64,000 nucleotides of DNA from an uncultured Chloroflexia bacterium (lineage in GTDB: Bacteria > Chloroflexota > Limnocylindria > Limnocylindrales > CSP1-4). Below, in pieces: positions 1-64,000 of the stretch. Under the pieces are notes generated by a model, which worked only from the letters and a program-made list of their open reading frames with translations, did not search any database and had not been told where the DNA came from. Numbering within the stretch: the stretch's first letter is position 1; each line of letters begins with the position of its first letter. The position numbers and the translations under genes are program-made. Location: assembly GCA_963813535.1 (NCBI GenBank), contig CAWEZH010000002.1, positions 160,001 to 224,000 on the forward strand, in the 5' to 3' direction.

Positions 1-1
1 G

Positions 2-124
2 GAAGAGGACGAACGCCGCCGCCTGTGGTCGATGCTGGTCGCCCTCGGCTCCTCGGCCTACACCGACGCCAACGCCGCCCTGCGCTCGCGCGAGACACAG
101 ATCGTCATCCTCGAAGCTCGCTGA
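2..124 (+). CDS. 3' end of probable deazaflavin (F420)-dependent nitroreductase family protein (partial)
   Basis: Manual translation EEDERRRLWSMLVALGSSAYTDANAALRSRETQIVILEAR* resembles the 'ERERLW...Y....R.R.IPVVVLE' C-terminus of this family. Confidence 0.55.
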   Translation, partial: EEDERRRLWSMLVALGSSAYTDANAALRSRETQIVILEAR

Positions 125-184
125 CACCCGGGCGCGTACCCTAGACCGGACGAGCGCGCGATCGCGGAGAGCGAGGGGATCCCG

Positions 185-1116
185 ATGGCTCCGCAACAAC
201 TCGTCTACGTCCACGGCGCCGGGACCGCAGAAGCCGCGCCGCTGCCCTCAAGCACGAGCTCGACATGTCGCTGTTCGGCAAGGACATGTCGACCACGCGA
301 GTAGCGCACTACGCGAGTGTCCGCTGGCCACCGACCACCGGCGGCACGGGGGTCGCGCCCACGGCCTCCGGTCGCGCTCGACGCACCAAAGCGATCCGCC
401 GAGCGACCGATCCGGCGCTCACCACCGGTGCAGCCGCCGACGAGATCGTGAACGCCACGCTGCGCGGCCCGTCCGTCGGCTTCGGCGCTGCCGCGCCGCC
501 CAGCGCCCAGGAGATCGCGCAGGCTAAGAAGCTCGTGCAACAGCTCTACCGGCGCGCCGACCGTGTCGCCAGTCGCTCCGCGGCCCCGACCCCGGGACTG
601 GCGCTCGGCGTGTCGTTCCCCGATCCGATCTTTCGATTCATCGTCGGCAAGTTCGCCAGCGACGTCATCGACTACCTCTATGGGCCGTTCAAGCACCAGA
701 TGCAGGTGCCGGTGTTCGACGCGCTGCGAAAGAGCCCGCGACCAAAGGTCATCGTCGCCCACAGTCTCGGCACGATCATCCTGTACGACGTCCTGTCCGA
801 TCCGGCACTCACTGGCCTCACCGACAACGTGCTCATCACCGCGGGCTGTCCGCTCGGCATCGGCAACGTCCAGAAGCGCCTGCGTAACGGGGCGGCACAA
901 CCGCACCCGGTGCCAGTCGCGCTCAAGGCCTGGTCCAACTTCGCTGACCGCTGGGACCCCGTCGCCCTCGAGCAGACGCTTCGCGACGAATTCGAGCCTC
1001 CCAAGAACTTCGCGAAGGACGACCAGGTCAACAACCCGGCGCGGGACAACCACGATCTGCTGGGCTACCTCTCGGTCGCGATCGTGCGCGACGCGATCGT
1101 CGCGGCCGCCGGCTAG
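185..1116 (+). CDS. Alpha/beta-fold hydrolase (lipase-like), frameshifted near 5' end
   Basis: ATG 185 after GAGGGG gives MAPQQLVYVHGAG (HG oxyanion motif) and joins ORF 265-1116 via indels. VIVAHSLG nucleophile, WSNFADRWDPVA Asp, NHDLLGYL His. Confidence 0.8.
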
Positions 1117-1124
1117 AAATCACG

Positions 1125-2885
1125 ATGCGGATCCGCGCGCCGCTCATGATCCAGGACCCGGACATCGCGGTCACGGATATCGGCCGCCACGTCGAAGAGT
1201 GGCGCGGCATCGACGAGGATCATTACCTTGATGGGCCGGTGACGCCCCGGGTTGCCGTCGTAGACCTGGACCCGGACACGGAGGAGCTGGAGCCCGGCGC
1301 GGTATTCGTCCCGCCTCGGCGAAACCAGACGCTCGGCCGCTACCAGGTTCGCACCGACGATCTCTACGCACCCCATTTCATCCAGGTCAGCGTCTTCGCG
1401 ACGGTCCTTCGGACCATGTACATGTACGAGGAGAGCGACACGCTGGGCCGCAAGATCACCTGGGCGTTCGGCGGTCCGCAGCTCCTCGTCATCCCGCGGG
1501 CGGGTTGGTGGCCGAACGCCTACTACGAACGGCGCTCGCGAAGCCTGCAATTCTTCTCGTTCCGGGCCCGCGGCAAGCTCATCCACACCAGCCTCTCGCG
1601 CGACATCGTCGCCCACGAGACAGCCCACGCCCTGATCGATGGGATCGATCCGGACCTCTACGACGCACTCGATCCCCAGTCGCTCGCGCTGCACGAGGGC
1701 ATCGCCGATCTCACTGCCGTCCTGATCGCCTTCCGCAGCGGCAGGCTTCGAAAGGCGGTCCTCGACCAGACCAACGGCTCGATCGAGAGATCGACCCGAT
1801 TCAGCTCGATCGGCGAGGAGTTCGGGCGCGCCATCGACCCGAGCGGCGCGGTCGGCTATCTCCGCAACCTGCTCGACGACAGCAAGCTCGATCCCGACAG
1901 TGATCCGGGGGACGAGCCCGAGGAGCACGTCCTGAGCCAGGTGGTCACCGGCGCCCTCTACAGGCTCATGGTCGACCTCCACCGCGACTACAAGCAGCGC
2001 CTGGCGCAGCGGCGGGGAGAGTCGCAGTTCTCCGTATCGGGTCGTGCGCTGTTCGGTGCCTCAGAGCAGTTCAAGCGGATGATCCTGCGTGGACTCGACT
2101 ACCTGCCGCCTGGCGAGGTCACCTTCGCCGACTACGGCCGGGCGATCCTGGCAGCCGACCAGGCCTCGTTCCAGGACGACACGTGGCGCCGATACATCCG
2201 GAAGGAGTTCGTGCGGCGGGGCATCGTCAAGCGCGCGCGGCAGCTCGACGTCCAGACGAACGTCCCGAACGCAGCCCTCGCCGACATCGACCTGCAGGGC
2301 CTGGTCGACAGCGCGTGGTTGGCCTACACGTTTGCCGAGAAGAACCGCAAGCTGCTGCGGATCCCGAAGGACGCCCAGTTCGAGGTGATGCCGCGCATCA
2401 TCGTCAACAAGCGGTTCCTGCTCCCGGACCAGAACATCGATCAGGCGGCCGCCGTCCACGAGGACACATCCGCCGACGACGATGCCCGGATCGAACCGGC
2501 TGAGCCCGGCGCGGAGATCCCCCTGCCAGTCAAGGAGCTTCTGTTCAAGGTCCGATGGAGTGTCACGGAGGACAACCCGCCGGACCTCGGCATCGCTCCG
2601 AGGCGGCGCATCCAGACCGGAACGACCCTCGTCATCGACTGGGATCGGCGGCTCGTTCGATCACTCCTCGGCCCGTTGGACCTCGAAGCGAGGAAACCGG
2701 CGCGGGACACGATGCTGCGGCGGCTGATGGATCGCGGCCTCCTCCAAGTGACGAGACCGGACGACCCCGACGCGATCCAACAGACCCTCGGGACCGGTGT
2801 CGAGGCGGTGGTGACCGACCGCGTCCTGCGGGTAAGCAGCACGGCGCGGCTGCTGCATGTGGCGCGGGACGTCAGCTATGAGTGA
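1125..2885 (+). CDS. Gluzincin (M4/M36-like) zinc metallopeptidase, no signal peptide
   Basis: NAYY, IVAHETAH (HExxH), LHEGIAD third ligand, EEH motif. Confidence 0.85.
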   Translation: MRIRAPLMIQDPDIAVTDIGRHVEEWRGIDEDHYLDGPVTPRVAVVDLDPDTEELEPGAVFVPPRRNQTLGRYQVRTDDLYAPHFIQVSVFATVLRTMYMYEESDTLGRKITWAFGGPQLLVIPRAGWWPNAYYERRSRSLQFFSFRARGKLIHTSLSRDIVAHETAHALIDGIDPDLYDALDPQSLALHEGIADLTAVLIAFRSGRLRKAVLDQTNGSIERSTRFSSIGEEFGRAIDPSGAVGYLRNLLDDSKLDPDSDPGDEPEEHVLSQVVTGALYRLMVDLHRDYKQRLAQRRGESQFSVSGRALFGASEQFKRMILRGLDYLPPGEVTFADYGRAILAADQASFQDDTWRRYIRKEFVRRGIVKRARQLDVQTNVPNAALADIDLQGLVDSAWLAYTFAEKNRKLLRIPKDAQFEVMPRIIVNKRFLLPDQNIDQAAAVHEDTSADDDARIEPAEPGAEIPLPVKELLFKVRWSVTEDNPPDLGIAPRRRIQTGTTLVIDWDRRLVRSLLGPLDLEARKPARDTMLRRLMDRGLLQVTRPDDPDAIQQTLGTGVEAVVTDRVLRVSSTARLLHVARDVSYE

Positions 2886-4080
2886 TCTCGTCGTCCGCGT
2901 CTACAACGTTCGCTTCGGTGACGCCATCCTCGTGTCCATCCCGGAGAAAGCGGGCGGGCACGATGTCGAGCGCACGATCCTCTTCGACTTCGGCAACGCG
3001 CTGAAGAAGGCTGGCGGGGTCGATGCGGTCTTCGAGCCCGTCATCGACGACCTCAAGGCCAGGCTCGGCGGGAAGCCCCTCGACCTCTACGTGATGACCC
3101 ACGAGCACCTGGACCACGTTCAGGGCCTCTTCTACGCCAAGGAGGAGCTCAAGAAGTCCATCAAGGCGAAGCAGGTCTGGTTGACCGGGTCGGCGGCGCC
3201 GACCTACTACGACACGCACACCAAGGCGAAGAAGCGGAAGAAGGCGGCGCTCGCGGCGCAGCGGGCGACGACCGCCCGGCTCCGGACGCTCTCGCGGCTT
3301 TCACCGTTCGCTGCGATGCTCCTGGCGAACAACGACGTGCGGACGACGGCGAAGTGCATCGACTTCCTACGGAACGGGCTGGCCAAGCCCGCCGACGTGC
3401 ACTACGTCGACCGGACGACCGATCTGAGCACGCTGCAGCCGGCGAAGGCCGCCAAGGTAACGCTCTGGGCCCCGGAGGAGGACACAGCCGACTACTACGG
3501 CAAGTTCGAGGCCTTGGCCTCAAGCCTGCGGATCGGGGATTCCACCGACTTCGATGACCTCGATCTGGGGCTCCGGGACGTCAAGGAGCTGGAGCTCCCG
3601 CAGCCGCCGCGCGGGGTCGATGCCGGATCGTTCTACAACCTGCTCGACGTCCGCCATTCGAACTCGGCATCGAACCTTCTGAACATCGACCAGGCGTCCA
3701 ACAACACCTCCATCGTGACGCTCATCGAGTGGAAGGGTTGGAAGCTGTTGTTCACCGGTGACGCCGAGAAGCGCAGCTGGCGGCAGATGGACAAGCTCGG
3801 GCTCGTCCAGCCGGTCCACTTCCTGAAGGTCAGCCACCACGGCAGCCATACCGGCATGCCACCGGGCGAGATCCTGGACAAGCTCCTCCCCATGTCGGCG
3901 CCGGCCGGCACTGGGCGGCCACGGGCGGCAGTGTCGACGTTCCCCGGCAACTACGACTCCGTGCCGAACGAGAGGACGCTGATCGAGCTGCGGAAGCGCA
4001 CGGATCTGAAGTCGACGCTCGACCTCACCCAGAACGAAGTGTTCGTGGAGTTCAAGTTCCCGTCGACCGGCCCGCAATAG
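2878..4080 (+). CDS. MBL-fold metallo-hydrolase (ComEC/Rec2-like)
   Basis: NVRFGDAIL, THEHLDH, NNTS, LLFTGDAE, KVSHHGS. Start overlaps upstream stop (ATGAGTGA). Confidence 0.9.
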   Translation: MSDLVVRVYNVRFGDAILVSIPEKAGGHDVERTILFDFGNALKKAGGVDAVFEPVIDDLKARLGGKPLDLYVMTHEHLDHVQGLFYAKEELKKSIKAKQVWLTGSAAPTYYDTHTKAKKRKKAALAAQRATTARLRTLSRLSPFAAMLLANNDVRTTAKCIDFLRNGLAKPADVHYVDRTTDLSTLQPAKAAKVTLWAPEEDTADYYGKFEALASSLRIGDSTDFDDLDLGLRDVKELELPQPPRGVDAGSFYNLLDVRHSNSASNLLNIDQASNNTSIVTLIEWKGWKLLFTGDAEKRSWRQMDKLGLVQPVHFLKVSHHGSHTGMPPGEILDKLLPMSAPAGTGRPRAAVSTFPGNYDSVPNERTLIELRKRTDLKSTLDLTQNEVFVEFKFPSTGPQ

Positions 4081-4134
4081 GCGGACGGCGGGATTGATCC
4101 GGTTCGTCCCGGGACCAACGGAGGAGGAGATCGC

Positions 4135-5223
4135 ATGGCCGGGCAGTTTCGACCACGAGCGGTGTTCCAGTTGCAGCGGGATGCGAAACATCCGATCGGG
4201 TCGCGATTGGGCGGCGTCAACTGCAACCCCACCGCGGGTGCCACGCTCGTCGGCTTCGTCACGTGTGGTGCCAAGCGGACGACGGGTGCCGCTGTACGCG
4301 AGCTTACGAACGATACCGAGGGCGGGACCGTCCTCAGCACCGTCGCTGCAGCACTGCGCCGGGGTTTCGGGGTCGAAATCGACGTCGATACCGGGTCGTT
4401 CGATCGGATCATCAAGGCCCTCGACTCGCGTCGTGGCGTGACGCTCAGCGGGTCCAGCATCGCGACCCGCGGGACGCGGTTCCAGGCCAGCGAGACGTTT
4501 GACGGCAACCATCAGTGGGCCCTGACGGACATCCGCAAGGGGGATGGTGGGCGTCTCGAGATCCTCGTGTTCGATCCCTTGGCTGACGGCCGACGCCGGG
4601 GCATCGCTATTTCGCCGATGTGGATCCCGGTGGGCATCGTCCGCGAGTTCGCGGGCAAGCTCGACCTCAGATCGAAGGCGGAAAAGGCGGCGAAGCGGCC
4701 TCGCCGACCGCTGGGCATCGGTCGGGCGACGTACGGCTTGACGGAGGTCGTCGCCTGCGCCAGCAAGAAGGCACCGGTACCGGGTGTCCGGTTGCGCGCG
4801 GGTGCATCACTCGTGAACGGCCAGGCAGGGCGCGACCGAGTGATCGGGGTGGCCGTCGGGCGGATCCGCGAGCGGCCGACCACGACGTCGGACATCGTCG
4901 GCCGCAAACGTGCCGGCGACCCGTTCCGGGCGTGCCAGCGCATCCGCGGTCAGCGTGTCGCGGGCGACCCGATCTGGCTCGGCGACCGCACGGGCGAGCG
5001 ATGGATGCATGCGTCGTTGTTCAGAGCCATCAAGCAGGAAGGCGCGGAACCCGGGCTCGACCAGGTCGGGGAGGACCCTGAGGCCGCTGCTCTTCCGGAT
5101 GCGGCAGGCGATCAGGGCACCGACGACGAGGTGCTCGAAGGGTTCGAGGACGGCGTGGACGAGCAGGTCGTCGACGAGGTTGCGGCCGAGTCGAGCGAGA
5201 CCGTGACTACCGGTCAGGACTGA
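4135..5223 (+). CDS. Putative papain-like (C39-like) peptidase with SH3-like domain and acidic tail
   Basis: RBS GGAGGAG. Q...VNCNPT, GNHQW, ILVFDP fit a Cys-His-Asp order. RIRERPTTTSDIVG...RWMHASL is SH3-like. Confidence 0.55.
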   Translation: MAGQFRPRAVFQLQRDAKHPIGSRLGGVNCNPTAGATLVGFVTCGAKRTTGAAVRELTNDTEGGTVLSTVAAALRRGFGVEIDVDTGSFDRIIKALDSRRGVTLSGSSIATRGTRFQASETFDGNHQWALTDIRKGDGGRLEILVFDPLADGRRRGIAISPMWIPVGIVREFAGKLDLRSKAEKAAKRPRRPLGIGRATYGLTEVVACASKKAPVPGVRLRAGASLVNGQAGRDRVIGVAVGRIRERPTTTSDIVGRKRAGDPFRACQRIRGQRVAGDPIWLGDRTGERWMHASLFRAIKQEGAEPGLDQVGEDPEAAALPDAAGDQGTDDEVLEGFEDGVDEQVVDEVAAESSETVTTGQD

Positions 5224-5302
5224 CCGTCGATCGGGTTCCACGGTTGTCGGGGTGGGTACCATCGAACGAGAACGGCCTCGACTGACAGACGGGGGAGGAA
5301 CC

Positions 5303-7093
5303 ATGGCAGACGTCCGAGGCAACCCCTGGGAACACGATCCAGGCCCACCCTCGGGGAGCGGCTGGGCGGAGGTCTTCGCCGATACCCCCAACTATCGCGG
5401 ACTCGGCAACGAGGTCGTCGGGCGCGAAGCGTTTCGCTGGCACCACGGTCCGATGTTCTACCGCGGTCGCCTGGACGGTTCCGCCAAGGTCATGGTGGTC
5501 GGGCAGGAGGGTGCCCAGGACGAATCGCTCGCGCACCGTTCCTTCACCGGCGGGACCGGTGCCCGGATGCAGCATCTGCTGCGGTTCCTCGGTCTCGATC
5601 GTTCGTACCTGTTCGTGAACTCGTTCGTCTACCCGATCTTCGGCCAGTACACGCTCGACCTCCGGAAGCTCGCCCAGGATCCTCGATCGCCGATCGTGAG
5701 CCACCGCAACCGGATCTATGACAAGGCGGTCGTCGATGGCGACGTGCGCCTGGTCATCGCGGTCGGTCGTGCGGCGAAGGAGTCCGTATCCACATGGATC
5801 GAGTCGCACGGAGGGACGGCCCAACCCGAGGCCCTGCACACCGCGACGCTGGGCACCTTGCCGAACCGGGTTCGAGTCGTGGGTGTGGTGCATCCGGGAA
5901 GCGCGTCGGGGGGCTCGACCAGCGCTATCAAGGCTGACTTCGTCCGCGCCATCGGCCGAATCCGCGACTGGCTGCAGGCCGACGCGGGCTGGTTGCCCGC
6001 CGATCCCGGCATGACGCGGAACCTCACCGCATCCTTCCCGTATTCCTCGGCCCCGATCCCGTACCGGGACTTCCCGTTCGGGACATGCCCGCGCCTCGGT
6101 CGGGGCGGGACGTCAAGCAACCGCAGCGACGACCAGCGAGCGATCCGCCTGTTCTCGGCAGCCGGCAAGTACAACGCCGCAGGGGCCCACCTGACCGATC
6201 CGTCGTCGGCGACTGGGACCAACCAGGGGTACGACGACGACCCGGGCGACCTGCCGTATGAGCCGCCGCGCGCCAGTCCGCTCGCCTTCGACGCTGGCCC
6301 GCCGACCAACTTGGCGCGCCTGTTGATGGGGGCCGAGGCGGGCTTCGAGTGGCCTGACTTCGCCTCGCTCGGCGTAACGGCGCACCCGTCGTTCGGCGTC
6401 GGACCGATCTATCGCGGCCGGTTCGGAACCCTGAGCCTCGTCATCCTTGCCGATCAGCGGTCCGCGGACGACACATTCAGCGGCCGAGCGCTCACTGGCG
6501 ACGCGGGTCAACGATTCCAGGGCGTCCTGCGTGCGGCCGGGCTGACGAAGCGCTACCTGGTCATCCGCACGCTGCCCGTCGACACCATGGATCTCAGCGC
6601 GGCCAAGCGCTTGTCGTTGGTCGATCACCCCAAGGTGCGGGCGATGCATCGCGAGCTCCTGAGCCGCGTTCGGTCCGCGAACGGCGGGGTCACCGCGCTC
6701 CTCGCGATGGGCCCCGGCGCCCGGCGGCTCGCCCCGAATGTCGTCCCAGCCGGGCTCGACGTGATCGAGCTCGCAGCGCATGGGGAACCGGGATTCCAGG
6801 CGTCCTGGCAAGCGGCACTGGCGCAGCTCGCGGGGCGCACCTACACCAAGGACGTTGCCAATCCGAGCTTCGATGCCCCGACCACCCGCAGTCAGGTCCC
6901 ACGGATCGATCTGCCCTATGGCACGCCCCGGTGGGTCGGGAGCTCGGGGGATCGAGGCGTACGGCCGATGGACACCGACATCGACAAGCCAACGCCGGAC
7001 TATCTCAAGCTGTTCCTGCCAGCCTGGGTCGCGGGTCTCGCGGCGGCGCCGCTGAGCCCGGCGGAGCAGACCGCGGCCGACCAGCTCAGCTGA
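5303..7093 (+). CDS. Uracil-DNA glycosylase superfamily protein with two tandem UDG-like domains
   Basis: RBS GGGGAGG. Domain 1 VMVVGQEGAQDE..RSFTGGTGARMQHLL..VHPGS; domain 2 LVILADQ..RALTGDAGQRFQGVL. Confidence 0.75.
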   Translation: MADVRGNPWEHDPGPPSGSGWAEVFADTPNYRGLGNEVVGREAFRWHHGPMFYRGRLDGSAKVMVVGQEGAQDESLAHRSFTGGTGARMQHLLRFLGLDRSYLFVNSFVYPIFGQYTLDLRKLAQDPRSPIVSHRNRIYDKAVVDGDVRLVIAVGRAAKESVSTWIESHGGTAQPEALHTATLGTLPNRVRVVGVVHPGSASGGSTSAIKADFVRAIGRIRDWLQADAGWLPADPGMTRNLTASFPYSSAPIPYRDFPFGTCPRLGRGGTSSNRSDDQRAIRLFSAAGKYNAAGAHLTDPSSATGTNQGYDDDPGDLPYEPPRASPLAFDAGPPTNLARLLMGAEAGFEWPDFASLGVTAHPSFGVGPIYRGRFGTLSLVILADQRSADDTFSGRALTGDAGQRFQGVLRAAGLTKRYLVIRTLPVDTMDLSAAKRLSLVDHPKVRAMHRELLSRVRSANGGVTALLAMGPGARRLAPNVVPAGLDVIELAAHGEPGFQASWQAALAQLAGRTYTKDVANPSFDAPTTRSQVPRIDLPYGTPRWVGSSGDRGVRPMDTDIDKPTPDYLKLFLPAWVAGLAAAPLSPAEQTAADQLS

Positions 7094-7095
7094 CC

Positions 7096-10000
7096 ATGCC
7101 CGCTGCACCGCTTCCCCGCTATGGACTGCGCGGGCGGGTGGTCACGATGAACGCAGTCCGCGACGTCGTCGCGGACGGCATCGTGTGGGTCGCCGACGGC
7201 TCGATCAGCGACGTGACACCGGCGAACCAGACGCCGGCCGCCCACGCCGGGTCTCCGGTCGTCGCCACGGCCGGCACGATCTACCCGGGCATGATCGAGC
7301 TCCACAACCACCTCGCCTACAACACGCTGCCGTTGTTCAGGATCCCGCGGCTCTACACGAAGCGAGAGGAGTGGCAGGGTACCCGCGGGTACCGACGGTA
7401 TGTCAGCGGCCCCGCCGGGGTCGTCGCGTCGCTGCCGGACTTGATCCGGGCGACGATCCGCTACGTCGAGTGCAAGAGCCTGATCGCGGGCACGACGACA
7501 TCCCAGGGGCTGACCCTGCGCGCGGCCCCGATCAAGCACCTCTACAAGGGCATCGTCCGCAATGCCGAGCAACCGGACGCGGCCGGCCTGGACGCGGCGC
7601 GACCCAAGATCGGCGACGTGACCCCGGAGGGCCGTGAGTCGTTCCGCAAGTCGCTGGCTGGCAAGGGTGCCCGGATCGTCCACCTGGCCGAGGGGCTTCC
7701 GACCTCGAAGGCCCACGACCACTTCACCGACCTCCAGGCGCCCAACGGCACGTGGGCGATCGGGCCGAAGTTCGTCGGCATCCATTCGACGGCTCTCACT
7801 CCGTCCGACCTCGCCATCGTCGACCAGCTGGGCGGATCGATCGTCTGGTCGCCGTTCAGCAATCTCGCCCTGTATGGCGGGACGACCGACGCCAAGACCG
7901 CCATGGATCTCGGGATCAAGGTCGCCCTCGGCTCTGATTGGTCGCCGACCGCGAGCAAGAACCTGCTTCATGAGCTCAAGGTCGCGCGCATCTGGAGTGA
8001 CGATCAGCAGCTCGGCTTCACGGATCGCCAGCTCATCGAGATGGTGACCGTGACGCCCGCGGAGATCCTCGGCTGGCACGGTCGTCTGGGCTCGCTCGAG
8101 CCTGGCAAGCTCGCCGACATCACGGTCGTTTCCGGCAAGACGGGCGAGCCGTATCGCCATCTCGTCGACGCGACCGAGTCGGACATCCGCGTCGTCGTCA
8201 TCGGTGGGATCGCCCGCTACGGGACGCCCGCGATGCTGGCGAGACTCAGCCCTGTCGATGAGCAGGCCGACGTCGCCGGCAAGCCTCGGGCGTTCCATCT
8301 CGACGTGCACGATCCCGATCCGGTCCTGGGTCCCATGGGACTCACCGACGCGACCGCGACCCTAGCCGATGCGCTCGCGCACATGCCCGAGCGCGCCGCG
8401 GCCATCGGGTCCGTCGAGCTCGGTGTCGTTGCCGCCCAGGCCGTGGCCGGCGCGGACGCGGACGAGCGCTGGTTCCTGGAACTCGACCAGCCACCCATCG
8501 CCGGCGTCTCGGCGACCCTCTTCGACGGCATCGCCCCGGCATTGCTGGACGTCGTGATCGGCGCCGAGAGCTTCGCGTCGATCGCCATTGCCCTCAAGCT
8601 CGATCCCCTAGCGACCGAAGGCGACGACGCGTTCTTCGACATGCTGGCCAACCTCGAGAACCTCCCGGCAGTCCTGCGGGACACGCTGCCGGGCCGCTAC
8701 GGCGAGGTGCCGCGGGCTCCCACAGAGGGGGTCGGGCTCGAGGACGATGACCTGGCGATCGCACCTCTACCGCTGTCGGAGTTGCTCGAGCGTGCGGGCG
8801 ATCTGACCCTCGCCGATCGACGGCTCATCGTCCAGCAAGCGATGGTCCTGCTCGACCAGGCCTACGTCCATCTGCCGATGAAACGGGCGAGGTACGCGGC
8901 TGATCCGCTGCAGCGCCTGCGACTGATGGCGCACCGGCTTGAAGCTCTGGCGCCGACCGACGAGCTCGGCCCCGAGAGCCTGTTCCATGAGGAGCTCATC
9001 GAGATCTTCACCGCCCTTCGTGACCTGCACACCCACTACGTCCCGCCCGAGCCGTACCGGTCGCACACGGTGTTCCTGCCGTTCCTCGTCGAAGAATGCA
9101 CGCGGGCGGGTCGGCTGCAGTACCTCGTGTCCAAGGTCGCCCACGGAGCCGAGCTCGACCCGTCATTCGCACCGGGGGTGGAGGTGACCCACTGGAACGG
9201 AACGCCGATCCGACGGGCCATCGAGCGCAATGCCGAGAATCAGAGCGGAGGCAACCGGGCGGCTCGGATGGCACGCGGGCTCGACGCGCTGACGATCCGC
9301 ACGCTCGGCCGCACAGCGCCACCGGATGAGGACTGGGTCGACGTGGCCTACCTGACCCCAGAGGGTGGCGAGGGACTGGTTCGCACCCGCTGGAGCACCT
9401 ATCAGCCGCTCGAGCCGTCGCCCTTCGGGGATCTCGAGCAGGCATTCGCCAGTGCGGTCCCGGTCAGGTCCGGCAATCGGGGCCGGCTCGGCGCGCTCGG
9501 TGTCGACGACCAGACCGCGACCGTCAACCTGGTCCGGCGCGACCTCTACGCTCGAGGCTGGCAGCGGACGGCAGCCTGCCGGGTCCGACGAACTGGTCAC
9601 CGAGCTGCCCGGGATCCTGCGCGCAAGGATCAGGGGGACGAGTGCGGGGGACGTCCTGCACATGCGGATCTTCACGTTCGTGGTCCCGGATCCCGGGGCG
9701 TTCGTCCAGGAGTTCGTGCGCCTCGTGCAACTCAGACCCAGCGTCGGCTTGATCGTCGACGTCAGAGGCAACGGCGGCGGCGACATCCGCGCTGCGGAGC
9801 GCCTGCTGCAGGTCATGACGCCCCATCCGATCGGACCCGAACCGACGCAGTTCATCGTCAGCCCATTGGTCCGTCGCCTGTGCATGGCCAACCAGGGTGG
9901 CCCGATCGACCTCACGTCCTGGGCGCCCTCGGTCGTCGATGCGGTGGAGACCGGTGCCACCTTCTCGACTGGGTTTCCGATCACGTCGGCAGTGGACGTG

Positions 10001-10648
10001 AATGACCTCGGCCAGGGCTACTACGGTCCGGTCGTCCTGATCACGGATGCCCGCTGCTACAGCGCCACGGACATCTTCGCCGCCGGATTCCAGGACCACG
10101 ACATCGGGCGGATCGTCGGGGTCGCCGAGCGTACAGGTGCCGGCGGAGCGAACGTGTGGACGCACCCTCTGCTCCGGGCGCTGCTACCCGACCAGGACAA
10201 TCCGCTCAAGGAGCTTCCGAGACAGGCATCCTTCCGCGTGGCGGTACGCCGCACGACGCGCGTGGGGTCGCATGCCAGCGAGCTCCTCGAGGACCTGGGT
10301 GTCTTCGCTGACACGGTGCATGCCATCACGGACGCCGATCTGCTCGAGGACAATCGGGACCTGATCGAAGCCGCCGTTGCCGCGATGCAGGGGCGCGCGA
10401 CGAGGCGACTGGTGGCCGACGTGTCGCCGGCGGGCGATGGCGTGACGATCGACGTGGCCACGACCAACCTGGACCGGGTCGATGCCTATCTCGACGGTCG
10501 CCCCGTTGCTTCCGAAGACGTGCAGGACGATGAGTGCACGTTCGTCCTTCCGCACGCGATGATCAGCAACGGCGGGGAGGTGCGGCTGGAAGGGTTCCAA
10601 GGTGGCACGCTGAGCGCCGCGCGGCGACTCATGATCCCGATCGGATGA
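7096..10648 (+). CDS. Amidohydrolase (deaminase-like)-S41 peptidase fusion, frameshift ~9560
   Basis: ELHNH, HLAEG, GIH, LGSDWSP, GKLADI in N-half. S41 motifs IVDVRGNGGG, CYSATDIF, TGAGGANVW in ORF 9365-10648. The S41 N-terminal helices (YVHLPMKRA) are in frame with the amidohydrolase. Confidence 0.8.
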
Positions 10649-10683
10649 GGACCGTCGACCACCGCGCCGACCTGATGGGGGCA

Positions 10684-11022
10684 TCAGCCCTCGGGTTCGG
10701 CCTCTTCGTCGCCCCACGATCTTCCCTCGCCGATCCGCGTCCGGCGCGATCGCTGGAATGCCGCGGACTGGCGCAGGTTCCATGCCTGCACGCCCATTCG
10801 GGCGACCTCGTCAAGACCGCCCAGGTCGTCCGGAACGGGGCCTTTGAACATCCGCACCGTCTCGGGCGTTTCGGCCGACCCGGCGGTCCCGCTTTCCGCG
10901 AGCTCGACGACCAGTGCCCGATCGCCGTATGCCTGGACCGGGCGACCGCCAGCGGCGGCGAGCCACGCCCGAACATCGTCGGGAGAAGCGGCGGGGGCCA
11001 GGACCACGAAGTACTCGGCCAT
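10684..11022 (-). CDS. Small protein homologous to the N-terminal (pro)domain of the divergent metallopeptidase
   Basis: VQAYGDRALVVEL / GLDEVARMGVQAWNLRQS..GEGRSWGD align by eye with LHRYGSRVLIGEV / GLSEAEAVGLAAWDLRVS..LDGQRWDA of the 11068 gene. Confidence 0.75.
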   Translation of the reverse strand: MAEYFVVLAPAASPDDVRAWLAAAGGRPVQAYGDRALVVELAESGTAGSAETPETVRMFKGPVPDDLGGLDEVARMGVQAWNLRQSAAFQRSRRTRIGEGRSWGDEEAEPEG

Positions 11023-11067
11023 CGATCACACGTTCTGCCGGACCACGGGACGCTCGGAGGATAGGAC

Positions 11068-12527
11068 ATGGCGAAGCGTGACGAGATCGCCAAGCAGGGA
11101 CTCATCATCCTCGACGCCAAGGGCGTCGCCGACATCCGCGGGACGGCGGGGCGGCTCGAGGACGTCGGTGTGAGCGTCCTCCACCGCTACGGTTCGCGGG
11201 TCCTCATCGGTGAGGTTCCACCAGCGGGTGGCCGGGGCGTGGCTGCCGAGCGGGGCGTGCGCTCGTTCCACGCGGGCGCCGTGCGTGCCAAGCCTCGTGG
11301 CCTGAGCGAGGCGGAGGCCGTCGGGCTGGCGGCGTGGGATCTGCGTGTTTCGCGGCGATACGCAACCGCCAAGGCGAAGCGGCCACTCGACGGTCAGCGC
11401 TGGGACGCCGCGGGCGTCACCCCACTCATCCCGCCAGACGGCCCGCTCATGACCCATGTCGACGATGAGGGGCCGGCCCGCGCGTTCCGCGCGGTGGGCG
11501 ACGAGACCAGCGCCTATCTCATCGGCGCCGTCGCCGTGGGAGCTCATCCTCGTCGAGGGTCCCACAGCGGACCTGCAGTTCAGCGAGGCCGAGCGCACGA
11601 AGGTCGTCGCCGAGGTCCAGGAGGGATTGACCTGGCTCGGCACCCGGGAACCCAAGGCCGGTGTCTCCTTTGCCTACGACATCCGGATCGTGCAGGTGGA
11701 TCGAGCCCCGAACCCGGCGCTGAGCGGCTACGAGCCGCTCGAATCGCACTGGCGCGACCCGGCAATGGCGAAGCTCGGGTTCGCCCCGAACTTCGGGGGC
11801 GTCAAGGAGTACGTCAAGGCCATCCGCGCCAACCTCGCCACGAAGTGGGCCTACGTCGCGTACTTCACGAAGTACCCGGTCCAGCACTTCGCCTATGCCT
11901 CCAAGCCGCGCCTGGTCATGCACTACGCCAACGACGGCTGGGGGCCCGACAACATCGACCGCGTCTTCACGCACGAGACCGGCCACATCTTCGGCTGCCC
12001 GGACGAGTACTCGGCAAGCAACTGCTCGTGCACCACGAAGGCGGGCTATCTGCGTGAGGTCAACGGCAACTGCCAGAACTGTGCGACGTCCTTCACGCCG
12101 TGCCTCATGGCGGGGAACACCTGGGAAATGTGCGCCTTCACGCCTGCCCACCTTGGCTGGCGCGACACCGATGGTGATGGCGCGCTGGACCCGGTCGATC
12201 CGGTCGGGAACCCGAACCCCCTGATCGATCTGGGCGGGTTCTGTTCGCGGTTCCCGTTCATCTGCCGGCTGGTCGGCCTCGGCGCCACAGCCGGCGCTGT
12301 GGCCGGCGACGATCCGGGCTGGCGGTCCGGCGTCACCGGTGCGATCCCCGCCGAGCCGCGGGGCGAGGCGGTCCCGGTCGAGTTGCTCCGCCAGGTCCTG
12401 ACCGCGGATGAGATGGCGCGCGTGGAGGCCGCGGTCCGTGCCGAGGAGGATCTGCTACCTCGAGGCCCTCGAGCGCAAGCTTCGGACCGCAGCGGACCAG
12501 ATCGCCCGCGAACGAGCCAGTCGCTGA
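11068..12527 (+). CDS. Metzincin-type zinc metallopeptidase (HExxHxxGxxD) with N-terminal prodomain; frameshifts ~11541 and ~12452
   Basis: RBS GGAGG. HETGHIFGCPDEY, Met-turn CLM, Cys-rich segment, DTDGDG Ca-binding-like motif. Reconstructed end YLEALERKLRTAADQIARERASR* at TGA 12525-12527. Confidence 0.75.
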
Positions 12528-13024
12528 TGGATACCGCGGAGATCGAGCAAAAGGTCCTGGCGACGTCGGCGAGTGGTAATGACGCTCAGCTCGGCGGACC
12601 GGTCCGCGTCCTCGACACGGCCGAGGGCGCCGACGGTGGCTCGACGTACCAGGTGTCGGCGTCCCTGCTCGTACCGATCGACGAGGACGATCCGGACCTG
12701 ACCGGGGTGTCCATCGCGGTCCCTGTGACGGCCACCGTCGAGATCGACGACGACGGGGCGATCGTCGGGATCGATGTGCCGGTCGACGCGGCCGCCCAGC
12801 GCGAGGCGAGGTCGTTCACTCGCAACCTGATCGCCCGTGGGGCTGTCAGCGGGCTGGCGGCCAGCGGACCCGTGCGACGCGGTCCTGGGCTCGCCACCCG
12901 CCCGACGCACGAACTGACAGTCGACGAATTCGGTCGGCGGGTGATCCGCCGGACGGGATTTACCGCGACTAGCGCGCCGGCCATGCCGGAAGACACGCGC
13001 GCCCACGATGGAGACAGCCCGTAG
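12527..13024 (+). CDS. Small protein homologous to the C-terminal domain of the downstream metallopeptidase
   Basis: TGATG coupling at 12525-12529. EARSFTRNLIARGAV..PTHEL..RRTGF vs QARAFARSLVANGDV..PSHEI..VRVGF in the 13041 gene. Confidence 0.7.
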   Translation: MDTAEIEQKVLATSASGNDAQLGGPVRVLDTAEGADGGSTYQVSASLLVPIDEDDPDLTGVSIAVPVTATVEIDDDGAIVGIDVPVDAAAQREARSFTRNLIARGAVSGLAASGPVRRGPGLATRPTHELTVDEFGRRVIRRTGFTATSAPAMPEDTRAHDGDSP

Positions 13025-13040
13025 CGGCAAGGAGCGTCCC

Positions 13041-14531
13041 ATGGCGACCATCACGTACGTCCCGAACGACCCATTGGCGAGTGGCGGACCACCCACCAGA
13101 TCGACGAGGGCCAGCAACTACCCACGCGGTGACATCGCCAAGTTCGATATCCAGCCGACGGCGGTCGCCGGCAAGTTCGACCCGCACACGCCGGAGTTCC
13201 AGTACTGGCAGGCCAAGCTTGGGCTGATCGCCGGGCTGCGTGCCTGGCGCCAGATCGATGGCCGCTTCATGCGACGCTGGTTCGGGGACCAGAACCAGCT
13301 AGCCGTGCGCACTGACGCCGGCGACGACCTGAACGCGTTCTACGATCGCGACAGCCTGCAGTTCTTCTCGCACACGTTCGGCGGGGTGACAGTCAACTCC
13401 GCCGAGAGCGTGGACGTCGTGACGCATGAAGAAGGTCATGCCTTCCTCGACGCCATCCGGCCGGACTTCTTCGATGTCCCGTTCATCGAAGTCGGAGCGC
13501 TCCACGAGGCGTTCGGCGACTGCATGGCGATCGTCACCGCGCTCGAGGACCGCGCCATCCGGGACGCCGTCCTGGCGTCCACCCCGGACCTCGCGGCCAA
13601 CCACTTCGTGGAAAGCCTGGCCGAGGCGCTCGGCGACGCGATCGCGCGGGAGTTCGGAGCGGGCAGCGTCGACGTCGGAGCGCTCCGCCATGCCCTTAAC
13701 ACGTTCCAGTACGCTGATCCGACCTCACTGCCACCGGATGCCCCCGCGGACCAGCTCTCCGGTGAGGTCCACAGCTTCGCCCGGGTGTTCAGTGGCGCTT
13801 TCTACGACGTCATCCGGAACGTCTACATCGGCGGCACGCGGAAGGATTCGCTCGCGCTGCGGAAAGCCTCCCGGACGGCGGGCAAGCTGCTAGTGGCAGC
13901 CATCCGGATCGTGCCCGCCACGCCGAGCACGTTCCGCGGCGTCGGCCAGCGGATGCTCCAGGTCGACGTGTCGAAGAATCGCGGAGCCAATACGGCCGCG
14001 ATCACAGAAGCGTTCGCGGGTCATGGGATGTCACTGCCCGCCCCGGCCACGTCCCTGCCGGTCCCCCTGCCCAGGCAGACCCGCGCCGGGGCGGCTCCGG
14101 AGCTACGCCGGCGGCTCGCGGTCCCCCCAGGCACCAGGATCGAGATCACACCCGTCGATTCCGACCTGCATGGCGAGATCGCCCACGTCAGCGCGTACCG
14201 GCCGTTGCCCCTCGATGGCGCCGGGCTTCAGGGCGTCCGGATCATGGTGCCGGGCATCGCGCGTGTGGCCACCACCCGCCGCGGCCGGTCGATCACCGGC
14301 GTCCTGGGTGAGGTCACCTCGTCCGAGGGTGATGCGGCGGTGCAGGCCCGTGCCTTCGCGCGCTCGCTGGTCGCGAACGGCGACGTGCGCACCGCCCCAC
14401 GGGCGGCCCGACGGCTCGCCGCCGCTCCGCAGCCGCCGACGGCTCGGGTGCCGCACAAGCCCAGTCACGAGATCCGACTCGTCGGCGGCGAGCCGACGCT
14501 CGTCCGGGTCGGCTTCTCCCACCGGCACTGA
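13041..14531 (+). CDS. M36/M4-like zinc metallopeptidase, no signal peptide
   Basis: RBS AAGGAG. NAFYDR, VVTHEEGH, LHEAFGD, EVHSF. Confidence 0.85.
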   Translation: MATITYVPNDPLASGGPPTRSTRASNYPRGDIAKFDIQPTAVAGKFDPHTPEFQYWQAKLGLIAGLRAWRQIDGRFMRRWFGDQNQLAVRTDAGDDLNAFYDRDSLQFFSHTFGGVTVNSAESVDVVTHEEGHAFLDAIRPDFFDVPFIEVGALHEAFGDCMAIVTALEDRAIRDAVLASTPDLAANHFVESLAEALGDAIAREFGAGSVDVGALRHALNTFQYADPTSLPPDAPADQLSGEVHSFARVFSGAFYDVIRNVYIGGTRKDSLALRKASRTAGKLLVAAIRIVPATPSTFRGVGQRMLQVDVSKNRGANTAAITEAFAGHGMSLPAPATSLPVPLPRQTRAGAAPELRRRLAVPPGTRIEITPVDSDLHGEIAHVSAYRPLPLDGAGLQGVRIMVPGIARVATTRRGRSITGVLGEVTSSEGDAAVQARAFARSLVANGDVRTAPRAARRLAAAPQPPTARVPHKPSHEIRLVGGEPTLVRVGFSHRH

Positions 14532-14534
14532 CCG

Positions 14535-16902
14535 TCAACCGGCCTCCGGCTCCAGCCGCATGGCCGGGATGGCCGAAGAACTGGTAGGCCATGTAGGTCG
14601 ACGACGTCGTCTCGGGGGTGTCGCGGAATGCGGCGCGCTCCGTGCGCATGATCTCGGCGGGTGCCTCGCCACGCATCGCCCGCTCGTAGAAGCGGATGGC
14701 GATGTCTCGAGCGAGTCGGTCGTCGATCGACCACAGCGGTGCGATGACGCCTGCTGCGCCGGCGAACAGGAAGGCCGCCGCCAGACCGGCATGATCGCCG
14801 AGGAGTTGGCTGCCGCGGCCGACCTGGCATGCGTTCAGGAAGACGAACGGATGGCCGCGCAGCGGGATCCCCTTGACGGCCAGGGGATCGAGGGCAGAGC
14901 CGTCGACGAGGATCAGGCCATCCCTGGCCTCCTCGGCCTCGTAGGTGCCGTGCACGGCGAAGTGGATGACATCGGCGGCCGGACGCCCCCTCAGGAGGTC
15001 GAGGATGCCGCCGATCGTGGCATCCACCGGCATCCCCTCGTAGATGCGCACGATGTCAGCGGCCTCGGCCTCCGCCTCGGCAAGGCGCTGCCAGCCTGGC
15101 AGCTCGTAGACGCCCGATACGGCGGCGACACCCTGGACGGCCACGCTCATGGGCGGCGGGAGGGCGGGCCGCCGCTGGCCGAGGACCCAGCGCCCGACCG
15201 TCGCCTGGGCGGCAAGGAAGGGCGGGAGGTCGGGATCGAGCGGCGGATCCACGACGGCGAGCTCCCACGGGACGTACGGCTCGGCCGAGAGGAACAGGAT
15301 GGACGGCGGCCGGGCGCCATTCCGTGTCGCGATCTTTGACAAGGCGTTCCAGAACTCGATCGGCAGCTGCTCGGCGATGGTCAGCCCGATCCCGCGCAGG
15401 GCGACGAACTGCGTCGGACGACCCTCCACCTCCTGCATCTCGTCGACGATCCGACGGAGGTCCGCCGCAGGATCGCCGCCGATATCGATACGGATGGGGG
15501 CGTCCGGCATGTCGATCGTCGGATCGGCCGCGAGCAACTGGACGAGGAGGCCACCGCTCGCCTCGGATTCCGCACGCTCGATCCGTACGGTCAGGTCGGG
15601 CGCCACCTGGCCAGCCGGCAATGACAGGTCGACGCCGGGGGCAGGTGGCTGGGCCGGAGCCGACGCCAGGAGATCGGCCGACCGGACCAGGGCGACCGAA
15701 CGCACGGCGAGACCGATCGGATTGCCGTCGATCGAGTACATCGCGCGGATCGAGGTCGACATGACCGGTGCAACCTGGGCATCCGGCACGAGCTGGATCG
15801 TCACGGACGGGTAGGGGGCCTCCGCTGTGACCGGCAGGTCGATCCGCCAGGACGCGCCGGCGTCCGCGAGCCGGAGGCCGTCGGCAACGAGTTGGATGGT
15901 CATCGTGTACGCGCCGACGCTCGATGGCGGTCGGTGGAGCGCCTCCCCGACGACGCGTGCGTCCGGGCGGTCGGCGAGCCCCACGACGAGATCGAACGGC
16001 TGCTCGGCGACGACGGCATCCGGACAGGACAGCCGGGCGTAGGTCGTCCGCGGCGGATCAGCCTCGCTCCCGATCGTCGCGCCGCCGGCGCCGATCGTGG
16101 CACCGGGCCCGACGGCTTCGGGCTCAGGCACGGTCGTCGGCCCGGCGGGTCCACCGGGGCTTGGCGGGGGGCTTGGGGGGCGTGCGGCGGGCGGACCGGC
16201 TGCCGCTTACGGCCGCGCTCGGATGCCGCCTGGGTCAGGCCGCCGACGACCTGGTTGAGCACCCCGCTGATCGCCCCCGGGATCGCCGTCCAGAGGACTG
16301 CCGAGGTCGGCGTGATCCCCGTGATGCCGGCCTGCTGGGCGAACAGCAGGAGGCCGATCCCTATCACCACGCCACCCACGACGGCGAGCACACCGTTGCG
16401 GCGCCCCACAGTCAGGAGCGCACGGAGCGCCATGAGGACGCCGACCACGATGATCCCGATCGCCACGAATCCGGCCGGGGTCCCGAGCGGCGAGCGGCCG
16501 GTCACGTTGACCCAGCCGTGGACCTGGCAGACATCGGTCGCCGCGGTGACTTCGTACAGACCCGACCCGAACCGCGCGTAGTCGGAGACGGGAAGCGTCT
16601 CCGGACCATTCGGTGGTGGGGGCGATCGGCTCGTCGGCGATCGTCCAGGTGGTCGGCCAGACGCTGATCGCGATGGTCGCCCGGGTCACCGGTTCGAGGG
16701 ACTGGCCGAACACCCGTGCCACGGCATCGGCGTCGATCGGGATCGCCCGATCCGGACTGTCGGCATCGCCGAGGGAGTGCCGGTCGATGAAGACGACACA
16801 CTGTCCGATCGTCTGGGCACTGACCGGCGCGGAGAGGATCATGACGATGGCCACGCCGAGCAGGAGAGCGGCGGCGGACCGCACGCGGGGACGGGGCCGC
16901 AT
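14535..16902 (-). CDS. Membrane-anchored CHAT (caspase-like) protease: signal peptide, extracellular domain, TM helices, Pro linker, C-terminal CHAT; about three frameshifts
   Basis: Joined from ORFs 16207-16902, 15900-16505, 14314-16131 and the 14535 stop. VPWEL, VIHFAVHG, FVFLNACQVG, IAPLWSIDD. Confidence 0.7.
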
Positions 16903-16918
16903 CAGCTAGGCATCGGCG

Positions 16919-19270
16919 TCATCGCCAGCTCGGGTCGATGCTGTCTCCCCCTAAGGACTTTGTTAGGTCTTCTTCCTTCCCGGTGGCCAGAACACGCACC
17001 AGGATGTGCCACTCGTCTCCGACGCGGCGGTAGAAGGCGATCCGGTCACCTTCGGGCGAATAGACGGGACCGCCCTCGTCGGCCGAATCGTCGGTGATTC
17101 GGCTCTCCTCCCTCGTTTCGACGTCGATCGACCAGATGTCCCGTCTCGCGCGAGGCTCGTTGCGCGTGAACACGAGTCGCCCGCCGTCGGGGTGCCATCT
17201 CGGGTTGCGGTCGACGGTACCGCCGGACGTCAAAGGCTCGGGATCGCGACCTGGTACCCAGATGTAGATCGATAAGACATCGTCATTGCTATCGCGGTTC
17301 GACGTGAACGCCATCCGCGCGCTATCCGGGTCCCAAGCCGGTGAGCTGTCATCGGCGCCTCGTTGCCCCACGACCGGTTTCGGTAGACCAGCCCTGAGCG
17401 AGGAAACGCGCCAGATGTCGTTCAGCTGCTTGTTCGTCTCGTCGCGGTCGCTGTTGAAGTAGATGAACTTGTTCCGTGCGAAGTCCGGGACGCGGTCGTC
17501 CGCAGGGCCACTCGTCATCGGGGTCTGATTCCCACCATCCTTGTCCATGGTGTAGATGTCACCGGTGCCGTTGTTGATCCGCGTGAATGCGATGTGCGTC
17601 CCATCGGGCGACCACCTCGGCCACCGGTCCGGAACGCTGTTATCGGTGAGCCGGTCCGGCTTGAGGGTGTCCGGATCGATGAGGTAGATCTCGGAGTCCT
17701 CGCCGTCGGTACCGTCCGGGTCGAACTCGAACAGGATCCCCGTTCCGCCCGTCGGTGGAGCGATGCTCGCTGACGCGGAAGCGTCGCTTGGGGGACCACC
17801 CGTCGGTTGGGTATCCGATGCCGAGAAGGAGGCGGATGCAGTGCCGGAGCCTGGGCTCGCGCTTGCCCCGCCCCCGCCTCCGAAGATGTTGACGGCCAGG
17901 AGGAGCACAAGCAGGACGGCTCCGCCGCCGGCCGCGAGGATCGCGATCGGCCGCCAGGGCGGCGGCGGCGGTGGCGGCACCGGCGTGGGACGCTCAGGTT
18001 CCGGTGCTTCAGGCTTCGGAGGTTTGAATAGCTCCTCGAGTTCATCCTGGCTGAGCTCGGGGACTGTCTCCGGTGGCTCCGGTTCGGGAGCTTCCGGCTC
18101 GGGCGGCGCCGGTGGTACGGCGGTACCAGTATCGGCGGCGGGGGCGCCTCGACCACTGGGGCCGCCGCGACGTTGAACAGCACGCCATCCGGTGTCTGGA
18201 GGTACAGGACCGGCGTGCCCCATTCCAGCGTGTCCTCGAAGGCGGTGGCGAGACCCTTCCGTGCCTCGGTGAGCGCCGTGTCGACCGGGATGCCCCGCGC
18301 GACCGCGCCATAGAACGATCGGCTCAGTTCGATCGCGGCCTCATCGGTGATCTCGTACTGCATCGCCACGACGGCCGGAGTGCCCTTGCGGACGAGCGTG
18401 CCCGCCGTGCTCGAGAACACGTCCGTGACGTCGCTTCGACCGGTGTCGCACGCGTTGAGGACAGCGAGGCGAAGCGGTTCGTGGTCCCCGAGGATGCGTC
18501 CGAAACTCGTGGCCCGCTTGTAGTCGGCCTTGCCGTCGGGGCGGGCGAAGGCAACGATGCCCTCCTTGCGGTTCTCGTCGAAACCGCCGTGGCCGATGAA
18601 GTGGAGGATGTGCCAGGGGCCCTCCCACAATGCCTCCTGGAAGTCCTGCCACGTCTGCCCTGGGATCCAGGTGAGCTCGATCAGGCCCTTGGCCTGTATC
18701 GACTCCATCGCGGCGGTGAGACGGGTTCGCTCTCGCTCCACATCCAGCCCGTCGAGGTCCGAAGGACTGACCGCGACCGCCAGGATGCGGATCGGCGGCG
18801 TCACGAGGAGCGGCTCCATGCTCGACGGCAATCGGGATGTAGCGGACCAGCGGCGAACCGGTCGAGAGCGTGACGAAATCGCCGCGAACCGGGTCGAAGA
18901 GGTACTCCCACGGGAGCGCCGCGAGTTCCGCGTCGTCGCACCGGAACTTGATCCGCATGCCGGACTGCTGGTGCTTTGCCTCCTGGCGGCTCGCCTCGTA
19001 GCGCGACAGGACGTCGCCAGAGAACAGTGCGGTCCACAGTTCCTGGCCGAACTCCTGGACCGTGCGGCTCTCCGGTGATGAGATCCGGCGGCGCGTCCCG
19101 CTCGAGCGGAGGAGCGCGATCTGGAGGGCCTGCAGCCGGTTGGTGAGCGTCGGCTGGTCGAACGGGAAGCGCATCGATGACGTCGCCTCGCCAGCCGGCG
19201 ACCGCACCTTGACGGTGTACGACCCCGCTTCGCCGCCAGTGACATCGATCTCGAAATCGAGGTACTGCAC
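16919..19270 (-). CDS. CHAT protease with Pro-rich linker, single TM and C-terminal TolB/PD40 beta-propeller; two frameshifts
   Basis: GTG 19270 after GGGGAAGG. LPWEYL, HILHFIGHGG, VLNACDTG, EWGTPVLY; TM IAILAAGGGAVLLVLLLAV; repeats PRWSPDG, PAWDPD, PRWHPDG, PVYSPEG. Confidence 0.8.
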
Positions 19271-19370
19271 TGGTCGCCTTCCCCGCGCGCCCGATGTCAA
19301 GGCTACCCCGGGTCGCAAGCAGATCCGTTACAGGGGCGGTGCTATCGTGGCCACTCAGCGAGGTGGAGGC

Positions 19371-21377
19371 ATGCCTGCGGACGGATCCGGCTCCACGTCC
19401 TTCGTCGTCATCCGGACCGATTGGTCGGTCCTGACGGCCCTCCGGGCGCTCGACGCGACTGACGCGACCCACGTGATCATCGCGCACCACGGCGATCGTG
19501 GCGACGAATACCACCTGTTCACGGCCGACGACATCTTCGCCGAGCTCCAGACTCATCCGACCGAGGCCAACCTCACCTCAGTGCTGCCTTTGGCCGAGTG
19601 GCCGCCGACGCCGACGATCGCGCCGGGCGATGCGATCGGCGATCGGACGATGGCGGTCGTCCTCGATCGTGGCCGCGCGGTCGGTTTCATCGATCGCAAC
19701 GCCCCGAGCGTTCCAGGCCCGACGGCAGAGACCGTCCAGCCGGGTGATGCCGGCGGCCCCGGTGGGTGGACTGGCGAGGAGGTCGTCGAGCCGGTGCGAC
19801 GTGGCGGTGGGCACCGCGCGAAGCCGCCCGCATCGGCCGGCGATGGCGAACCTGTCGCTGCGAATGGCGGACCCGACGCCGAGGATGGCGGGACCGAGCG
19901 ATCGCTCGAGGCGGAATTTCCTGACTCGGTCGTGGTCGACACGGTGGAGTGGCTGCTGGTCTCGATCGTGAACGCGAAGCCGACAGCGTCGGGTCTCGCC
20001 ATCGAGGTCGCGGCGGGCGAATCGATCGACGTCCTGGTCCAACCGCGGCGCGGGTTCAGCGTGGAGGGTGACGCTCAGGGCACGCTCAAGGTGCCGGCCT
20101 CCGGCGAGAGCCTGCCGCTCCAGTTCAAGGTCAAGGCCCTCGACGAGGGAAAGGGCCTGATCCGCGTCCTGGCCTTCCACCTCGGCGAGCCGCTCGGCGT
20201 CATCACCCTCGAGCCGACGGTGAAGGCCGCGTCCAGGAGCCGGGCTCGCGGACGGACGACCTCGGCGCCTGCAGCGAGGAAGGGCCAGGCGCTGACGGCG
20301 CCGAGCCCGCAGGTCCCGGACATGTCGTTGTTCATCGAGGAGCGCGAGGCCGGCGGAGCCCTCGAGTTCGTCATCCGCCTGACCGCCACGGACCCGGCAC
20401 TCGACCTGAACCTTCGTCCGTTCGGGCCGTTCCGTCTCGAGGTCGAACCCGCCGAGTTCTTCGGGACGTTCTTCCAGGAGATCGACGAGCTGCCCCTGGC
20501 CACGAAGGAACAGCGCGAGGTCGCCGAGCGACGGTTGGCGGCCAAGGGTGCGTACCTGACCGAGTCCCTGATGCCCCCGGAACTGCGTGAGGCGCTCTGG
20601 CTGGTTCGCGATCGGATCGCCTCGGTCATCATCCAGTCCGAGGAGCCCTGGATCCCGTGGGAGCTCTGCCGCCTCATGGGCCGTGACGGCGATCGGGTGA
20701 TCGAGGGTCCGTTCCTGTGCGAAGCCTTCGCGGTCACGCGCTGGTTGCCCGGTGAGGGGTTCAAGCGCCCCCTCCGGCTCACCAACATGGCCCTGATCGT
20801 CCCGGCCGATTCCGGCCTGCCGCTCGCGCCCGAGGAACGCGACTTCGTCCTGTCGCTGGCCGGGGACGGTCGTGCCGTCACGGCGATCGATCCGAAGTTC
20901 GCCGACGTACAGGACGCGTTCGCGGCCGGCGTCTACGACGGCTGGCACTTCACCGGGCACGGCGCAGCGCGCGATTCGAACCCGGATCGTTCGTCGATCA
21001 TCCTGAGCGGCGAGGAGTCGTTCACGCCCGAGGACCTCAGTGGCCAAGCCGCGAACCTGGGCATCCCGCATCCGCTGATCTTCATCAACGCCTGCCAGGT
21101 CGGCCGCGGCGGGATGGGCCTGACCGGTATCGGTGGCTGGGCGCGACGCTTCGTGCAGACCGGGGCCGGCGCGTTCATCGGGGCGTACTGGTCGGTCTAT
21201 GACGTGTCGGCCTTCGCCTTCGCCAAGGAGGTCTATGCGCGGCTCCTGGACGGGATGCCGATCGGTGATGCGGTCCGCGAGGCACGCGCCAAGGTCCGTG
21301 AGGATGGTGACCCGACGTGGCTCGCCTACACCGTGTTTGCCGATCCGCTGGCCACCGTCGAGTCCGGACCGAGCTAG
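19371..21377 (+). CDS. Soluble CHAT (caspase-like) protease with possible degenerate CBS pair and beta-sandwich domain
   Basis: RBS GGAGG. IPWEL, GWHFTGHG, FINACQVG, FIGAYWSV, WLAYTVFADP. Confidence 0.85.
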   Translation: MPADGSGSTSFVVIRTDWSVLTALRALDATDATHVIIAHHGDRGDEYHLFTADDIFAELQTHPTEANLTSVLPLAEWPPTPTIAPGDAIGDRTMAVVLDRGRAVGFIDRNAPSVPGPTAETVQPGDAGGPGGWTGEEVVEPVRRGGGHRAKPPASAGDGEPVAANGGPDAEDGGTERSLEAEFPDSVVVDTVEWLLVSIVNAKPTASGLAIEVAAGESIDVLVQPRRGFSVEGDAQGTLKVPASGESLPLQFKVKALDEGKGLIRVLAFHLGEPLGVITLEPTVKAASRSRARGRTTSAPAARKGQALTAPSPQVPDMSLFIEEREAGGALEFVIRLTATDPALDLNLRPFGPFRLEVEPAEFFGTFFQEIDELPLATKEQREVAERRLAAKGAYLTESLMPPELREALWLVRDRIASVIIQSEEPWIPWELCRLMGRDGDRVIEGPFLCEAFAVTRWLPGEGFKRPLRLTNMALIVPADSGLPLAPEERDFVLSLAGDGRAVTAIDPKFADVQDAFAAGVYDGWHFTGHGAARDSNPDRSSIILSGEESFTPEDLSGQAANLGIPHPLIFINACQVGRGGMGLTGIGGWARRFVQTGAGAFIGAYWSVYDVSAFAFAKEVYARLLDGMPIGDAVREARAKVREDGDPTWLAYTVFADPLATVESGPS

Positions 21378-21398
21378 GTCCGGAGCTGGCCCGACGCG

Positions 21399-22202
21399 TC
21401 AGGCGGGCCGCCGGCGCTCCTGGAGGACGTGGAACGCGGCCATCGCGACCGTGAGGAAGATCAACCCGCCGATGTATGAGCTGACGGTCCGCCCGTTCAG
21501 TTCTCCATAGAAGAGGGCGGCCGTGACCAGAAGGGCGACGCCGTTGACGATGAACAGCCGAGCCGCCGTGCGGATCTCGTCCCAGTCGCGAGCGAAGGCC
21601 ATGGTCCCGCACCAGACCGACCAGCCGAGGAACCACGCGGCGACGATGCGCGCGTCCAATGGGTTGAGCTCCCAAGCCCAACGGTGCGCTGCGAACTCGG
21701 GGTTGATCAGGAGGAGCAGGCCATGCATGAGCAGCAGCCCCGTCACGAGGACGAGGAACCGCTTGAACCACAGGAGGATGGGGCCTCCGCTGACGGGGGC
21801 CTCGGCTCGCATGATCCCGCGCGGGATCAGGTAGATCATCACCACCGGCTCGAAGATGTAGAGGATCACCCAGATGTGGGCCGTCGGCGGCGTGAACTGT
21901 GACCAGGTGAATTCGTCGATGTGCCAGAACGTGGCGAGCAACAGCGTGCCGGTGAAGGCGAGGTTGCCCCACACGATCCAGCGGAGCCGGATCCAGTCCG
22001 CCTGGCGGGCGACATTGAGGAAGAACAGTGTCCGGAAGATGTAGCCCGCGCCGATGAAGGCTTGGGCGTAGCGCGGCTGGACGTCCCACGCAAAGTATTC
22101 GGGCACGAACTGGGGGAACACGAGCATCCACACGGCGAACCACGCGGCCGCGAGCGCGCCGAGAACGCCCCAGAGAACCTGTGAGCGAGGTGGCCAGCTC
22201 AT
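21399..22202 (-). CDS. Polytopic membrane protein with internal two-fold repeat
   Basis: About 8 hydrophobic segments. FPQFVPEYFAWDVQP..FIGAGY..ADW repeats as NPEFAAHRWAWELNP..IVAAWF..RDW. Confidence 0.75.
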   Translation of the reverse strand: MSWPPRSQVLWGVLGALAAAWFAVWMLVFPQFVPEYFAWDVQPRYAQAFIGAGYIFRTLFFLNVARQADWIRLRWIVWGNLAFTGTLLLATFWHIDEFTWSQFTPPTAHIWVILYIFEPVVMIYLIPRGIMRAEAPVSGGPILLWFKRFLVLVTGLLLMHGLLLLINPEFAAHRWAWELNPLDARIVAAWFLGWSVWCGTMAFARDWDEIRTAARLFIVNGVALLVTAALFYGELNGRTVSSYIGGLIFLTVAMAAFHVLQERRRPA

Positions 22203-22209
22203 CGAGGCT

Positions 22210-23031
22210 TCAACGCTCGACATCGATCGTGAAGCTGGCCGTGTCGAACAGCCATTCCTTCGGGCGACCGAACAGCCCGGCCTCGCGAACCCAGCACGTG
22301 ATGCCGATCCGTAGTTGTTTCGTGGCCTTGGGCACGAGCAGTGTCTGGAGCAAGGCCTGGTGCCCGGCGATCTGCTGGTCCTGGGCGTAGAGGCTCCACT
22401 CGGCGCCGCCATAGCCGTCGCCGGGGCCGGAGATGACCTTGGGCACGGAGACGGTGAAGCTGATCGACAGCTTCGCGTTCTCATTGATGCTCGCGCCGAC
22501 CTTGGCCGCGGTCAGGGTCACGCCGGGCACGGTGCTGATCGCGGCCTGGAATTCCTTCGGCACCTCGAGCGATCCGTCGAGGCCGATGTCGACGCTCGCC
22601 TCGGCCCCGACTTTGGCGATGTCGAGCAGCTCGGTCGACGGTTGGACGTCCACGGTGTCGGCCTGGACGTCGAACAGCTCGACCTTGTAGCCCATCCCCC
22701 AGACCTTCGCTGGCTTGCGGCCGGGAGCCGGCTGCGCGGTCACCCCATGCGACAGCAGCACCGGGAACTTCCGCCCGAGTCCGGCCACGATCATCGGGTC
22801 GGGGGTCTTCTCGGCGAGCTTCCACAGGCGGCGCAGGTCGATCGCCCGCGGCGCCGGCATCGCCAGGCTGAACGGCGCGTTCGACGGTAGAGCACGCGTC
22901 GCCTCGTCACCGCCCCGCCGGACCGGACCCGCCGCCTTCAGGGCGTCGGCGGCCATCTCCTTGAGCACGCCGTCCTCGACGTCTTGTGGGTTGCCTTGCG
23001 CCTCGAGGGTCCGCGTTCCCCGCTCCGCCAT
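22210..23031 (-). CDS. Hypothetical beta-rich protein (possible beta-pore-forming fold)
   Basis: RBS GGAG, ATG 23031, coding-like codon usage; alternating amphipathic strands VGAEASVDIGLDGSLEV and KVGASINENAKLSISFTVSV. Confidence 0.65.
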   Translation of the reverse strand: MAERGTRTLEAQGNPQDVEDGVLKEMAADALKAAGPVRRGGDEATRALPSNAPFSLAMPAPRAIDLRRLWKLAEKTPDPMIVAGLGRKFPVLLSHGVTAQPAPGRKPAKVWGMGYKVELFDVQADTVDVQPSTELLDIAKVGAEASVDIGLDGSLEVPKEFQAAISTVPGVTLTAAKVGASINENAKLSISFTVSVPKVISGPGDGYGGAEWSLYAQDQQIAGHQALLQTLLVPKATKQLRIGITCWVREAGLFGRPKEWLFDTASFTIDVER

Positions 23032-23256
23032 CTTGTCTCCTCCCGCTCGGCGCCGCACCGAGACGCTACCAGGCAGACAGTTCGCGCAGGCCCCGACCCC
23101 TCTGACGGCCATGCCGAGACCGCCCAGTCTAAGCCTGCATGTCGAGTGTTCCCGAGTCGCTGCGAGTAGGGCGTGCGCACTTGCGACGTCGAACTACGCT
23201 GGCAACTACTGCGGAAGCTGCACCACCGGGCCGCCGCCGCAAGAAGGGACGCGACC

Positions 23257-23928
23257 ATGTCGACGCCGACCAGACTCTCCCCACGCATCCTGACCCTCGC
23301 CGCGATCGTCGCTCTGGCCGTGGTATCGGGTGCCTGCGACATCGGTGGCACGCGCGGCGAAGGTGCGGTGACGAGCGAAACGCGCGAGGTCGACGCGTTT
23401 TCCAAGGTCGAAACCGGTAACGGCATCAACGTGACGATCGTGATCGGCACTCCTGCCGACGTCGAGGTCAGTGCCCAGGGCAACATCCTCCCGATCATCG
23501 AGACGGGTGTCGCGTCCGACACCCTGCGCATCCGCAGCACGAAGGGATTCTCGACGTCCGAAGGCGTCGAGGTCGTGATCACGACGCCGCAGGTCGATGG
23601 GATCGTCCTCAGCGGTGGCTCGCACGGTACGGTCGATGGGCTCGCAGCCGACGCGTTCGATGCCGAGCTCAGCGGCGGATCGGTGCTGACGGCCAATGGG
23701 ACGGCCGGGACGGTGTCCCTGGCGACCAGCGGCGGGGCGATCGCCGAGCTGGAGGGTCTCACCGCCGGGACGGTCACGGTCGACGTCTCGGGCGGCAGCC
23801 GCGCCGAGGTCCGCGCGACCGACGCCGTCAGCGGGTCGGCGAGCGGCGGCAGCAACGTGACCGTGTTCGGCGACGCGGACACCCAGGTGGACGCGACGGG
23901 CGGCGCTTCGGTCGAACACCAGTCATAG
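23257..23928 (+). CDS. GIN/DUF2807 beta-helix lipoprotein
   Basis: Lipobox VSGAC; GEGAVTSETREVDAFSKV; repeated SGGS motifs. Confidence 0.85.
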   Translation: MSTPTRLSPRILTLAAIVALAVVSGACDIGGTRGEGAVTSETREVDAFSKVETGNGINVTIVIGTPADVEVSAQGNILPIIETGVASDTLRIRSTKGFSTSEGVEVVITTPQVDGIVLSGGSHGTVDGLAADAFDAELSGGSVLTANGTAGTVSLATSGGAIAELEGLTAGTVTVDVSGGSRAEVRATDAVSGSASGGSNVTVFGDADTQVDATGGASVEHQS

Positions 23929-23958
23929 GGCGTCTGCCTGGCGGGTAGCCTGTCGGGC

Positions 23959-24419
23959 GTGAAGCGCGTCACGGCGAGCATCGACATCGACGCCCCGGCC
24001 CAGCGAGGTGTGGGACCTGTATGCCGACGTGCAGGGCTCGGTCGACTGGGTGCCGTTCGCCGAGGAGATCCTGTACGTGAGCGGGCCGCCCGGTGTCGGG
24101 CAGGTCTACCGCGAGCGGACGAAGCTCGGCGGCATCAGCGATGTCGCCGAGTGGCAGGTCATCGAGTGGGACCCGCCGCGCCGCCAGGTGCAGCTGTCGA
24201 CCGACAAGGGCATGGACTCGAGGTTGGTGATCGAGATCGAGCCTCTTGAGCCGCTCGATGCGCGGCCGGTCGCGGGTCCGCCAGGAGGCGATCCTGGAGT
24301 CGCGACTACCTGTGGTCGTTCGTTGGCTGCACGAGGCGGTGTTCGCGGTCGTGGCCGGCCGTGGTGTCCGCGGCGCGGTCGAGGCGGCGAAGCGCCACCT
24401 CGAGTCGGATCCGGCCTAG
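23959..24419 (+). CDS. SRPBCC family protein (frameshifted)
   Basis: MKRVTASIDIDAPA..VWDLYAD..DWVP..VIEWDPPRR. Confidence 0.7.
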
Positions 24420-24440
24420 ACGAACGGCCCAGGAATCGAT

Positions 24441-24466
24441 GAAGCCCGGCGGGATCGCCGGGCTTC
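24441..24466. terminator. Hairpin between convergent genes
   Basis: GAAGCCCGGCG-ggat-CGCCGGGCTTC perfect 11-bp stem. Confidence 0.65.
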
Positions 24467-24486
24467 GATGCTGGCTGGTGCTTCGG

Positions 24487-24825
24487 TTAGTAGCTTCGGC
24501 GCTGCGTCTGGAAGCAATCGCTGCAGTACACGGGCTTGCTGCCGGTGGGCTGGAACGGGACCTGGGCCTCGCGGCCACAGCTCGAGCACGTGGCGCTGAA
24601 CATCTCGCGCGGGCCGCGGTCGTAGCCGCCGCCGCCACCGCTCGAGTAGCCGCCACCGGAGCCACCACCCGAGTCGCCGCGAGCAGCCTTGCGGCTTGCG
24701 CGACAGCTGGCGCAGCGACGTGGTTCGGTGAACTGCCGGTCGGCGTAGAACTGCTGCTCACTCGCCGTGAACACGAACTCCTGGCCGCAGTCGGCGCAGG
24801 TCAGGTTCTTGTCTGATCCGTACAA
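24487..24825 (-). CDS. Zinc-ribbon / CxxC-x17-CxxC domain protein
   Basis: TTG start after AAGGAG. DKNLTCADCGQEFVFTASEQQFY..PRRCASC; MFSATCSSCG..KPVYCSDCF. Confidence 0.9.
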   Translation of the reverse strand: MYGSDKNLTCADCGQEFVFTASEQQFYADRQFTEPRRCASCRASRKAARGDSGGGSGGGYSSGGGGGYDRGPREMFSATCSSCGREAQVPFQPTGSKPVYCSDCFQTQRRSY

Positions 24826-24954
24826 AGAAAACACTCCTTCTCGTGCGACTTCAGCGAACCTATCTCGCCGAAACCGTTGAGAGGGAGTGATCGTGTTGTC
24901 GCGTTGGGCGGCGCACGTATCGGCGCCGGCCCACACAGTAACAGGTCTCGCGCG

Positions 24955-25476
24955 TCAGGTCGACGGGTATTTCTGGCAATTCGCTGAGCCAGATGCTGCG
25001 TCAGTCGTCATCCCAACGGACGACGATTCCGAACGAAGCTCGAACACAGGTCGCGTGGACGCCGCGCGCTCGGGATCGCTGCGGACCTCCGGGGCCGCGG
25101 CGGAGAACAGCACACGGGCGAAGAGCCGCCCGAACCACGGCAGGCGACCGACGTACGTAGGCAGGATCCGGGCGTAGAAGTCGGTCGCCTCGACGCTGTC
25201 GAGCTCCCGCGCGACCACCGGCTCGTTCGTGCCGCGAACGCGGATCTCGGCCGAGCCGGCCGCGCGCAGGTTGCGGACCCACTGGACGTCGCCGTACGCC
25301 CCGATGACCCAGCGCCGGCCATCGAGCTCCACGATGGCCACCGCCGCCGAGCGCGGCAGGCCGCTCGTTCGACCGCGGACGGTCAGGAGCACGTTCGGGC
25401 CCATCGGCGTGCCCAGGCGGAGCAGCCGGCGGGTGAGGGGATTCGAGGCGCGGACGAAGGCGGGAGCAGTGGTCAT
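24955..25476 (-). CDS. Deazaflavin-dependent nitroreductase family protein
   Basis: LLTVRGRTSGLPR, YGDVQWVRNLRAAG, PVFEL. Confidence 0.85.
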   Translation of the reverse strand: MTTAPAFVRASNPLTRRLLRLGTPMGPNVLLTVRGRTSGLPRSAAVAIVELDGRRWVIGAYGDVQWVRNLRAAGSAEIRVRGTNEPVVARELDSVEATDFYARILPTYVGRLPWFGRLFARVLFSAAAPEVRSDPERAASTRPVFELRSESSSVGMTTDAASGSANCQKYPST

Positions 25477-25488
25477 GGGAGAGTCCTC

Positions 25489-25515
25489 GGTCACGTTCTG
25501 GTGGTTGCGGTCGTC
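25489..25515 (+). promoter_or_regulatory. ECF41-type promoter toward the sigma gene
   Basis: GGTCACG-N16-CGTC, close to the ECF41 consensus TGTCACA-N16-CGTC. Confidence 0.65.
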
Positions 25516-25523
25516 ACTCGGTT

Positions 25524-25550
25524 GACGGACCCTCACCGGAGAACGTGACC
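25524..25550 (-). promoter_or_regulatory. ECF41-type promoter toward the nitroreductase gene
   Basis: GGTCACG-N16-CGTC on the minus strand. Confidence 0.65.
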
Positions 25551-25552
25551 GG

Positions 25553-26458
25553 ATGACCGACTCGGACTGGCTGGCCGCTCGATTCGAGGACCATCGCCCG
25601 CATCTGCGGTCGGTGGCGTATCGCATGCTCGGCTCGCTGTCCGAGGCCGAGGACACGGTCCAGGACGCCTGGCTACGAGCGAGTCGAGCCGACAGTGCCG
25701 CCGTCGAGAACCTCGGCGGCTGGCTGACGACGATCGTCGCGCGTCTGAGCCTCGACCGGCTGCGGGCACGCTCCACCCGCCGAGAGGACCTCGTCGGTGT
25801 CCAGATCCCGGACCCGATCATCTCGAGCATCCAGGGCGGCTCGGCGTCCGCCATGGGTGACCCGGAACACCTGACGGTGCTGGCGGATTCGATCGGTCTC
25901 GCGATGCTCATCGTCCTCGACCGGCTGCCGCCCGCCGAGCGGCTGGCGTTCGTCCTCCACGACACGTTCGGCCTGCCGTTCGATGAGATCGCGCCGATCG
26001 TCGAGCGGACGCCGACCGCGACCCGCCAGCTCGCGAGTCGTGCCCGACGCCGCGTCCGGGGCGCCGGCCCGACGTCGTCGGACGTGCCGCTCGCCCGCCA
26101 GCGGGAGATCGTCGATGCCTTCATCGCCGCGTCCCAGGCCGGCGACTTCGAGGCGCTCCTGCGCATCCTCGATCCCGACGTCGTGGTCCGTGCCGACACC
26201 GCCGCGGACCGCGGCCCGTTCGCGGGCGTGACCGAGGTGCGGGGGGCGCACGCCGTCGCTGCGCAGGCGACCGCCTTCGGGCGATTCGCGGCGGGCGCCC
26301 GCCGCGCGATCGTGAACGGCGGCGCCGGTGCCGTGGTCTATTCGGCGGGTCGGCCGTTCGGTGTCGTGGCGGTCACGATCCGCGGCGATGCCATCGTCGA
26401 GATGGACTTCATCCTGCGGCCCGAGCGGCTGCGGGCGCTGGGCCTCGCCGCCGACTGA
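25553..26458 (+). CDS. ECF sigma-70 factor, ECF41/SigJ-like with C-terminal SnoaL domain
   Basis: LRSVAYRMLGSLSEAEDTVQDAWLR, ERLAFVLHD, RQLASRARR, LLRILDPDVVVRAD. Confidence 0.9.
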   Translation: MTDSDWLAARFEDHRPHLRSVAYRMLGSLSEAEDTVQDAWLRASRADSAAVENLGGWLTTIVARLSLDRLRARSTRREDLVGVQIPDPIISSIQGGSASAMGDPEHLTVLADSIGLAMLIVLDRLPPAERLAFVLHDTFGLPFDEIAPIVERTPTATRQLASRARRRVRGAGPTSSDVPLARQREIVDAFIAASQAGDFEALLRILDPDVVVRADTAADRGPFAGVTEVRGAHAVAAQATAFGRFAAGARRAIVNGGAGAVVYSAGRPFGVVAVTIRGDAIVEMDFILRPERLRALGLAAD

Positions 26459-26459
26459 G

Positions 26460-27068
26460 TCAGCTGGCCGGTCGGCGGAGCCCGTCGATCGCGACGGACA
26501 GGAGCCGCCCGGAGAGGTCGGAGCCCTCGCCGCTCAGCTCGCCCGCATGGGCGATCGCGCTCGCCAGCATCAGGACGTCGGTGACCTCGACGTCGTCGCG
26601 GATGGTGCCCGCCTCCTGGGCGCGCTCGACGAGCCGCCCACCGGTCGTCATGACCATGGCCTTGCAGGTCGCGAACAGGTCCGAGTCCCGGCCGAGCGCC
26701 GTCGTGAGCGGACCCATCAGGCCGCGCTTGACCGCCCCGAACGAGACGTACCCCCGGAGCCACTCGGAGAGCGCCTCGCCGGGCTCCGTATCGGAGTCCA
26801 GGAGTCGGTCGCCCTCCGCGCAGAGCCGTTGGACCTCGTCGCGGTAGACGGCCTCGAGCAGCGCCACGCGGGTGGGGAAGTGGCGGTACAACGTTCCGCT
26901 GCCGACACCGGCGTCGCGGGCGATGTCGTCGAGGGACGCGTCGGGGCCGTCTCGCGCGATGGCGATCCGGGCGGCCTCGAGGAGGCGCTCGACGTTGCGC
27001 TTGGCGTCGGCGCGTTGGGCGCGAGGCGGTTCGGTGTTCGGCTTGGTCGGCGCGTTCTGCGCGTTCAT
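26460..27068 (-). CDS. TetR/AcrR family regulator
   Basis: RADAKRNVERLLEAA..SLDDIARDAGVGSGTLYRHFPTR. Confidence 0.9.
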   Translation of the reverse strand: MNAQNAPTKPNTEPPRAQRADAKRNVERLLEAARIAIARDGPDASLDDIARDAGVGSGTLYRHFPTRVALLEAVYRDEVQRLCAEGDRLLDSDTEPGEALSEWLRGYVSFGAVKRGLMGPLTTALGRDSDLFATCKAMVMTTGGRLVERAQEAGTIRDDVEVTDVLMLASAIAHAGELSGEGSDLSGRLLSVAIDGLRRPAS

Positions 27069-27102
27069 GAAGGTTTCGTGCCTTTCGTCGTCTCGATCCT
27101 CT

Positions 27103-27182
27103 AAGCGGGGAAACTCCCCACTTGTCAAACGGAGACTGTCCCCGTATAGTACCACCATCGAAACGGAGACGGTCCCCGGTTT
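27103..27182. promoter_or_regulatory. Three TetR-type operators overlapping a sigma70 promoter
   Basis: AAGCGGGGAAACTCCCCACTT (27103), AAACGGAGACTGTCCCCGTAT (27127), AAACGGAGACGGTCCCCGGTT (27161); TTGTCA-17-TATAGT at 27122-27150. Confidence 0.7.
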
Positions 27183-27218
27183 CCGACCAACGACCTCACA
27201 TCACCCCAGGAGGACGAC

Positions 27219-27464
27219 ATGGCCCGCAAGCGAACCGCACGAACCAGTACCGACGCGGCGCGTCGTCGCACGAACGGCGGCGTGACCTCGATCCCCATGG
27301 CGACGCGCACGCCAAGCGTGTCGGCCGCACCGTACGTGCGCGACACGCGCTGGGCGACCCCGGTCGCTCGACGCCGCACGGATGTCGTCGTGGTCGAGGT
27401 CGCTCGACCGATGTCCGCGGCGTCGCGCTCGTCGGACGAGGACCCGCTGCTCCTGACCGCCTAG
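27219..27464 (+). CDS. Small basic hypothetical protein
   Basis: RBS AGGAGGA; lies directly downstream of the promoter/operators. Confidence 0.55.
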   Translation: MARKRTARTSTDAARRRTNGGVTSIPMATRTPSVSAAPYVRDTRWATPVARRRTDVVVVEVARPMSAASRSSDEDPLLLTA

Positions 27465-27483
27465 GCTCGGTGGCGCTCGAGGA

Positions 27484-27865
27484 TCAGTTGCCTGAGCCCA
27501 TCGACGCTTCATCGAACGGCGACATCAGCTGGAAGTAGTTGTCGTCGGGGTCGGCGAAGGTCGCGATCCACGTCCCCGGTGCTTGCTCGAAGTCGTACGG
27601 CTCGCGGATGACGATGGCGCCGGCGGCCCGGAATCGATCGAAGTCGCCCTTGACGTCGTCGCTCTCGATGTTCCAGATGATCCGGCCGGGCGCCGCGTTC
27701 TTGCCGTGGACCTGGTCATGGGGGCCGATCGACACCGAACCCGAGCCCATCACCCAGGTGGTGTAGCCGCCGTCGTCGTACGCGGGCTCGCCGAGGAGCT
27801 TGCGGTAGTAGTCGGCTGAGCGCCTTGGGGTCCTCGGACCCGATCAGGATGCCGTTGAAGTTCAT
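27484..27865 (-). CDS. VOC/glyoxalase family protein (frameshifted)
   Basis: RBS GGAGG. MNFNGILIGSEDP..YYRKLLG..IATFADPDDNYFQL. Confidence 0.8.
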
Positions 27866-27913
27866 GTCGCCTCCTCTTTCACGACCATTGTCGCTCAGCA
27901 GCAGGCCGTCACC

Positions 27914-28451
27914 TCACGTCGGATCGCGCCGCAACAGGATCCCGAGGTAGGCCTTCCACGGGCCGACCGCCGACTCCTGGCTGCCGGCCAGCGCCGAGTA
28001 GATCTGGGCGACGTGGTCGAGGTCGTGGACGGCCCACGTCGCGAGGAGCTGGCGCATCGTCACCTTGCCGAGCTCGGGGTGGCGACCGACCTTGTCGAGG
28101 TCGTCCTCGCCGACGAGCTCGCGCAGCCGGACGAGGCTGCGCGCGCCGAAGCTGCTCGAACCGGTCGATCAGCGTGCTGAGCGACATGCCCCGGTCGCGG
28201 TCCTTGTGGGCGAAGCGGTCGAACGGCTCGAACGACTTCTTGGCGCCGTGCTCGAGGATCATCTCGGCGCGCGGGATCCAGTCGTCGAGCTCGGCCGAGA
28301 TGAGGTGGCCGACGACGTCACGCGGCGTCCAGCCGTCGGCCGTGTCGGGCGTGTCGAGCCAGGTGGCCGGCAGGCCGTCGAGCAGCCCGCGGACGACGCG
28401 TGGCGTGCGCTCGAGCAGCGCGGTCGTGTCGGCGAGGAAGGTGTCGGTCAT
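27914..28451 (-). CDS. DinB family protein (frameshifted)
   Basis: LLERTPRVV, WTPRDVVGHL, WIPRAEMIL, LLATWAVHDLDHVAQI. Confidence 0.8.
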
Positions 28452-28871
28452 CGACCGGAGCCTTTCGACGCGGCGGCCTGGAGCTTGCGCCAGCCGCCGG
28501 CCCGGTTGTTCGCGATGATCGCCTTGAACATCGCCAGGAGCGCCCGCTCGTTGATCGGCTCGCCCTGGCGGTAGCTGATCTGCCGGCCGGTCTTGTTGTC
28601 GTGACCGGCGGTGATGATGCCCTCCGGGTCGGGCGCGATCGGGTCGTACAGGAAGACGTTGACGTGGTCCTTCGCGGCGAGGAACGCGCAGATGTTGCCG
28701 TCCAGGACGAAGTACGGCTGGACCGTGCGCTTGATCGTCTCCTCGACCTCGGGGTCGGCCTCGTGCACGAGATCGCGGACCCGGCTGAAGATCTCGCGCT
28801 GCCAGTCGGGCAGGGGAGCCAGGTAGGCGTCGACCCGGGGATCCTTCGATGTACGGCGACGCGGCAGTCAT
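28448..28871 (-). CDS. DUF1801 (YdhG-like) protein (frameshifted)
   Basis: DPRVDAYL..LPDWQ..VHEADPEVEETIKR..IIANNRAGGWRKL. Confidence 0.8.
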
Positions 28872-28986
28872 CGGGTCGAGCATACGACTCGGGCGTGAGC
28901 ACATGATCGCGCGGGGCGCGGCGCTCCCATAATGTCGCCATGGTCGGTGTCAGCGTCACCGCTGCAGTCCTCGACCGATAGCCGTC

Positions 28987-30681
28987 GTGACTTCCGCTAG
29001 TGGTCTCGCCGATCAGAGTGCCTCCGGGTCCCTGCGCGCGGTCCTGACGAACGCCGGCCTGCTGCGGATCGTCGCCGGCTGGAGCTGCGGGATCGCGGGT
29101 GATACCGCGCTATTGGTTGCGATCCTGATCATCGCCTTCCAGCAGGGCGGACCGCTGGCCGTGGGAGTGTTCGGTGCCGTCCGGATCGCTCCGTCGATCA
29201 TCGCGGGGCCGCTGCTCGCCGGGCCGGCCAGCCGCCTGCACCCGACACGGCTGCTCCTGAGCGTTCAACTGATCCGGGCGATCGCGGCAGTCGCCGCGGT
29301 CGGTGTCATCGTGGCCGGCGGCTCGTTGCCGGCACTGTTCCTCGCGAACGCCGTCGGGGCGACGGCAGGCGCCCTGGTTCGACCCTCCCAGTCCGCGGCT
29401 TTGCCATCACTGGCGCGGACGCCAGGCGAGCTGGTCGCCGCCAACGTCGCCTTGTCTACGGGCGAGGGACTGGGCGCCTTTGCCGGTCCACTCCTCGCGG
29501 GAATCCTCGTGGCCGTATCCGGTCCACTGGCCGCGGCGGTCGCCGGCACGGTCCTGTTCGGCCTCGCGACGTTGTCGATGGTCGGTCTCGGGTCATCCGC
29601 CGACGACGAGGCCGAAGCGGCCGCGGAGCAGCGGGCGCGGGAGGCCCTCGCCGAGAGTCGGGCGGCGGGCGGTCCCCTCGGGGAGGTGACTGATGGCATT
29701 CGCGTCGTTCGGCGTCGACCGGGCGCGACCGCGCTGTTCGTCGGCCTCGGGAGCCAGGTCGCGACGCGCGGGCTGATGATCGCGCTGATTCCCGCCGCAT
29801 CGTTCAACCTTCTTGGGCTTGGCGAGCCGGGGGTCGGAACGTTGAACGCTGCCTGGGGTCTCGGCGGGCTGCTCGGTGGCCTGGCGGCGGTCGGCCTCGC
29901 GAGTCGGCAGAGGCTAGGCCCCGCCTTTGCGCTATCGCTTGTGCTGTGGGGGCTCCCGTTGGCGGTCATCGGCGCCGTACCACTGCCGGTCGTCGCGTTC
30001 GCTGCGATGTTCGCCTCCGGCACAGGTAACGCGACGATCGACATTTCCGGCTTCACCCTGCTGCAACGAACGATCCCGTCGGCCGATCGGATGGTCGCTT
30101 TCGTCCTTGTCGAGGCGATCGCCGGACTTGGCATGGCTCTGGGGTCGATCCTCGCTCCGGTCCTCCTCGCCGCCGTCGGCGACCGCGGAGCGTTGCTCCT
30201 GGCCGGTGCGATCCTGCCGATCGTCTCAGTCGCGACGTGGGGCCGGATCAAGCGCGTCGACGAGGAGGCGGTCGTTCCGACCGAGCAGCTCGCGATCCTG
30301 CGTAGTGCGCCGATGTTTGAACGGTTGCCGATGACCGCGCTCGAGCGACTGGCGGAGGGCATGCGGTCGGTCGCGTTCGAGCCCGCCAGCGACATCGTGC
30401 GTGAAGGCGAGAGGGGCGACGCCTACCTGATCGTGGGCGCCGGGCGTGTCGAGGTCAGCGTGGCCGGACAGCCGGTCGCCAAGCTCGGACCTGGGCAAGC
30501 GTTTGGCGAGATCGCGCTGCTACGCGGCGTACCTCGCACGGCTACCGTTCGAGCGATCGTCCCGACGACGATCTACACGATCGCCTGCAGCGATTTCCAC
30601 GAGGCGATCTCTGGTCCGACCAGCGCGGCGATCGCCAATCGGGTTGCCACCGAGCACCTCGCTAGGGAGGCTCGCGCGTAG
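28987..30681 (+). CDS. MFS transporter with C-terminal cyclic-nucleotide-binding domain
   Basis: About 12 TM segments; IVREGERGD..LGPGQAFGEIALL..PRTATVRA. Confidence 0.9.
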   Translation: MTSASGLADQSASGSLRAVLTNAGLLRIVAGWSCGIAGDTALLVAILIIAFQQGGPLAVGVFGAVRIAPSIIAGPLLAGPASRLHPTRLLLSVQLIRAIAAVAAVGVIVAGGSLPALFLANAVGATAGALVRPSQSAALPSLARTPGELVAANVALSTGEGLGAFAGPLLAGILVAVSGPLAAAVAGTVLFGLATLSMVGLGSSADDEAEAAAEQRAREALAESRAAGGPLGEVTDGIRVVRRRPGATALFVGLGSQVATRGLMIALIPAASFNLLGLGEPGVGTLNAAWGLGGLLGGLAAVGLASRQRLGPAFALSLVLWGLPLAVIGAVPLPVVAFAAMFASGTGNATIDISGFTLLQRTIPSADRMVAFVLVEAIAGLGMALGSILAPVLLAAVGDRGALLLAGAILPIVSVATWGRIKRVDEEAVVPTEQLAILRSAPMFERLPMTALERLAEGMRSVAFEPASDIVREGERGDAYLIVGAGRVEVSVAGQPVAKLGPGQAFGEIALLRGVPRTATVRAIVPTTIYTIACSDFHEAISGPTSAAIANRVATEHLAREARA

Positions 30682-30831
30682 GCGAACGGGTGACCGGGAT
30701 GCGATCGCCGGCGTTCCCACTGAAGATCAGGCCGGCCGGACCAGGGCTCCGCACCGGGGCTGCTCGACCCCGGGATGTAGATCAGGCTCCGCTGATGACC
30801 TTGGACCGCATCGGGAGGCTGTTGTAAGGGT

Positions 30832-30957
30832 CTCCGGTCGCCAGCGTCAGAGAAACATCGACCTTGGATGATCGGGTGAGGTTATGTCGACCACCGCGAC
30901 ACGAAACAAGCCATCTCTCGGCCCGCTCCTCGCCGCGAGCCTGTGCTCTGCTGTGGT
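30832..30957 (+). repeat. Imperfect direct repeat, copy 1 (upstream region plus gene start)
   Basis: CTCCGGTCGCC.GCGTCAGAGA.ACATC.ACCT.GGATGATCGGGTGAGGT.ATGTCGAC...CGAAACAAGC.ATCTCTC...CTCCTCGCCGCGAGC also at 31521. Confidence 0.8.
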
Positions 30958-31567
30958 TCCGGGCCGGCGGTTGTCGTTGATGGCAGCATCACTCGTCGCC
31001 CTCGGCGCAGTCGTGCTCGCCTCGCCGGCGCCAGCCGCTGCCGTGGACGTCACATTCGAGCCGAGCCAGGGTCGACCGGGGAGCAAGATCGCCATCCCGG
31101 AGACGATCTGTGCGTATCAACAGTCTGGCCTTGACCAGGTCTGGTTCAGCGACCGGTTCGTGCCCCCGAGCCCCGACGGGATCACAGACTTCCGCCCGGT
31201 GGCGACCGCGATCCTCACGCCCGTCGGAGGCACGGAAACCGAGTTCGGCATCATCGATGCCGCCGCGAGGTTCGTTGTCCCCCGGCTGCCCGCCGGCCGG
31301 TACTACCTGTATGTGGCGTGTTGGGACGCTGACGCCTGCTGCGTGCCACTCGAGCCGACGTTCCGCGTCCTCGGGGCACCCGATACGTCGACCGAGGAGG
31401 TGCTCACGAGCGGAAACGGGCACTCCGTGGTGGGTACTCGGTCTTGCATTCGGGCTCGGGTTCGCAGTGACCGCGATCCGCTTGCGTGACCGTCGGGGAG
31501 CCGCGATCGCCCGCAAGCCGCTCCGGTCGCCGGCGTCAGAGACACATCTACCTGGATGATCGGGTGA
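30884..31567 (+). CDS. Secreted/surface hypothetical protein with APDTST motif and C-terminal TM (frameshift ~31420; 3' end approximate)
   Basis: Signal-like LVALGAVVLASPAPAAA; APDTST followed in another frame by WWVLGLAFGLGFAVTAIRLRDRR. Confidence 0.55.
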
Positions 31568-31648
31568 GGTCATGTCGACAAGCACGATCCGAAACAAGCG
31601 ATCTCTCAGTCCCACTCCTCGCCGCGAGCTGGTGCTCAGCTGCGGTGG
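31521..31648 (+). repeat. Imperfect direct repeat, copy 2
   Basis: Matches 30832-30957. Confidence 0.8.
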
Positions 31649-32243
31649 CAGCGCTCCGCCATCACCCTCCGCTGAGGCACCGACCCTCCCGGCGAGCCCG
31701 GCGGCATCGACTCCATCGGTCGCATCCCCGGCAGCCTCGCCGACGGAATTCACGTCCGAGCGGTACGGGTATTCCCTGCGGCTGCCGACGGGCTGGTACA
31801 TGCGCTCGGAGGGTCCGGGCAAGTGGACGCCGTTCGAGATCAGCTACTTCGGCGCTGGGACCGACTCGTTCGAAGAGGACTACGAAGGGCGCGGCGAGAT
31901 CCTCGACTTCCCGGGTATCACGTACGGGTTCTACGTCTCCGCGTCCGAGCTCTCGAAGCCGACGACCCTCGACGCGTGGACGGATCTGCTGGCATCGACG
32001 ATGCACGCAACGTCGAGCTGCCAGGGTGCACCTGAGCGGGAGGCGATGACAGTCGATGGCGAACCGGCGGTCGTCCTGGTCTATGACCGCACCGACTGCA
32101 CGCACGACCATCACGTCCTGGTGGTCGGGGTGATCCACGGGACGATGGGCTACAACCTGATGTGGCTCGCCAAACGCGGCGAGGACGACCTGCGTCGAGA
32201 CACGTTCGATGCTGTCGTGGGCACGTTCAGGTGGACCGACTAG
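31572..32243 (+). CDS. Putative lipoprotein (PsbP-like fold possible)
   Basis: LVLSCGG, Pro/Ser linker, FTSERYGYSLRLPTGW, TVDGEPA, FDAVVGTFRW. Confidence 0.6.
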   Translation: MSTSTIRNKRSLSPTPRRELVLSCGGSAPPSPSAEAPTLPASPAASTPSVASPAASPTEFTSERYGYSLRLPTGWYMRSEGPGKWTPFEISYFGAGTDSFEEDYEGRGEILDFPGITYGFYVSASELSKPTTLDAWTDLLASTMHATSSCQGAPEREAMTVDGEPAVVLVYDRTDCTHDHHVLVVGVIHGTMGYNLMWLAKRGEDDLRRDTFDAVVGTFRWTD

Positions 32244-32249
32244 CCTAGG

Positions 32250-32425
32250 TCAGCTCGTGTAGGCCTGATCCACGTAGCACCACGTCCAGGCTTCGCCGGG
32301 CTCGATCGAGCGCATCACCGGATGCCCGGTCGGTGCCACGCATCGCGCAGAGGCGGGCTGAATCGGGGCCAAGTCGAGCTGTCCGCGAGTCAATTGACCG
32401 CACCGAGGACATACCAGGTCAGGAT
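32250..32425 (-). pseudogene. Remnant of UBP-type zinc finger gene
   Basis: TGHPVMRSIEPGEAWTWCYVD matches the zf-UBP C-terminus; the upstream Cys/His ligands are mostly missing. Confidence 0.5.
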
Positions 32426-32498
32426 CGCGGCTCGGGCCGAGCGCGATCGCCGGGACCGCCCCGCGCCATACTCCGACCGTCGACAGCGGAGGAGGCGT

Positions 32499-33506
32499 AT
32501 GGGCAGGATCGGGGCCGCGGTCTGGGCGACGGGGCATGCCGGACGGGTGATCGTCGAGGCCGGGCTCACCCGGCCGTGGCTCGAGTTCCGCGGCGGGATC
32601 GTCTACGACCCCGCGAAGGACGGGCTGGACCTCGGCCAGGCGTGCGGGCTCGACGTCCGTCTCGGGGCGCCGGTCTCGACCGACGTCGACGCCGTCCTCG
32701 CTCGTCCGGACATCGACGTCGTCTTCTACACGGGGATCGGCAGCCCGACCGAGGTCGCCGACGCCTGCCTGCGCGCCAACCGCGCCGGCAAGGACGCGAT
32801 CACGATCTCCGGCCTCGTCCACCCGAAGACGGTCCTGGGCGCGACCGCGGCCGCCGAGCTCGATGCGGCCGCACGTGCCGCCGGCGGCCGGATCCTCGGC
32901 ACCGGGCTCTGGGACTACCTCACGATCACGCTGCCACTCGCGTCGCTGTCCAACGTGATCCGCTTCGACGAGATCCGACTGGAGCGGGTGGCCGACACGT
33001 CGTTGTGGGGCCACGGCATCCTGCGCGACGAGGGGATCGGCGGGCCGATCGAGGCAGCCGGTGGCGGCTTCATGATGCGCAACTTCCTCGTCGAGGCGCT
33101 GATGCTGCTGGCCGAGTCGGCCGGGCTCGAGGTGGACGAGCCGACGTTCGAGAGCACCCCCGTCCTGACCGATGTCCGCCGCGAGCGGAACGGCTACGTC
33201 GCCGAGCCCGGGACGATCGGCGGTCACGACCGGCGGGCGGCCGCCAACATCCGGGGCGGCGGGCGGCTCGTGTCGGTGTGGCGCGGGCTGTTCGACCTGC
33301 AGCCGGAGCGCGACGGCATGGAGGCATCCGCCAAGGTCATCGTCGAGGGCGACCCGCCGTTCGAGACGACCGTTCGGGGCGACCTCTTCCTCGACACCTA
33401 CCCGCCGACCGGGGCGCGGGCGATGGCCGCGGTGCGTCCGCTCCGGCTCCTGCCACCCGGGCTGCACACGATCGACGAGCTGTCCCAGCGACCGATCTTC
33501 GGGTAG
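32499..33506 (+). CDS. DapB-like NAD(P)-dependent amine dehydrogenase family protein
   Basis: RBS GGAGGAGG. AVWATGHAG, DPAKDGLDLG, ELDAAARAAG..GTG, LPPGL. Confidence 0.8.
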   Translation: MGRIGAAVWATGHAGRVIVEAGLTRPWLEFRGGIVYDPAKDGLDLGQACGLDVRLGAPVSTDVDAVLARPDIDVVFYTGIGSPTEVADACLRANRAGKDAITISGLVHPKTVLGATAAAELDAAARAAGGRILGTGLWDYLTITLPLASLSNVIRFDEIRLERVADTSLWGHGILRDEGIGGPIEAAGGGFMMRNFLVEALMLLAESAGLEVDEPTFESTPVLTDVRRERNGYVAEPGTIGGHDRRAAANIRGGGRLVSVWRGLFDLQPERDGMEASAKVIVEGDPPFETTVRGDLFLDTYPPTGARAMAAVRPLRLLPPGLHTIDELSQRPIFG

Positions 33507-33507
33507 G

Positions 33508-34640
33508 TCAGCCGGCGAGCTGACCCGGATGCTCGCCTTCGACGACGACCAGGCCGCGCTCGGCGAGCGCGTCGACGAACGGCCGCGGCGTCGAAGGCCG
33601 CCTCCGGTGGATGGACGCCGGTCGGCCCGCCGCGCGCGACCAGGTCCGCGGCGATCGCCGCGACCGTGCCGGTGATCGCGGCCGACGCTGACCGCCCGAC
33701 CTGCTCGACCGCGAAGTCGTAGGTCAGCGTCATCGGCCGGCCGTCGAGCGTGCCCTCGACCCGGACGTGCTTGACGTTCGCGCTCCGCTCGGTCGGGCCG
33801 ATGCCGCGCCGGCCGATGTACGCCGCCGCGAATCGACGCGGCGAGATCGCGACGCCGTCGACGACGAACGGCTCCTCGCGATCGAAGCCGAGCTCGAGCA
33901 GGACGCGGATCCGGGCCGTCTCGTCGGCCGGGTAGCCGACCTTGAACACGACGTCGCGGACGTCGATCGTCCGCGGCAGCGTCACGCGGCTCGGGGTGGG
34001 GGACGAGGTGGACCTCCTGCTCGCCGTACGGCTCCGGGAAGGCGAAGCGCTCCTCGCCGCTGAACGAGGGGTATTCGACCGGCTGGCCGGCCTCCCACAC
34101 GATCGACGTCCCGGTGCTGGCGTCGAAGCGGGTCACGACGATCCCCGGTGACGTCCACATCGGATGGGTGATGTACGAGTACATCCGGATCGCGTCGACC
34201 GTGTCGAGCCGGTCGGCGCCGAGCCTCGCCAGGACGTTGGTCAGGCCGGGCGCGACGCCGCAGCCGGGGACGATCCGGCAGCCGGCCGCCTCCGCGGCCG
34301 CATGCCGCTCGAGCTGCTGGAGCGTCTCCGGGTAGTACGAGCCGAGGTCGACGAGGTGGACGCCCGCGGCGATCGCCGCGTCGGTGACGAGCACGTTGTG
34401 CCGCATGTAGGTCGCGTTGAGCACGACGTCGGTGTCGGCGAGGGCCGGCGCCAGCGACGCGGGGTCGTCGACGTCGACCTGGACGACTCGATCGGGTGCA
34501 CCGAGTCGGTCGAGCAGGGCGTGCGCGGCATCCACCCGGATGTCGCCGATCGACACCTCGTGGTCGGTCCGCTCGACGAGGTCGGCGACGGCCGCCGATC
34601 CCATCTCGCCCGAGCCGCCGAGGACCAGGATGCGAGCCAC
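33508..34640 (-). CDS. Saccharopine dehydrogenase family protein (two frameshifts)
   Basis: ILVLGGSGEMG, AGVHLVDLG, GCGVAPGLTN, HPEP, GVHPPE. Confidence 0.85.
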
Positions 34641-34739
34641 GCGCCGATCGTAGTTGACACGCCATGCCGCTGGTCCAAGGTTCGGTCGTGGATGCCACGG
34701 CTCCCTCGACGACGACGTCCGGCGTCGCGACGAGCCCTG

Positions 34740-35604
34740 TCAGCTGCGGAGGCTCCAATGTCGACTGGGCTTCCAGTGGGCTACCGCTTCGTTCTCGCAG
34801 CCGACTCCGTCTCCATCTCGGTCAAGGTCGAATTCGTCATACCCGACGACTCTGATCGAGCCCGCTCACGTAGTTCGGTCCATTGCCAGAGCCGCTAGCG
34901 CAGTCGTAGTCGCCACTGTTCTGTCGTAGACAGGCACCTCGATAGGACGGGTGGCAATTGCTTCTGCTGTCAGGTCGAGGAGGTGTCGGCCGAGGGGCCG
35001 GCGGAGGCGGTGGCGTGTCTCCCTTCATGGTTACCAGCCACTTCTGGACAGTTGCTCTTCACCACCATGATCGCGCCACGGGAATGCGGTACGGAATGGC
35101 TTCCTGCCCTTCTCTTGATCGCTGTCCCCCACAGTGACGCGGCCTCGGACCGTGGATGCGGATGACGGGTCCAGCGACCAGTCCACTCGGCAATTGAAGT
35201 CGCTGGCCGTCACGTCCCACCGGAGGGTCGCGTAGTCATGAGGGAACGACACCCGTGTCCACGCGTAATTGCCACGCGAGCCCCGAAACTTGGCGGGCTC
35301 CACGGGCCCCGGCGGTCACCCGGGTGGTCGCTCGTCGAGTTCTCGGGCTTGGGGGTCGGCTTGGGGGTCGGCTTGGGGGTGGGTTCGGGGGTCGGTTCGG
35401 GGGTTGGCTCGGAGGTCGGCTCGGAGGATCGGCTCGGAGGTCGGCGTCGCCGCTGGTTGGGTTTCCGGTGCGACGCTCGGGGCTGTCTCGATCTTGGCGC
35501 TGGGTACTGTGGGCGCGAGTGCTAGCGAGCCGGTTTGGCACGCGCCGAGCACCAAAGCGAGCCCCAAGAAGAATGAGAACGGGTTTTGTCGTTGTACGAA
35601 GCAA
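34740..35604 (-). pseudogene. Pro-rich lipoprotein with C-terminal excalibur-like Ca-binding domain, multiply frameshifted
   Basis: LVLGAC lipobox, PTP(E/K) repeats, CHPSYRGAC..DYDCASGSGNGPNYV and DLDRDGDGVGCE in different frames. Confidence 0.55.
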
Positions 35605-35935
35605 GATGCTTGATCCTTACGAACTATTGGCCTGGCGGCGATCCAGGCGCACGCAGACATCGAAAATCGCCGCCCTGAACCCGGCATCCGAAGCATCCCT
35701 CGCGCGCGAGGGCACGACCAGGACACGACTGCGCAAATCGAGAAGTGATCCGATGCTCGCCTTCAGCAATCTGCGACGGATCTCATGTCACGCGCCGGTC
35801 GAGCGTGGCACCGACGGCATGCCCACCGACGTGAGCCATTGGTACTTCCTTGGGAACCGCCTGTTCTGGCCGACGGCCGGGACGCTGGGACCGTTACGGT
35901 CAGCGTTCCGGCGGTCGGTCAGACCGCGAAACTCC

Positions 35936-36760
35936 CTAGCGGAGCTTCAGTGTCGTGAAGACCCCATCGAGTCCATAGGCGTCATCCGACCACAGGAGCT
36001 TCAGCGAGGAGATGTCCTCCTTGGGCACCCGGAAGCAGATATTGCCGGCGATCTTGCCACCCTTGCGGACGTTCCGGTCGTCGTACGTGATGTCCTTCGG
36101 GATGACCCCGCAGGTCTCGCCTTCGAACGTCGAATACTCGACGTTCGTGCCTGAGCCGAGGACCATGAGGTGCTCAGACGCGTCGAACGAGGTCCGGCCG
36201 CTGCCCTTGTACACAGCGGTGATGGGGATGTTCACGTCGCGCCACCCGGCGGGCGGGGCGTCGTTGAACATGTTCTCGCGCTTGTTGACCTTCCATGCGT
36301 TGAAGTTGACCTTGCCCGGGCCGACGCGGATGTCCAGTCGGTGCCGGTGCGGAAGACCTTGTTTTTCTTCACGTCTGGCGCGGGTGTCGGGACGATACTC
36401 GCCGGTCTCCAGCGGCCGATGACACGAGGGCGGCGTCCAGCACGGCTTGGTCAGTCGTGGTGGCCATGCGCTCCTCGTCGCCGATGAGCTCCATGACGGT
36501 GTCGAAGTCCTCGGTCTCGGCGGCTGCCGCCGTGACATCGTCCATCGTGATCTGGATTCGTCTCGATTCCACCAACAGCGGCAGGGGTTGCTTCGACGGA
36601 GGGTTTGACCGTCGGCTTGACCGACGGGGTGACGACAGCCGGCGACGAAGCCGGCGACGCGGGGGCGAATTTCCCGTGGATGGGGCCTGGCTAGAGCCGG
36701 CGATGCTGCAACGGCGAGCACGAAAGTGCCAGCGGTCACGGCCATGCGCTTGAGTGTCAT
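35936..36760 (-). CDS. Secreted protein with DUF4352-like Ig domain (frameshifted)
   Basis: Signal MTLKRMAVTAGTFVLAVAASPALA; ENMFNDAPPAG..TAVYKGSG..GNICFRVP. Confidence 0.55.
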   Translation of the reverse strand: MTLKRMAVTAGTFVLAVAASPALARPHPREIRPRVAGFVAGCRHPVGQADGQTLRRSNPCRCWWNRDESRSRWTMSRRQPPRPRTSTPSWSSSATRSAWPPRLTKPCWTPPSCHRPLETGEYRPDTRARREEKQGLPHRHRLDIRVGPGKVNFNAWKVNKRENMFNDAPPAGWRDVNIPITAVYKGSGRTSFDASEHLMVLGSGTNVEYSTFEGETCGVIPKDITYDDRNVRKGGKIAGNICFRVPKEDISSLKLLWSDDAYGLDGVFTTLKLR

Positions 36761-37060
36761 GTTGTTCGGGTGTCTCCTTGTTTCGCCGTCATGTCGGACG
36801 GCCAGTGGTGATGAGAGCAGGGGCGACATCACGCTCACGAGGGACTCGTTTGCGACAGTGCCTTCATGTCCGCGGCGTCATGCAGCGGGGCTGTACGTTG
36901 AGGCGACCTAAGAAAAGGTTTGATCGCGCTCAACAAACTTGGACTCGCCTGAGGATGCGGGATACGTGCGTCGGATCCATCGCCCGACTTCAGCAAACTG
37001 GATCTTGCTTCGCTGCACAAATGCTGCAATCGCCGAGGCGAGCGACGCTGGTGGCTCTAG

Positions 37061-38517
37061 GTCAGCCCCCGACGCCTCTGACTCGCCAGTCGGTCGATAG
37101 TCAAGGCTACGTCGAGCCGTCGGCCTGCCTTACCTTCGAGGCTTCGTCCGAGCAATACCCGATCCGCTCGAGGCGATAGGCCACCGTCCGATCAGCAAGG
37201 TGCAGTCTGCGGGCCGCTCGCCGGCGGTTCTCGCCGGAGTCGAAGTAGACCTGCAGCGTCTCGATCAGCTCCTCGCCCATTCTCTTGTCGCTAGGAGGGC
37301 GCCGAGCTCGTCGGTCGACGATGGTCGAGCGCCAGGTCCCGGTCGCTCAGCAGGAGCCGCTCGATCGTCAGTTCGGCGAGATCATCGATCACCCCGTGAC
37401 GGCCGATCTCATCGGCGACCCGGAGGCCCTCCTGCAAGTCCGCGAGTCCGCGAGCGATCTCTCCCACGCCGGCCGCCTCGACCGCGATCGCGGCCCAGGA
37501 AGTGTCTCGCGTCGGCTCGACCCTCACCAGGACCCTCCGAATCGCGTCCTGGAGCCGGAGCGCACTCGCGAGGATCGGACCCGAGGATCGCACGATCCGG
37601 CGACGCCACGTGACGGCCAGCGGCGCCTGGATCCGCTGGCGACCGCGTCCGCGCGTGAGCTCCGCCGGCGAAGGAGGTGGTCGATGCGTCCGGCGAGCTG
37701 CTCGAGATCCGCGACCGTCGAAGCCGGGTTGATCCGGTGTCGGATCGGCTTCGGGACCAGGCATGATCGCCGCGACGCGATACGTCGCATCGGCGTCCAT
37801 GCCATACCGCAGCGCGAGTCGACGGAGACGCATCGCAGCACGTGCAGTGGTCGGCTCCGCGTTCAGCAGCTCCTCGAGCGCCGCCCGCCGCGCTGCGCGC
37901 ATCACGGGCGAGCAGCTCCCGACTCGGTCGCTCGGTAGCCCTCGCCGACCGCCAGGGATGCCAGCTCGGTCGCCAGCAACAGCCATCGACCAGCTCTTCA
38001 AGCTGATCAGCTCCGAGATCGGACGTGTGGATCCGATCGACGCCGTGCTCCCAGATTTCCGTCGGACGTGAGAGCTAAGACCAGGAAGACGATGAGGCGT
38101 CGGCCCTGCCTCGCCGCGATCGAACCCGACTCGTACAAAAGGGACAGGGCCATTGCGAGGTCTAGGCGCCCCTCGGCGAGCGCGCGATTCGCCAGGTCGG
38201 CGAGAGCCTCGTACGTCTCGGCGCGGATGCGCGGTCGAACGGGTTCACAGCGGCGTTGCCGACGGCTCGAGCTCGCAGGACGGGTATGGCCGCCTCGAGG
38301 TCGTCCGCCTGAGCCGAGACGTGCGCGATCAAGAACGTCAGCCTGACGCGGGCGCGGCACTCCTCCTCGGACTCGACCAGGTCGGCGGGAACGCCGCGAT
38401 GACCAACTCGATGTCCGGCAGGACGAGATCGATGAAGTCGCCCGGCGGAGCCTTTGCCACGTAGGGCGGACACCCCCAGTTCATGCCGGCAGGGTAGCAG
38501 TCGGGTCCTTGGCTCAT
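37061..38517 (-). pseudogene. PucR/CdaR-family regulator, heavily frameshifted (boundaries approximate)
   Basis: ELTIERLLL and LIETLQVYFDSGENRR.AARRLHLADRTVAYRLERI (PucR C-terminal HTH). Confidence 0.65.
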
Positions 38518-38602
38518 GGTGGATGCGATGAGGGGCTCGGGCAAGACCAAGGCTCGGCTCGTGAAGGCTCTGCAGCTCCCGGAAACAACGCGGTGTCGTA
38601 AC

Positions 38603-38667
38603 TCGACGGATGTCGACGCCGTCCCCGGTCGTGCGGACATCGACGTCGTCTTCTACACGGGATCGGC
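38603..38667 (+). pseudogene. Short fragment paralogous to the dehydrogenase at 32499
   Basis: STDVDAVPGRADIDVVFYTG vs STDVDAVLARPDIDVVFYTG (32676-32741), with clear nucleotide similarity. Confidence 0.65.
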
Positions 38668-38748
38668 GCAACTCGTCCTGGGCCGACTCACCGTCGAGAG
38701 AGCGCCTGAGTTGCTGCGATAATGGGTCGCCGCTCCACGAGGGGAAGG

Positions 38749-40095
38749 ATGACCTCAGGGCTCCCGCAGGCCTCACTCCTCGAGAACGTCCGCTTCTCGC
38801 TGACGTACCTGCTGCCGAGCATGCTCCGGGGGCTCGCGATCCCGTTGCCGTTCTGGACCGAGCTGGCGGTTCGGTCTGACAGCGGGCGCGGCGTGGCGGC
38901 GGTCGAGCGTCTGACCAAGCGGTACGCCGGCCGGCCTGTGATGCTTCGAGGCGTCCAGGGGCGAACGCTGCTCATCCTCGCGGCCGACGATGTCCGCCGG
39001 GTCCTGGAGTCACCCGTGTCCCTCTACGGGATGAACGCTGGCGAGAAGCGGCGGCTGTTGTCTCCGTTCGCACCCGATGCGCTCAACGCCTCACCGCCGG
39101 ATCTCCATGCCCAGCGCCGGCCGTTCAACGAGGCCGTGCTTGACTACGGGCACGAGCCCCATCTCCTCGCGGAGCAATTCCTGAGGGTCGTCCGCGAGGA
39201 GGTCACGGCGATGCTGGCGGACGCCGGGGTCCTCGACTACGAGCGGTCGCTCGCAGCCTTTCGAAGGATCGCGCGGCGCTGCGCCCTCGGCGATGCCGCC
39301 GCGGATGACACGGAGCTGAGCGAGGAGCACAGCCGATTGCGCGCGGACGGCGACTGGCTGGGGCTCAAGGTCTGGAATCGACGCAGGAACGCACGGCTCC
39401 GAGCGTCCATGGACGAACGGATCCAGCGATACGTCGCCGCCGCCGAGCCCGGCACGCTCGTCAGTCTCTTCACGTCCGCGCCCAGGGAGGCGGGAACCAG
39501 TCCGAACGGCCAGGTCCCGTTCTGGCTGATGGCGCTCGACGCGGTTCGCATCGCGGTCTTCAACACGCTGGCGCTGCTCAAGACCGATCCCGCCGCGCAC
39601 GAGCGCGCCCTCGCCGAGGTCCGCACGGCGGACACGGCCCATGGGCCGGGCACGGTCGCCGCCCTCGCCGACCTTGCCTTCGTGCGCGCCTGCATGCTCG
39701 ACAGCGTTCGACTGTGGCCCGCGGCAGCAGTGCTCGTGCGAGTCACGGCGGCCGAGACGGAGTGGTATGGCGAGACGCTGCCGATCGGCGCGAAGGTCCT
39801 CATCCCCGTCGCCGCCCACCATCGCGCGCGTCGGTTGCCGCATGCGAACCGGTTCGCACCCGACCTTTGGCTCGACGGCTCGGCAGACGCCGACTGGCAG
39901 ATGAACGTGTTCTCGCGCGGCGGCGCGCAGTGTGCCGGCCGGAATCTCGCCCTCCTACTCGGCACCGCCAGCCTCGCGGAGCTGCTCCGACAGGGGGAGT
40001 TCGAGCTCCTGAAGCCGAAGCTGGTCCCGGGCCGGCCGCTCCCGTACGCGATGAACCCGTTGAACGTCCGATTTGCCGTTCGCGGAACCCGTTGA
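38749..40095 (+). CDS. Cytochrome P450 (atypical motifs)
   Basis: Heme motif FSRGGAQCAG, meander RFAPDLW, DSVRLWP in place of ExxR. Confidence 0.85.
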   Translation: MTSGLPQASLLENVRFSLTYLLPSMLRGLAIPLPFWTELAVRSDSGRGVAAVERLTKRYAGRPVMLRGVQGRTLLILAADDVRRVLESPVSLYGMNAGEKRRLLSPFAPDALNASPPDLHAQRRPFNEAVLDYGHEPHLLAEQFLRVVREEVTAMLADAGVLDYERSLAAFRRIARRCALGDAAADDTELSEEHSRLRADGDWLGLKVWNRRRNARLRASMDERIQRYVAAAEPGTLVSLFTSAPREAGTSPNGQVPFWLMALDAVRIAVFNTLALLKTDPAAHERALAEVRTADTAHGPGTVAALADLAFVRACMLDSVRLWPAAAVLVRVTAAETEWYGETLPIGAKVLIPVAAHHRARRLPHANRFAPDLWLDGSADADWQMNVFSRGGAQCAGRNLALLLGTASLAELLRQGEFELLKPKLVPGRPLPYAMNPLNVRFAVRGTR

Positions 40096-40120
40096 CCTCG
40101 CCGGCCGTGTTGGTTGGGAC

Positions 40121-41887
40121 TCAGCGTGTCGCTTCGGACGGATCCGTGGTGAATGGGCCCTCGACCTCGGTGAAGTTCGGTCCTGAGTCGGTGTAGGGCG
40201 CATCGAAGCCGGACGAGAACAGCGAGATCACCTCGTCGGGGTCCTGGCACTCGTCCACCAACGCCATGTCGATCCACGCCCGGCAGGGCGCTTCCCAGAC
40301 GGCCCAGATGGCAAAGCGTCCCTCGGGCAGTCCGTCTGGGAAGTCGTGGACGAACCACTCGCAGGTCGCCGGTCCGGTCTGGGTCTCGTAGGTGGGTCCG
40401 CACCGGTCGCTCGTCCCGCGCATGACATAGTCGGAGGTGTAGCGGTAGGTGGCCTTGTCCCCGCCGTCGCCCATGCGCGTGACATACAACACGACATCAA
40501 AGCCGTCTCCGAGCGGCTGCTCCCGGTTGTTGATGAACCCTTCGCGGACGTGGAACGGACGGCCAGCCGTCCAGACGCCAGAGCCCATGGTCGGGTTCTC
40601 GGGGTCCATCCAGTGCGCGTCGCGGAAGCACTCCGGCCAGCAGAATTCGAACAGGAAGTCGAGGCGGTCCGGGTTGGGCGCATCGTTGATCGTGCCCAGC
40701 GGCAAGGGTCCCGTACCATCGTCGCCGGGCAGTGCCCCCGCCATGTCTGGAAGCGGGCTGCCGCCCGTCGGCAGGGCCGCCACGTCGTCCGTCGAACGAG
40801 GCGGTGGCGTGGCTTCCGGGGGATTCGCGCGTGTCGCTTCGGACGGATCCGTGGTGAATGGGCCCTCGACCTCGGTGAAGTTCGGTCCTGAATCGGTGTA
40901 GGGCGCATCGAAGCCGGACGAGAACAGCGAGATCACCTCGTCGGGGTCCTGGCACTCGTCCACCAACGCCATGTCGATCCACGCCCGGCAGGGCGCTTCC
41001 CAGACGGCCCAGATGGCAAAGCGTCCCTCGGGCAGTCCGTCTGGGAAGTCGTGGACGAACCACTCGCAGGTCGCCGGTCCGGTCTGGGTCTCGTAGGTGG
41101 GTCCGCACCGGTCGCTCGTCCCGCGCATGACATAGTCGGAGGTGTAGCGGTAGGTGGCCTTGTCCCCGCCGTCGCCCATGCGCGTGACATACAACACGAC
41201 ATCAAAGCCGTCTCCGAGCGGCTGCTCCCGGTTGTTGATGAACCCTTCGCGGACGTGGAACGGACGGCCAGCCGTCCAGACGCCAGAGCCCATGGTCGGG
41301 TTCTCGGGGTCCATCCAGTGCGCGTCGCGGAAGCACTCCGGCCAGCAGAATTCGAACAGGAAGTCGAGGCGGTCCGGGTTGGGCGCATCGTTGATCGTGC
41401 CCAGCGGCAAGGGTCCCGTACCATCGTCGCCGGGCAGTGCCCCCGCCATGTCTGGAAGCGGGCTGCCGCCCGTCGGCAGGGCCGCCACGTGGTCCGTCGA
41501 ACGAGGCGGTGGCGTCGAACGAGGCGGTGGCGTGGCTTCTGGGGAATCCGCGGGAGTGGAGCTCGGACCCACGACGGCCGGAAGGCTGGCGCTGGGGCTC
41601 GCGCTCGTCGTCGGGCTCGGATCGCTGACGGCTGCATTGTCGAGTCTATTCACGTAGAACAGGCCGCTGACCGCGATGACGCCGATGACGACAGCCGCAG
41701 CGACGGGCCAGCGGGTGGACGTTGGCACGATGGTGAACCGCCTCCGGATGCGCACGGAACGCCGCTGCGCGCTGGCCATCGCCGCAGAGGCGATGGTTCC
41801 TGGCTCGAATCGCGCGACGCTCATGTCGGCGTCGGACCGAAGGGCGGCAGCGAGGTTCCGCTCGAACTGGTCGAAGTCAGCCATCAT
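40121..41887 (-). CDS. Membrane-anchored putative anti-sigma protein with duplicated extracellular domain
   Basis: FERNLAAALR N-terminus, TM WPVAAAVVIGVIAVSGLF, start overlaps the stop of the upstream ECF sigma. Confidence 0.7.
   Translation of the reverse strand: MMADFDQFERNLAAALRSDADMSVARFEPGTIASAAMASAQRRSVRIRRRFTIVPTSTRWPVAAAVVIGVIAVSGLFYVNRLDNAAVSDPSPTTSASPSASLPAVVGPSSTPADSPEATPPPRSTPPPRSTDHVAALPTGGSPLPDMAGALPGDDGTGPLPLGTINDAPNPDRLDFLFEFCWPECFRDAHWMDPENPTMGSGVWTAGRPFHVREGFINNREQPLGDGFDVVLYVTRMGDGGDKATYRYTSDYVMRGTSDRCGPTYETQTGPATCEWFVHDFPDGLPEGRFAIWAVWEAPCRAWIDMALVDECQDPDEVISLFSSGFDAPYTDSGPNFTEVEGPFTTDPSEATRANPPEATPPPRSTDDVAALPTGGSPLPDMAGALPGDDGTGPLPLGTINDAPNPDRLDFLFEFCWPECFRDAHWMDPENPTMGSGVWTAGRPFHVREGFINNREQPLGDGFDVVLYVTRMGDGGDKATYRYTSDYVMRGTSDRCGPTYETQTGPATCEWFVHDFPDGLPEGRFAIWAVWEAPCRAWIDMALVDECQDPDEVISLFSSGFDAPYTDSGPNFTEVEGPFTTDPSEATR
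40124..41546. repeat. Near-perfect 705-bp tandem duplication
   Basis: GTGTCGCTTCGGACGG at 40126 and 40831 (offset 705); few substitutions plus an extra 18-bp unit. Confidence 0.95.
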
Positions 41888-42428
41888 CAAGTTCTCCACG
41901 AAGCCGAAGAAGGAGGCGCGAGAGGCGGCCACGAGCGCCGGACGAAGACATCCCGAGCGCGCGCCCGATCTCGTCGGAGCTGAGCTCGGCCACGTAGCGC
42001 AGGGCGATCAGGGCCCGGTCGGTCGGATCGAGGGAGGCGAGAACGCGTCGCAAGTCGGCGTTGGCGATCCCGTCGGCCAACGGGTCCGAGCGGAGATCTG
42101 GCACACCCTCCAGCTCGATATCACCGACGGAGATCTCGTGGATACTCGGCCGGCGCGACCGCATGGTTCGGCGGGCCTCATTCGCGGCGACGGCGACGAG
42201 CCAGCCACGGACATGGGTCGGGTCCTTGACCTCGCCCATCCGGCGCCACGCGATCGCCCACGCCGCCTGAGCCGAGTCCTCCGCCAGGGCGCGGTCCCGG
42301 CAGATGACGTACGCGACCCTCAGCAGATCGTGATGATGACGCGCCACGAGCTCGGTAAACGCCGCCTCGTCCCCCAAGACGGCCGCTCGCACGAGCTCGC
42401 GGGCCTGGATCTCCATCGCGCCCACCAT
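41877..42428 (-). CDS. ECF sigma-70 factor
   Basis: GDEAAFTELV, LAEDSAQAAW, WLVAVAANEA, EIGRALGMSSSGARGRLSR. Confidence 0.9.
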   Translation of the reverse strand: MVGAMEIQARELVRAAVLGDEAAFTELVARHHHDLLRVAYVICRDRALAEDSAQAAWAIAWRRMGEVKDPTHVRGWLVAVAANEARRTMRSRRPSIHEISVGDIELEGVPDLRSDPLADGIANADLRRVLASLDPTDRALIALRYVAELSSDEIGRALGMSSSGARGRLSRLLLRLRGELDDG

Positions 42429-42648
42429 GTCATAGAGATACCGCCAGAAGCCGGATTGATTCAGGAAAGGCCGCGCTTCCCACCGGTGACTGGCCCTGAT
42501 ACGTTGCTCGATCTCGTGTCGGCAAGTGCGTCGATCGACCACATCCGGGAGACGACCCGCGTTGAGCGTCGCAGCCTGACGGCGCGCTGTGGTTGCCATT
42601 CCTCGTACTGCCACCGTCGCTCTAGTCGCCAGATCGCCGGAGGAGAGG

Positions 42649-43486
42649 ATGATGGGCGCGATGAACGCAAGCGCCCAGATCGGTCGCCGCGAACGTTTCC
42701 GCGCCCTGCACCGTCAAGGGCTGTTCGTCATGCCGAACGCGTGGGATATCGGGTCGGCGCGGTTGCTCGCCTCGATCGGTTTCGAGGCGATCGCGACCAC
42801 GAGTTCGGGTCACGCTGCGTCGCTCGGGCGAGCTGATCAGGAGGTCAGTCGTGACGAGCTCCTGAGCCACGTGGAGGCACTCGCCGCCGCCGTCGACGTG
42901 CCACTAAGCGTCGATGCGGAGCGCTGCTTCGCCGATGACCCGGCTGGCGTCGCCCAGACCGTCGAGCTGATCGCGGCCGCCGGGGCGGCCGGCTGTTCGA
43001 TCGAGGACTACGAACCCACCACACGATCGATCGATGACATCGGCGTCGCCACCGAACGCGTGGCGGCGGCCAGCGAGAGCGGCCAGGAAGCATGGGCTGG
43101 TCCTGACGGCTCGCGCCGAGAACCACCTCTACGGCATCGATGACCTCGCCGACACCATCGAACGGCTCCTCGCGTATCGCGCCGCGGGCGCCGACGTCGT
43201 GTACGCGCCCGGACTCGTCGCACCTGACCAGATCGAACGACTCGTCAACGCCGTCGATGCTCCGGTGAACGTCCTCGCCATGCGGGCTTGCCCGTCTGTT
43301 TCCGAGCTCGAGGCGCTCGGCGTTCGACGCGTCTCGACCGGTGGCGGCCTGGCGAGGGTGGCCTACGGAGCGCTGATCGCAGCGGGGCGGGAGCTACAGA
43401 CCCGGGGAACCTACACGTACCTTGATTCGGCCGTCACGACCAGCGATCTGGAGGCGGCATTGGCCGCTGCCCGCCCGCCTGGCTGA
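42649..43486 (+). CDS. Isocitrate lyase/PEP mutase family protein (frameshift ~43078)
   Basis: PNAWDIGSA, ATTSSG, AAGCSIED, LTARAEN, AGADVVYAPG, RRVSTG. Confidence 0.9.
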
Positions 43487-43505
43487 GCCTCCTCCAGCGA
43501 CTCCG

Positions 43506-45128
43506 TCAGAAGCATTCCCGCGCCGGCTTGCCCACCGGGTTCAGCACGGGTTGGTCGATCATCGTCGGCTCGACACAGACCGGTTCGGACGCGGGGCGCT
43601 CGGAAGCGCGCTCGCCGAGCGTGATGTACGCGAAGGCGGCCAGCCCGAGCCCGATCACTCCGGCGATCGCAGCCGCCACGTGCATGCCGTCGACGAAGGC
43701 CGTCCGGGCGACGATGAGGAGCGTATCCGCCGCCCCGGCTGGCAGGGTGCTGGCAACGCCGACCGCCCCACCGAGGGTGTCCCTGGCGGCGGTCGCCGCC
43801 TCCGGCGGAAGGTCCGTGAGAAGGATCGGCTCGAGACCGCCTCGATAGATTGCCAGGCCGACGCTGCCGAGGAGCGCGATCCCGAGTGCACCGCCGAGCT
43901 CGGCACCGGTCTCGCTGATCCCAGACGCGGCCCCGGCACGCTCGGGGGGCGCTGAACCGACGATGAGCTCGGTCGTCAGCCCGAACACCGGGGACAGACC
44001 GAGCGAGATCACGACCGAGGCCACGACCAAGGGCAGCAGTCCATTCGTCGTCCCGACCTGGGTCAGCAGGAAGAGGCCCAACGACCCGAAGGCCAGCCCA
44101 CCGCTGATGAGGTACGCCGGCTTGACGCGCTGGACGATCCGCGGGGCCGCTTGCGAGCCGACGATGAACGCGATCGCGGAGGGCAGCGAGAGCAAGCCCG
44201 CCTGGAACGGCGACAGGTCGGCCACGAGCTGCAGGTACTGGGCGATGAACAGGAAGTAGCCGACGACCATGAAGATCGCGAGGAAGTTGACGACGAGCGC
44301 CGCCTTGAACGTGGGCACGCGGAACAACGCCAGGTCGATCATCGGATCGGCGAGATGCCGCTGGCGGCGTACCCAGAGCACCCCGACGACGAGCCCGATG
44401 ACGATCGCGCCGATCGCGAGCGGTCCGGGTCCCTCCTGGGCGATCTGCTTGAGCCCGAAGATCACCGCGAGGACGGCGCCGATCGCCATGATGGCGCTCG
44501 CGAGATCCAGGCGGCCTGCCTCTGGGTCGCGGTACTCAGGTAGGAGGCGGGGCCCGAGGATGAGGAGCGCCACCATCACCGGGATCGCGAGGAGGAAGAC
44601 CGAGCCCCACCAGAAGAACTCGAGGGCGATCCCGCCAAGCACCGGGCCGATCGCGCTGCCTGCCGAGAAGGCCCCGATCCAGACACCGATCGCGATCGTT
44701 CGTTCTCGCGGGTCCAGGAACATGGCGAAGATCAGCGACAGCGTCGAGGGTGCGAGCGTCGCGCCGGCGATCCCGAGGGCCGCCCGGCTGACGATGAGCA
44801 TCTCCGGCGTCGTCGAGAAGGCACACAGCAGGGACGTGATGCCGAATGCGGCCGCGCCGATGAGCAGGAGCCGTCGGCGGCCGATCCGATCACCCAGGCT
44901 GCCCATCGTGATCAGGGCACCGGCCACGAAGAAGCCGTAGATGTCGATGATCCACAGCAGCTGGGCGCTCGACGGCTGCAGCGCGGCACTCATCTTGGGC
45001 ACGGCGAGATGGAGCACCGTCAGGTCCATCACGTACATGAGTGCCCCGAGTGCGAGCACGACCAGCCCGAGCCATTCGCGTCGGGTGGCCTTCGCGGGTG
45101 GTGGCGCTTCGGTCGTCGTCGCTGTCAC
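43506..45128 (-). CDS. MFS drug efflux transporter (14-TM DHA2, QacA/SmvA-like)
   Basis: MDLTVLHLAVP, LLWIIDIY, GSLGDRIGRRRLL, ELGGALGIALLGS. Confidence 0.92.
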   Translation of the reverse strand: MTATTTEAPPPAKATRREWLGLVVLALGALMYVMDLTVLHLAVPKMSAALQPSSAQLLWIIDIYGFFVAGALITMGSLGDRIGRRRLLLIGAAAFGITSLLCAFSTTPEMLIVSRAALGIAGATLAPSTLSLIFAMFLDPRERTIAIGVWIGAFSAGSAIGPVLGGIALEFFWWGSVFLLAIPVMVALLILGPRLLPEYRDPEAGRLDLASAIMAIGAVLAVIFGLKQIAQEGPGPLAIGAIVIGLVVGVLWVRRQRHLADPMIDLALFRVPTFKAALVVNFLAIFMVVGYFLFIAQYLQLVADLSPFQAGLLSLPSAIAFIVGSQAAPRIVQRVKPAYLISGGLAFGSLGLFLLTQVGTTNGLLPLVVASVVISLGLSPVFGLTTELIVGSAPPERAGAASGISETGAELGGALGIALLGSVGLAIYRGGLEPILLTDLPPEAATAARDTLGGAVGVASTLPAGAADTLLIVARTAFVDGMHVAAAIAGVIGLGLAAFAYITLGERASERPASEPVCVEPTMIDQPVLNPVGKPARECF

Positions 45129-45149
45129 GTCGCTACCTCGAATCGGAAG

Positions 45150-45607
45150 TCAGGATCCCCTGGTGTAGGTCGCGTCCAGCCTCGCCTCGCTGAGGACGTG
45201 GCCCTCCATCGCCGCCCGGACCTCGTCGGCCTTCGGGGCACCCGGGAGCTCGAGCGGGCGTCCAGCGCGACCAGCGTGAACCGGTAGTGGTGGGTGCCCG
45301 ACGGCGGGCACGGGCCGCCCCAGCCGACGCGGCCGAAGTCGTTCGTGCCCTGCGCCGGCGCGTCGGGTGACGACGAGAACCCCTCCGGCAACCCGCCGCT
45401 TCCGGTCGCGTCCATGTCGAACACGACCCAGTGGACCCAACCGCGCGCGTCGGGATCGTCGACGATGAGCGCGAGCGTGACGGCTTTGTCGGTTGTGTCG
45501 GCCCAGTCGAGCGGCGGCGACACGTCGTCGCCGTCGCATGTGTACCTGCCCGGGATCTCGGCGCCTGCCGGAAAGGCCGGGCTGGTCAGCTCGAAGGTCA
45601 TCGTCAC
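45150..45607 (-). CDS. YbhB/YbcL (PEBP) family protein (frameshifted)
   Basis: FELTSPAF, YTCDGDDVSPPL, VDDPDA..WVHW, GPCPPSGTHHYRF. Confidence 0.88.
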
Positions 45608-45683
45608 GCACCTCCTGGACTGACCTTACCCGCTGATGAGCCGCCCTGTTTCACTCGGCGGCCCCGGTCGCCATCATGGGGAG

Positions 45684-47697
45684 GTGGAGCCCGCCGACCG
45701 TTACCCGCTCCTCCTTTCGCCGTTCGAGATGCGCGGACGCCGACTGCGGAACCGCATCGTCTCGACGCCGCATGCGACCGGCTGGAGCCGCGACGGGTTG
45801 ATCGACCGCAGCGAGGTCGACTACCACGTCCGCAAAGCCGCCGGTGGCTGCGGGCTGGTGATGACGTTCGGGTCGGCGTCGGTCGACCCAGGCGACCGAG
45901 GCGTCGTACGGCTCGATCGCGCTGTGGGACGAGCGCAACGAGCCGGCGCTTCGGGCGCTCGCCGACGGCGTCCATGAGCACGGCGGCCTGGTGATGTCGC
46001 AGATGACCCACATGGGCCGACGCGGCACGTCGGTCATCTCGGGCATCCCGCTGCGTGCGCCGTCAGACCTGCCGGAGGGCGTCCACATGGAGGTGCCGGT
46101 GCCGCTCGCGACGGACGAGCTGCCGGCCATCGTCGAGCGATTCGCCGACGTGGCCCGCCGGCTGGAGCGCTGCGGGCTCGACGGCGTCGAGGTCACGTCG
46201 TACGGCGGGCACCTGCTCGAGCAGTTCTTCGACCCGCTGGTCAACACCCGCACCGACGCCTACGGCGGCTCGCTCGAGAACCGGACGCGGCTCGCGCGCG
46301 AGGTGCTGCTGGCCGTGCGGGCGGCCGTGTCCGAGTCGTTCATCGTCGGCTTCCGGATGACGCTCGACCAGTGCCTGACCGGCGGTCTTGGCCCCGGCGA
46401 GATGATCGAGATCGCGCGGAGCCTCGCGTCGACCGGGGCGGTCGATCTCTTCAGCGTCAGCGGCGGCACCGGCGCGACGCGCCTGTCGACCGGCTACTTC
46501 GTCCCCGGCGACATGCTGCCCGAGGGCGTCTTCAACGAGCGGGCGATCCGGTTCCGGCGCGAGGTCGGCGTCCCGACGCTGGTCGCGGGACGGAACGTCG
46601 AGCCGGACCTGGCCGAGGAGGCCCTGGCCGGCGGGGTCGACCTGGTGGCGATGACGCGCGCGCTGATCGCCGACCCGGACCTGCCGGTGAAGGTCGCCGA
46701 TGGGCGGCGCCACCGACCATGCATCGGGCTCAACGACGGGTGCATCGGGCGGCTGTACACGGGTATGCCGATGTACTGCTCGGTCAACCCGGCGGTCCGG
46801 CATCCCGGGCTAGGCGAAGGTCGAGCCGGCCGAGGAGCCGGTGCGCGTCGTGGTCGTCGGGGGAGGGGTGGCCGGCCTGGAGGCGGCGCGGGCTGCCGCG
46901 TTGCGCGGACACTCGGTCGTGGTGTTCGAGCGACGGTCCGGTGCTCGGCGGTCGGGCGCGGCTGGCGGGACTCCGATCCGGACGCGAGCGCTGGCATCGC
47001 TACATCGACTGGCTCCGCGAGGAGGCCGAGTCGGCTGGGGCGGAGATCCGTATGGGTGTCGATGCGGACGCGGACGCCGTCCTTGCGGAGAAGCCCGACG
47101 CGGTCATCGTCGCGACGGGGTCGATCCTTCGGCCCGAGGCGCGGATACCGGGTCCCGTGCCGGTGCTCGATGTCGATGAGCTGCTCGAGGGCGGGGTCGA
47201 GCGTCCTCCCAGACCCGGCCAAGGGCTCCGCGCTGATCCTCGACGACGACGGTCATCAGCTCGCGCCGACGGCTGCCGAGATGCTGGTCGAAACCGGCTT
47301 CGAGGTCGAGATCGCGACGACCTACCCGTCGGTCGGCGCCCTGATCGATGCCACCCAGTCGCCGCTCGTGCTGCAGAAGCTGGCCCGCGACGGTGTGCGG
47401 TTGACGCCGAACGTCGAGGGCGTGTCGAGCTCACCAGGCGGCGTCGTGACCCTCCGCCACCTCTACAGCGAGCAGGAAGAGCAGCGCGACGGCATCGCCA
47501 TCGTCGTGGTCACCGGTCGTCGACGGGGCCTCACGACGCTGCGCGACGAGCTCGCCGTGGCAGCCCCCGACCTCCCGGTCGTCGTGGTCGGCGATGCGCT
47601 TTCGCCGCGAACGCTCCTCGATGCGACCGCTGAGGGAGCGCGAGCAGGTGCGACTGTCGGCGGGCGCGCCCGAAGGGTTCGCCAGTCGATCGCCTGA
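45684..47697 (+). CDS. NADH:flavin oxidoreductase (Old Yellow Enzyme plus FAD domain), frameshifted
   Basis: LRNRIVSTPH, QMTHMGR, GLDGVEV, NTRTDAYGGSLENR, TRALIADP, CIGLNDGC, VVGGGVAGLEAA. Confidence 0.85.
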
Positions 47698-47717
47698 ATG
47701 CCCGCCCGACCGTTCGG

Positions 47718-48882
47718 TCAGGCGAGTGCGCCCCGGGCTTGGCGGTCGGGCGCGACACGGCGACCGTCGGAGAGTGAGCGCGGCTCGCCGTGGGCGATCC
47801 AGTCGGCCGCGAGGGCGCCCATGATCGGCGACATCTGGATGCCAGAGCCGCCACCGCCGACCGCGAGGACGACGGACGGATCGCCCGACGCCGGACCGAC
47901 GATCGGCAGCCCGTCCGGGCTCACTGGATAGAGGCCCGCCCACGCCCGCTCGACCTCGCCGAGCGGCAGGTCGGGCATCCGACGCTCGAGCGCGGCGCGC
48001 GTGTCGGCGAGGTAGTCGTCATCGGCCGCCTGGTCGTACGCATCGGGATCGACGCCCTCGCCGTCGATCTCCTCGCTGTGGAGGCCGGCGAGCACATGAT
48101 CGGCGTCGTCGTAGGTCGCGACGTACAACCCGCGCGTCCCGCTGTGCGGGATGTAGTCCATGACCATCGGCATCACCCGGTCGAGCGGCCGCGCCAGTCG
48201 CCAGATGCCGATCTGGTTGCGAAGCGGGATGACCGGACACGTCGACACCGAGAAGATCGCCGATACGTGCCGCCCAGGGGCCGGCGGCATCGACCACGAC
48301 GTCGGCCTCGACCTCGCCGTCGGTGGTCTCGAGCCGCCAGCCGCGGACGGTCCTCGCCGCGGCCAGCACGCGCACGCCCGTCCTGATCCGGGCGCCAGCT
48401 GCCTCAGCGAGCCCGGCGAGGATCCGGCAGTACGCCGGCCCGTCGATCCGCCCGTCGCGTGGCCCGAACAGCCCGCCGGCCACGCCCCGACCGCGCAGCC
48501 AGGGCACGAGGCCGCGCACACCGTCGGCGTCGAGCACCTGCGCGTCGTCGATGCCGAATGACCCTTGGATCCGCGCGCTCTCTTGGAACGCCGCGAGTGA
48601 CTCGTCGTCGGGCGCGAGCCGGAGATAGCCGATCTCCTTGATCTCGAGACCGTGGTCGCGTTGCAGCCGCCGGAACGTGTGCATGCTCCGCGCCCGCAGC
48701 TCGATGTCGAGCGGGTCGACGTACTGGCTCTCGATGAAGCCCGCCGACCGGCTCGACGACCCGGCGGCCACGTCCGGGCTGGCCTCCAGGACCGTGACGT
48801 CGGTGATGCCACGCTCGACGAGATGCCACGCGGTCGACAGGCCGACGGCGCCACCGCCGATGATCACCACGGAAACGGTCAC
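47718..48882 (-). CDS. FAD-dependent oxidoreductase (DAO/sarcosine oxidase beta-like), frameshifted
   Basis: VVIIGGGAVGLSTA, VDAAGPWA, WAGLYPVSPDGLPIVG. Confidence 0.85.
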
Positions 48883-48976
48883 CGGGCCACCATACCGACT
48901 TCGCGGGACAAGTTCGCCGCTACTCGACGCCATTACCCTTGAACGCGGCCGAGTGGCTGCGTCACCGAGGGTGACC

Positions 48977-49543
48977 GTGGACCAGCGGGACTACGTCGAA
49001 CGTGCGGGCCGAGGCGATCACGACGCCTTCGGCGTGCTCGTTGGCGCGTCCATCGCGCGGCTGGAGGCTGTCGCCCGCCTCATCCTCCGGGATCCGGAGC
49101 TCGCGCGAGATGCGGTCCAGGAGGCGTACATCCGAGCCTGGCGGGACCTCCCGGGATTGCGTGACCCCGAGCGGTTCGACGCCTGGCTCCATCGACTAGC
49201 GGTCAACGCCTGCCTCGACGCCGTGCGCCGTCGCAAACGCCGGCCTATCGAAGTCGAGCTGTCGCCGACCATGTCGCCATTCGCCGGGTCGGCCGGCGAC
49301 GAGGCCGGTCATATCGCCGACCGTGACCAGCTCGAGCGTGGCTTCCGCCGCCTCAGCGCTGATCAGCGGGCCGTGCTGGTCCTGCACTACTACCTCGGCA
49401 TGTCCGCGTCGGCGGTCGCCGAGACCCTCGACATCCCGATGGGCACGGCGCAATCGCGCCTACATCGAGCCCTGACAGAGCTCCGCGCCGCGATCGCGGC
49501 CGACGAGCGCCAGCCAGTGGAACCCAGGACGGTGGTCGCATGA
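48977..49543 (+). CDS. ECF sigma-70 factor
   Basis: GDHDAF, ARDAVQEA, LRDPERFDAWL, QRAVLVLHYY, GTAQSRLHRA. Confidence 0.9.
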   Translation: MDQRDYVERAGRGDHDAFGVLVGASIARLEAVARLILRDPELARDAVQEAYIRAWRDLPGLRDPERFDAWLHRLAVNACLDAVRRRKRRPIEVELSPTMSPFAGSAGDEAGHIADRDQLERGFRRLSADQRAVLVLHYYLGMSASAVAETLDIPMGTAQSRLHRALTELRAAIAADERQPVEPRTVVA

Positions 49544-50760
49544 ACCGGTTCGATCATCTCGAGCGGGACCTCGCGGCCTGGTTCGTCGACGTCTCGTCGC
49601 CGCGCGACCCCGATCTCACCGACGACATCCTCCGGCTGACCGCGGGCATGCGCCAGCGGCCGCGCTGGAGCTTCCCCGAAAGGTGGCTTCCCATGAGCGT
49701 CATCACGCTCGCTCGCCGGTCCATCCGGCCCGTCCCCTGGCGGACGGTCGCCTTGATCGCCCTCCTCGCGCTCCTTCTCGCCGCCGGTCTGGCGCTGTAC
49801 GCCGGTAGTCAGCCACGCCCTGCGCCGATGCTCGGTCTCGCCGCCAGCGGCCTCGTCGCCTACGAGACCGATGGCGACATCTTCACGGTGGATCCCGTCA
49901 GCGGCGCGCGGACGGCCGTGATCGTCGGTGCTGAGCAAGACCGCGGTCCGCGCTTCTCCCTCGACGGCACACGCCTGGTGTTCCTGCGCGCTGGCCCGAG
50001 TGGCGACATCCCGGTGGTGGCCGACGCCGACGGCCGACACGTGCTCGTCACGAACACGACCGGACTCACCGGTGCCGATCCTGATTCGATCATGTGGTCG
50101 CCAGACGGGCGGTCGGTGGCGATGCTCGCCGGCGCGGAAGGTGCCGTGAAGATCCATGTGATCGATGCCATCGATGGCGGCGTGCGGGAGCTGCCGATGG
50201 ACTACCTCGACGGCGAGATCTACTGGCGGCCACCGGACGGTCGTGCGTTCATGTTCGTGAGCGGATCGGATCTCGCGAACGAACTGTCGCTCTACTCGCT
50301 CGATACCGGCGCGATCGAGACGCTAGCGGTGCCTGACAGGCCGGGTGGCATCATCCGGCCATCGGGATGGACCGCCGACGGTCACAAGTTCGCGTACTTC
50401 GAGAGCGACGATCGCAGCGCGGGGACCCACGTGGTGGACGTCGTCAGTGGGGACTCGGCGATCTTCAACGTCGGCTACGGCGAGCTCTCGAACGACGGAA
50501 CCCGCCTGGTGGGTCTGAACGGGGACGCCACCCACACGTGGCTGTGCGTGGTGCCCGCGCGCGGAGGGTCATGCACGGCCATCACCGCTCCCTATAACGA
50601 TCCGTGGGGTTGGAACTACTGGTGGTCACCCGATGACCAGTCCATCCTCACGAAGCGGTCCGACGGCGCGATATTCGTCCTCGATCCAGCCGGGGGACAG
50701 CAGGTCCAGCCAGATTGGATCAAGGATGGCGGTGAGTCCTGGCAGCGCAGGGCACCCTGA
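49540..50760 (+). CDS. Putative anti-sigma membrane protein with TolB/PD40 beta-propeller
   Basis: ATGA overlap with the sigma gene, TM VALIALLALLLAAGLAL, FSLDG/WSPDG repeats. Confidence 0.75.
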   Translation: MNRFDHLERDLAAWFVDVSSPRDPDLTDDILRLTAGMRQRPRWSFPERWLPMSVITLARRSIRPVPWRTVALIALLALLLAAGLALYAGSQPRPAPMLGLAASGLVAYETDGDIFTVDPVSGARTAVIVGAEQDRGPRFSLDGTRLVFLRAGPSGDIPVVADADGRHVLVTNTTGLTGADPDSIMWSPDGRSVAMLAGAEGAVKIHVIDAIDGGVRELPMDYLDGEIYWRPPDGRAFMFVSGSDLANELSLYSLDTGAIETLAVPDRPGGIIRPSGWTADGHKFAYFESDDRSAGTHVVDVVSGDSAIFNVGYGELSNDGTRLVGLNGDATHTWLCVVPARGGSCTAITAPYNDPWGWNYWWSPDDQSILTKRSDGAIFVLDPAGGQQVQPDWIKDGGESWQRRAP

Positions 50761-50911
50761 TCTCGTCTGGGCGGTCGACCGTTGCTCGCGGTCGACCGTC
50801 CGCTTCGATCGCTCTACCCTCGGCAGCCGGCCGGCCTGATCGCTTCGACCGACCGGCCTACCATCTCCTGACGCTGATCATGCCCGAGGGATCAGCCAGG
50901 AGGTCGATCGG

Positions 50912-51496
50912 ATGGCAAAGATCGTCGCGTTCATCAGCGTCACGCTCGATGGGGTGATGCAGGCGCCCGGCCGGCCCGACGAGGACACGCGCGGTGGCTT
51001 CGAGCACGGCGGGTGGGCGACGAAATACGCCGACGAGGACTCCGGCAAGTTCGCCGCCGAGGGGATGGCGACGACCGGGGCGCTGCTTCTCGGGCGCCGG
51101 ACCTACGAGGACCTGCTGACGTCGTGGAACGAACAGGGCGGCCCGTTCAAGGACATGCTCAACAACACCCCGAAGTACGTCGCCTCGACGACCCTTGCCG
51201 AGCCACTGCCGTGGCCCAACTCGACGCTGCTCGAGGGTGATGCTGTCGAGGCTGTCGCTCGACTCCGAGATGAACCGGGCAAGGACATCGTCGTGCTCGG
51301 CAGTGGCGACCTACTGCGGAGCTTGATGCGCCGCCGACTCGTCGACCGGTTCGTGCTCCTGGTCCATCCCTTGGTGCTCGGGTCGGGGCAGCGGTTGTTC
51401 GATGACGGCGTGCCGGACGCCGATCTGCGCCTCGAGGACTCCAAGACGACGTCGACCGGCGTGATCGCCGCGACCTACACCACCGAACGCGGGTAG
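50912..51496 (+). CDS. Dihydrofolate reductase family (RibD C-terminal) protein
   Basis: SVTLDGVMQAPG, LLLGRRTYE, PKYVAS, HPLVLGSGQRLF. Confidence 0.9.
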   Translation: MAKIVAFISVTLDGVMQAPGRPDEDTRGGFEHGGWATKYADEDSGKFAAEGMATTGALLLGRRTYEDLLTSWNEQGGPFKDMLNNTPKYVASTTLAEPLPWPNSTLLEGDAVEAVARLRDEPGKDIVVLGSGDLLRSLMRRRLVDRFVLLVHPLVLGSGQRLFDDGVPDADLRLEDSKTTSTGVIAATYTTERG

Positions 51497-51571
51497 TGGG
51501 ACCGGTGATCGGCGGCTTGGCGCTGCGCGTAACCACGTGAGTGGCAGGGCTCCTCGGCCATCGGAAAAGGT

Positions 51572-52045
51572 CTAACCCGGTTCGCGCTCCGCTCGCGCCT
51601 TCAGGTCCGTCGCGTACCGCCCGAAGATCGGGCTGAAGTCCGGCAGCCGCCCGGCGATCATGGGGAGCATCGGGCCACTGAAGACCTCCGTCATCTCGAA
51701 ACGTGTGGAGCGGCCATCCTGCGCGGGTGTCAACGTGTAGGTCCTGACACCGACGAACAGCGGATTGCCCTCGCGCCACTCCATCATCCGGTTGGCTTCG
51801 AACCGCGTGACCTTCGGCGCGAACGTTCTCCCCGGTGCCTCGGGCACCTCCATCTTCACGGTCCCGCCGAGCTCGATCCGGCCCTCGATGCTCGTCAGGG
51901 TGGAGTTCCAATCCGTCATGCCGGGCGCATCGGTGAGGAGCGCCCAGACGCGCTCGACAGGTGCGTGGATGTCGGTCCCGACCGAGCACTCCATCCGGAA
52001 CGTCGATCTCGACGCATGAGCCTTGATCGAGCCCGATCCGGTCAT
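51572..52045 (-). CDS. SRPBCC domain protein
   Basis: IHAPVERVWALLTDA..WNST..EVFSG. Confidence 0.8.
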   Translation of the reverse strand: MTGSGSIKAHASRSTFRMECSVGTDIHAPVERVWALLTDAPGMTDWNSTLTSIEGRIELGGTVKMEVPEAPGRTFAPKVTRFEANRMMEWREGNPLFVGVRTYTLTPAQDGRSTRFEMTEVFSGPMLPMIAGRLPDFSPIFGRYATDLKARAEREPG

Positions 52046-52091
52046 CTCAGCAGGATACGCCGACCCCTTCGGGACCTTCGACGCCGAGCCT

Positions 52092-52379
52092 TTAGGCCCG
52101 GGACATCGGGATCCGATCGCGGTTCGTGTACGCGCCACCTGACCAGGAGAACACGTCGAACGCGATCCCGATGACGATCCAGACGTAGTCGAAGCCCGTG
52201 ATTCCGGCCGGGTACACGAGGACGAACATCAGGGTCGTCCACGGCGCGACAAGGAAGCCGGCGAGCGCCCAGAGGAACGAATCGAACGCCGCGTTCCAGC
52301 GCACTGGCTCGAGGACGTACCAGATCAGGATGGCGGCCCGCGGGCCGAACGCGAACAGGGCAGCGATCATGCAGCACAT
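52092..52379 (-). CDS. Small membrane protein
   Basis: RBS GGAG. MCCMIAALFAFGPR..GFLVAPWTTL; three hydrophobic segments. Confidence 0.7.
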   Translation of the reverse strand: MCCMIAALFAFGPRAAILIWYVLEPVRWNAAFDSFLWALAGFLVAPWTTLMFVLVYPAGITGFDYVWIVIGIAFDVFSWSGGAYTNRDRIPMSRA

Positions 52380-52492
52380 GTGGTTCAAGGCTCCTACTCT
52401 CTCCGCCCCCTGGCGTCGATGCGGGTCAGCCACGAGTGTGCCCGTTCCTCGCCGGCGAAACACGGTCGGCGCGCGGTGCGGTCGAGGCTGAC

Positions 52493-55400
52493 TCAGTGGG
52501 CCTGGACCTCCGCCCAGGTCAGCGGGGTCGATGGGTTCACGTCGTGGCTGCCGCCGGATTGCTCGAACCCGAGGTTCCAGAACAGCGCCCCGTCCGATCC
52601 GTACGTGGTCTGCTCGTCGTACAGCCAGGCGTAGTAGTCGGCACGGGTCGCGTCACCGACCGACTGTTGCCAGCCGAATTCCTCTGTGAACCATGGTTTG
52701 TTCAGGCTCCCCGCGAGCGGACCGTAGGTTGGCGTCTGGTGGTCGATCGGCGTGCCGTCCGACGCGTACTGCGGCGGGTAGGTGTGCAGCGACGGCAGCG
52801 TGTTGTCGGCGAGGGCGAAGATCGCCTCGCCGTCGATGCCCGACGAGCCGCCGTACAGCTGCTGCCAATCGAGGTGGATGAGCCCGCCCGTCGAGCGCAG
52901 GTGGTTCGGGTCGATCGATGCGAGATAGCCGAGTGTCCGCTCATAGAAGTCGGTCAGGCCGGCCGTCGACGTCGCTTTGCCGCATTCCTCGGAGGCTGGC
53001 GGCAGCGGCTCGCCAGCGATCGATATGACCGCGATCGTCGCGTCGTCGCGATAGCGGACGCCGTTCACCGAGTTGATCCGGCCGATGACGAAGTCGAGGA
53101 ACGCCTCCCACTCCGCCTCGAGGCCGGGGCGGTATGGATCGATCGTCGTGTAATCCACTGGCGATCGATTCGCGCCCGGCTGACACGCCGATACCCACCC
53201 GTTCGCCCGGATGTCGCGGTTGACGAGGTGGTTGCGGAAGGCGGAGAGGTCGAGCACGACGCGCATGCCGGCTCCGCGCGCTCGGGCGAGCAGCTGGTCG
53301 ACCCGTTGCCAGTTCGCCGCGACGGTGGGTGCCCCAGCACTCGTGCCATCCTCGACGAACGGGTTGACGATCCGTAGCGAGTTGAGTCCGGCTTCGGTGG
53401 CGAGGGCGACGGTCCGCGCGGGCGGGTTCGGCGCGCCGGGGTTGGAGGTGCCGTAGATGGCCGCCCCGTGGAACCGGAATGGCTGGCCACCGACCGTCAA
53501 CGCGTCGCCCGACGCGATGACGAACGGCATGGCCGTTGCCGTGGTGACCGTGATCGTGCGCGTCACGGCCGGCGCGAGGCTTGTACACCGCGTCGCCGGC
53601 CTGGGCGCCCCGGATCCGGCACGTCCCGGCCTTCTTCAGGGTCACGACGTCGCCACTGACCGTGCAGACGGCGGCCGTCGTCGACGTCAGCGTGACCGGC
53701 AGCCCGGATGACGCGAACGGGGTAAGGACGACCGTCGGGACCAGCATCGACTGCGGGCCAGGGTCGGGGATCGTGATGGTCTGCGCGGCCTTCGCCACCG
53801 TGAACGAGCGGTTGATAGCCGGGGCGGCTGCATAGATCGCGTCGCCGGCCTGTGTCGCGCGGATCGTGCACGTGCCCGCGGCGAGCAGGCTGATGTCGAA
53901 ACCGCTGACGGAGCAGACCGTTGGGGTCGTCGATGCCAGCGTGACCGGCAGGCCGGAGCTGGCGGTCGGAGCCACCGTGATCGGTGACTCGATGAGGGTC
54001 GCGTTCGGCGGCTTCACGAAGGTGATCGACTGGGCGACCTTCGAGACCGTAAACGAGCGGGTCACCGGGTTCGCGGCGCGATAGACGGTGTTACCTGGCT
54101 GCGTCGCCGTGAGCGTGCAGGTCCCAGGCCCGAGCAGCGTCACGGAGAAGCCGCTGACCGTGCAGATGGCCTGCGTAGTCGATGTCAAGGCCACCGGCAG
54201 TCCCGAACTGGCTGTCGGAGCCACGGTCACCGGCGATTGGGCCATGGTCTTGGCGCCCGGGTTGGGGAACGTGATCGTCTGGGTGAGTTGGCTGACGGTG
54301 AATGCGCGGGTGACCGGGTTCGCCGGCCGATAGGTCAGGTTGCCGGGCTGGGTCGCCGTGATCGAGCAGCTGCCGGCGGTCAGGAGCGTGATGACGAATC
54401 CGTCGACCGTGCACACGGCGGTCGTCGTCGAGGTGAGTGTCACCGGCAGACCCGAGCTGGCCGTCGGCGCGACCGTCACCGGCGATTGGGTCAGGTTCTT
54501 GGGACCGGGGTTCGGGAACGTGATCGTCTGGTTCAGTTGCGGTCCGGGTGTGACCGCGTTGGACGGTGCTGATGCGGGCCCGGGGCCGGCGGCGTTGGTC
54601 GCGCGAACCGTGAACGTGTACGAGGTGCCGTTCGTGAGGCCAGTGACGACCGCAGTCGTCGTCGAACCACCGACCGTCGCGGTCATGCCGCCCGGGCTGG
54701 AGGTGACTGTGTACCCGGTGATCGGGCTGCCGCCATCGCTGGCGGGGGCCGTCCACGAGACGCCCGCCTGGGCGTTGCCGCGCACCGCCGTGATGCCCGT
54801 TGGCGCGCCGGGTGCGGTAGCTGTCGGCGCGGAGCCGACGGTCCAGCTGCTGGCCGCGCTGCTGAGCACGGTGATCCGGGCGTCGCCTTGATTCGCGCCG
54901 CCCGATAGGGTCTCTCGTAGGCTCACGCATGGGTTCGGTGTCGCCGGGTCGTCGGCACCGCTCGTCGTGCATGGGCTGACCGGGACGCCGTTCCGGAATA
55001 CCGCGACGGTCGTGGCGGTCAGATCGGGGTCGACCGATGTGAGCGTCGCCTGGTCGATCGTGAACACAACGGTGAGCGGGTTGGCCGTGTTTGCGGCCGG
55101 TGCGGTGATGTCGAGCTGCGTGCCGATGAACGTGTAGCCCGAGCCGGATGGTGGCGGACCTGGTGGATCAACCTCGGTGATCGTGATCGGGCCGGGGTTC
55201 GGACTGGTCACGCTGACCGTGACTTGCTGCTGCGCGGTCGCCGCGCCGGTCGGCCGGATCTTGAGTGCGATGTCGCGGGTGAACGCCGGGAGGGCGACGG
55301 TCAGCGTCCCGCCGTTGGCGACGGCGAGTCGGGAGTCGTCCATCGGCGCCACGCCCCACGGGTCGTGCACCTCGATCCGGTAGGTCCCGTTCGCGAAGCC

Positions 55401-58400
55401 GCCGATGCCGATCGACGCGCCGCTGATGGTTCGGCCGGTCTGGTCGCCCGGTCCGACGCCGCTGCCGTACTCGTTCTGGGCGTCACGGATCCAGGCGAAG
55501 CCGTGGCTCCCGTCATCGAGACCGAGCGCGATGACACTGGCCGGAGCGCTGATGGTCGACGTTGTCGAGGCCCATACCCGCGAGGTCCTCGCCGGCGAAG
55601 AAGTCACGCAACGGCGGGTTGATGCGCTCGTTCAGCGGGAACTCGGGCGCGTTTCGATGCTTGCTTGGCTCGTTGCGGATGTAGTTGCCCCACCACCAGG
55701 ACATGGCCCCGGATCCCGACATGGCCGACGCCCACGCCGAGTTGTGCAGGGCGGTCCCTTGGACGAGATGGGCGATGCGATCGGGCGAAAGGCCGGACGT
55801 GGTCGGGTCGAAGCCGGGCTCAGGATCGCCCTGGAGCCCGAACTCGCCGATGATCACCGGCTTGTCATAGGTCGCATTCAGGTCCACGGCATAGCCGCGG
55901 AACCGCTGGTCACGTCCGCTGAGCGCGCCGTAGTCGTGGACTTGGACGAGGTCGATGTTCGGATCCGCCCAGATCGCCTGGGCGCTCGTATCGATGTCCG
56001 AGCTCGTGGTGATCAGGTGGTCATAGGGGTCGAGTGACCGCAGGTACGCGGCCATCTCGGCGTGCCAGGCGACGAGGTCGTCCCGGACTTGCTGGCTGCC
56101 GAACGGGTTCTTGTCGGATCGCCCGATGAACTGCGTCTCGTTGAACAGCTCCCACGCCAGGATGTCGCGGTACGCACCGTAGCGGGCCACGAGGTAGCGA
56201 AGCCGGTGCTTGAAGAGCTGCTTCGCAGTCGGGTCGCTGAAGAATGCGGCCGGGTCGTCAGCCGGTACGGGTCCACCGTTGTCGGCGTTGTAGGGGTTGC
56301 CGTCCCAGCGCGGGTTGACCCAACTGCTGAACTGCCCGTGGTCGTTGAGGACGAGCTGGATCTCGAGGCCGTATTGCTCGGCGAGATCGAGGATCTGCTC
56401 CACTCGGAAAGCCGGGATGTCGCCGTACCGCCCGACCCCCTGGTACTGCCCCGAGAAGTGGCTGGCCGACCACTCCAGCGTCGTGATGTAGAAGTCGGTC
56501 ATCCAGACGCGGGCCCAGTTCTGGCCAGCCGCCTGCATCGACTGGAAGTGGGGTTCGTAGTAGTGGCTGCCGTCGTTGAATGGGTTGCCGTCACCGAACG
56601 CCACGTTCTGGCCCATCGGGTAGTAGGGCGTCCCGTCGCTGTAGCGCAGGAATCGATCGTCACGCGGGTCGCGCTCGATCTGACCCTTGGCCGACGACGC
56701 GGTCACCGCGAACGTCAGCTGGGCCGAGACCTTGGTCGAGGTCTGGCCGGGTCGTTTGTCCTGGGCACGCAGCGTGTACCGCCACGTGCCGGTCTCGTCC
56801 GGCGAGAACCGTGCGTGCCAGACACCCGACTCCGTCCCGGCCACCGGGTCGTACAGCTCCGATCCGCCGATTCCGGTCCCGGGTCTGAGCGTGTAGTCGG
56901 TACCGAAGAACGCCGGCACGGTGTAGGAGGCTCCGCTGGGCGCCCGGAACGTCGCCGTGACGTCGATGACCGCGGGATCGTGGACCTCGTCCGCGGCATA
57001 CGATCGGTTGAGGGTGAACTCCTTCTCGAACCGCCCGTACGTGGCGACGCTGGCTGCGGCCGGCCGGCTCGTGTCGATCGTCAGACCAGGTGTCGGCGGC
57101 GGGACGTTCGTCGGGACGAGGAGCAGGGCGCGATCTTGGAATCCGGCTGTCTGCCCTCTTGCCAGGATCGTCCCATCGTCTGCGATCTCGACGGCGACCG
57201 AGATGACGGCCTCATAGCCCGACGGGATCTTCGTGGTGAGGTCGACGAGCTGCCCATCCGTGAACAGGTACCCACGGATCGAGGTTTCCGTACTCGCGTA
57301 GCCCACGACATCACCGGGTTCGTTGATGTCCATGGATGTGGCGAACGTGCCGCCCATCCCCGGGATCAGCGAGAACGTCGCGTCCTCGTACATGAATGCG
57401 CGGCGATCCCCTGAGCCGTCGACATAGGAACCGGCGATCGCTCCCCCCTCATTGATGGCGATGCCCTCGCTCAGAGTCGAACCGGGAGGGGCGACGCTCG
57501 TGATCGTTCCGTTGGAGTAGCGGAAGGCATGGTTCGCCTGCGTCGGCGTCGACGAGGTACCGACTATCTCCCCGGATCCGTTGATGTCGAAGGGTGCGGT
57601 GAGCGACCCCGCCGAGGCTGCCGAGATCAGTGGTCGTCGTCCCGTCGGACACAAACCCACGGAACGTGCCGTTCGTCGGGGAATAGTTGCCGATGACGGT
57701 CCCCGATTCGTTGACGTCCGTGGCGATCGAGCTAACGCCCCCAAGGGTGTGGAGATCCCTCATGGCACCGTCGCGGTAGAGGAAGGCATGTCGTGCACCA
57801 CCGGAGGCGTCCGCCACGCCGACGACGTCGCCAGCGTCATTCAGGTCCTGCGCGAAGCTCGTCGGACCTCCCAATGTGCCCAAGGGGTGGACGGTCCCGT
57901 CGTATGTGAATGCCCCCAGACCGCCGCCGGTGTTCTGATTGCCGGCCACGGTGCCGTTGTCGTTGATGGCGACGCCGTAGGACTCCGTGAAGCCCGAGAA
58001 GATGTACGACGCCGTCGTCCCGTCGTAGACCCACGCGCGCCCGCTGCTGTTCCCCGTGACCTGGCGAGAGGCGTTCATGTCGGCCGGCGAGATATCGCCA
58101 CCCCCGGCATCGACGGCGCCCGCGATATCGATCACGTCGTAGTCGGCCGAGGGCCGAGTACCAGGCACGAGCAGGATGGCCTGGCCATTCCGGCCGAATC
58201 CGAGGATGTGCCCCGAGTCGGAGATCGCCTGGGCGTTCTCGACTTCCACGGAATGCGGAGGCAGTAGGTCATTGATGTCGTACATGACGCCGTCGTCGAT
58301 GACGAAGCCGTGCAGGTGGGTCGCGTCGATGTAGGACGAGCCGACGATCTGGCCTTGCTCGTTGATCCCCGCGGCGAACGATTCATTGCCGCCTGGCAGG

Positions 58401-59317
58401 GTCCCAAGGTCGATCAGGCCGGATCCGTCCCATCGAGCGGCACGGAACTTGCCGGCCGAGTTCTGCGCCGACACGACCACTCCGCCGGCGTCGTTCAGTG
58501 CAGCGCCACTCGTCCAGTTCCCGCCCGGCAGCGTGCCGAGGTCCGTCGCCGACGTCCCGTCCCAGAGGACGGCGCGGTTCGTGTTGGGAGGGATGGTGAC
58601 CGAGCCGAGGACGTGACCTGCCTCATTCATGTCGACGACGCTTGCCGAGGAGAAGGCCCCACCGCCGATGTCCTGGGGCACGCCGTTCTGCCAGGCGACG
58701 AGATGCATGTTCCCGTCGGTGCCTCGCGCGCTGCCGGCGATCAGCCCGGCATTGTTGATCTTGGTGGCGTTCTCGTAGTCGCCCCCGAAGCTGGCGAGTG
58801 GCGTCGTCTCGGTCCCGTCGTTCGTCCACGATCGACTCTCGCCGTTGGCAAGGAACGACGTACCGACGACCGTCGTCCCGGCGTCATCGATGTCGTAGGC
58901 GACGTCACCGGCTGTCCCTTCCAGACCTGCGACTGGCGTGGCCGTGGTCCCGTCGACCCGCACGGCGTGCAGTGGATCGCTACCGGTGAAACCGACCATC
59001 GAGCCCGCCGAGTTGATCGCGAACGGCGTGCCGCCGCCCGCGGCGGGGATCTTCTGGATCGTCGTGCCGTTGACGCGAGCGAAGCCCTGGTTCCCCTGGT
59101 TCGTCACGCCAAACTGCCCCGCGACCACGCCGCTCTCGTTGAGCGCGGTCGAACCGGTGATGCCATGGACGAGTCCGAGGGCGATCGCGTAGTAGGGGGG
59201 CGGCGTCGCCGCCTTCACCGGGCTCGCAGCCGGCGTGACGGTCAGGACCGTCAACGCGGAAAGCGTCGTACTGAGCAGGGCGACCAACCACAGCGGTGCG
59301 CGCTCGCGACCAGACAT
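52493..59317 (-). CDS. Giant secreted protein: HAF repeats, DUF5060-like domain, clan GH-A domain, FN3, four Ig-like repeats, C-terminal GH5-like domain (three frameshifts)
   Basis: Joined from ORFs 57449-59404, 55513-57744, 52941-55607, 52493-53566. DLGTLPGG/RHAFLY repeats; WELFNE and IGEFG; GLTNGTSYTFTVRATN; SIAGEP and TEEFG. Confidence 0.75.
53550..54535 (-). repeat. Four tandem ~84-aa Ig-like coding repeats
   Basis: QTITFP.P..ASSGLPVTL.STT..VCTV.G..AGTC...TQ.G..Y repeated four times. Confidence 0.85.
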
Positions 59318-59464
59318 CGTCCCCTCCGTCAACCCGATGCAGTCGTGCGTATGCGTGGCGCAATCGCGCGCCCGCAGTTGCGGCATTGTGCGCCCCCGGC
59401 GCAACCCCGATCTGGTGGATCCGCGGCGACTCGACGAGGCGCTTCTAGACCTTCGGTGGTCGGG

Positions 59465-61013
59465 TCAGCCTGCGCCGGTTCCTCGAGCCTCGGATCGCCT
59501 CAGGTAGAGCACGGCCGGGCCGTCGTCGAACGGTGCCGTGAACGCGATGGAGCCCGTTTGATCGACAGTCACCGCCTCGGCCGAATCGGTCTGTCGTGCC
59601 GTGACGCTGAACCACTCGACGTCGTACGAGCCGGGCTCGAGCCGGACCGTGAACGGCTCACCGTCACCGGTCGGCTCGAGGACGAGGTACTCGCTTCCGG
59701 GGGAGGCAATGGCGAAACCGGTCGACGCCAGTTCGCCACTTGGCTCCATCGCGATGAGGTCCATCCACTCCGCGTACCGCCGTGTGTCGCCCATGGCGTA
59801 CCTCGCGGCCTCGAACGCCGCGAATGGCGACGATCCAGCGACGGCGGCCTCGCCATCGGGCGCATCGAACACGCCCATCAACCCAAAGTCCATGAGGATC
59901 GGGTGGTGGCCGCGGAGGAACGACTTCCAGGCCCACAGCGCGTCGCCCTGGCCCGGGGCGTAGTGGTCGGTGTCGGTGATGATGACCTTGGCGCCGTCGG
60001 CCGGCGGCGGATCGTCGAACCATCGCGACGGCGGCGAGCCGGGTGCCGCGGGATGACCGCCATCCTTGAACTTCTCGTCGTCGTAGCCCGGTGAGATCCA
60101 CTCGGCTCGACTCTTGAGCAACGGCTCGTTGACTCTGCGTCTGGTCGGCGACCGGGAACTGCATCGTCATCCCATGGGGTGCGCGTCATAGCCGACGTTC
60201 GGCCTCGTGTCGCTTCACGACATCGATCACCCAGTACTGCCACTGGGTCGAGTCGCCCCAGACCGGCGGCTCGTCCATGCCGAGGAAGCCTGCGAACTCC
60301 TTGTCCACCTGACCGTCGCCGGAGGACTCGTTCGCCACCTCCCAGAGCACATTGGGCAGGTCGTGCAGCGTGTCGACGACCTTCCTGATGTACGCCTCCT
60401 CGATCGACGAGATCCTCGGGTCGAGCGGGAGGACCTGCAGGTCATCGATCGACGTCGCCGCGATCCCATTCGTGTTGTTGCGGGAATGGAACGGGTGGCC
60501 CTCGATGTGGTCCGGCGACGGGCTCAGATGGAGCGCCCACCCGTCGAAGAGGAGCACGCCGACGTAGATCCCGGCATCACGGGCTTCCTCGACCCGTTCG
60601 CGCAGTCGGCTGAAATACGCCGGATCGAACTGGTCGAGGTCGAACCGCGGCTTCCCATCCTTCGCCGTTCCGGGGCCTGTACGTGCCCACGGCTGCGGCG
60701 CCATATTCAGGTGGTACTCGCCGGCGGCGGCTTGCGAGCGGAACTGCTCCCAGCGCCACAGGCGGATGAAGTTGTGCCCGCGCTCGTCGAGGAAGCGCAG
60801 GTACGCGTCGAAATCGAAGCGTTCGGGCTCGGCTGGGCCCTCGGCGCCCGGACCCATGCCGTCCTGGAGGTTGTTCCAGATGTGCGACCCGGTCAGGTAG
60901 ACCGCGCGTCCGGTCGGATCCCCGGCGTGGGTGAAGTAGCGAGGGTTCGTCGCCGAGACCGTCAGCGGACCGGCCATGGTGGTGGGAGCGGTCAGCGTCG
61001 AAGAGGTCGTCAT
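59465..61013 (-). CDS. DUF6298-like glycoside hydrolase with C-terminal beta domain (frameshifted)
   Basis: NPRYF..YLTGSHIW, NFIRLW, VLWEVANE, ITDTDH, WAWKSFLRGH. Confidence 0.7.
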
Positions 61014-61109
61014 AGCACGTCCTTTCCGCCCAATTCTCCCTCCATGACCCGTCGCATGCCTTGCATCGACCTTACGACGGAGGACTGCCGGGCCACGACG
61101 CCACGTCAG

Positions 61110-62132
61110 TTACGACGCTGAGCCGGCGCCGAGCGCGAGGTCGATCGCCTGTTTCGTCGGCATCGACGCGCCGGTGGTGCGGGCTCGTTCGAATGCCTCC
61201 GAGCCCATCGACTCCGGAAGGACCTCCAGCAGGTGCTCGTAGTGCGGCCGCTCATCGGGCGGCCAGGCCATGTGCTGCGCCTCCATCTGTGCCTCGGCGG
61301 CCCCGACCAGGGTCGCGGCTCGGTCGAACTCGCCGCGCTCCGTGGCGATCGACGCGAGCCCGCTGAACGCGAACGGCGTGATGAATCGATCGCCGATGGC
61401 CTCGCTGATCCCGAGGGCATCGCGCGTGAGTGACTCCGCCGCATCGAGGTTGCCAAGCTGGCGTTCGACCATCGCGAGGTTCGCCGCTTCCGAAGCGATC
61501 AGGAACTGGTTGCCCTCCCGGCGCACGAGCGCCAGTCGCTGCGTCATCCAGTCGCGTGCCTCGGGTAGGTCGCCGGCGATCTGGGCACCGACGCCGAGGA
61601 GGTGCAAGGCATTCGATCGGCCCGCTTCATCGGACGCGGCATCGCTCACGTCGAGCGCCTCGCGCGCGATCCGGCGCCCCTCGGCGACATCCGTCCGCAG
61701 GGCGACTCTTGAGAGCCCGCCCAGCGCCTGCGAGGTCATCGGTGCGTCCCCGAGTGCCCGGGCGGCCTCGAGACCGAGCGTGAAGAGCTCGGCGGCGCGC
61801 TCGTCCTGGCCCATCCAGAACGGCATGAAGCCGGCATTGATCAGGGCCTGGCCGCGGATATGGTCGACACCGCCGGGGGAGGCGAGGGCTCGATCGAACC
61901 ACAGCGCACCGTCCTCGAACCGCTGCTTCGTGATCCAGAACCGGTAGAGCGCGTTGGCCATGCGGCGGGCGTCGTCGGCGCGGTCGTGGTCGATGAACCA
62001 TTCGAGTGCGGCGACGAGCTCGTCGTAGTCGCGCTCGAGCTGTTCGAGCGCAGTCTTGGGGTCCGGCCCACGTGAGGCCGAGCCGGCGTCCTCGGCGCGT
62101 GTCAGGAGGTTTTCGGCGGTGGGCGCATCCAT
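61110..62132 (-). CDS. TPR-like helical repeat protein
   Basis: LEQLERDYDELVAALEW, helical repeats, RAATLVGAA..AFERARTTG typical of STAND/LuxR sensor tails. Confidence 0.75.
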   Translation of the reverse strand: MDAPTAENLLTRAEDAGSASRGPDPKTALEQLERDYDELVAALEWFIDHDRADDARRMANALYRFWITKQRFEDGALWFDRALASPGGVDHIRGQALINAGFMPFWMGQDERAAELFTLGLEAARALGDAPMTSQALGGLSRVALRTDVAEGRRIAREALDVSDAASDEAGRSNALHLLGVGAQIAGDLPEARDWMTQRLALVRREGNQFLIASEAANLAMVERQLGNLDAAESLTRDALGISEAIGDRFITPFAFSGLASIATERGEFDRAATLVGAAEAQMEAQHMAWPPDERPHYEHLLEVLPESMGSEAFERARTTGASMPTKQAIDLALGAGSAS

Positions 62133-62194
62133 CCTGGCGATGGTAGGCGTCGGCGACCGCGTGATATGGACGAGACGCGACACATGGAGCCAGC

Positions 62195-62223
62195 TAGCAA
62201 GGTAGCAACTAAGCTGGTATGGT
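62195..62223 (+). promoter_or_regulatory. Probable TA promoter/operator
   Basis: TAGCAA direct repeats (62195, 62203); -10 TATGGT 7 nt before ATG 62231. Confidence 0.45.
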
Positions 62224-62230
62224 TGCCGGC

Positions 62231-62482
62231 ATGAAGGTGACGATCGATATCGATCCGGATCTGTACCGCGCGATCAAGGTCGAGGCAGCTCGATCGGACG
62301 AGAACGTTCGCGAGCTCGTCGGGAAGGCGCTAGAGGCGCTGCTCGCAGAGCGCGAGATCATCGAGGACCGGGCATCCGCCGACGAGGCCTTGGCCGAATA
62401 TCGGCGCGACGGGGGTGAGGCCGCGGAATCGTTCTTCGAGTCCTTGGCCGCGGAGACGAAGGCGACCTACGGCGATCGGTGA
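62231..62482 (+). CDS. Ribbon-helix-helix antitoxin
   Basis: MKVTIDIDPDLYRAIKVEAA; acidic C-terminus; overlaps the toxin start (GTGA). Confidence 0.75.
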   Translation: MKVTIDIDPDLYRAIKVEAARSDENVRELVGKALEALLAEREIIEDRASADEALAEYRRDGGEAAESFFESLAAETKATYGDR

Positions 62483-62751
62483 CCGAACGTCGATATCGGG
62501 TCGAGATCTCGCCCGCCGCGGGGCGGCAGCTTCGTCGATTGCCCCCCGGGGATGCGGCCCGTCTTCGGGCGCCGATCCTGGCCCTCGCGATCGACCCGCG
62601 ACCGCCGGGCTCGGCCAAGGTGCGTGACAGCGAGTTCTGGCGGGTTCGCACCGGCCAGCTCCGCGTCATCTATGCCATCGACGATGCCGAGCGGCTCGTC
62701 GTCGTCCTGCGTGTAGCCCGTCGATCCGAGGGGACCTACCGACACACCTGA
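62479..62751 (+). CDS. RelE/ParE family toxin
   Basis: YRVEISPAAGRQLRRL..PRPPGSAKV..WRVRTGQLRVIYAIDD..VVLRVARR. Confidence 0.9.
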   Translation: MTERRYRVEISPAAGRQLRRLPPGDAARLRAPILALAIDPRPPGSAKVRDSEFWRVRTGQLRVIYAIDDAERLVVVLRVARRSEGTYRHT

Positions 62752-62905
62752 TCGAGGGTCGCTGGCAAAGGACGCCCGACCCGTCCCATCGAAAACGTAC
62801 CTTCGACGAGCGCGGATATCGACCTTTGTCGCGGCGATTTCGAGCTCGTCTGGCGTCGAATGGGCAGTGGCGGAATGACCGCCGCCGTCCACGGAGATAC
62901 CGACA

Positions 62906-63661
62906 ATGCACAAGCTCGTTTTCGCGGCCTCGCTGGTGGCCGTGCTCGTCCTCGCCGCGTGTGGATCGCCCACGCCGCCACCCAGCCAGCCGGCCGACGT
63001 GCCGCCGAGCCAGCCCGCCGTCTCGGCGCCGCCGGTCTCACCGGCGCCGTCGACCCCGACCGATCCCGCCACGCCGGATCCGGCTGATCCGACGGCCGAG
63101 CCGCCGGTCGCCACGCCCGCCCCGACGGTGCGCCCGACTCCCAAGCCGACGCCGCGCCCGACCGAGCCGGTGTTCACGCGGGCCGAGCGCTACCTGATCG
63201 ACGGCATCATGCGTGGAGAGGGTGACTGCTCGCCCGTGCGTGGTAGTCGCCTGCCGGGCGAGGCCATCGCAGGGATCGACTGCGACCTCATCGGATCGCC
63301 CGTCGCCCGTGTCGGCTACTACCTCTTCCGGAGCGACGACGCCATGCTCGACGCGTACTTGGCCCGGGTCGACGCCGAGGGTCTCGTACTCGAGAGCGGC
63401 GCCTGCGCTCCGGGCGAGGGCGAGTCCGGCTACGTCCCGTGGGACGAGGCCGATGGGCTGGCCCCCTACCGACATGCGTGCTTCGTCAACCAGGACGGCT
63501 ACGGCAACTATCGCGTCACCCTGCCCGGTGCCCACGTCTATGTCGGACTGCTCTCTCGATCAGAGTCGATGAGCAAGCTGTCTGACTGGGCGTTCTTCGG
63601 GAGCGTGGATACGCCGGGCTTCCCGACCATGTGGTCCCAGGGCTTCGTGTACCGACCCTAA
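62906..63661 (+). CDS. Pro-rich lipoprotein with Cys-containing extracellular domain
   Basis: RBS GGAG, lipobox LAACG, PTPKPTP linker. Confidence 0.75.
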   Translation: MHKLVFAASLVAVLVLAACGSPTPPPSQPADVPPSQPAVSAPPVSPAPSTPTDPATPDPADPTAEPPVATPAPTVRPTPKPTPRPTEPVFTRAERYLIDGIMRGEGDCSPVRGSRLPGEAIAGIDCDLIGSPVARVGYYLFRSDDAMLDAYLARVDAEGLVLESGACAPGEGESGYVPWDEADGLAPYRHACFVNQDGYGNYRVTLPGAHVYVGLLSRSESMSKLSDWAFFGSVDTPGFPTMWSQGFVYRP

Positions 63662-63680
63662 GGCCAGCCTCGTGGCGTAC

Positions 63681-63710
63681 GGGCCCATCAACCGTTCGGT
63701 TGATGGGCTC
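63681..63710. promoter_or_regulatory. Long palindrome upstream of the ABC gene (regulator site or terminator)
   Basis: GGGCCCATCAACCG-TT-CGGTTGATGGGCTC. Confidence 0.55.
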
Positions 63711-63784
63711 ACCCACCGAACAGGGCTCTGGAAGTGACCGTGCCGCCGATGTGTCAGCGGGGGTCGTGAGCCCATCCTCGAGGC

Positions 63785-64000
63785 ATGAGCCTCATCGAAG
63801 TCGACAACATCTCCAAACGGTACGGCGACCGCGTCGTCGTCGATGGCGTGTCGTTCGCCGTCGAGCAGGGCGAGATCTTCGCCATCCTCGGGCCGAACGG
63901 CGCCGGGAAGACCACCACCGTCGAATCCATCGCCGGACTGCGCACGCCCGACTCCGGAACGATCCGGGTCATGGGTCTCGATCCGCGGTATGACCGCGAC
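63785..64000 (+). CDS. ABC transporter ATP-binding protein (partial)
   Basis: MSLIEVDNISKRYG..GEIFAILGPNGAGKTT Walker A. Confidence 0.92.
   Translation, partial: MSLIEVDNISKRYGDRVVVDGVSFAVEQGEIFAILGPNGAGKTTTVESIAGLRTPDSGTIRVMGLDPRYDRD

Follow-up and report, generated by a model that had tools for sequence, protein, structure and literature searches.

The window (the whole 64,000-nucleotide stretch that was analysed, from a contig of an uncultured Chloroflexia bacterium) contains a small minus-strand gene and a plus-strand metalloprotease gene arranged head-to-head. The original prediction placed their starts 45 bp apart, which is correct (small ORF at 10684-11022 on the minus strand, protease ATG at 11068). 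Read directly from the sequence, a GGAGGA lies 8-13 nt upstream of the protease ATG. The features of the locus are as follows.

10684..11022, minus strand: gene for the free N-domain paralog, 112 aa, pI 4.62 (ORF and translation)
11023..11067: divergent intergenic region from start codon to start codon, 45 bp (sequence read directly)
11068..11541, plus strand: N-terminal part of the protease, frame 1 (translation; hhalign; AF2 model of the ortholog P0036)
11541..11543, plus strand: first one-base insertion compared with orthologs, with a shift from frame 1 to frame 2 (aligned with L005 and L006 at the DNA level; translation)
11543..12455, plus strand: catalytic domain, frame 2 (translations)
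11972-12010, plus strand: zinc motif HETGHIFGCPDEY, within the frame-2 catalytic domain (translation)
12453..12455, plus strand: second single-base insertion relative to orthologs (DNA alignment)
12456..12527, plus strand: 3' end of the protease, frame 3, reading YLEALERKLRTAADQIARERASR and then a stop (translation)

The attached N-domain comprises protease residues ~10-116 and is followed by a linker with a PPDG motif. Besides the zinc motif, the catalytic domain (11543..12455) includes an insert rich in cysteine (CxC...CxxC), and C-L-M is its putative Met-turn. The 3' end (12456..12527) is part of a long C-terminal helix, which spans residues 433-480 in the P0036 model, and the TGA stop codon of the protease overlaps the ATG of the next gene. 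A second protease, likewise accompanied by a detached copy of its own domain, is encoded in the operon of the pair, and three CHAT proteases and a TCAD7 domain occur in the island in which the pair of this genome lies.

As assembled in the window, the N-domain (frame 1) and the part of the protease that carries HETGHIFGCPDEY (frame 2) are not one ORF; the orthologs L005, L006 and L014 each have a single unbroken ORF of 480-481 aa. At the 11541 site, the sole bridging short-read contig (from the relative X2, depth 3/3) is one base shorter, and a loose end of X1 at 11544 seems to be without the extra base too, on a reading of 10 letters. The insertion at 12453-12455 fuses the catalytic frame to the frame of the downstream gene in the assembly, and here two contigs of X2 and one of X3 are one base shorter. 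The sequencing runs, which cover at most 29% of the window's words, were used for these two indel sites only.

We confirmed that the small protein and the N-terminal domain of the protease are homologs, with the similarity extending along the entire small protein. BLASTP aligned the small protein with the N-terminal part of the window's protease (E 2e-7, 29% identity over 75 residues) and with the intact ortholog P0036 (E 8e-9, 32% identity over 75 residues). Shuffled controls, by which the original prediction was to be refuted or upheld, showed the alignment to be significant, with a Smith-Waterman score of 94 compared with 32.4 +/- 6.2 in 2000 shuffles (maximum 80; z 9.9), none of which reached the observed score. 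An hhalign comparison of 33 small proteins with 109/121 protease N-domains gave a probability of 99.7% and an E-value of 1.3e-26 over 105 aligned columns. It paired small-protein residues 3-107 with protease residues 10-116, a nearly exact match to the range of ~10-118 that had been aligned by eye. The original prediction had also described the free copy as acidic and the attached copy as basic. This is true of the window pair, where the pI is 4.62 for the free copy and 10.38 for attached residues 1-125, but not across the family, in which 57 of 61 free copies are acidic and so are 46 of 73 attached domains. The charge contrast is therefore local to the window's clade.

Thirty-two close homologs of the small protein were found. 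The gene is an intact ORF in all relatives, and 24 columns are invariant among 33 close homologs. The wider family of free copies comprises 746 cluster representatives at E<=1e-3, the best 150 of which are all short (101-213 aa). Free copies have fixed C-terminal ends and a family signature at the end of the protein (...LFVDAW...R.GEGL.WDAPGFEPPD), in which W81, R96 and W103 do not vary among 40 diverse family members. The small protein had no Pfam (E<=0.1), NCBIfam or PADLOC match, and nor did the N-domain; none of the 40 diverse free-family members matched any Pfam family, Inhibitor_I9 included, at E<=0.01. A comparison of the free family with the PDB by sequence returned no homolog (best E 0.1). 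Every look-alike in the ESM Atlas is labelled 'hypothetical protein'. A candidate third genomic copy (a weak match on contig C3, E 0.036) and a small-protein match in G022 (E 0.0012) were both rejected as noise, as neither gave a match with any of four HMMs at E<=10.

In the structure model of the small protein (pLDDT 77), two helices accompany a ferredoxin-like core, and the protein ends in a conserved tail, RIGEGRSWGDEEAEPEG. Residues 1-60 matched pro-subtilisin E (Z 6.6, rmsd 2.5, 58 residues), and the subtilase propeptides among the fold matches included 3whi_B (Z 6.6), 4zoq_A (Z 6.0) and 1v5i_B (Z 5.0). Domain V of LepA/EF-G was a better match (Z 7.8), and the subtilase propeptides (Z 5-6.6) are not set apart as fold matches from EF-G or ACT-like domains. 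The fold is generic ferredoxin-like, and the small protein is therefore left without a fold-based family assignment.

The family of the protease is undescribed and has a motif of the Asp-metzincin type (HExxHxxGxxD and a putative Met-turn). A word-index search identified 699 homologs among 8000 scored candidates. The architecture of the family consists of a ferredoxin-like N-domain, a linker, the catalytic domain and then a variable C-terminal module. Linker residues 133-144 are disordered in the AF2 model of P0036, and PPDG is conserved in the window's clade. The extended zinc motif of metzincins, HExxHxxGxx(H/D), is present in the window protease as HETGHIFGCPDEY, and in 82 homologs H302, E303, H306, G309 and D312 show no or almost no variation. 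M347 and the cysteines are invariant in these homologs, and M347 lies in a C-L-M triplet 35 residues past D312, a putative Met-turn. C-terminal modules in the family include ricin, BTRD1-like repeats and beta-propeller-lectin-like repeats, and many members have lectin-type C-terminal domains; a literature search on BTRD1 found nothing relevant. No signal peptide was seen by eye in either the small protein or the protease. The small protein, the protease and the proteins P0037 and P0038 had no match among the PADLOC defence families.

A structure search of the protease model placed its catalytic fold nearest to ADAM17, fragilysin and the adamalysins. Foldseek E-values for the model were only ~1e-3. 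VIA aligned 158-235 residues to ADAM17, fragilysin, ADAMTS and snake-venom enzymes at Z 8.5-10.8, with 109 chains at Z>=8. With the full-length model, the top VIA matches were zymogens in which the prodomain region aligns together with the N-domain, namely the ADAM17 zymogen 9o58_A (Z 10.8, 235 residues aligned, model residues 1-375) and profragilysin-3 3p24_A (Z 9.6, 215 residues aligned, model residues 8-374). Catalytic-only TACE chains gave Z 9.1-9.5 over 173-182 aligned residues (mostly model residues 152-375 or 152-377), and the zymogen lead of ~1 Z unit over them is a tie by VIA's own rule. These two zymogens, which match the full-length protease best in structure and whose alignments enter the prodomain, have an identity of only 9-15% to the window family, and their prodomains are larger. 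To our knowledge, the prodomains of ADAM17 and profragilysin-3 do not occur as separate genes, whereas in the window family the prodomain-like unit is found both attached and as a separate, co-inherited gene. Entry 8snm is a solved structure of an ADAM17 prodomain in complex with the mature enzyme.

By sequence, the protease matched the PDB in the zinc motif only (E 0.033). The motif HExxHxxGxxD-x-Y is common to the window family and snapalysin (M7)/Asp-zincins (HETGHVLGLPDHY in 1c7k compared with HETGHIFGCPDEY in the window), and the likeness to snapalysin is confined to this motif match. Pfam Peptidase_M7 (PF02031) scored 15.6-18.8 bits, below its cutoff of 25, and NCBIfam snapalysin (NF033628) scored 20-20.9 bits, below its cutoff of 300. 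Compared with snapalysin, the window family is much larger, with its N-domain, Cys-rich insert and variable C-terminal modules. Archaemetzincins, for which PMC3427221 gives the consensus HEXXHXXGXXHCX4CXMX17CXXC, have four conserved cysteines past the zinc motif, and the window family likewise has invariant cysteines (CxC...CxxC...C-L-M). However, their third ligand is His rather than Asp and the spacing is different. No archaemetzincin occurred as a sequence or fold match among the protease matches listed.

The protease and the free copy are linked across many lineages. We surveyed the best 80 of 252 protease loci in genome contigs, which came from Chloroflexota, Actinomycetota, Pseudomonadota, Acidobacteriota, Cyanobacteria, Nitrospirota, Nitrospinota and Planctomycetota. 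The attached N-domain was present in all 80, and a separate small copy was found nearby in 70 (64 with the N-domain HMM and a further six with the free-family HMM). In a survey from the side of the free copy, a catalytic domain was located within 4 kb in 48 of 53 loci (~15 of which were already among the 80 protease loci), and four of the five loci without one were cut by contig ends. The co-occurrence analysis suggested in the original prediction thus revealed a conserved linkage from both sides. The ten protease loci without a free copy include L032 and L037, close relatives of the window's clade with 8 kb of flank on each side, so the protease can exist without its partner. There was no other conserved neighbour, as no other gene cluster was present in more than 10 of the 80 protease loci, in a clustering by longest ORFs that is noisy because antisense ORFs are picked up in high-GC DNA. 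Outside the window's clade, the neighbours are ordinary and varied. An Imm21 gene adjoins the pair in one Streptomyces locus. Some members of the free family have export signals, and in some lineages the free copy is anchored outside the membrane.

A quick IQ-TREE search on 134 rows yielded a tree in which the free (62) and attached (72) copies are parted by one branch (SH-aLRT 92), and the two subtrees mirror each other. None of 500 label shuffles was as low as the observed split between free and attached copies. The pair is an ancient module, which arose by one ancient duplication and has been co-inherited since. A recent local duplication as the origin of the free copy is ruled out by this tree and by the widespread free family with its own signature.

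Modelling of a complex between the small protein and the catalytic domain, which the original prediction had also proposed, predicted a confident docking on the active-site cleft. The complex was modelled from the small protein and catalytic residues 145-410 of P0036 in three runs, with three controls. All three runs gave an ipSAE of 0.93, compared with 0.00 for the best of the three controls; at least 94% of contacts were common to the runs, and the pLDDT of the partner was at least 79. In the calibration of the modelling tool, 58 of 80 solved complexes and 2 of 110 mismatched pairs attained the ipSAE mark, counts which hold only roughly here because we used our own alignments. The modelled interface involves H302, D312, 314-317 and 348-351 of the protease and residues 27-33, 72-93 and 96-105 of the partner, and the conserved tail of the small protein is predicted to touch the zinc ligands H302 and D312. 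All three residues that are invariant in the free family (W81, R96 and W103) are within this interface. The mean top-residue frequency is 0.61 at the 33 interface positions and 0.44 at the 79 others. As there is no solved homolog by sequence, the score is not a memory of a like complex. It is the model's own confidence, however, and may partly mirror the homologous arrangement in cis.

With moderate confidence, we propose that the small protein serves specifically to regulate the neighbouring protease, most likely as an inhibitor acting in trans, and that it originated from an ancient duplication of the prodomain-like N-domain. The original prediction had left the choice between an inhibitor, a decoy and a homotypic adaptor; the complex model and the pairing across phyla favour the inhibitor. 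The analysis shows the homology, the conserved pairing, the co-inheritance and the modelled interface; inhibition through binding, cleavage of the attached domain as a prodomain, and the site at which the two proteins act are inferred. In the modelled arrangement, the two helices of the free copy (A80, W81, R84) would lie against helix 176-192, the first in the catalytic domain, and strand 27-33 would run along catalytic-domain strand 198-205. The tail, R96-x-G98-E-G-x-x-W103-G-D, would cover the active-site cleft at H302, D312, Y314 and the wall past the putative Met-turn, and access of substrate would be blocked. Judging by homology, the attached N-domain presumably takes the same surface in cis. 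Enzyme that has lost its own N-domain from this surface, by displacement or cleavage, would then be the target of the free copy, which may serve as a second lock that shields the producer. Why a protease that already has its own N-domain should need such a lock is not obvious.

The large and conserved surface over which the free copy is predicted to bind the catalytic domain would also be expected of a folding helper, that is, a trans chaperone (foldase) for the catalytic domain that is no standing inhibitor. The conserved pairing agrees with this, and subtilase prodomains are described as folding and transiently inhibiting their enzymes (PMC6993865). We nevertheless consider such a role unlikely, as the attached N-domain found in all 80 proteases could already perform it, and the most conserved element of the free copy is the tail, whose modelled position on the zinc ligands suits blocking more than folding. 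Activation by competition, corresponding to the decoy of the original prediction, would have the free copy displace the attached N-domain or capture a released one. The two domains are homologous and probably rivals for one surface, and an acidic free copy and a basic attached copy could favour mutual contact in the window's clade, but we regard this mechanism as improbable. The modelled contact covers H302 and D312, so displacement by the free copy would leave the site blocked, and the charge contrast is not general, given the many acidic attached domains.

Adaptor logic is common in settings such as islands with CHAT proteases and TCAD7 domains, and the cassette of the window lies in an island of this kind. 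Furthermore, ACT-like ferredoxin folds often pair sheet to sheet. The free copy could in this way pair with the attached N-domain and recruit or oligomerise the protease, as a homotypic adaptor. We consider this improbable, as the conserved residues are in the helices and the tail, which face the catalytic domain in the model, rather than at the sheet edges, and the neighbours outside the window's clade are unremarkable and diverse. The small gene is short and without a known family, as a decaying partial duplicate without function might be. We find this scarcely credible, and it is already contradicted by the conservation data, which include the intact ORF in all relatives, the invariant columns among close homologs, the 746 family representatives, the co-phylogeny with the protease and the fixed C-terminal ends. 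More tentatively, the pair could consist of a protease toxin and an immunity or antitoxin protein derived from its prodomain, which we consider possible but doubtful. The metzincin would be an effector against other cells, or against the producer itself during conflict, and the detached copy of the prodomain would be the antidote that keeps the protease harmless in the producer. The swappable lectin-like or repeat modules at the C-terminus and the conflict island with CHAT proteases are consistent with this.

Control of a protease by a detached prodomain is already established for cysteine and serine proteases. Streptococcus pyogenes encodes Spi, a propeptide analogue, beside the C10 cysteine protease SpeB (PMC2873492, citing Kagawa et al. 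2005). As in the window pair, a small homolog of the pro-region adjoins the protease, and protection of the producer is proposed in that source. SpeB, as a cysteine protease, has an unrelated fold, whereas the putative inhibitor pair of the window involves a zinc metzincin and extends over many phyla. The Plasmodium protein SUB1-ProM is described as a stand-alone, subtilisin propeptide-like inhibitor that is potent, selective and syntenic with its protease (PMC6993865). The small protein may be comparable to this I9 type of inhibitor, as a free copy of a putative prodomain with a generic ferredoxin-like fold. Unlike the I9 type, it has no Pfam match (Inhibitor_I9 included), its target would be a metalloprotease, and its modelled inhibitory element is a C-terminal loop on the zinc site. 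We found no description in the literature of such a pair for metzincins or other metalloproteases.

Our analysis defines two large unannotated protein families and proposes a way in which they work together. The R-x-G-E-G-x-x-W-D tail, modelled on the zinc site, is a concrete and testable candidate for the inhibitory element and could guide the design of selective metzincin inhibitors. The prediction is directly testable because pairs are present in culturable Streptomyces, among them Streptomyces sp. NRRL B-1140, and in culturable Arthrobacter, Sphingomonas and Frankia. If the reading of the pair as toxin and antidote is true, it would represent a principle of self-derived immunity for metalloprotease effectors. 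The principle that we propose is that of a protease kept in check by a separate copy of its own N-terminal domain.

By sequence comparison, the 112-aa minus-strand product is a homolog over its full length of the N-terminal domain attached to the neighbouring zinc protease, because BLASTP, shuffled controls and profile comparison all recover the match. The small protein matched the N-terminal part of the window protease with 29% identity over 75 residues (BLASTP E 2e-7) and an intact ortholog of the protease (P0036) with 32% identity (E 8e-9). The Smith-Waterman score was 94 versus 32.4 +/- 6.2 for shuffled sequences, none of 2000 scoring as high, and profile-profile alignment of 33 small proteins with 109/121 protease N-domains gave a probability of 99.7% (E 1.3e-26), pairing small-protein residues 3-107 with protease residues 10-116. 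These results bear out the original prediction of a free copy of a putative prodomain encoded head-to-head with the protease. Its further remark that the free copy is acidic and the attached copy basic holds in the window (pI 4.62 versus 10.38) but not across the family, where 57 of 61 free copies and also 46 of 73 attached domains are acidic. The locus is organised as follows.

6931-10648, plus strand: amidohydrolase domain and S41 peptidase domain in two overlapping ORFs, beside the small gene
10684-11022, minus strand: small-protein ORF, 112 aa (ORF and translation)
From 11068, plus strand: protease N-terminal ORF, 45 bp from the small ORF; its first 158 residues end ...AYLIGAVAVG
Near 11541 and at 12453-12455, plus strand: one extra base each in the protease gene (DNA alignment with orthologs)
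From 11543, plus strand: catalytic frame of the protease, opening with LILVEGP... (translation)
11972-12010, plus strand: zinc motif HETGHIFGCPDEY, in a different frame from the N-terminal ORF

In three loci from other genomes (L005, L006 and L014) the protease is encoded by one ORF of 480-481 aa; in the window, the extra base at 12453-12455 runs the catalytic frame into the gene downstream. We read both frameshifts as probable consensus errors, because the extra bases are missing from public short-read contigs of close relatives, split genes are common in the related long-read bins, and the upstream amidohydrolase-S41 gene is also split. The sole short-read contig of a close relative that bridges 11541 (read set X2, depth 3/3) lacks one base there, a loose end at 11544 in set X1 seems to miss it too (a reading of 10 letters), and two X2 contigs and one X3 contig have one base fewer at 12453-12455. 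The genomes related to that of the window were binned from long-read metagenomes and contain many split genes; one of them (G024) carries the same protease in five pieces. The closest relative (L004, 96%) also has an extra base at the site aligned to 11541, with a different letter pattern, which could reflect either a long-read error that recurs systematically there or a shared real change. The amidohydrolase-S41 protein directly adjoining the small gene is an unusual fusion; both domains lie in a single 1431-aa ORF in L005, and their separation in the window is probably another assembly frameshift.

The pair is ancient and widespread. The small protein looked lineage-specific at first, with 32 close homologs at 48-92% identity and a presence in 3 of 41 relatives, and only 7 of 301 genomes from the class contained the protease (both counts include the window's own genome). 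This impression was overturned by scanning genome contigs with a protease alignment, which yielded 252 relatives. The best 80 of these 252 loci came from Chloroflexota, Actinomycetota (Streptomyces, Frankia, Arthrobacter, Actinokineospora), Pseudomonadota (Sphingomonas, Rhodoplanes, Caballeronia), Acidobacteriota, Cyanobacteria, Nitrospirota, Nitrospinota and Planctomycetota. When all six-frame ORFs of these loci were searched with an N-domain HMM, the attached domain was found in each of the 80 proteases and a second, separate copy in 64 of the loci; an HMM built from free copies added six (70/80). Neither HMM detected a free copy in the other 10 loci: three are short or truncated by the edge of a contig (L054, L075, L081), two have full flanks and are relatives of the window's clade (L032, L037), and the rest are from Actinokineospora (four) and Frankia (one). 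In the reverse test, starting from free copies, a catalytic domain lay within 4 kb in 48 of 53 loci, about 15 of which were also in the first set; in four of the five loci without it, the contig ends too early. Co-occurrence of the pair thus holds from both sides.

The position of the free gene varies with lineage. It is divergent and upstream of the protease in the window's clade. In Planctomycetaceae, Dehalococcoidia, Rhodoplanes, Nitrospira and Arthrobacter it immediately precedes the protease gene on the same strand, whereas in Streptomyces, Sphingomonas, Frankia, Cyanobacteria and Acidobacteria it closely follows that gene and may lie on either strand. Recurring neighbours of the pair are lineage-specific and varied, and at most 10 of the 80 loci share any other neighbouring gene cluster. 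The free copy is a large family of stand-alone proteins, because an exhaustive profile search of 1.84 billion cluster representatives returned 746 free-family proteins at E<=1e-3 (518 at E<=1e-10), and the best 150 of the 746 are all 101-213 aa long with the domain at the C-terminal end.

Free and attached copies seem to stem from one duplication followed by co-inheritance. Free copies of different phyla are closer to one another than to their own attached domains. They have in common a signature (...LFVDAW...R.GEGL.WDAPGFEPPD), after which the protein ends within about 10 residues, and 40 diverse free copies all have W81, R96 and W103 (window numbering). Attached domains have their own motifs (MAGD-I-x-I-x-E, H-x-Y-G-x-R-V-L-I and LGLEAF-x-LRQS...AKA-x-RPR-x-GE-x-WD). 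In a quick IQ-TREE analysis (134 rows by 132 columns, few columns limiting resolution), 62 free and 72 attached copies were parted by a single branch (SH-aLRT 92), with corresponding sub-clades on the two sides, and none of 500 label shuffles required as few changes.

The protease belongs to an undescribed family with an Asp-metzincin-type motif. Its catalytic part resembles known families solely around the zinc motif, with scores under the Reprolysin_5, Peptidase_M7, M6-domain and snapalysin cutoffs, so that membership of M7 was rejected; the best PDB sequence match was snapalysin HETGHVLGLPDHY (E 0.033). Invariant or nearly so in 82 homologs are H302, E303, H306, G309, D312 and Y314, cysteines C319, C321, C335, C338, C345 and C355, and M347 within a C-L-M triplet (ortholog numbering), which we read as an Asp-type metzincin motif, a putative Met-turn and a Cys-rich insert. 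This insert is reminiscent of the four cysteines given for archaemetzincins (PMC3427221), and the Cys pattern suggests a structural metal site. An AlphaFold2 model of the ortholog (pLDDT 84, pTM 0.86) contains the following elements.

Residues 10-68: N-domain, beta-alpha-beta-beta-alpha-beta
Residues 81-103: two helices after the N-domain
Residues 104-153: linker, partly disordered
Residues 154 to about 400: catalytic domain
Residues 433-480: long C-terminal helix

The catalytic domain has structural matches in ADAM17, fragilysin, ADAMTS and snake-venom enzymes, at a Foldseek E of about 1e-3 and a VIA Z of 8.5-10.8. No Pfam, NCBIfam or PADLOC model and, by sequence, no solved chain matched the small protein or the N-domain. 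The small-protein model (pLDDT 77) has the elements of the N-domain plus a disordered tail, and its fold matches are generic ferredoxin-like, best to EF-G or ACT-like domains (Z 7.8). Subtilase propeptides reached Z 5-6.6, not above those matches, and assignment of the small protein to I9 was rejected, there being no profile match and only this generic fold match.

We modelled a complex of ortholog residues 145-410 and the window small protein, each with its alignment. It scored 0.93 in three of three runs versus 0.00 for the best of three controls, with at least 94% of contacts in common and partner pLDDT of at least 79. In the calibration of the tool, 58 of 80 solved complexes and 2 of 110 mismatched pairs attained the score mark, counts that apply only roughly here because own alignments were used. 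The score is unlikely to reflect a similar structure already learned by the model, because a sequence search found no homologous complex among solved structures. The model may draw on the inferred homologous arrangement in cis. On the protease side the modelled interface comprises helix 176-192, strand 198-205, residues 290-298, H302, D312, 314-317 and 348-351, and on the small-protein side strand 27-33, helices 72-93 (A80, W81, R84) and tail 96-105 (RIGEGRSWGD). All three invariant free-family residues (W81, R96, W103) fall within it, and the mean top-residue frequency of the small protein is 0.61 at the interface versus 0.44 elsewhere. So placed, the small protein would touch two zinc ligands as well as the wall that follows the putative Met-turn, and would close the active site.

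The best VIA matches of the full-length model are zymogens, with alignments that take in both the N-domain and the catalytic domain: the ADAM17 zymogen (Z 10.8, 235 residues, model 1-375) and profragilysin-3 (Z 9.6, 215 residues, model 8-374). The margin over catalytic-only TACE chains (Z 9.1-9.5, 173-182 residues) is small. This fits a predicted position of the N-domain roughly at the place of the ADAM17 and profragilysin-3 prodomains. We favour a picture in which the attached domain would be a prodomain-like lid in cis and the free paralog a lid in trans, able to hold enzyme molecules after displacement or cleavage of their own lid, because the complex model, the interface conservation and the zymogen matches together point to it; inhibition, cleavage and timing are all steps that we infer. 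Among the roles originally proposed (trans-acting inhibitor, decoy or homotypic adaptor), inhibitor is the best-supported reading and a fairly probable one, given comparative genomics and one strong, unvalidated complex model.

The same operon holds a second free/attached pair.

12527-13024, plus strand: 165-aa protein, its ATG overlapping the metzincin stop
13008-14531, plus strand: 507-aa HEEGH protease with weak M4/M36 matches

The 165-aa protein shows homology with the last ~120 residues of the HEEGH protease (BLASTP E 6e-6 for the L005 orthologs; hhalign of 7 versus 5 orthologs, probability 96.7%, E 3.4e-10, 109 columns). In two other loci (L038, L041) the two genes are adjacent, about 6 kb from the metzincin.

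Beyond the lid picture, several features hint at a bolder reading, in which the pair would be an effector protease and an immunity protein derived from it. The C-terminal module of the protease varies between lectin repeats, tandem repeats, propeller-like repeats and, in the window's clade, a single long helix; Atlas look-alikes suggest further binding modules, as leads only. By eye, some longer free-family members have signal-, lipoprotein-, twin-arginine- or membrane-anchor-like N-termini, while no signal peptide was seen in the window small protein, the window protease or the partner protease in L108. A PADLOC search with the pair was negative. The cassette is part of an island (window 1-21400) rich in proteases and conflict-type domains.

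L049 7653-9761: ricin-type lectin repeats in the Streptomyces protease (Pfam E 7e-71)
L049 10293-10808, plus strand: Imm21 immunity-family gene directly after the free copy (Streptomyces sp. NRRL B-1140, Pfam E 6e-61; one locus)
L055 7980-10286 and L047 7986-10238 (Sphingomonas, Cyanobacteria): tandem ~45-residue repeats (BTRD1 kind), then a Gly/Asp-rich tail
L108 4717-6846: Trp-rich propeller-like repeats in the protease of an Acidobacteriota locus
L108 3710-4498, plus strand, and proteins P0178, P0189, P0205, P0227, P0241, P0258: free-family members with export-like N-terminal extensions (by eye)
Window 1125-2882: 586-aa HETAH protein, no family
Window 2857-4077: MBL-fold protein, LmuA-like PADLOC match (E 6.5e-18)
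Window 5252-7090: UDG-superfamily protein
Window 14317-16131, minus strand: CHAT protein
Window 16919-18220: PD40 repeat protein
Window 17515-19242, minus strand: CHAT protein
Window 19062-21374, plus strand: CHAT protein with TCAD7 and DUF7363

These modules, the export-like N-termini, the Imm21 neighbour and the conflict island make the effector/immunity reading a possible one, short of establishing it.

The principle of a detached prodomain is already established for other protease classes. Spi is a propeptide analogue whose gene adjoins that of the cysteine protease SpeB (PMC2873492), and SUB1-ProM is a stand-alone subtilisin propeptide-like protein and a potent inhibitor of SUB1 (PMC6993865). 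Searches of the openly accessible literature turned up no description of a stand-alone, prodomain-like protein that partners a metzincin or another metalloprotease. What is new here is a detached prodomain copy that would guard a protease of an undescribed Asp-metzincin-type family, conserved across phyla.

Follow-up and report, generated by a model that had tools for sequence, protein, structure and literature searches.

A free copy of a protease C-terminal domain, encoded beside the protease in a Chloroflexia bacterium, is a putative partner of the enzyme

The 64,000-nucleotide stretch of DNA analyzed here (the window) encodes on its forward strand a 165-amino-acid, free-standing single-domain protein (nucleotides 12527 to 13024; the solo gene), followed by a thermolysin-fold metalloprotease (protease 2) that carries a copy of the same domain at its C terminus. 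The homology of the free and attached copies, which covers the last ~115 residues of protease 2, is solid at the sequence level and far beyond chance. By analogy with propeptide-like inhibitors, we tentatively view the free copy as a putative trans-acting regulatory partner of protease 2, a possible role that we advance with some reserve.

The relationship between the two copies is modest when judged by pairwise BLASTP alone (E 2e-4, 39% identity over 76 aa), a score that on its own might be attributed to chance, or to 12527 to 13024 not being a gene. Profile comparisons refute this explanation. An HMM built from 37 free copies matches the protease 2 of the window with 35.7 bits (HMM positions 38 to 147, residues 378 to 493 of 496), and the solo HMM matches the C terminus of 101 of 101 protease 2 homologues (median 31.9 bits), whereas shuffled copies, reversed copies, and 119 homologues of the upstream protease 1 score at most 3.6 bits. 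Alignment of the two profiles by hhalign gives a probability of 99.1% (E 4.7e-19, 110 columns). The original prediction that the solo protein matches the tail of the next gene is thus borne out, and the failure of statistical support that it had named as its undoing did not occur, the profile scores being well above the controls. Given these statistics, the controls, and the conservation of the family, a fortuitous likeness or a spurious gene is vanishingly improbable.

The attached copy, as delimited by HMM, hhalign, and secondary structure, spans residues ~345 to 496 of protease 2 (14073 to 14531, forward strand), and its helices and strands occur in the same order as those of the solo protein. 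AlphaFold2 (AF2) models it with the enzyme as one rigid body (pTM 0.93 for protease 2), and it is kept in all listed full-length protease 2 homologues (coverage 99–100%). A profile scan of the 3.28-Mb genome that contains the window recovered only two copies of the domain, solo and attached, which are adjacent. A conserved linker (...GM.LPAP..SLPVPL..., residues ~329–345) leads into it. In domain trees the attached copies group as a single clade (SH-aLRT 99). Because the placement of this clade differed between two tree runs and composition bias was flagged, we claim no direction of descent between solo and attached copies.

At the start of the solo gene, the TGA at 12525 to 12527 overlaps the ATG at 12527 to 12529 (TGATG), as originally noticed. 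In the window as given, 12527 to 13024 is in frame with an upstream ORF (11456 to 13024, 522 aa) without an intervening stop, the TGA lying out of frame, and the 165-aa gene is hidden from the ORF track because this ORF reads straight through it. The solo protein has 59 near-length homologues (90–289 aa), and MD or MH stands at the N terminus in 32 of 40 aligned rows. The segment is therefore a real gene, belonging to a family of small (~125–180 aa) free-standing proteins. The TGATG junction is found in six related loci (L007–L012); in relatives, this stop/start overlap couples translation of the solo gene to that of protease 1. In another locus, L014, where the ~6 kb upstream contain no protease 1, the solo gene has its own GGAGG. 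The gap between the solo gene and the start of protease 2 is 16 nt.

The catalytic part of protease 2 (residues 1–344; 13041 to 14072, forward strand) was defined by its AF2 model, Foldseek matches, and invariant residues. The gene starts not at position 13008 but at the ATG at 13041, which follows AAGGAG. Its HEEGH motif (residues 129–133; 13425 to 13439) and the downstream HEAFGD (residues 155–160) conform to the zinc-ligand pattern of HExxH plus a downstream Glu in ExxxD, and H129, E130, H133, E156, and D160 are invariant among 78 aligned homologues. The AF2 model (pLDDT 91.8, pTM 0.93) retrieves 30 PDB chains by Foldseek at E ≤ 1e-3, every one of which belongs to M4 or M36; the best is 3nqx (E 1.8e-7, TM 0.64 normalized to the target), M36 entry 7qfy matches at E 3e-7, and further M36 entries are among the matches, as is 3nqy, the complex of autoprocessed vibriolysin MCP-02. 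The assignment of this neighbor as an M36/M4 protease therefore holds by fold and zinc motif, though its scores fall under the Pfam gathering cut-offs (16.9 against 23.3 bits for M36, 14.9 against 22.4 for M4, and 14.4 against 24.4 for M4_C). Because Peptidase_M4, M4_C, and M36 all score below cut-off, protease 2, as modeled, is a divergent fold-level relative of thermolysin and fungalysin that lies outside the curated Pfam sequence families. A Pfam search of protease 2 gave no FTP or PepSY propeptide match, in the model the catalytic fold begins within ~40 residues of the N terminus, and inspection of the sequence by eye revealed no signal peptide.

The two copies differ in charge, as had been proposed. 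Free copies are acidic (median pI 4.86, net charge −9, n = 37), whereas attached copies are basic (median pI 11.49, net charge +9, n = 78); the values for the window proteins are −12 for the solo protein and +11 for the attached copy, and the catalytic part of protease 2 carries −6. Distant solo proteins (−1) and copies of the domain fused to HAD-like hydrolases (0) are near neutral, and the charge split is for this reason specific to the paired paralogues. The opposite charges suggest that the two copies pair with each other, as opposed to one simply mimicking the other.

This alpha+beta domain is undescribed and previously had no annotation. Its predicted fold in the solo protein (AF2, pLDDT 78.9, pTM 0.69) comprises H3–16, E22–33, E39–50, E61–73, E79–83, H88–103, E128–132, and E138–142, and its sequence marks are an invariant Pro (VPV), a Thr/Ser-His, and a Gly...Arg-x-Gly-Phe near the C terminus. 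A single Pro and a single His never vary across the alignments made, and the C-terminal Gly and Arg are kept in most. Profile searches with the domain recovered three architectures, namely solo proteins, M4-like fusions, and HAD-like hydrolase fusions, with 165 profile matches at E ≤ 1e-3, most of them 120–170 aa long, and numerous distant solos. Within the class of ~300-aa proteins carrying the domain, 14 of 35 match PF00702 (HAD-like), so the domain is not a protease-only module. No match to the domain was found in Pfam, NCBIfam, or PDB sequences. The single PDB sequence-profile match, lumazine protein (E 0.072), was rejected; a Pfam search of 39 distant solos at E ≤ 10 gave 28 families, each matched by a single one of the solos, including PepSY_2 at E 0.14, which we treat as noise; and PAS-repeat proteins (P0360, P0369, and similar), aligned over ~45 profile positions in several stretches, were judged to be non-members. 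The ESM Atlas gave no usable match for the free protein, and Foldseek with the solo model gave none at E ≤ 1e-3. With VIA-align, the best match of the solo model is a stefin (5zc1, Z 7.2, rmsd 2.7, 68 aligned positions, residues 1–87), and several cystatins reach Z 5–7, values that fall within the background range stated for the tool; 5boi (Z 5.4) and 7atk (Z 5.3), which we take to be PepSY-containing chains, also match weakly. The domain profile found no match in 400 other Chloroflexota genomes. A metagenome locus scan seeded with P0350 returned no relative, and one seeded with P0446 returned one contig (L017, 1268 nt). A literature search, supplementary files aside, returned no paper on the domain or the gene cluster.

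Upstream of the solo gene lies protease 1, a ~486-aa zinc metalloprotease (11068 to 12527, forward strand) whose ~480-aa homologues are collinear with the window across three frames; extra bases at ~11541 and ~12453 account for this split. The protease 1 motif HETGHIFGCPDEY (11972 to 11986) is of the snapalysin/M7-like HExxHxxGxxD type, and matches to Pfam M7 and Reprolysin_5 and to NCBIfam snapalysin and M6 are weak, all under cut-off. On the opposite strand, a 112-aa gene (10684 to 11022) encodes a free paralogue of the protease 1 N terminus (~110 residues), identified by tblastn against loci L008–L012 (31–35% identity, E 7.6e-7 to 6e-9); a first free/attached pair at this position, as previously suggested, is thereby supported.

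Whether the solo copy is detached in this genome depends on a single base. As had been suspected for a position near 12452, the window contains one extra base at 12453 (T in GGATCTGCTACC, forward strand) relative to the sister genome G024, and in this assembly the base brings protease 1 and the solo gene into one frame. It is missing in six of six related loci that have protease 1 (L007–L012) and, at 12453/12455, in three of three public contigs of relatives that span the site (two from run X2, one from X3); runs X1 and X4 gave no cover at 12453, the contigs used are those of relatives only, and no public run checked as a source of the window's own sample matched above 0.20 of the sampled words. 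A tblastn search with an intact homologue (P0002) locates the frame change between 12451 and 12456. Without the extra base, protease 1 ends in ...EEDRYLEALERKLRTAADQIARERA(S/R)R followed by the TGA stop, the same ending as in intact ~480-aa homologues and in L007–L011.

An alternative is that the fusion is real in this strain, with a one-base insertion making the domain a C-terminal tail of protease 1, or that protease 1 is a decaying pseudogene. The window does read through without a stop, another fused form (P0001) occurs in a different assembly, G024 has the break at 11541 as well, and its protease 1 has four breaks. However, the fused linker LLPRGPRAQASDRSGPDRPRTSQSL is a conserved helix-like tail read out of frame, and among 120 listed protease 1 homologues only P0001 covers the solo part; the window and P0001 are the only fused forms, and both are frame slips. 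Over ~10 kb, the otherwise conserved genes of this region have at least five frame breaks. Other multi-hundred-kb assemblies of relatives (L011 and L012) have scattered breaks in different genes; the L008 and L014 assemblies have none. We consider a genuine fusion or pseudogene very unlikely. Because of the density of breaks in this region, the extra base is most likely an assembly error. The 522-aa ORF is a one-base artifact or a private mutation, and gene callers will misannotate it as a 522-aa protein.

The surrounding genes are conserved. The solo gene has protease 2 downstream, adjacent or near-adjacent, in eight of eight genome loci, two of which (L013 and L014) lack protease 1 within ~6 kb upstream and nevertheless keep the solo–protease 2 pair. 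The distant, low-GC contig L017 encodes the last 180 aa of a protein resembling protease 2, followed after 18 nt by a 128-aa free copy; its protease-2-like part scores 23.7 bits with the A3 profile (E 1.8e-7, two collinear stretches), against 4.5 bits for the best of 200 shuffles. An amidohydrolase–S41 peptidase fusion gene (7093 to 10648, forward strand; Pfam Amidohydro_1 and Peptidase_S41), broken here at ~9570 to 9578, is a single 1183-aa ORF in L009, with synteny in L009–L012. Convergent with protease 2 is a gene for a CHAT (caspase-like) protein that has a membrane region at its N terminus (14563 to 16905, reverse strand; Pfam CHAT 1.3e-23), which is broken here near 14563 and 16598, forms a single 847-aa ORF in L014, and follows protease 2 in seven of the seven loci that reach that far. 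PADLOC assigned a second CHAT protein (17515 to 19245) to SAVED_CHAT and returned nothing for protease 1, the solo gene, protease 2, the first CHAT protein, the S41 gene, or the 112-aa ORF. A Pfam scan of 16 neighboring ORFs found no NTPase or vWA family among them.

In the trans-acting role that we tentatively favor, the basic attached copy would serve as a regulatory domain built into protease 2, itself devoid of an N-terminal propeptide. The acidic free copy would bind protease 2, either by associating with the attached copy of opposite charge or by displacing it on the enzyme, and its binding would hold or release protease activity. Protease 1, the solo protein, and protease 2 would be coexpressed as a unit within the conserved multi-peptidase cluster (S41, M7-like, M4-like, CHAT). 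We consider this role because the solo gene accompanies protease 2 in all eight loci and in L017, because the genome holds only two copies, side by side, with opposite charges confined to paired copies, and because the attached copy is consistently retained and modeled as one body with the enzyme; families I29 and I9, as the cited accounts describe them, provide a precedent in their free-standing propeptide-like inhibitors. Counting against it, the TGATG couples the solo gene to protease 1 rather than to protease 2, the cystatin/PepSY-like fold match lies at background level, the domain trees are unstable, and the domain need not act on proteases, since it is also fused to HAD-like hydrolases. 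Alternatively, the domain may be a general ligand-binding or sensing module that acts by itself: the free protein would bind a small molecule, peptide, or metal, and its likeness to the tails of protease 2 and the HAD-like hydrolases would come from a shared input domain rather than from binding one another. The three architectures, the abundance of distant solos, and the conserved Pro, His, Gly, and Arg residues fit such a module, and His128 and Arg142, judging from strand pairing, should face each other in the predicted hairpin E128–132/E138–142, with His476 and Arg489 as the pair in the attached copy; the His/Arg pair could mark a ligand site, not a protein interface. Against it, free and attached copies are adjacent in all eight loci and in L017, they are oppositely charged only when paired, and the domain matches no known ligand-binding family; we regard the sensing module as somewhat unlikely.

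The original prediction had the free copy link the two proteases, and a homotypic adaptor resembling the effector-associated domains (EADs) might indeed bridge protease 1 and protease 2 into a complex or cascade. One domain does occur in adjacent genes, as described for EADs in the portion of that source on which we draw (PMC7159879), translation of the solo gene is coupled to that of protease 1, protease 1 has a second free/attached pair, and CHAT peptidases adjoin. Yet protease 1 carries no copy of the domain (solo HMM at most 3.0 bits on 119 homologues), its only fused forms are the frame slips noted above, and the 16 scanned neighbors include no NTPase core. The linking idea is weakened because L013 and L014 keep the solo–protease 2 pair in the absence of a nearby protease 1, because a pair occurs in L017, and because the domain is fused to HAD-like proteins, and we consider such an adaptor quite improbable. 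A more elaborate form of the trans-acting role, which we rate as unlikely, would make the attached/free pair, two paralogues that evolved opposite charges, a switch beside intracellular thermolysin-like proteases in unrelated bacteria. The enzyme would be locked by its basic attached copy and freed once the acidic free copy pairs with that domain, or the reverse, and the switch would operate inside a conserved cassette of four peptidases (S41, M7-like, M4-like, CHAT), which possibly governs cell fate or defense.

Thermolysin-family enzymes are normally secreted and silenced by an N-terminal propeptide; in M4/M36 precursors, this FTP-PepSY segment serves as both intramolecular chaperone and inhibitor. 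Protease 2 resembles such precursors in its catalytic fold, its zinc-site motifs, and an extra alpha+beta domain packed on the enzyme, but its extra domain is C-terminal, gives no FTP/PepSY match over threshold, and is accompanied by no secretion signals. Bacterial Spi/SpeB and the staphostatins are free-standing protease inhibitors of a kind comparable to the propeptide-like ones considered next. Free-standing propeptide-like inhibitors are known from MEROPS families I29 (CTLA-2alpha, crammer, BCPI) and I9 (relatives of the subtilisin propeptide, such as the Plasmodium SUB1 inhibitor) (PMC4089206, PMC6993865). As far as those papers' relevant sections go, the solo protein is likewise small, homologous to a noncatalytic protease domain, and presumed to restrain an enzyme, and it is also encoded beside its protease. 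In contrast to these families as presented there, the shared domain is C-terminal rather than an N-terminal propeptide and falls outside known inhibitor families, protease 2, a thermolysin-fold metalloprotease, has neither signal peptide nor propeptide, and inhibition is putative. For the EADs of NTP-dependent conflict systems, homotypic pairing has been proposed (Kaur, Burroughs, Iyer, and Aravind 2020, PMC7159879). Measured against the part of that account used here, the likeness lies in a small domain present in adjacent genes with one copy on an enzymatic effector (solo protein and protease 2 tail), in nearby CHAT/caspase-like peptidases, and in the Chloroflexota-type organisms; the differences are that the solo copy is a bare domain rather than part of a core component (VMAP/vWA-MoxR, GAP1 GTPase, or STAND), that no such core occurs among the 16 neighbors scanned, and that the domain matches no Pfam family.

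Protease 2 thus appears to be a cytoplasm-type enzyme without a propeptide, with an obligatory C-terminal domain and an oppositely charged free paralogue adjoining it, an arrangement that recurs in a distant lineage. Interaction of the pair, if it occurs, would represent a new solution to the latency of an intracellular metalloprotease and, were the switch to operate, a new mode of control for a propeptide-less M4-type protease. An interaction would also give a function to an unannotated domain family and provide a handle on the multi-peptidase/CHAT cluster of soil Chloroflexota.

In the sequence as given (G000:C2:160001-224000, about 68% G+C, from a 3.28-Mb genome in three contigs), nucleotides 11456-13024 constitute a single open frame of 522 aa. 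The 165-aa free-standing ("solo") gene (12527-13024, + strand, ATG at 12527) lies inside this ORF in the same frame, and the TGA of the TGATG junction (12525-12527) falls in a different one. Because the solo is in frame with the ORF while the TGA is not, the existence of a separate hidden gene hinges on an indel near 12452, a dependence recognized in the original prediction.

The suspected indel is present. The sister genome G024, which is 95% identical to the window across 3.85 kb, is one base shorter at 12453 (GGATC-GCTACC versus GGATCTGCTACC in the window), and removal of this base changes the upstream reading to ...EEDRYLEALERKLRTAADQIARERASR, which then stops at the TGA. Among the best 120 homologues of the upstream protein, almost all are about 480 aa long, cover about 58% of the 522-aa ORF and have tails that read exactly ...EEDRYLEALERKLRTAADQIARERASR. 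The solo portion is covered in only one of these 120, P0001 (642 aa), wherein the linker between the upstream M7-like metalloprotease (protease 1; 11068-12527, +) and the solo is an out-of-frame reading, as in the window. P0001, from a second assembly in which the two are read as one, resides on the same 367-kb contig as P0208, a homologue of the downstream protease (protease 2).

Eight loci from species-representative genomes were compared. Protease 1 occurs in six (L007-L012), all with the TGATG junction, and four of these (L008, L009, L010 and L011) encode it in a single frame with the solo in a different frame. Position 12453 was covered in public sequencing runs X2 and X3, not X1 or X4; none of the four comes from the sample of the window, and the best run matched 0.20 of words. 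One base at 12453/12455 is missing from two contigs of relatives in X2 (depths 2.8 and 3.4 of 6.2) and from one in X3 (depth 2 of 2). The extra base is absent from G024, from the L007-L012 loci and from all three covering contigs.

Across approximately 10 kb of conserved genes, the window carries at least five frame breaks relative to intact homologues (at ~9570-9578, 11541, 12451-12456, ~14563 and ~16598). The break at 11541 is common to the window and G024, and the G024 protease 1 has three further breaks. One-base breaks of this kind, one of them also in G024, point to one of two causes, a systematic error of assembly or a protease 1 that is decaying in this lineage. The multi-hundred-kb assemblies of relatives at L011 and L012 likewise contain scattered breaks, in different genes. 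Because of the multiple breaks in the window and the scattered breaks in these assemblies, the extra T at 12453 is most likely an assembly error, and a real private mutation at this position would be improbable.

The start of protease 2 was placed at ATG 13041 because its homologues begin MAT(V/I)xYxPNDP; AAGGAG precedes this ATG, and 16 nt separate it from the stop codon of the solo. Pfam M36/M4 matches fall below the cut-off. The AF2 model (pLDDT 91.8, pTM 0.93) matches M4 and M36 structures only in a Foldseek search (30 chains reach E<=1e-3, with 3nqx the top match at E 1.8e-7), and the HEEGH and HEAFGD motifs are invariant among aligned homologues. No propeptide family was detected, and no signal peptide was evident by eye. 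The tail (residues ~345-496), present in every full-length homologue among the matches listed, has the same helix/strand order as the solo in the AF2 models.

Homology between the solo and this tail, originally proposed from short motif matches, is well supported by profiles. Pairwise BLASTP of the solo against protease 2 gives E 2e-4. An HMM built from 37 solos matches the C-termini of 101/101 protease-2 homologues (median 31.9 bits). The protease 2 encoded in the window scores 35.7 bits, with HMM positions 38-147 aligned to residues 378-493 of its 496, and shuffled, reversed and 119 protease-1 homologue controls score <=3.6 bits. Alignment of the solo and attached families by hhalign (probability 99.1%, E 4.7e-19, 110 columns) recovers every motif match originally quoted. 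Scanned with the profile in all six frames, the complete genome contains just two copies: the solo (254 bits) and the protease 2 tail (41.9 bits); none was found in 400 other Chloroflexota genomes.

Pfam, NCBIfam and PDB sequence searches with the domain returned no match. A near-length search yielded 59 proteins of 112-228 aa (E<=0.01), with MD/MH at the N-terminus in 32 of 40 aligned rows. Searching 1.84 billion cluster representatives with a profile gave 165 matches (E<=1e-3) in four groups: solos of ~95-200 aa, proteins of ~277-318 aa with the domain C-terminal, one protease-2-type protein (P0440, 505 aa) and a few PAS-repeat proteins, which were discounted as family members since their matches span only ~45 positions. 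HAD hydrolase family PF00702 is matched by 14/35 of the ~277-318-aa class (best E 3.2e-8); this class, ~35 representatives of ~300 aa among P0351-P0445, consists of HAD-like hydrolases with a C-terminal copy. The domain always occupies the C-terminus or a position close to it. Each alignment has an invariant Pro (in VPV) and an invariant His (in T/S-H-E), and the Gly and Arg of the closing G-R-R-V-I-R-R-x-G-F stretch vary little or not at all. The predicted solo fold (AF2 pLDDT 78.9, pTM 0.69) is alpha+beta, with a helix, four strands, a helix and a C-terminal hairpin. Foldseek with this model found nothing at E<=1e-3, and VIA-align placed cystatins/stefins on top (Z ~7 over residues 1-88), a score in the range that this program classes as background.

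A distant example lies on L017, a low-GC metagenome contig of 1268 nt. Nucleotides 2-544 encode the final 180 aa of a divergent gene of the protease-2 type, which match the A3 profile in two collinear stretches (23.7 bits, E 1.8e-7; best of 200 shuffles, 4.5 bits), and a 128-aa solo (563-949) follows after 18 nt, in the opposite gene order to that of the window. Because L017 holds both tail and free copy, the attached-plus-free pair appears, judging from this one contig, not to be confined to one lineage.

In L009-L012 the cluster (coordinates are those of the window) begins with a 613-aa protein carrying a uracil-DNA-glycosylase-superfamily domain (5252-7093, +; PF03167, E 8.9e-9), followed by a fusion of an amidohydrolase with a tail-specific-type S41 peptidase (7093-10648, +; one 1183-aa ORF in L009), a 112-aa gene (10684-11022, −), protease 1, the solo, protease 2 and a CHAT (caspase-like) protein (14563-16905, −), which has an N-terminal membrane region in the intact L014 homologue. 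Protease 2 follows the solo in 8/8 loci, and CHAT is next in all seven that reach far enough. In the window, a PD40/TolB-like beta-propeller protein (16919-18223, −) lies between this CHAT protein and a second (17515-19245, −; PADLOC model SAVED_CHAT, 50.5 bits). The 112-aa protein is 31-35% identical (E down to 6e-9) to the first ~110 residues of protease 1 (11068-11400, +), with no Pfam family for either. It is a free paralogue of this N-terminus, and the two form a second free/attached pair in the cluster, the first pair of the original prediction. No protease 1 is found in the ~6 kb upstream in L013 and L014, and the L014 solo has its own GGAGG in front. Both loci have an extra membrane protein of ~170 aa with a C-terminal hydrophobic segment (L013 6430-6883; L014 ~6515-7033) between solo and protease 2, and tblastn (E<=1e-3) found no homologue of it in the genome of the window.

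The originally noted contrast between acidic free and basic attached copies holds, with median net charges of −9 for the solos of the cluster (window, −12) and +9 for attached copies (window, +11); the protease 2 catalytic part is −6. The net charges of distant solos and of HAD-fused copies lie close to zero, so the opposition in charge is peculiar to the paired paralogues.

The solo is a separate, co-oriented and tightly spaced gene whose adjacent enzyme carries a paralogous domain of opposite charge, and this adjacency is conserved. Given the charge pattern, we favor a mechanism in which the free acidic copy would pair with the attached basic copy and this binding would control protease 2 activity, although we put the chance that the solo binds and regulates protease 2 at somewhat below even. 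The closest precedents, as outlined in PMC4089206 and PMC6993865, are free propeptide-like inhibitors. The main rival, that the domain is an autonomous ligand-binding module, has in its favor the fusions to HAD hydrolases and the invariant His and Arg, and we consider it possible but distinctly less probable. The originally proposed bridging of the two proteases by the solo did not stand up well: the domain is absent from protease 1, and the solo-protease 2 pair persists without this enzyme, making a bridge improbable. Adjacency of the same domain in neighboring genes also fits the EADs, but these, as presented in PMC7159879, require a core NTPase-system partner, and none is among the 16 neighbors scanned. 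Literature searches found no paper on this domain or gene cluster. The solo is a free paralogue of a putative regulatory domain of the protease, and the domain family to which both belong is unannotated.

Follow-up and report, generated by a model that had tools for sequence, protein, structure and literature searches.

Two predicted membrane-spanning CHAT proteases of opposite architecture in a protease gene cluster of an uncultured Chloroflexia bacterium

Membrane CHAT proteins are already known, HetF and DdvA among them, and proteins in which CHAT is followed by a transmembrane (TM) helix and an ectodomain are already common; in fact, a strong TM segment follows CHAT in 77 of the 120 best homologues of the A type described below. 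In Anabaena sp. PCC 7120, the divisome contains HetF, a membrane CHAT protease in which an N-terminal CHAT domain is followed by one TM helix and a C-terminal TPR repeat domain (PMC8406250, in part), and HetF cleaves a specific substrate, PatU3 (PMC9457339, in part). DdvA of Myxococcus xanthus is a single-pass membrane protein that joins CHAT to trans-membrane signalling; it is a dimer for which autoproteolysis in trans has been proposed, and its TPR-CHAT portion is periplasmic, whereas its cytoplasmic part is a zinc anti-sigma domain (PMC11506125, in part).

The Craspase TPR-CHAT protein (Csx29), separase and SAVED-CHAT are soluble cytoplasmic proteases that are activated by RNA-guided complexes or by cyclic nucleotides. 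In a survey of cyanobacterial orthocaspases, TM helices occurred in 67 of 473 proteins and PD40 in one; these are, however, Peptidase_C14 and not CHAT proteins, and the portion of the article used here describes neither paired genes nor a sensor module like that of gene B below (PMC8283722, in part). Metazoan death receptors, which serve as an analogy only, couple an outside domain across the membrane to caspase-fold proteolysis involving several proteases.

Here, we describe two adjacent genes, A and B, in a window of 64,000 nucleotides from an uncultured Chloroflexia bacterium (GCA_963813535.1, CAWEZH010000002.1:160001-224000), whose predicted products are, with high confidence, membrane-spanning proteases of the caspase (CHAT) fold. 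The two proteins appear to sit in the cell membrane in opposite orientations, and each carries an outside domain, an arrangement that looks like a route from an outside signal to intracellular protein cutting. Their genes are part of a conserved protease cluster, in which C, A and B are followed downstream by the convergent genes M1 and M2:

19270..16919, minus strand: gene A, about 783 aa across two frame breaks
16902..14535, minus strand: gene B, about 788 aa across three frame breaks
19371..21377, plus strand: gene C, a soluble CHAT protein, divergent from A with a 100-bp spacer
11065..13024, plus strand: M1, a snapalysin-like HExxHxxGxxDEY metalloprotease-like gene
13008..14531, plus strand: M2, a thermolysin-like HExxH metalloprotease-like gene with weak M4/M36 matches

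Architecture of the two proteins

Gene B lies downstream of A, and the measured spacing between the stop of A and the start of B, 16 nt, is the one given in a first-pass annotation of this DNA; the gap, together with the order kept in six related loci, suggests that the two genes form one operon.

Gene A begins at a GTG codon at 19270, preceded by ggggaagg, and encodes a protein with no signal peptide, in which a small beta/helical N-terminal domain and CHAT are followed by a linker rich in Pro and Glu; a single TM helix (WRPIAILAAGGGAVLLVLLLAVNIF, about 17960-17890) then leads to the PD40 beta-propeller, which is of the TolB type. In Pfam, the middle piece is CHAT (E 5.9e-22; 78.9 bits against a cut-off of 24 for PF12770, a family of the separase/caspase-fold clan CD) and the last piece is PD40 (E 6.2e-26, four stretches). 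Foldseek, run on the AlphaFold2 (AF2) model of the A homologue P0129, placed the propeller with TolB (2w8b_B, E 1.3e-19, rmsd 3.3 A over 291 columns); since the propeller accounts for most of the listed matches, a CHAT fold is assigned to A from sequence models only. TolB is extracytoplasmic, it works in envelope constriction, and its propeller binds proteins and peptides in the Tol-Pal system. A has the same beta-propeller fold at its C-terminus (TIGR02800, E 6.6e-27) and was rejected as a TolB proper, the match reaching 94.5 bits against a cut-off of 343 and covering positions 257-417 of 418, with the N-terminal TolB domain missing; no Tol-Pal genes were found near A. The lack of a signal peptide, the single TM helix and the TolB-type propeller fit a topology in which the CHAT domain of A would be in the cytoplasm and the propeller outside.

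The product of gene B starts with a signal peptide, with cleavage after VSA, and a two-cysteine ectodomain of the beta-sandwich type. TM1 and TM2, joined by a short basic loop, come next, and another short loop leads to a third helix of weak hydrophobicity; past a Pro-rich linker, the chain continues with beta-sandwich domains and a helical region and ends in CHAT (Pfam E 1.3e-23; 84.3 bits against the same cut-off of 24). Both ectodomain cysteines are kept in at least 90% of 84 B homologues. The fold of the catalytic part is of the caspase/separase type in the AF2 model of the homologue P0007 (pLDDT 87.1), whose last approximately 360 residues match the Craspase TPR-CHAT 7y84_C (E 3.5e-10), other Foldseek matches being separase 5fby_A, SAVED-CHAT 8tl0_D and gingipain R. 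In P0264, the N-terminal module of B is joined to a TIR domain in place of CHAT, and B-like proteins of Actinomycetota have neither signal peptide nor TM helices. Stand-alone versions of this N-terminal module also exist.

The His-Gly and Asn-Ala-Cys motifs previously noted in both proteins can be read directly in the sequence, as HFIGHGG and LNACDTG in A and as FAVHGT and LNACQVG in B; the corresponding residues are invariant in 25 A-type sequences (H227, G228, C274) and in the 84 B homologues (H633, G634, C674). In clean homologues the membrane and CHAT parts are not separate genes. For A, all pieces are found in order in single ORFs in P0129 (811 aa), P0133 (787 aa), P0134 (799 aa) and P0135 (903 aa), where CHAT and PD40 were taken from a precomputed Pfam column, and in locus L014 (6561..8981); for B, the same holds for P0007 (770 aa), P0002 (791 aa), P0004 (795 aa) and P0006 (794 aa), for the homologue in L005 (7888..10572, 894 aa) and for many other single ORFs of 770-900 aa from several sources. 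The opposite architecture of the two CHAT proteins, noted in the first-pass annotation, is confirmed by Pfam, NCBIfam, single-ORF homologues, AF2 and Foldseek.

Compared with the described systems, A has the domain order of HetF, and the A homologue of L014 matches the HetF model NF045509 (E 7.7e-23); it was nevertheless rejected as a HetF equivalog, as the score is 80.7 bits against an equivalog cut-off of 1200 and the C-terminus is a PD40 propeller and not TPR. Moreover, A comes from another phylum and has a second membrane CHAT gene as its partner. Unlike in DdvA, CHAT is predicted to be cytoplasmic here, and a DdvA-like anti-sigma role was discarded because Pfam and profile scans found neither anti-sigma nor TPR domains in A or B, whose flanks are C and M2, with no ECF sigma gene. 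The CHAT/separase-type caspase fold is common to B and Csx29, separase and SAVED-CHAT, and A matches the PADLOC SAVED_CHAT model (E 4.8e-16), but A and B, with their membrane anchors and outside domains, are found in no TPR, SAVED, CRISPR or CBASS context. In contrast to the death receptors, A and B showed no homologous receptor, adaptor or death-fold domain, and the protease is within the receptor chain itself. In PADLOC-DB v2.0.0 the cluster shows generic CHAT matches only (SAVED_CHAT for A, and weak BovA matches for C and for an A-like protein of Janibacter), B, M1 and M2 match no model, and no specific known defence system is found in it.

Neighbouring genes and linkage of the pair

Gene C is a paralogue of the cytoplasmic part of B (29% identity over 426 aa, E 4e-24). 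It matches CHAT (E 6.3e-18; 65.7 bits against a cut-off of 24) and DUF7363 (E 2.2e-9) in Pfam and, weakly, a TCAD7-like domain (E 8.7e-5, 23.1 bits, just below the cut-off of 24); TCAD domains (PF19973) belong to ternary conflict systems (Aravind group), in which they go together with NTPase components, and no STAND or MoxR-type NTPase was seen in the neighbouring ORFs scanned. C is kept beside A/B in L001-L003, L010-L012, L014 and L041. M1, broken in the window at about 11520 and 12453, has a clean homologue in L005 (10961..12478) with no signal peptide. M2 is convergent with B, their stop codons being 3 nt apart, and shares with M1 a C-terminal stretch of 76 aa (39% identity, E 6e-4). Of the 80 loci examined, 14 have a relative of M1 or M2 next to B; these all come from Chloroflexota and show two different arrangements.

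The likeness to HetF would fit a different role for these genes, in which A, and perhaps B, would cleave a specific regulator and so take part in cell division, in remodelling of the envelope or in differentiation, with no conflict or cell-death system involved. This housekeeping or developmental role is unlikely, even if the domain order of A and its E value of 7.7e-23 against NF045509 point in its direction, as do the position of HetF in the divisome (PMC8406250, in part) and its cleavage of PatU3 (PMC9457339, in part). The lack of a clear defence island around the genes also agrees with it. So does the nearest fold of the A ectodomain, that of TolB, with its work in envelope constriction. 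However, 80.7 bits are far from 1200 and PD40 is not TPR, the cluster comprises three CHAT and two metalloprotease-like genes, the sensor module of B is also joined to TIR, and a patchy spread with variable ectodomains resembles that of an accessory system more than that of a core function.

The spread of the pair was followed in 80 loci with a B-like gene, scoring an A-like neighbour by tblastn at 150 bits or more. An A-like CHAT-TM-ectodomain gene is near the B-like gene in 20 of them: six are co-directional and abut B within about 20 nt, and about ten are divergent from it, with ORF gaps of 126-203 bp in L026, L046, L056, L065 and L076; the distance is 2.5 kb in L053 and 3-6.5 kb in four other loci. 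The ectodomain of the A-like partner varies, being PD40 in L012, L014, L023 and L046 and CBM9_1 in L053, L065, L076 and L080. On a tree of 72 B sequences (15 with A present, 39 with A absent and 18 not assessable; nine loci were dropped for ORFs shorter than 450 aa) the A-neighbour state requires four changes, and the A-neighbours fall in four separate clusters belonging to two phyla. A is not obligatory for B, since it is absent from 39 of the 54 assessable loci, and L011 and L041 retain C, M1 and M2 without A. These absences, and the abundance of CHAT-TM-ectodomain proteins (the 77 of 120 mentioned above), are what would be expected if A and B were independent, uncoupled CHAT genes, adjacent by chance in CHAT-rich genomes; yet the A-like gene abuts B in most of the 20 loci that have one, co-directionally in six and divergently in about ten, and the association recurs across two phyla and in four separate parts of the tree of B, leaving chance adjacency a low probability.

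Membrane topology of B and reading frames

In the predicted topology of B, the ectodomain would be outside and, past three TM helices, the beta-sandwiches and CHAT would be in the cytoplasm. The cytoplasmic location of CHAT is likely, and its support is indirect, deriving from loop charges, the AF2 helix, the stand-alone relatives, the TIR fusion of P0264 and the TM-less proteins of Actinomycetota. In 84 B sequences, the loop between TM1 and TM2 is strongly basic (mean 3.23 K+R, at least two in 75 of the 84) and that between TM2 and segment 3 is not (mean 0.11 K+R); past segment 3 the charge is mildly basic (1.96 K+R versus 1.65 D+E). Segment 3 is a 27-residue helix at 198-224 in the AF2 model of P0007 (pLDDT about 94). 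It is weakly hydrophobic in the CHAT-fused forms, where the 19-residue Kyte-Doolittle hydropathy (KD19) has a mean of 1.25 and reaches at least 1.6 in 11 of 84, whereas it reaches this value in 11 of 14 stand-alone-like relatives of the module, several of which have basic K/R tails. Of the "about three TMs" assigned earlier to B, the third proved only moderately hydrophobic.

The weak hydrophobicity of segment 3 and the mild basic charge after it leave room for a hairpin anchor of two TM helices, with the beta-sandwiches and CHAT outside, as in a surface or periplasmic protease like DdvA, with its documented periplasmic TPR-CHAT (PMC11506125, in part), or like the gingipains, gingipain R being among the Foldseek matches of B. 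This topology is improbable, given that the third helix is long and confident in AF2 and clearly hydrophobic with basic tails in the stand-alone relatives, that the same module is joined to TIR in P0264, and that the B-like paralogues, gene C, M1 and M2 are without signal peptide.

GC3 frame plots and ORF lists showed that the coding signal shifts frame without a gap. On the minus strand, A is coded in frame 1 (19270..18833), frame 0 (18831..18118) and again frame 1 (18115..16922), with the stop at 16919, and B in frame 0 (16902..16600), frame 2 (16595..16179), frame 0 (16176..14563) and frame 2 for the tail, with the stop at 14535. The single-base breaks in A and B are five and not four:

18832..18833, minus strand: break 1 of A, one extra base compared with five relatives
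18116..18118, minus strand: break 2 of A, in the Pro-rich linker (ILVPP / PPAPPEPE)
16596..16604, minus strand: break 1 of B, one extra base compared with five relatives (EWSG / LPVSDYARF)
16175..16185, minus strand: break 2 of B, at six consecutive C in the Pro-rich linker
14561, minus strand: break 3 of B, one extra base compared with five relatives

Without its extra base, break 1 of A reads YIPLPSSMEPLLV, as in the homologue P0123; break 2 of A, in a hypervariable linker, may be one missing base or two extra ones. Break 2 of B is most simply one missing C, and the frame past it matches the homologue P0002 (PPSPPPSPGGP...) from 16179. The tail of B, once the extra base at 14561 is removed, reads GLRLEPEAG-stop as in homologues, and this fifth break is needed because the stop at 14535 is otherwise out of reach. 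The four joins proposed in the first-pass annotation are all present: those near 18830, 18120 and 16590 lie where they had been placed, the one put at about 16140 is displaced by about 40 nt, since the P0002 frame already runs from 16179, and the fifth, although implied there, was missing from that list.

The five breaks are probably assembly errors. The GC3 coding signal is strong through every break, the correct frames have no stop codons, and the pieces downstream of the breaks keep 93-98% protein identity to L002. Indels of the same kind are found in ordinary genes of the window, where PEP mutase, DAO and saccharopine dehydrogenase are likewise split across frames, and in related assemblies; private frameshifting indels in 17.5 kb number 4 in the window versus 36, 3, 2 and 10 in four relatives. 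Two of the five breaks sit in hypervariable linkers, beyond comparison with relatives, and of the three comparable insertions at least two fall outside homopolymers, which is unusual for the commonest long-read error type. A break density of five in 4.7 kb, slightly above the approximately one per 4 kb of the compared 17.5 kb, and these non-homopolymer insertions would suit A and B as decaying pseudogenes here, with the intact architecture in relatives only, but such decay is highly unlikely in view of the ordinary enzymes split in the same way, the private indels at other places in all four related assemblies and the open, well-conserved frames.

A possible route from sensing to proteolysis

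Taken as a whole, a membrane-spanning CHAT pair within a conserved protease cluster, linking sensing to proteolysis, is the explanation that we favour by a small measure. That the sensor-driven proteolysis serves in conflict or stress is a more tentative proposal. The outside domains would bind a protein or glycan, either of the envelope or of foreign origin, and the TM segments would relay the signal to the cytoplasmic proteases, which may then cut each other or co-conserved partners, namely C and M1/M2 here and a DUF7379 hydrolase in Actinomycetota. The likeliest outcome would be an abortive or cell-death type of response to conflict or stress, since the same B sensor module is also joined to TIR. 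Activation by clustering and an outcome like that of death-receptor signalling, both raised in the first-pass annotation, would be speculative additions to this route.

A bolder and rather doubtful version is a transmembrane relay of two caspases, in which A, as a receptor protease with a variable ectodomain outside and CHAT inside, and B would form a conserved initiator/executioner pair and unleash effectors. A signal at the envelope, be it phage, a competitor or damage to the wall, would activate one protease, which would cleave and activate the second, and this in turn would unleash M1/M2 in Chloroflexota or the DUF7379 hydrolase in Actinomycetota. If this were true, the portable B module, with its signal peptide, two-Cys beta-sandwich and three TM helices, which also occurs by itself and joined to TIR, would represent an undescribed family of surface receptors for death or immunity effectors.

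Reading frames of the two CHAT genes

The window is GC-rich (66-73% in 2-kb windows) and, on the minus strand from 19270 to 14535, the GC3 plot, the six-state segmentation and the ORF tables reveal an unbroken coding signal with five frame changes and no gaps. Two CHAT genes are read through these changes, gene A (CHAT, linker, one TM segment, PD40 propeller) and gene B (signal peptide, two-Cys ectodomain, helices, beta-sandwiches, CHAT), with 16 nt between the stop of A and the start of B at 16902.

Frames of genes A and B
19270-18833, minus strand: gene A, frame one, from a GTG at 19270 with ggggaagg upstream of it
18831-18118, minus strand: gene A, second frame
18115-16919, minus strand: gene A, first frame again, to the stop at 16919
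16902 to ~16600, minus strand: gene B, from the ATG at 16902
16595-16179, minus strand: gene B, shifted
16176-14563, minus strand: gene B, back
to 14535, minus strand: gene B after a further shift, to its stop

Aligned at the DNA level with five related loci, the window carries exactly one additional base at each of 18832/18833, ~16600 and 14561. The remaining breaks, at 18116-18118 and ~16175-16185, lie in hypervariable proline-rich linkers that are not alignable to the relatives, and the latter coincides with a six-C run. The first-pass annotation had listed four joins: those at ~18830, ~18120 and ~16590 were correctly placed, while that at ~16140 was about 40 nt too far downstream, and the break at 14561, which brings the count to five, was missing. 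A search with the CHAT piece of B retrieved 603 proteins, many of them of 770-900 aa and 50-96% identical, and the long ones are single ORFs containing all that the window splits over four frames; similarly, a search with the CHAT part of A found CHAT and PD40 in single ORFs (P0129, 811 aa; P0133, 787; P0134, 799; P0135, 903). Because these single-ORF homologues cover all the pieces of both genes, the joins in A and B are, judged by homology, real, and the earlier reading of membrane and CHAT parts as one protein stands for both.

The origin of the breaks can be judged from the rest of the window, in which frameshifts are widespread, since ordinary enzymes are also divided between two overlapping frames, with the Pfam profile coordinates running on from one frame to the other.

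Ordinary enzymes split between frames in the window
32253-34739, minus strand: saccharopine dehydrogenase, NADP-binding and C-terminal domains in different frames
42580-43483, plus strand: PEP mutase, profile positions 1-134 then 129-238 of 240
47721-48990, minus strand: DAO-type oxidoreductase, profile positions 2-225 then 219-353 of 353

Furthermore, in a 17.5-kb alignment, counting well-aligned context only, the window has four private frameshifting indels and the four relatives have 36, 3, 2 and 10, at other sites; the comparable window-private single-base insertions are at 18832/18833, ~16600, 14561 and 12453. Out-of-frame stretches also occur inside the closest database proteins (P0121, P0123, P0028 and P0001). 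The five breaks are thus most likely assembly errors. A small doubt attaches to this reading because, of the three comparable insertions in A and B, two or more fall outside homopolymer runs. Such positions are not typical of the commonest long-read error type and would suit real breaks, with A and B being pseudogenes in this organism. However, against such decay stand the split enzymes, the private indels of the relatives' assemblies and the pieces 3' of each break, which keep a strong codon bias and 93-98% protein identity to L002, one of the B-like loci described below.

Domain architecture and predicted topology

With assembly errors as the preferred reading, the repaired genes can be described as whole proteins. 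In A, the middle piece matches Pfam CHAT (E 5.9e-22) and the last piece matches PD40 in four stretches (E 6.2e-26), whereas the N-terminal 146 aa matched neither DUF7363 nor any other named domain in Pfam at a relaxed threshold. Modelled with AF2, the intact homologue P0129 (mean pLDDT 74.4) consists of an N-terminal beta/helical domain and a CHAT fold, a disordered region (370-520) comprising the linker and the TM stretch, and a confident beta-propeller (520-811); in Foldseek it is closest to structures of TolB (2w8b_B, E 1.3e-19, rmsd 3.3 A, 291 columns). NCBIfam relates A to TolB through the propeller and to HetF through the CHAT part, with both scores far under the equivalog cut-offs. Since A has a single strongly hydrophobic segment and no signal peptide, the simplest predicted topology places CHAT inside and the propeller outside. 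This organization is not confined to A: a strong hydrophobic segment follows CHAT in 77 of the 120 best A-type CHAT homologues, which carry, among other precomputed Pfam domains, PD40, LGFP, CARDB, FGE-sulfatase and Big_2, and by these counts CHAT-TM-ectodomain proteins are a common, mostly unstudied class, with HetF as the characterised example.

In B, the last piece matches Pfam CHAT (E 1.3e-23). The AF2 model of the intact homologue P0007, obtained with an 84-sequence alignment, has a mean pLDDT of 87.1 and displays, in order, a signal-peptide helix, a beta-sandwich (35-134), three helices (142-163, 170-190 and 198-224), a disordered proline-rich linker, beta-sandwich domains (268-455), a helical region (460-510) and the CHAT fold. 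Its C-terminal ~360 residues match the TPR-CHAT of Craspase (7y84_C, E 3.5e-10), separase, SAVED-CHAT and gingipain R, and the beta-sandwiches have macroglobulin-type and arrestin-type structural matches; a relaxed Pfam search of the beta-sandwich region and the ectodomain found neither DUF7363 nor another named domain. None of the 84 sequences departs from the catalytic His, Gly and Cys, and the two ectodomain Cys are kept in at least 90%, which suggests a disulfide between them.

No covering Pfam family was found for the N-terminal module of B (signal peptide, two-Cys beta-sandwich and three TM helices), and a search with its 230 aa among 1.84 billion representatives gave 216 matches. Many are stand-alone proteins of ~225-250 aa (for example P0244, P0249, P0252, P0274 and P0275); in P0264 the module is followed by a C-terminal TIR_2 domain, and in P0265 and P0301 it is preceded by a FecR domain. 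As far as these matches tell, the module is a family of its own.

The number of membrane passages in B determines the side on which its CHAT domain lies. Across the 84 homologues fused to CHAT, hydrophobicity is clear for TM1 and TM2; the loop that connects these two is basic (mean 3.23 K+R; at least two in 75 of 84), unlike the loop after TM2 (0.11), and the third segment is weak, with a mean 19-residue Kyte-Doolittle hydropathy (KD19) of 1.25 and a value of 1.6 reached in 11 of the 84. The earlier count of about three TMs is therefore firm for the first two and less so for the third, and on hydropathy alone B may be a two-TM hairpin with CHAT outside. Other members of the family speak against the hairpin: of 14 stand-alone-like forms picked by a simple motif, 11 reach a KD19 of 1.6 or more in this third segment (mean 2.03), several forms have K/R-rich C-terminal ends, and the P0264 fusion carries a TIR domain, a type of domain known to work in the cytoplasm. 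Moreover, neither a signal peptide nor a TM segment is present in paralogue C, encoded next to A, or in the B-like proteins found in Actinomycetota, so that in all of these the beta-sandwich-CHAT module is predicted to work in the cytoplasm. On these grounds three TM helices and a cytoplasmic C-terminus are favoured for B, whose CHAT domain has a good probability of being cytoplasmic.

The His-Gly and Asn-Ala-Cys motifs are read in both A and B, as previously noted. The architecture first proposed for A, and more generally the receptor-like design of the two proteins, also survived the repair of all five breaks, being recovered in homologues, Pfam matches and AF2 models.

Gene neighbourhood and A-B linkage

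Three further genes lie beside the pair, a soluble CHAT gene (C) and two HExxH metalloprotease-like genes (M1 and M2).

Genes neighbouring A and B
11065-13024, plus strand: M1, snapalysin-like (HETGHIFGCPDEY), convergent with B
13008-14531, plus strand: M2, thermolysin-like (HEEGH), convergent with B
19371-21377, plus strand: C, third CHAT gene, divergent from A across a 100-bp spacer

C comprises a TCAD7-like N-terminus (23.1 bits against a Pfam cut-off of 24), DUF7363 and CHAT, and is 29% identical to the cytoplasmic part of B over 426 aa. M1 is itself broken in the window, at ~11520 and 12453, and shares with M2 a C-terminal stretch of ~76 aa (39% identity, E 6e-4). The idea that this stretch also occurs at the N-terminus of the Actinomycetota DUF7379 protein, as an adaptor common to them, was dropped because BLASTP gave no match in its favour (best E 0.18 and 3.6). 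No promoter-like or terminator-like sites turned up on scanning 14200-19700, and Rfam had no match in 10000-24000. Among the 36 other ORFs of the window PADLOC found no clear defence island, the only matches being an MBL-fold protein (2836-4077, plus strand; LmuA model, E 6.9e-18) and a fusion of an MFS transporter with a cyclic-nucleotide-binding domain (28933-30678, plus strand), which matched Pycsar/TIR effector models only via that domain. Elsewhere in the window, an ORF that matches PD40 weakly (49363-50757, plus strand; E 1.9e-5) comes after an ECF-type sigma gene (Sigma70_r2/r4; 48629-49540, plus strand), which makes them a possible sigma/anti-sigma pair with a propeller as ectodomain; two more ECF-like sigma genes are at 25526-26455 and 41880-42713.

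Genomes, one for each species, were scanned with an alignment of full-length B homologues only; this gave 80 B-like loci (L001-L080), whose neighbours were identified by tblastn with the window pieces and ORF extraction. They belong to Chloroflexota (uncultured Chloroflexia, Limnocylindria/Limnocylindrales, Dehalococcoidia and Tepidiformales), many Actinomycetota and a few Acidobacteriota and Verrucomicrobiota. The arrangement of the window, with C divergent, A then B, and M2 and M1 convergent, recurs in L001, L002, L003, L010, L012 and L014, so that C is kept beside A and B in close relatives; L011 and L041 retain C, B, M2 and M1 without A. In L005-L008 and L016, B is followed by a co-directional M1-like gene; in the clean record of L005, B is an 894-aa ORF and the M1-like protein has no signal peptide. 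Relatives of M1 or M2 flank B in 14 of the 80 loci, in Chloroflexota only.

In Actinomycetota, an A-like CHAT-TM gene lies upstream of, and divergent from, a soluble B-like gene (L065, 5825-12164; L053, 3394-12186; also L046, L056, L076 and L080), with gaps of 126-203 bp as measured in L046, L056, L065 and L076. The A-like ectodomain is CBM9_1 in L053, L065, L076 and L080 and PD40 in L046, and a DUF7379 alpha/beta-hydrolase-like gene comes next after the B-like gene in the two loci checked (L065 and L053). This variant is present in isolate genomes, namely Janibacter sp. HTCC2649 (L065) and Ornithinimicrobium tianjinense; in L065 the pair is intact, with its two genes at 5825-8020 and 8146-10614.

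Overall, an A-like gene is found at 20 of the 80 loci. On a FastTree phylogeny of 72 B sequences (nine loci with an ORF below 450 aa were left out), the A-neighbour state changes four times, with 15 present, 39 absent and 18 not assessable. Judged by gene content, A is clearly not obligatory for B; that the two recur side by side, in more than one orientation and with varied ectodomains, suggests that they are functionally coupled. When the CHAT part of A (L001, 370 aa) was modelled in complex with the cytoplasmic part of B (P0007, residues 262-770), the ipSAE was 0.00 in two runs without controls, which weighs neither way.

Known systems and proposed role

Membrane-anchored caspase-fold proteins are already known: HetF, of the divisome of cyanobacteria, is a membrane protease with the order CHAT-TM-TPR (PMC8406250; PMC9457339), DdvA is an anti-sigma factor that spans the membrane and has its TPR-CHAT in the periplasm (PMC11506125), and of 473 orthocaspases surveyed in cyanobacteria 67 have TM helices (PMC8283722). 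A resembles HetF in architecture but has a TolB-type ectodomain, and it is not a HetF orthologue (80.7 versus 1200 bits). The literature searched, which turned up HetF, DdvA and the orthocaspase surveys, contained no account of the B-type architecture, of the portable N-terminal sensor module of B, or of paired membrane CHAT genes and the recurrent A-type/B-type pairing.

At the level of sequence and predicted structure, the locus encodes two membrane-anchored CHAT proteases whose catalytic dyads are intact and whose predicted extracytoplasmic domains are of types that bind proteins or glycans; the pair belongs to a conserved cluster of several proteases. In the proposed mechanism, the outside domains of A and B would detect something at the envelope, the TM segments would pass the signal on to the cytoplasmic CHAT domains, and these would cut one another or co-conserved partners, which may be C, M1/M2 or the DUF7379 protein. 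Since the same sensor module carries either a CHAT or a TIR output, the evidence points, indirectly, towards a role in conflict or stress response rather than housekeeping. If A and B were instead HetF-like housekeeping proteases, they would represent a modest extension of a known class.

To our knowledge, nearly all the bacterial caspase-fold proteases studied (Craspase, SAVED-CHAT and the gasdermin-activating proteases) are soluble and sense intracellular signals. In the A/B system the protease would lie within the cell and its sensing domain beyond the membrane, and two such proteases would be paired. Because the B module is also found joined to TIR and alone, it is a candidate for a general family of surface receptors, testable in cultivable carriers such as Janibacter and Ornithinimicrobium. 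If the proposed mechanism is true, the cell surface can directly drive regulated proteolysis in bacteria, a parallel in function, and not a homologue, of the receptor-driven activation of caspases in animals.

Follow-up and report, generated by a model that had tools for sequence, protein, structure and literature searches.

What does a protein of 273 residues, belonging to no named family, do beside caspase-like CHAT proteases? The question arises from 64,000 nucleotides of an uncultured Chloroflexia bacterium (the whole stretch, referred to here as the window), for which an initial annotation had proposed a protease-activated beta-pore-forming effector with a co-transcribed membrane protein. 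Because relatives of the protein repeatedly adjoin caspase-like proteases and its predicted fold is that of staphylococcal alpha-hemolysin, it is likely a suicide pore that a protease triggers in bacterial immunity.

The effector gene and its island

The effector gene, P0001, occupies 22210..23031 on the minus strand and encodes the 273 residues that had initially been read from it. A GGAGG ribosome-binding site lies close 5' of its start (Shine-Dalgarno-like GGGAGGAG at 23037..23044, minus strand, ahead of the ATG at 23031), and a search of the window's own genome found the gene in single copy. Seven nucleotides past its stop begins P0002 (21399..22202, minus strand), a 267-residue membrane protein of no known family with eight hydropathy peaks, in agreement with the initial description of a gene for about eight transmembrane segments; an alternative in-frame ATG, the sole start in 2/5 relatives, overlaps the effector gene by 14 nt. 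The pair converges on the third CHAT gene, as had been noticed: CHAT3 (19062..21377, plus strand) ends at 21377, leaving 21 nt between the stops. In the window, the effector shares no operon with a CHAT gene, CHAT3 being convergent and the membrane gene lying between the two.

The genome is that of a soil-type bacterium (3.28 Mb, 68% GC), and its nearest relatives carry the labels Chloroflexia or Limnocylindrales. It has only three CHAT genes, all in this island and within 8 kb. CHAT3, which a domain search divides into TCAD7-like, DUF7363 and CHAT parts, has its His and Cys motifs intact. CHAT2, joined to a PD40 beta-propeller (16919..19318, minus strand), is spread over three overlapping ORFs with the His and Cys motifs present, and forms one open frame in a relative (L004); CHAT1 (14314..16131, minus strand) has both motifs too. 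The rest of the island (265..14531, plus strand) encodes an alpha/beta-hydrolase, M36/M4-like and M12-like metalloproteases, an MBL-fold hydrolase, a UDG-like protein, an amidohydrolase and an S41 peptidase. Between 265 and 4080, the alpha/beta-hydrolase and the MBL-fold hydrolase flank the M36-like metalloprotease (PADLOC matches to LmuA, RTasMBL and Avs1a), and two known types of protease-activated effector (alpha/beta-hydrolase and MBL) are found in the same island as P0001. The uracil-DNA-glycosylase-superfamily domain belongs to a 613-residue protein at 5252-7093. Several island genes (6931-10648, 11068-13024, 14314-19318) are split across frames; since the breaks differ among relatives (L001-L004, L010), this suggests assembly indels.

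A predicted hemolysin-like fold

To judge from its models, P0001 very probably has a fold of the alpha-hemolysin/leukocidin type. Two AF2 models were built with AlphaFold, the deeper alignment raising pLDDT from 77 to 84.8 and pTM from 0.71 to 0.83. With Foldseek they gave 74 and 121 matches at E<=1e-3, hemolysin-family throughout those listed, and a search keeping the top 1000 returned the same family in 50/50 of the matches listed. The best E was 1.6e-6, and TM scores ranged only from 0.24 to 0.43, the highest being that of the NetF pre-pore. A Foldseek-independent search of 48,161 chains placed hemolysin-family chains at ranks 1-5, with the NetF pre-pore at the top (Z 12.5, rmsd 3.4, 178 residues aligned) followed by four more members at Z 10.0-10.8. 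Outside the toxins, the highest-ranked chain was that of a cohesin (Z 9.8 over 129 residues), about 3 Z below NetF, and the Vibrio cytolysin pro-toxin (1xez) reached Z 9.5 with 197 residues aligned; the families ranked alike when the weaker model was the query. In the Atlas, which we use for leads only, Leukocidin is the named cluster nearest to P0001 (0.88), and the feature score against aerolysin is 0.83. Aerolysin, ETX/MTX2 and gasdermin do not occur among the matches listed in five fold searches.

The initial idea of a beta-pore-forming fold is therefore supported in its general type, a beta-PFT-like fold whose amphipathic hairpin could insert, and needs correction as to the family, alpha-hemolysin/leukocidin being the one found among the matches listed. 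The check that it had called for, AlphaFold followed by Foldseek, yields hemolysin-family matches, the cohesin and Ig-like ones covering only about 130 core residues versus 165-187 for hemolysin monomers; the model is not the plain Ig-like fold without a hairpin that would have spoken against it. Pore forms of the hemolysin family align over about 146-154 residues; since the soluble monomers align over more, the folded insert of the model resembles a pre-stem. At most 187 of the 255-300 target residues align and the connecting loops are short; the rim may be mostly missing. An aromatic/basic loop at residues 250-260 (G-L/W-F-G...W; 22252..22284, minus strand) is a candidate for a reduced membrane-contact rim.

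P0001 has 62 close homologues, and a profile search returned 197 representatives at 50% clustering, the best 150 of which were listed. The family alignment comprises 121 full-length members, mostly of 245-300 residues, in which P131 is invariant and P61, G153 and W212 are near-invariant; one frame-broken member was dropped for the hairpin statistics. The predicted pre-stem (residues 131-197 in alignment and model; 22441..22641, minus strand) starts at this invariant proline, and the span counted from it is 67 residues versus 44-51 in hemolysins. Amphipathic strands at about 141-157 and 171-199 are joined by a 13-residue, Pro-bounded segment (158-170) with helical hydrophobic spacing. Both of the alternating strands quoted at the outset are present, and their alternation goes far beyond chance: over 120 homologues the mean z is 2.8 and 3.05 against shuffles, with z>2 in 82%, as compared to -0.25 to 0.92 in three core control segments and 2.15 and 1.71 in true hemolysin stems. 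The alternating stem is a family-wide trait, found across 120 sequences of about 20-95% identity.

The N-terminal half departs from the early picture in one respect. The first 50 residues or so had been taken for low-complexity sequence, which their entropy refutes (3.57 bits versus 3.63-3.86 for other 50-mers). Residues 1-34 (22930..23031, minus strand) are conserved, with a predicted beta-strand (6-9) and an acidic helix (21-34), and pLDDT is 78-91 over residues 1-40; they make a candidate pro-segment or latch. N-terminal variability is confined to a loop of lowest confidence, residues 35-52 (22876..22929, minus strand), where the N-terminal sequence that had been singled out, GPVRRGGDEATRA, is found at residues 35-47 and where candidate cut sites fall between R39 and G40 and between R46 and A47. 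In structural alignments, residue 3-4 of the model is the first to align, versus residue 23 of alpha-hemolysin. Since the first strand is N-terminal to this loop and falls on the cap in the alignments, a cut would nick an internal loop and would not have to release an inhibitor. P0001 is predicted to lack a signal peptide: by a crude hydropathy test, an N-terminal hydrophobic window above 1.9 occurs in 1/120 members versus 6/10 secreted hemolysins.

At the level of sequence, the likeness to hemolysins is slight, with identities of 6-15%. Against a ten-sequence hemolysin profile, built from 10 of the 11 fetched hemolysin-family stretches with one left out, hhalign gave a probability of 0.6-0.7%, which is not significant, and a score of 18.65, to be compared with a mean of 11.6-11.9 and a maximum of 17.1 in 120 shuffles. 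Single toxins gave 7.6% (LukF-PV) and 0.9% (LukS-PV). The best of these alignments place W111, Y115 and P131 on the W-x-x-x-Y motif and the invariant Pro ahead of the stem. The leukocidin family found no match in the window's own genome, its control likewise finding none. No meaningful Pfam match occurs in the 121 family members (PF07968, PF01117 and PF03318 included: 0/121), no PADLOC or NCBIfam family matched, and the family profile matched none of the PDB sequences. With no significant homology to hemolysins at the sequence level, we call P0001 hemolysin-like in fold and keep it out of PF07968.

Relatives, neighboring proteases and a candidate cut site

The effector gene is present in 7/301 genomes of the class and in 4/15 others of the genus; samples of the same phylum gave matches in 1/401 and 2/341 genomes, and those of a second phylum one clear match in 301 and 341 genomes. 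This distribution is patchy, as in defense genes. Three alignments used as queries found no homologues in viral contigs, nor did two far-subfamily queries in plasmids, and no longer fused forms (609-2000 residues) appeared among 7998 candidates, which is weak evidence. Two weak genome matches (E about 1e-3 to 1e-4) were dropped, one being a giant repetitive protein and the other a short ORF 5' of a CHAT-STAND-TPR gene without apparent homology.

The neighborhoods of the effector were compared in 28 loci, 11 from genomes and 17 from metagenomes (a group of 30-40% identity). Five of the genome loci are the same island, with effectors 85-95% identical, and one of them (L003) has an extra CHAT-NTPase gene directly 5' of the effector. 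Outside the island, a CHAT gene lies immediately 5' on the same strand in 4/6 genome loci: a CHAT in L005, hydrolase-CHAT fusions in L007 and L009, and a TPR-CHAT in the acidobacterial L011. The two others (L006, L008) have no CHAT within 10 kb and both retain the RG motif discussed below. Among the metagenome loci a CHAT gene is immediately adjacent in 8/17, four of which show the CHAT domain (a TPR-CHAT upstream in L035, a CHAT protein directly downstream in L038, L039 and L049), while in four (L034, L036, L040, L043) the contig breaks off inside this gene, whose preserved beginning is homologous. No CHAT was found in the remaining 9/17, in which the flanks are long in L045 and L047 only; the four of these placed in the tree form one clade, and the others look alike by sequence.

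This standalone clade (L042, L044, L045, L047, probably with L037, L041, L046, L048 and L050) has a long Pro-rich N-terminal loop, and in L042, L045 and L047 its effector follows a VWA-CoxE gene, itself preceded in L047 by an AAA gene. Such effectors have possibly been repurposed or are activated in trans.

More distant homologues include a short-stem subfamily. The far-subfamily profile led to one such protein (G314; E 1.1e-4, hhalign 79.8%), encoded 102 nt before a CHAT-NTPase gene; used as a query, this protein led in turn to BPHY_RS36205 of Paraburkholderia phymatum (plasmid pBPHY02), which starts 1 nt after the annotated CHAT gene BPHY_RS36200. The latter two genes constitute a two-gene module of CHAT and short-stem effector (L074:2085-6561, NC_010627.1), with a RES-Xre toxin-antitoxin pair and a Tn3 transposase as neighbors. 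The short-stem pair aligns with the far subfamily at an hhalign probability of 94.5% and shows no profile similarity to hemolysins, and both homologues were found regardless of their context.

Outside the window's island, adjacency of effector and CHAT takes six different arrangements. Partners are fused to TPR, STAND, hydrolase and propeller domains, and the complete CHAT domains that were inspected keep the His and Cys motifs. With 3 CHAT genes in a genome of an estimated 3,000 or so, we estimate the probability of a chance adjacency at well under 1%. In another genome (G678, L069:7590-11382), the ORF immediately ahead of a CHAT-NTPase-TPR gene is short, encodes a single hydrophobic segment and is apparently a different small protease-linked effector.

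We scanned the 30 residues ahead of the core for dipeptide motifs against 500 shuffles, in near, mid and far groups cut by search rank. RG occurs in 23/25 near members (5.0 in shuffles), MG in 16/50 mid members (2.0) and [FL]G in 28/45 far members (13.3), each above all 500 shuffles, although kinship among members inflates these counts; among mid members, RG stays within the shuffled range (14/50, shuffle maximum 15). At the R46 position most close relatives have R-G, and P0001 has R-A. Dipeptide and neighboring protease were compared in the MG and R types: MG-type members sit before one clade of TPR-CHAT (helical-repeat) proteases (L034, L036, L038, L043), R-type effectors follow other CHATs, and L034 is of the MG type, yet placed among R-type members in the tree. 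These Arg-Gly, Met-Gly and Phe/Leu-Gly dipeptides resemble known sites of such proteases: one study describes a caspase-activated hydrolase cut at a conserved site between Arg and Gly (PMC12642450), and another a Runella gasdermin cut by its CHAT between Leu and Gly in an exposed loop (10.1101/2021.06.07.447441). The CHAT link proposed from the start is supported in this form, by gene adjacency and by N-terminal loop residues that could serve as a cut site; the accompanying idea of a terminal effector of the cascade stays an inference.

The motif PVRRG occurs in three island proteins, namely a small ORF before the M4-like protease (12869, plus strand), CHAT3 (19791, plus strand) and the effector (22926, minus strand). 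Of its eight genome-wide matches in coding-like ORFs, three fall in the island, a coincidence spotted post hoc, and it is possibly a shared cut site of island proteins. Hydrolase-CHAT fusions rich in ERG and DRG, many of them in loops, are found directly 5' of the effector in two loci (alpha/beta-hydrolase-CHAT, L007:6970-9954 and L009:6897-9818); they may be self-activating zymogens.

A probable latent pore, its alternatives and its known counterparts

Our models lead us to think that P0001 probably forms pores, and its gene context and loop motifs make activation by a CHAT fairly likely, CHAT3 being the first candidate among the three for cutting it. Taken as a whole, we lean toward a CHAT-activated, intracellular death pore of hemolysin fold, for which the switch would be cleavage at an X-Gly dipeptide of the N-terminal loop. 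Prediction and alignment give the monomer a cap beta-sandwich on which the amphipathic pre-stem lies folded back; the rim seems to be small, and a signal peptide is lacking. Its recurrent neighbors are sensor-fused CHATs (TPR, STAND, hydrolase, propeller) with intact His and Cys. A protease would nick loop 35-52, at R39-G40 or at R46, and thereby free or reposition the N-terminal strand and helix. Alpha-hemolysin and Vibrio cytolysin monomers assemble as rings, and their hairpins insert to form a beta-barrel; by analogy, P0001 could form a ring on the inner membrane to which each monomer contributes one hairpin. As with gasdermin, EACC1 and Pepco, the outcome may be abortive infection or programmed death of the infected or stressed cell.

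Other readings of the same data have to be considered. P0001 could be a non-lytic partner of CHAT proteases, a cohesin- or Ig-like sandwich whose hairpin serves polymerization or binding and which acts as adaptor, inhibitor or relay. Many cohesin, pilin and adhesin domains at Z 8-9.8, the lack of significant sequence homology to hemolysins and an apparently mostly absent rim would fit such a role; we nevertheless consider it unlikely, given that cohesin-type matches skip the insert that hemolysin monomers cover, and that a strict two-residue alternation marks both arms in 120 sequences, beyond what hemolysin stems display. An outward-aimed pore-former, meant for competitors or prey, set free when the cell lyses or by another route and matured by the island's metalloproteases, strikes us as quite unlikely. 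It has in its favor that the solved members of the alpha-hemolysin fold are secreted toxins, that the Vibrio pro-toxin is among the matches, and that proteases of M36/M4-, M12- and S41-like types are encoded in the island, L009 also having two papain-like genes downstream; yet the family is predicted to lack a signal peptide, its target-binding rim appears reduced, and the conserved neighbor is a TPR- or STAND-fused CHAT and not a metalloprotease. We regard as very unlikely a pore-former that is activated otherwise than by a cut in the N-terminal loop, be it by another cut or by binding, with some clades dispensing with a protease. The standalone clade, with its long Pro-rich loop, no clear motif and no CHAT nearby, speaks for it, as do a first strand that seems part of the cap and the activation of Pepco at its C-terminal tail (PMC12642450); against it, three subfamilies retain an X-Gly dipeptide within a loop that is not conserved elsewhere, and the MG type precedes one single TPR-CHAT clade.

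The membrane gene was initially seen as a partner of the effector, and the two could indeed form a two-part unit, with P0002 as membrane receptor or immunity protein. A 7-nt gap or 14-nt overlap is kept in five close relatives, but these five represent one island, and the P0002 family accompanies the effector in 5/28 loci only, all of them near-identical copies of this island; it is not in the available flanks of the other 23/28, several of which are short. The family, which has at least 374 homologues and matched no named family, occurs in 11/301 genomes, where the six copies outside the island are surrounded by metabolic genes and have neither an effector nor a CHAT within about 8 kb, and one genome has the effector and P0002 genes on different contigs. 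We therefore hold a two-part unit to be most improbable. P0002 is probably a passenger and probably dispensable for the effector. Two of its homologues (L065 and L066, in G092 and G050) have as neighbors, judged by eye, one gene for an oxidoreductase and one that is aminomethyltransferase-like, a hint that the 8-TM family may serve in metabolism.

Returning to the CHAT-activated pore, its significance would lie in a new and widespread class of immune executioner: an intracellular alpha-hemolysin fold, controlled by a sensor-fused CHAT through an X-Gly site in which the residue X varies with the partner protease, and opening a barrel in the cell's own membrane. For us, the arguments for and against so broad a claim are evenly balanced. 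If true, an intracellular, caspase-gated hemolysin fold would join gasdermin, Pepco and EACC1 as an executioner, many orphan TPR-CHAT and STAND-CHAT genes would gain substrates, and short-stem members could link immune pores to secreted leukocidins, which bears on a possible common ancestry of hemolysin-type toxins and immune pores. The Arg-, Met- and Phe/Leu-Gly subfamilies predict different CHATs, so that specificity is testable, and the two-gene module of Paraburkholderia phymatum STM815, a cultured legume symbiont, allows direct testing. A literature search, with supplements and most subscription papers out of reach, found no description of a hemolysin-fold effector activated by a CHAT; in particular, the main text of PMC7159879 contains 0 occurrences of hemolysin, leukocidin or aerolysin.

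Among known systems, the closest in structure is the alpha-hemolysin/leukocidin family (PF07968: Hla, Luk, NetB/NetF, delta-toxin, CytK, Epx). The predicted structure of P0001 shares with it the cap beta-sandwich, a conserved Pro before the amphipathic, Gly-rich stem, a conserved Trp after it, and a folded pre-stem. It differs in that a signal peptide and an HMM match are lacking, the rim seems mostly absent, the first strand is followed by an additional helix and loop, and the tip has an extra segment; its genes, moreover, are found in environmental bacteria, next to those of CHAT proteases. A parallel is offered by the pro-toxin of Vibrio cholerae cytolysin, of the same fold family, whose N-terminal pro-region is removed by proteolysis; this toxin is secreted, has lectin domains in an entry of 663 residues, targets host cells and is not known to have a dedicated CHAT.

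In its way of working, the nearest counterpart of the effector would be the bacterial gasdermin module, since 43/50 gasdermins adjoin proteases, often a TPR- or NACHT-fused CHAT (10.1101/2021.06.07.447441). The inhibitory piece of gasdermin is C-terminal and its palmitoylated Cys N-terminal, whereas the candidate cut site of P0001 is N-terminal and its only Cys is residue 246. Pepco, EACC1, MBL and alpha/beta-hydrolase modules likewise cause death once a linked protease has released them from latency (PMC12642450), and EACC1 loses an N-terminal inhibitory piece. Pepco and EACC1 have other folds and about 110-120 residues, compared to 245-300 in most of our family, and none of the families named in the available part of that source has a hemolysin fold. 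P0001 lacks the sequence match and secretion signal of a hemolysin, the N-terminal Cys and Pfam match of a gasdermin, and the size and family matches of Pepco and EACC1. What our models describe is a protein that would work like a gasdermin module built on a hemolysin-like fold.
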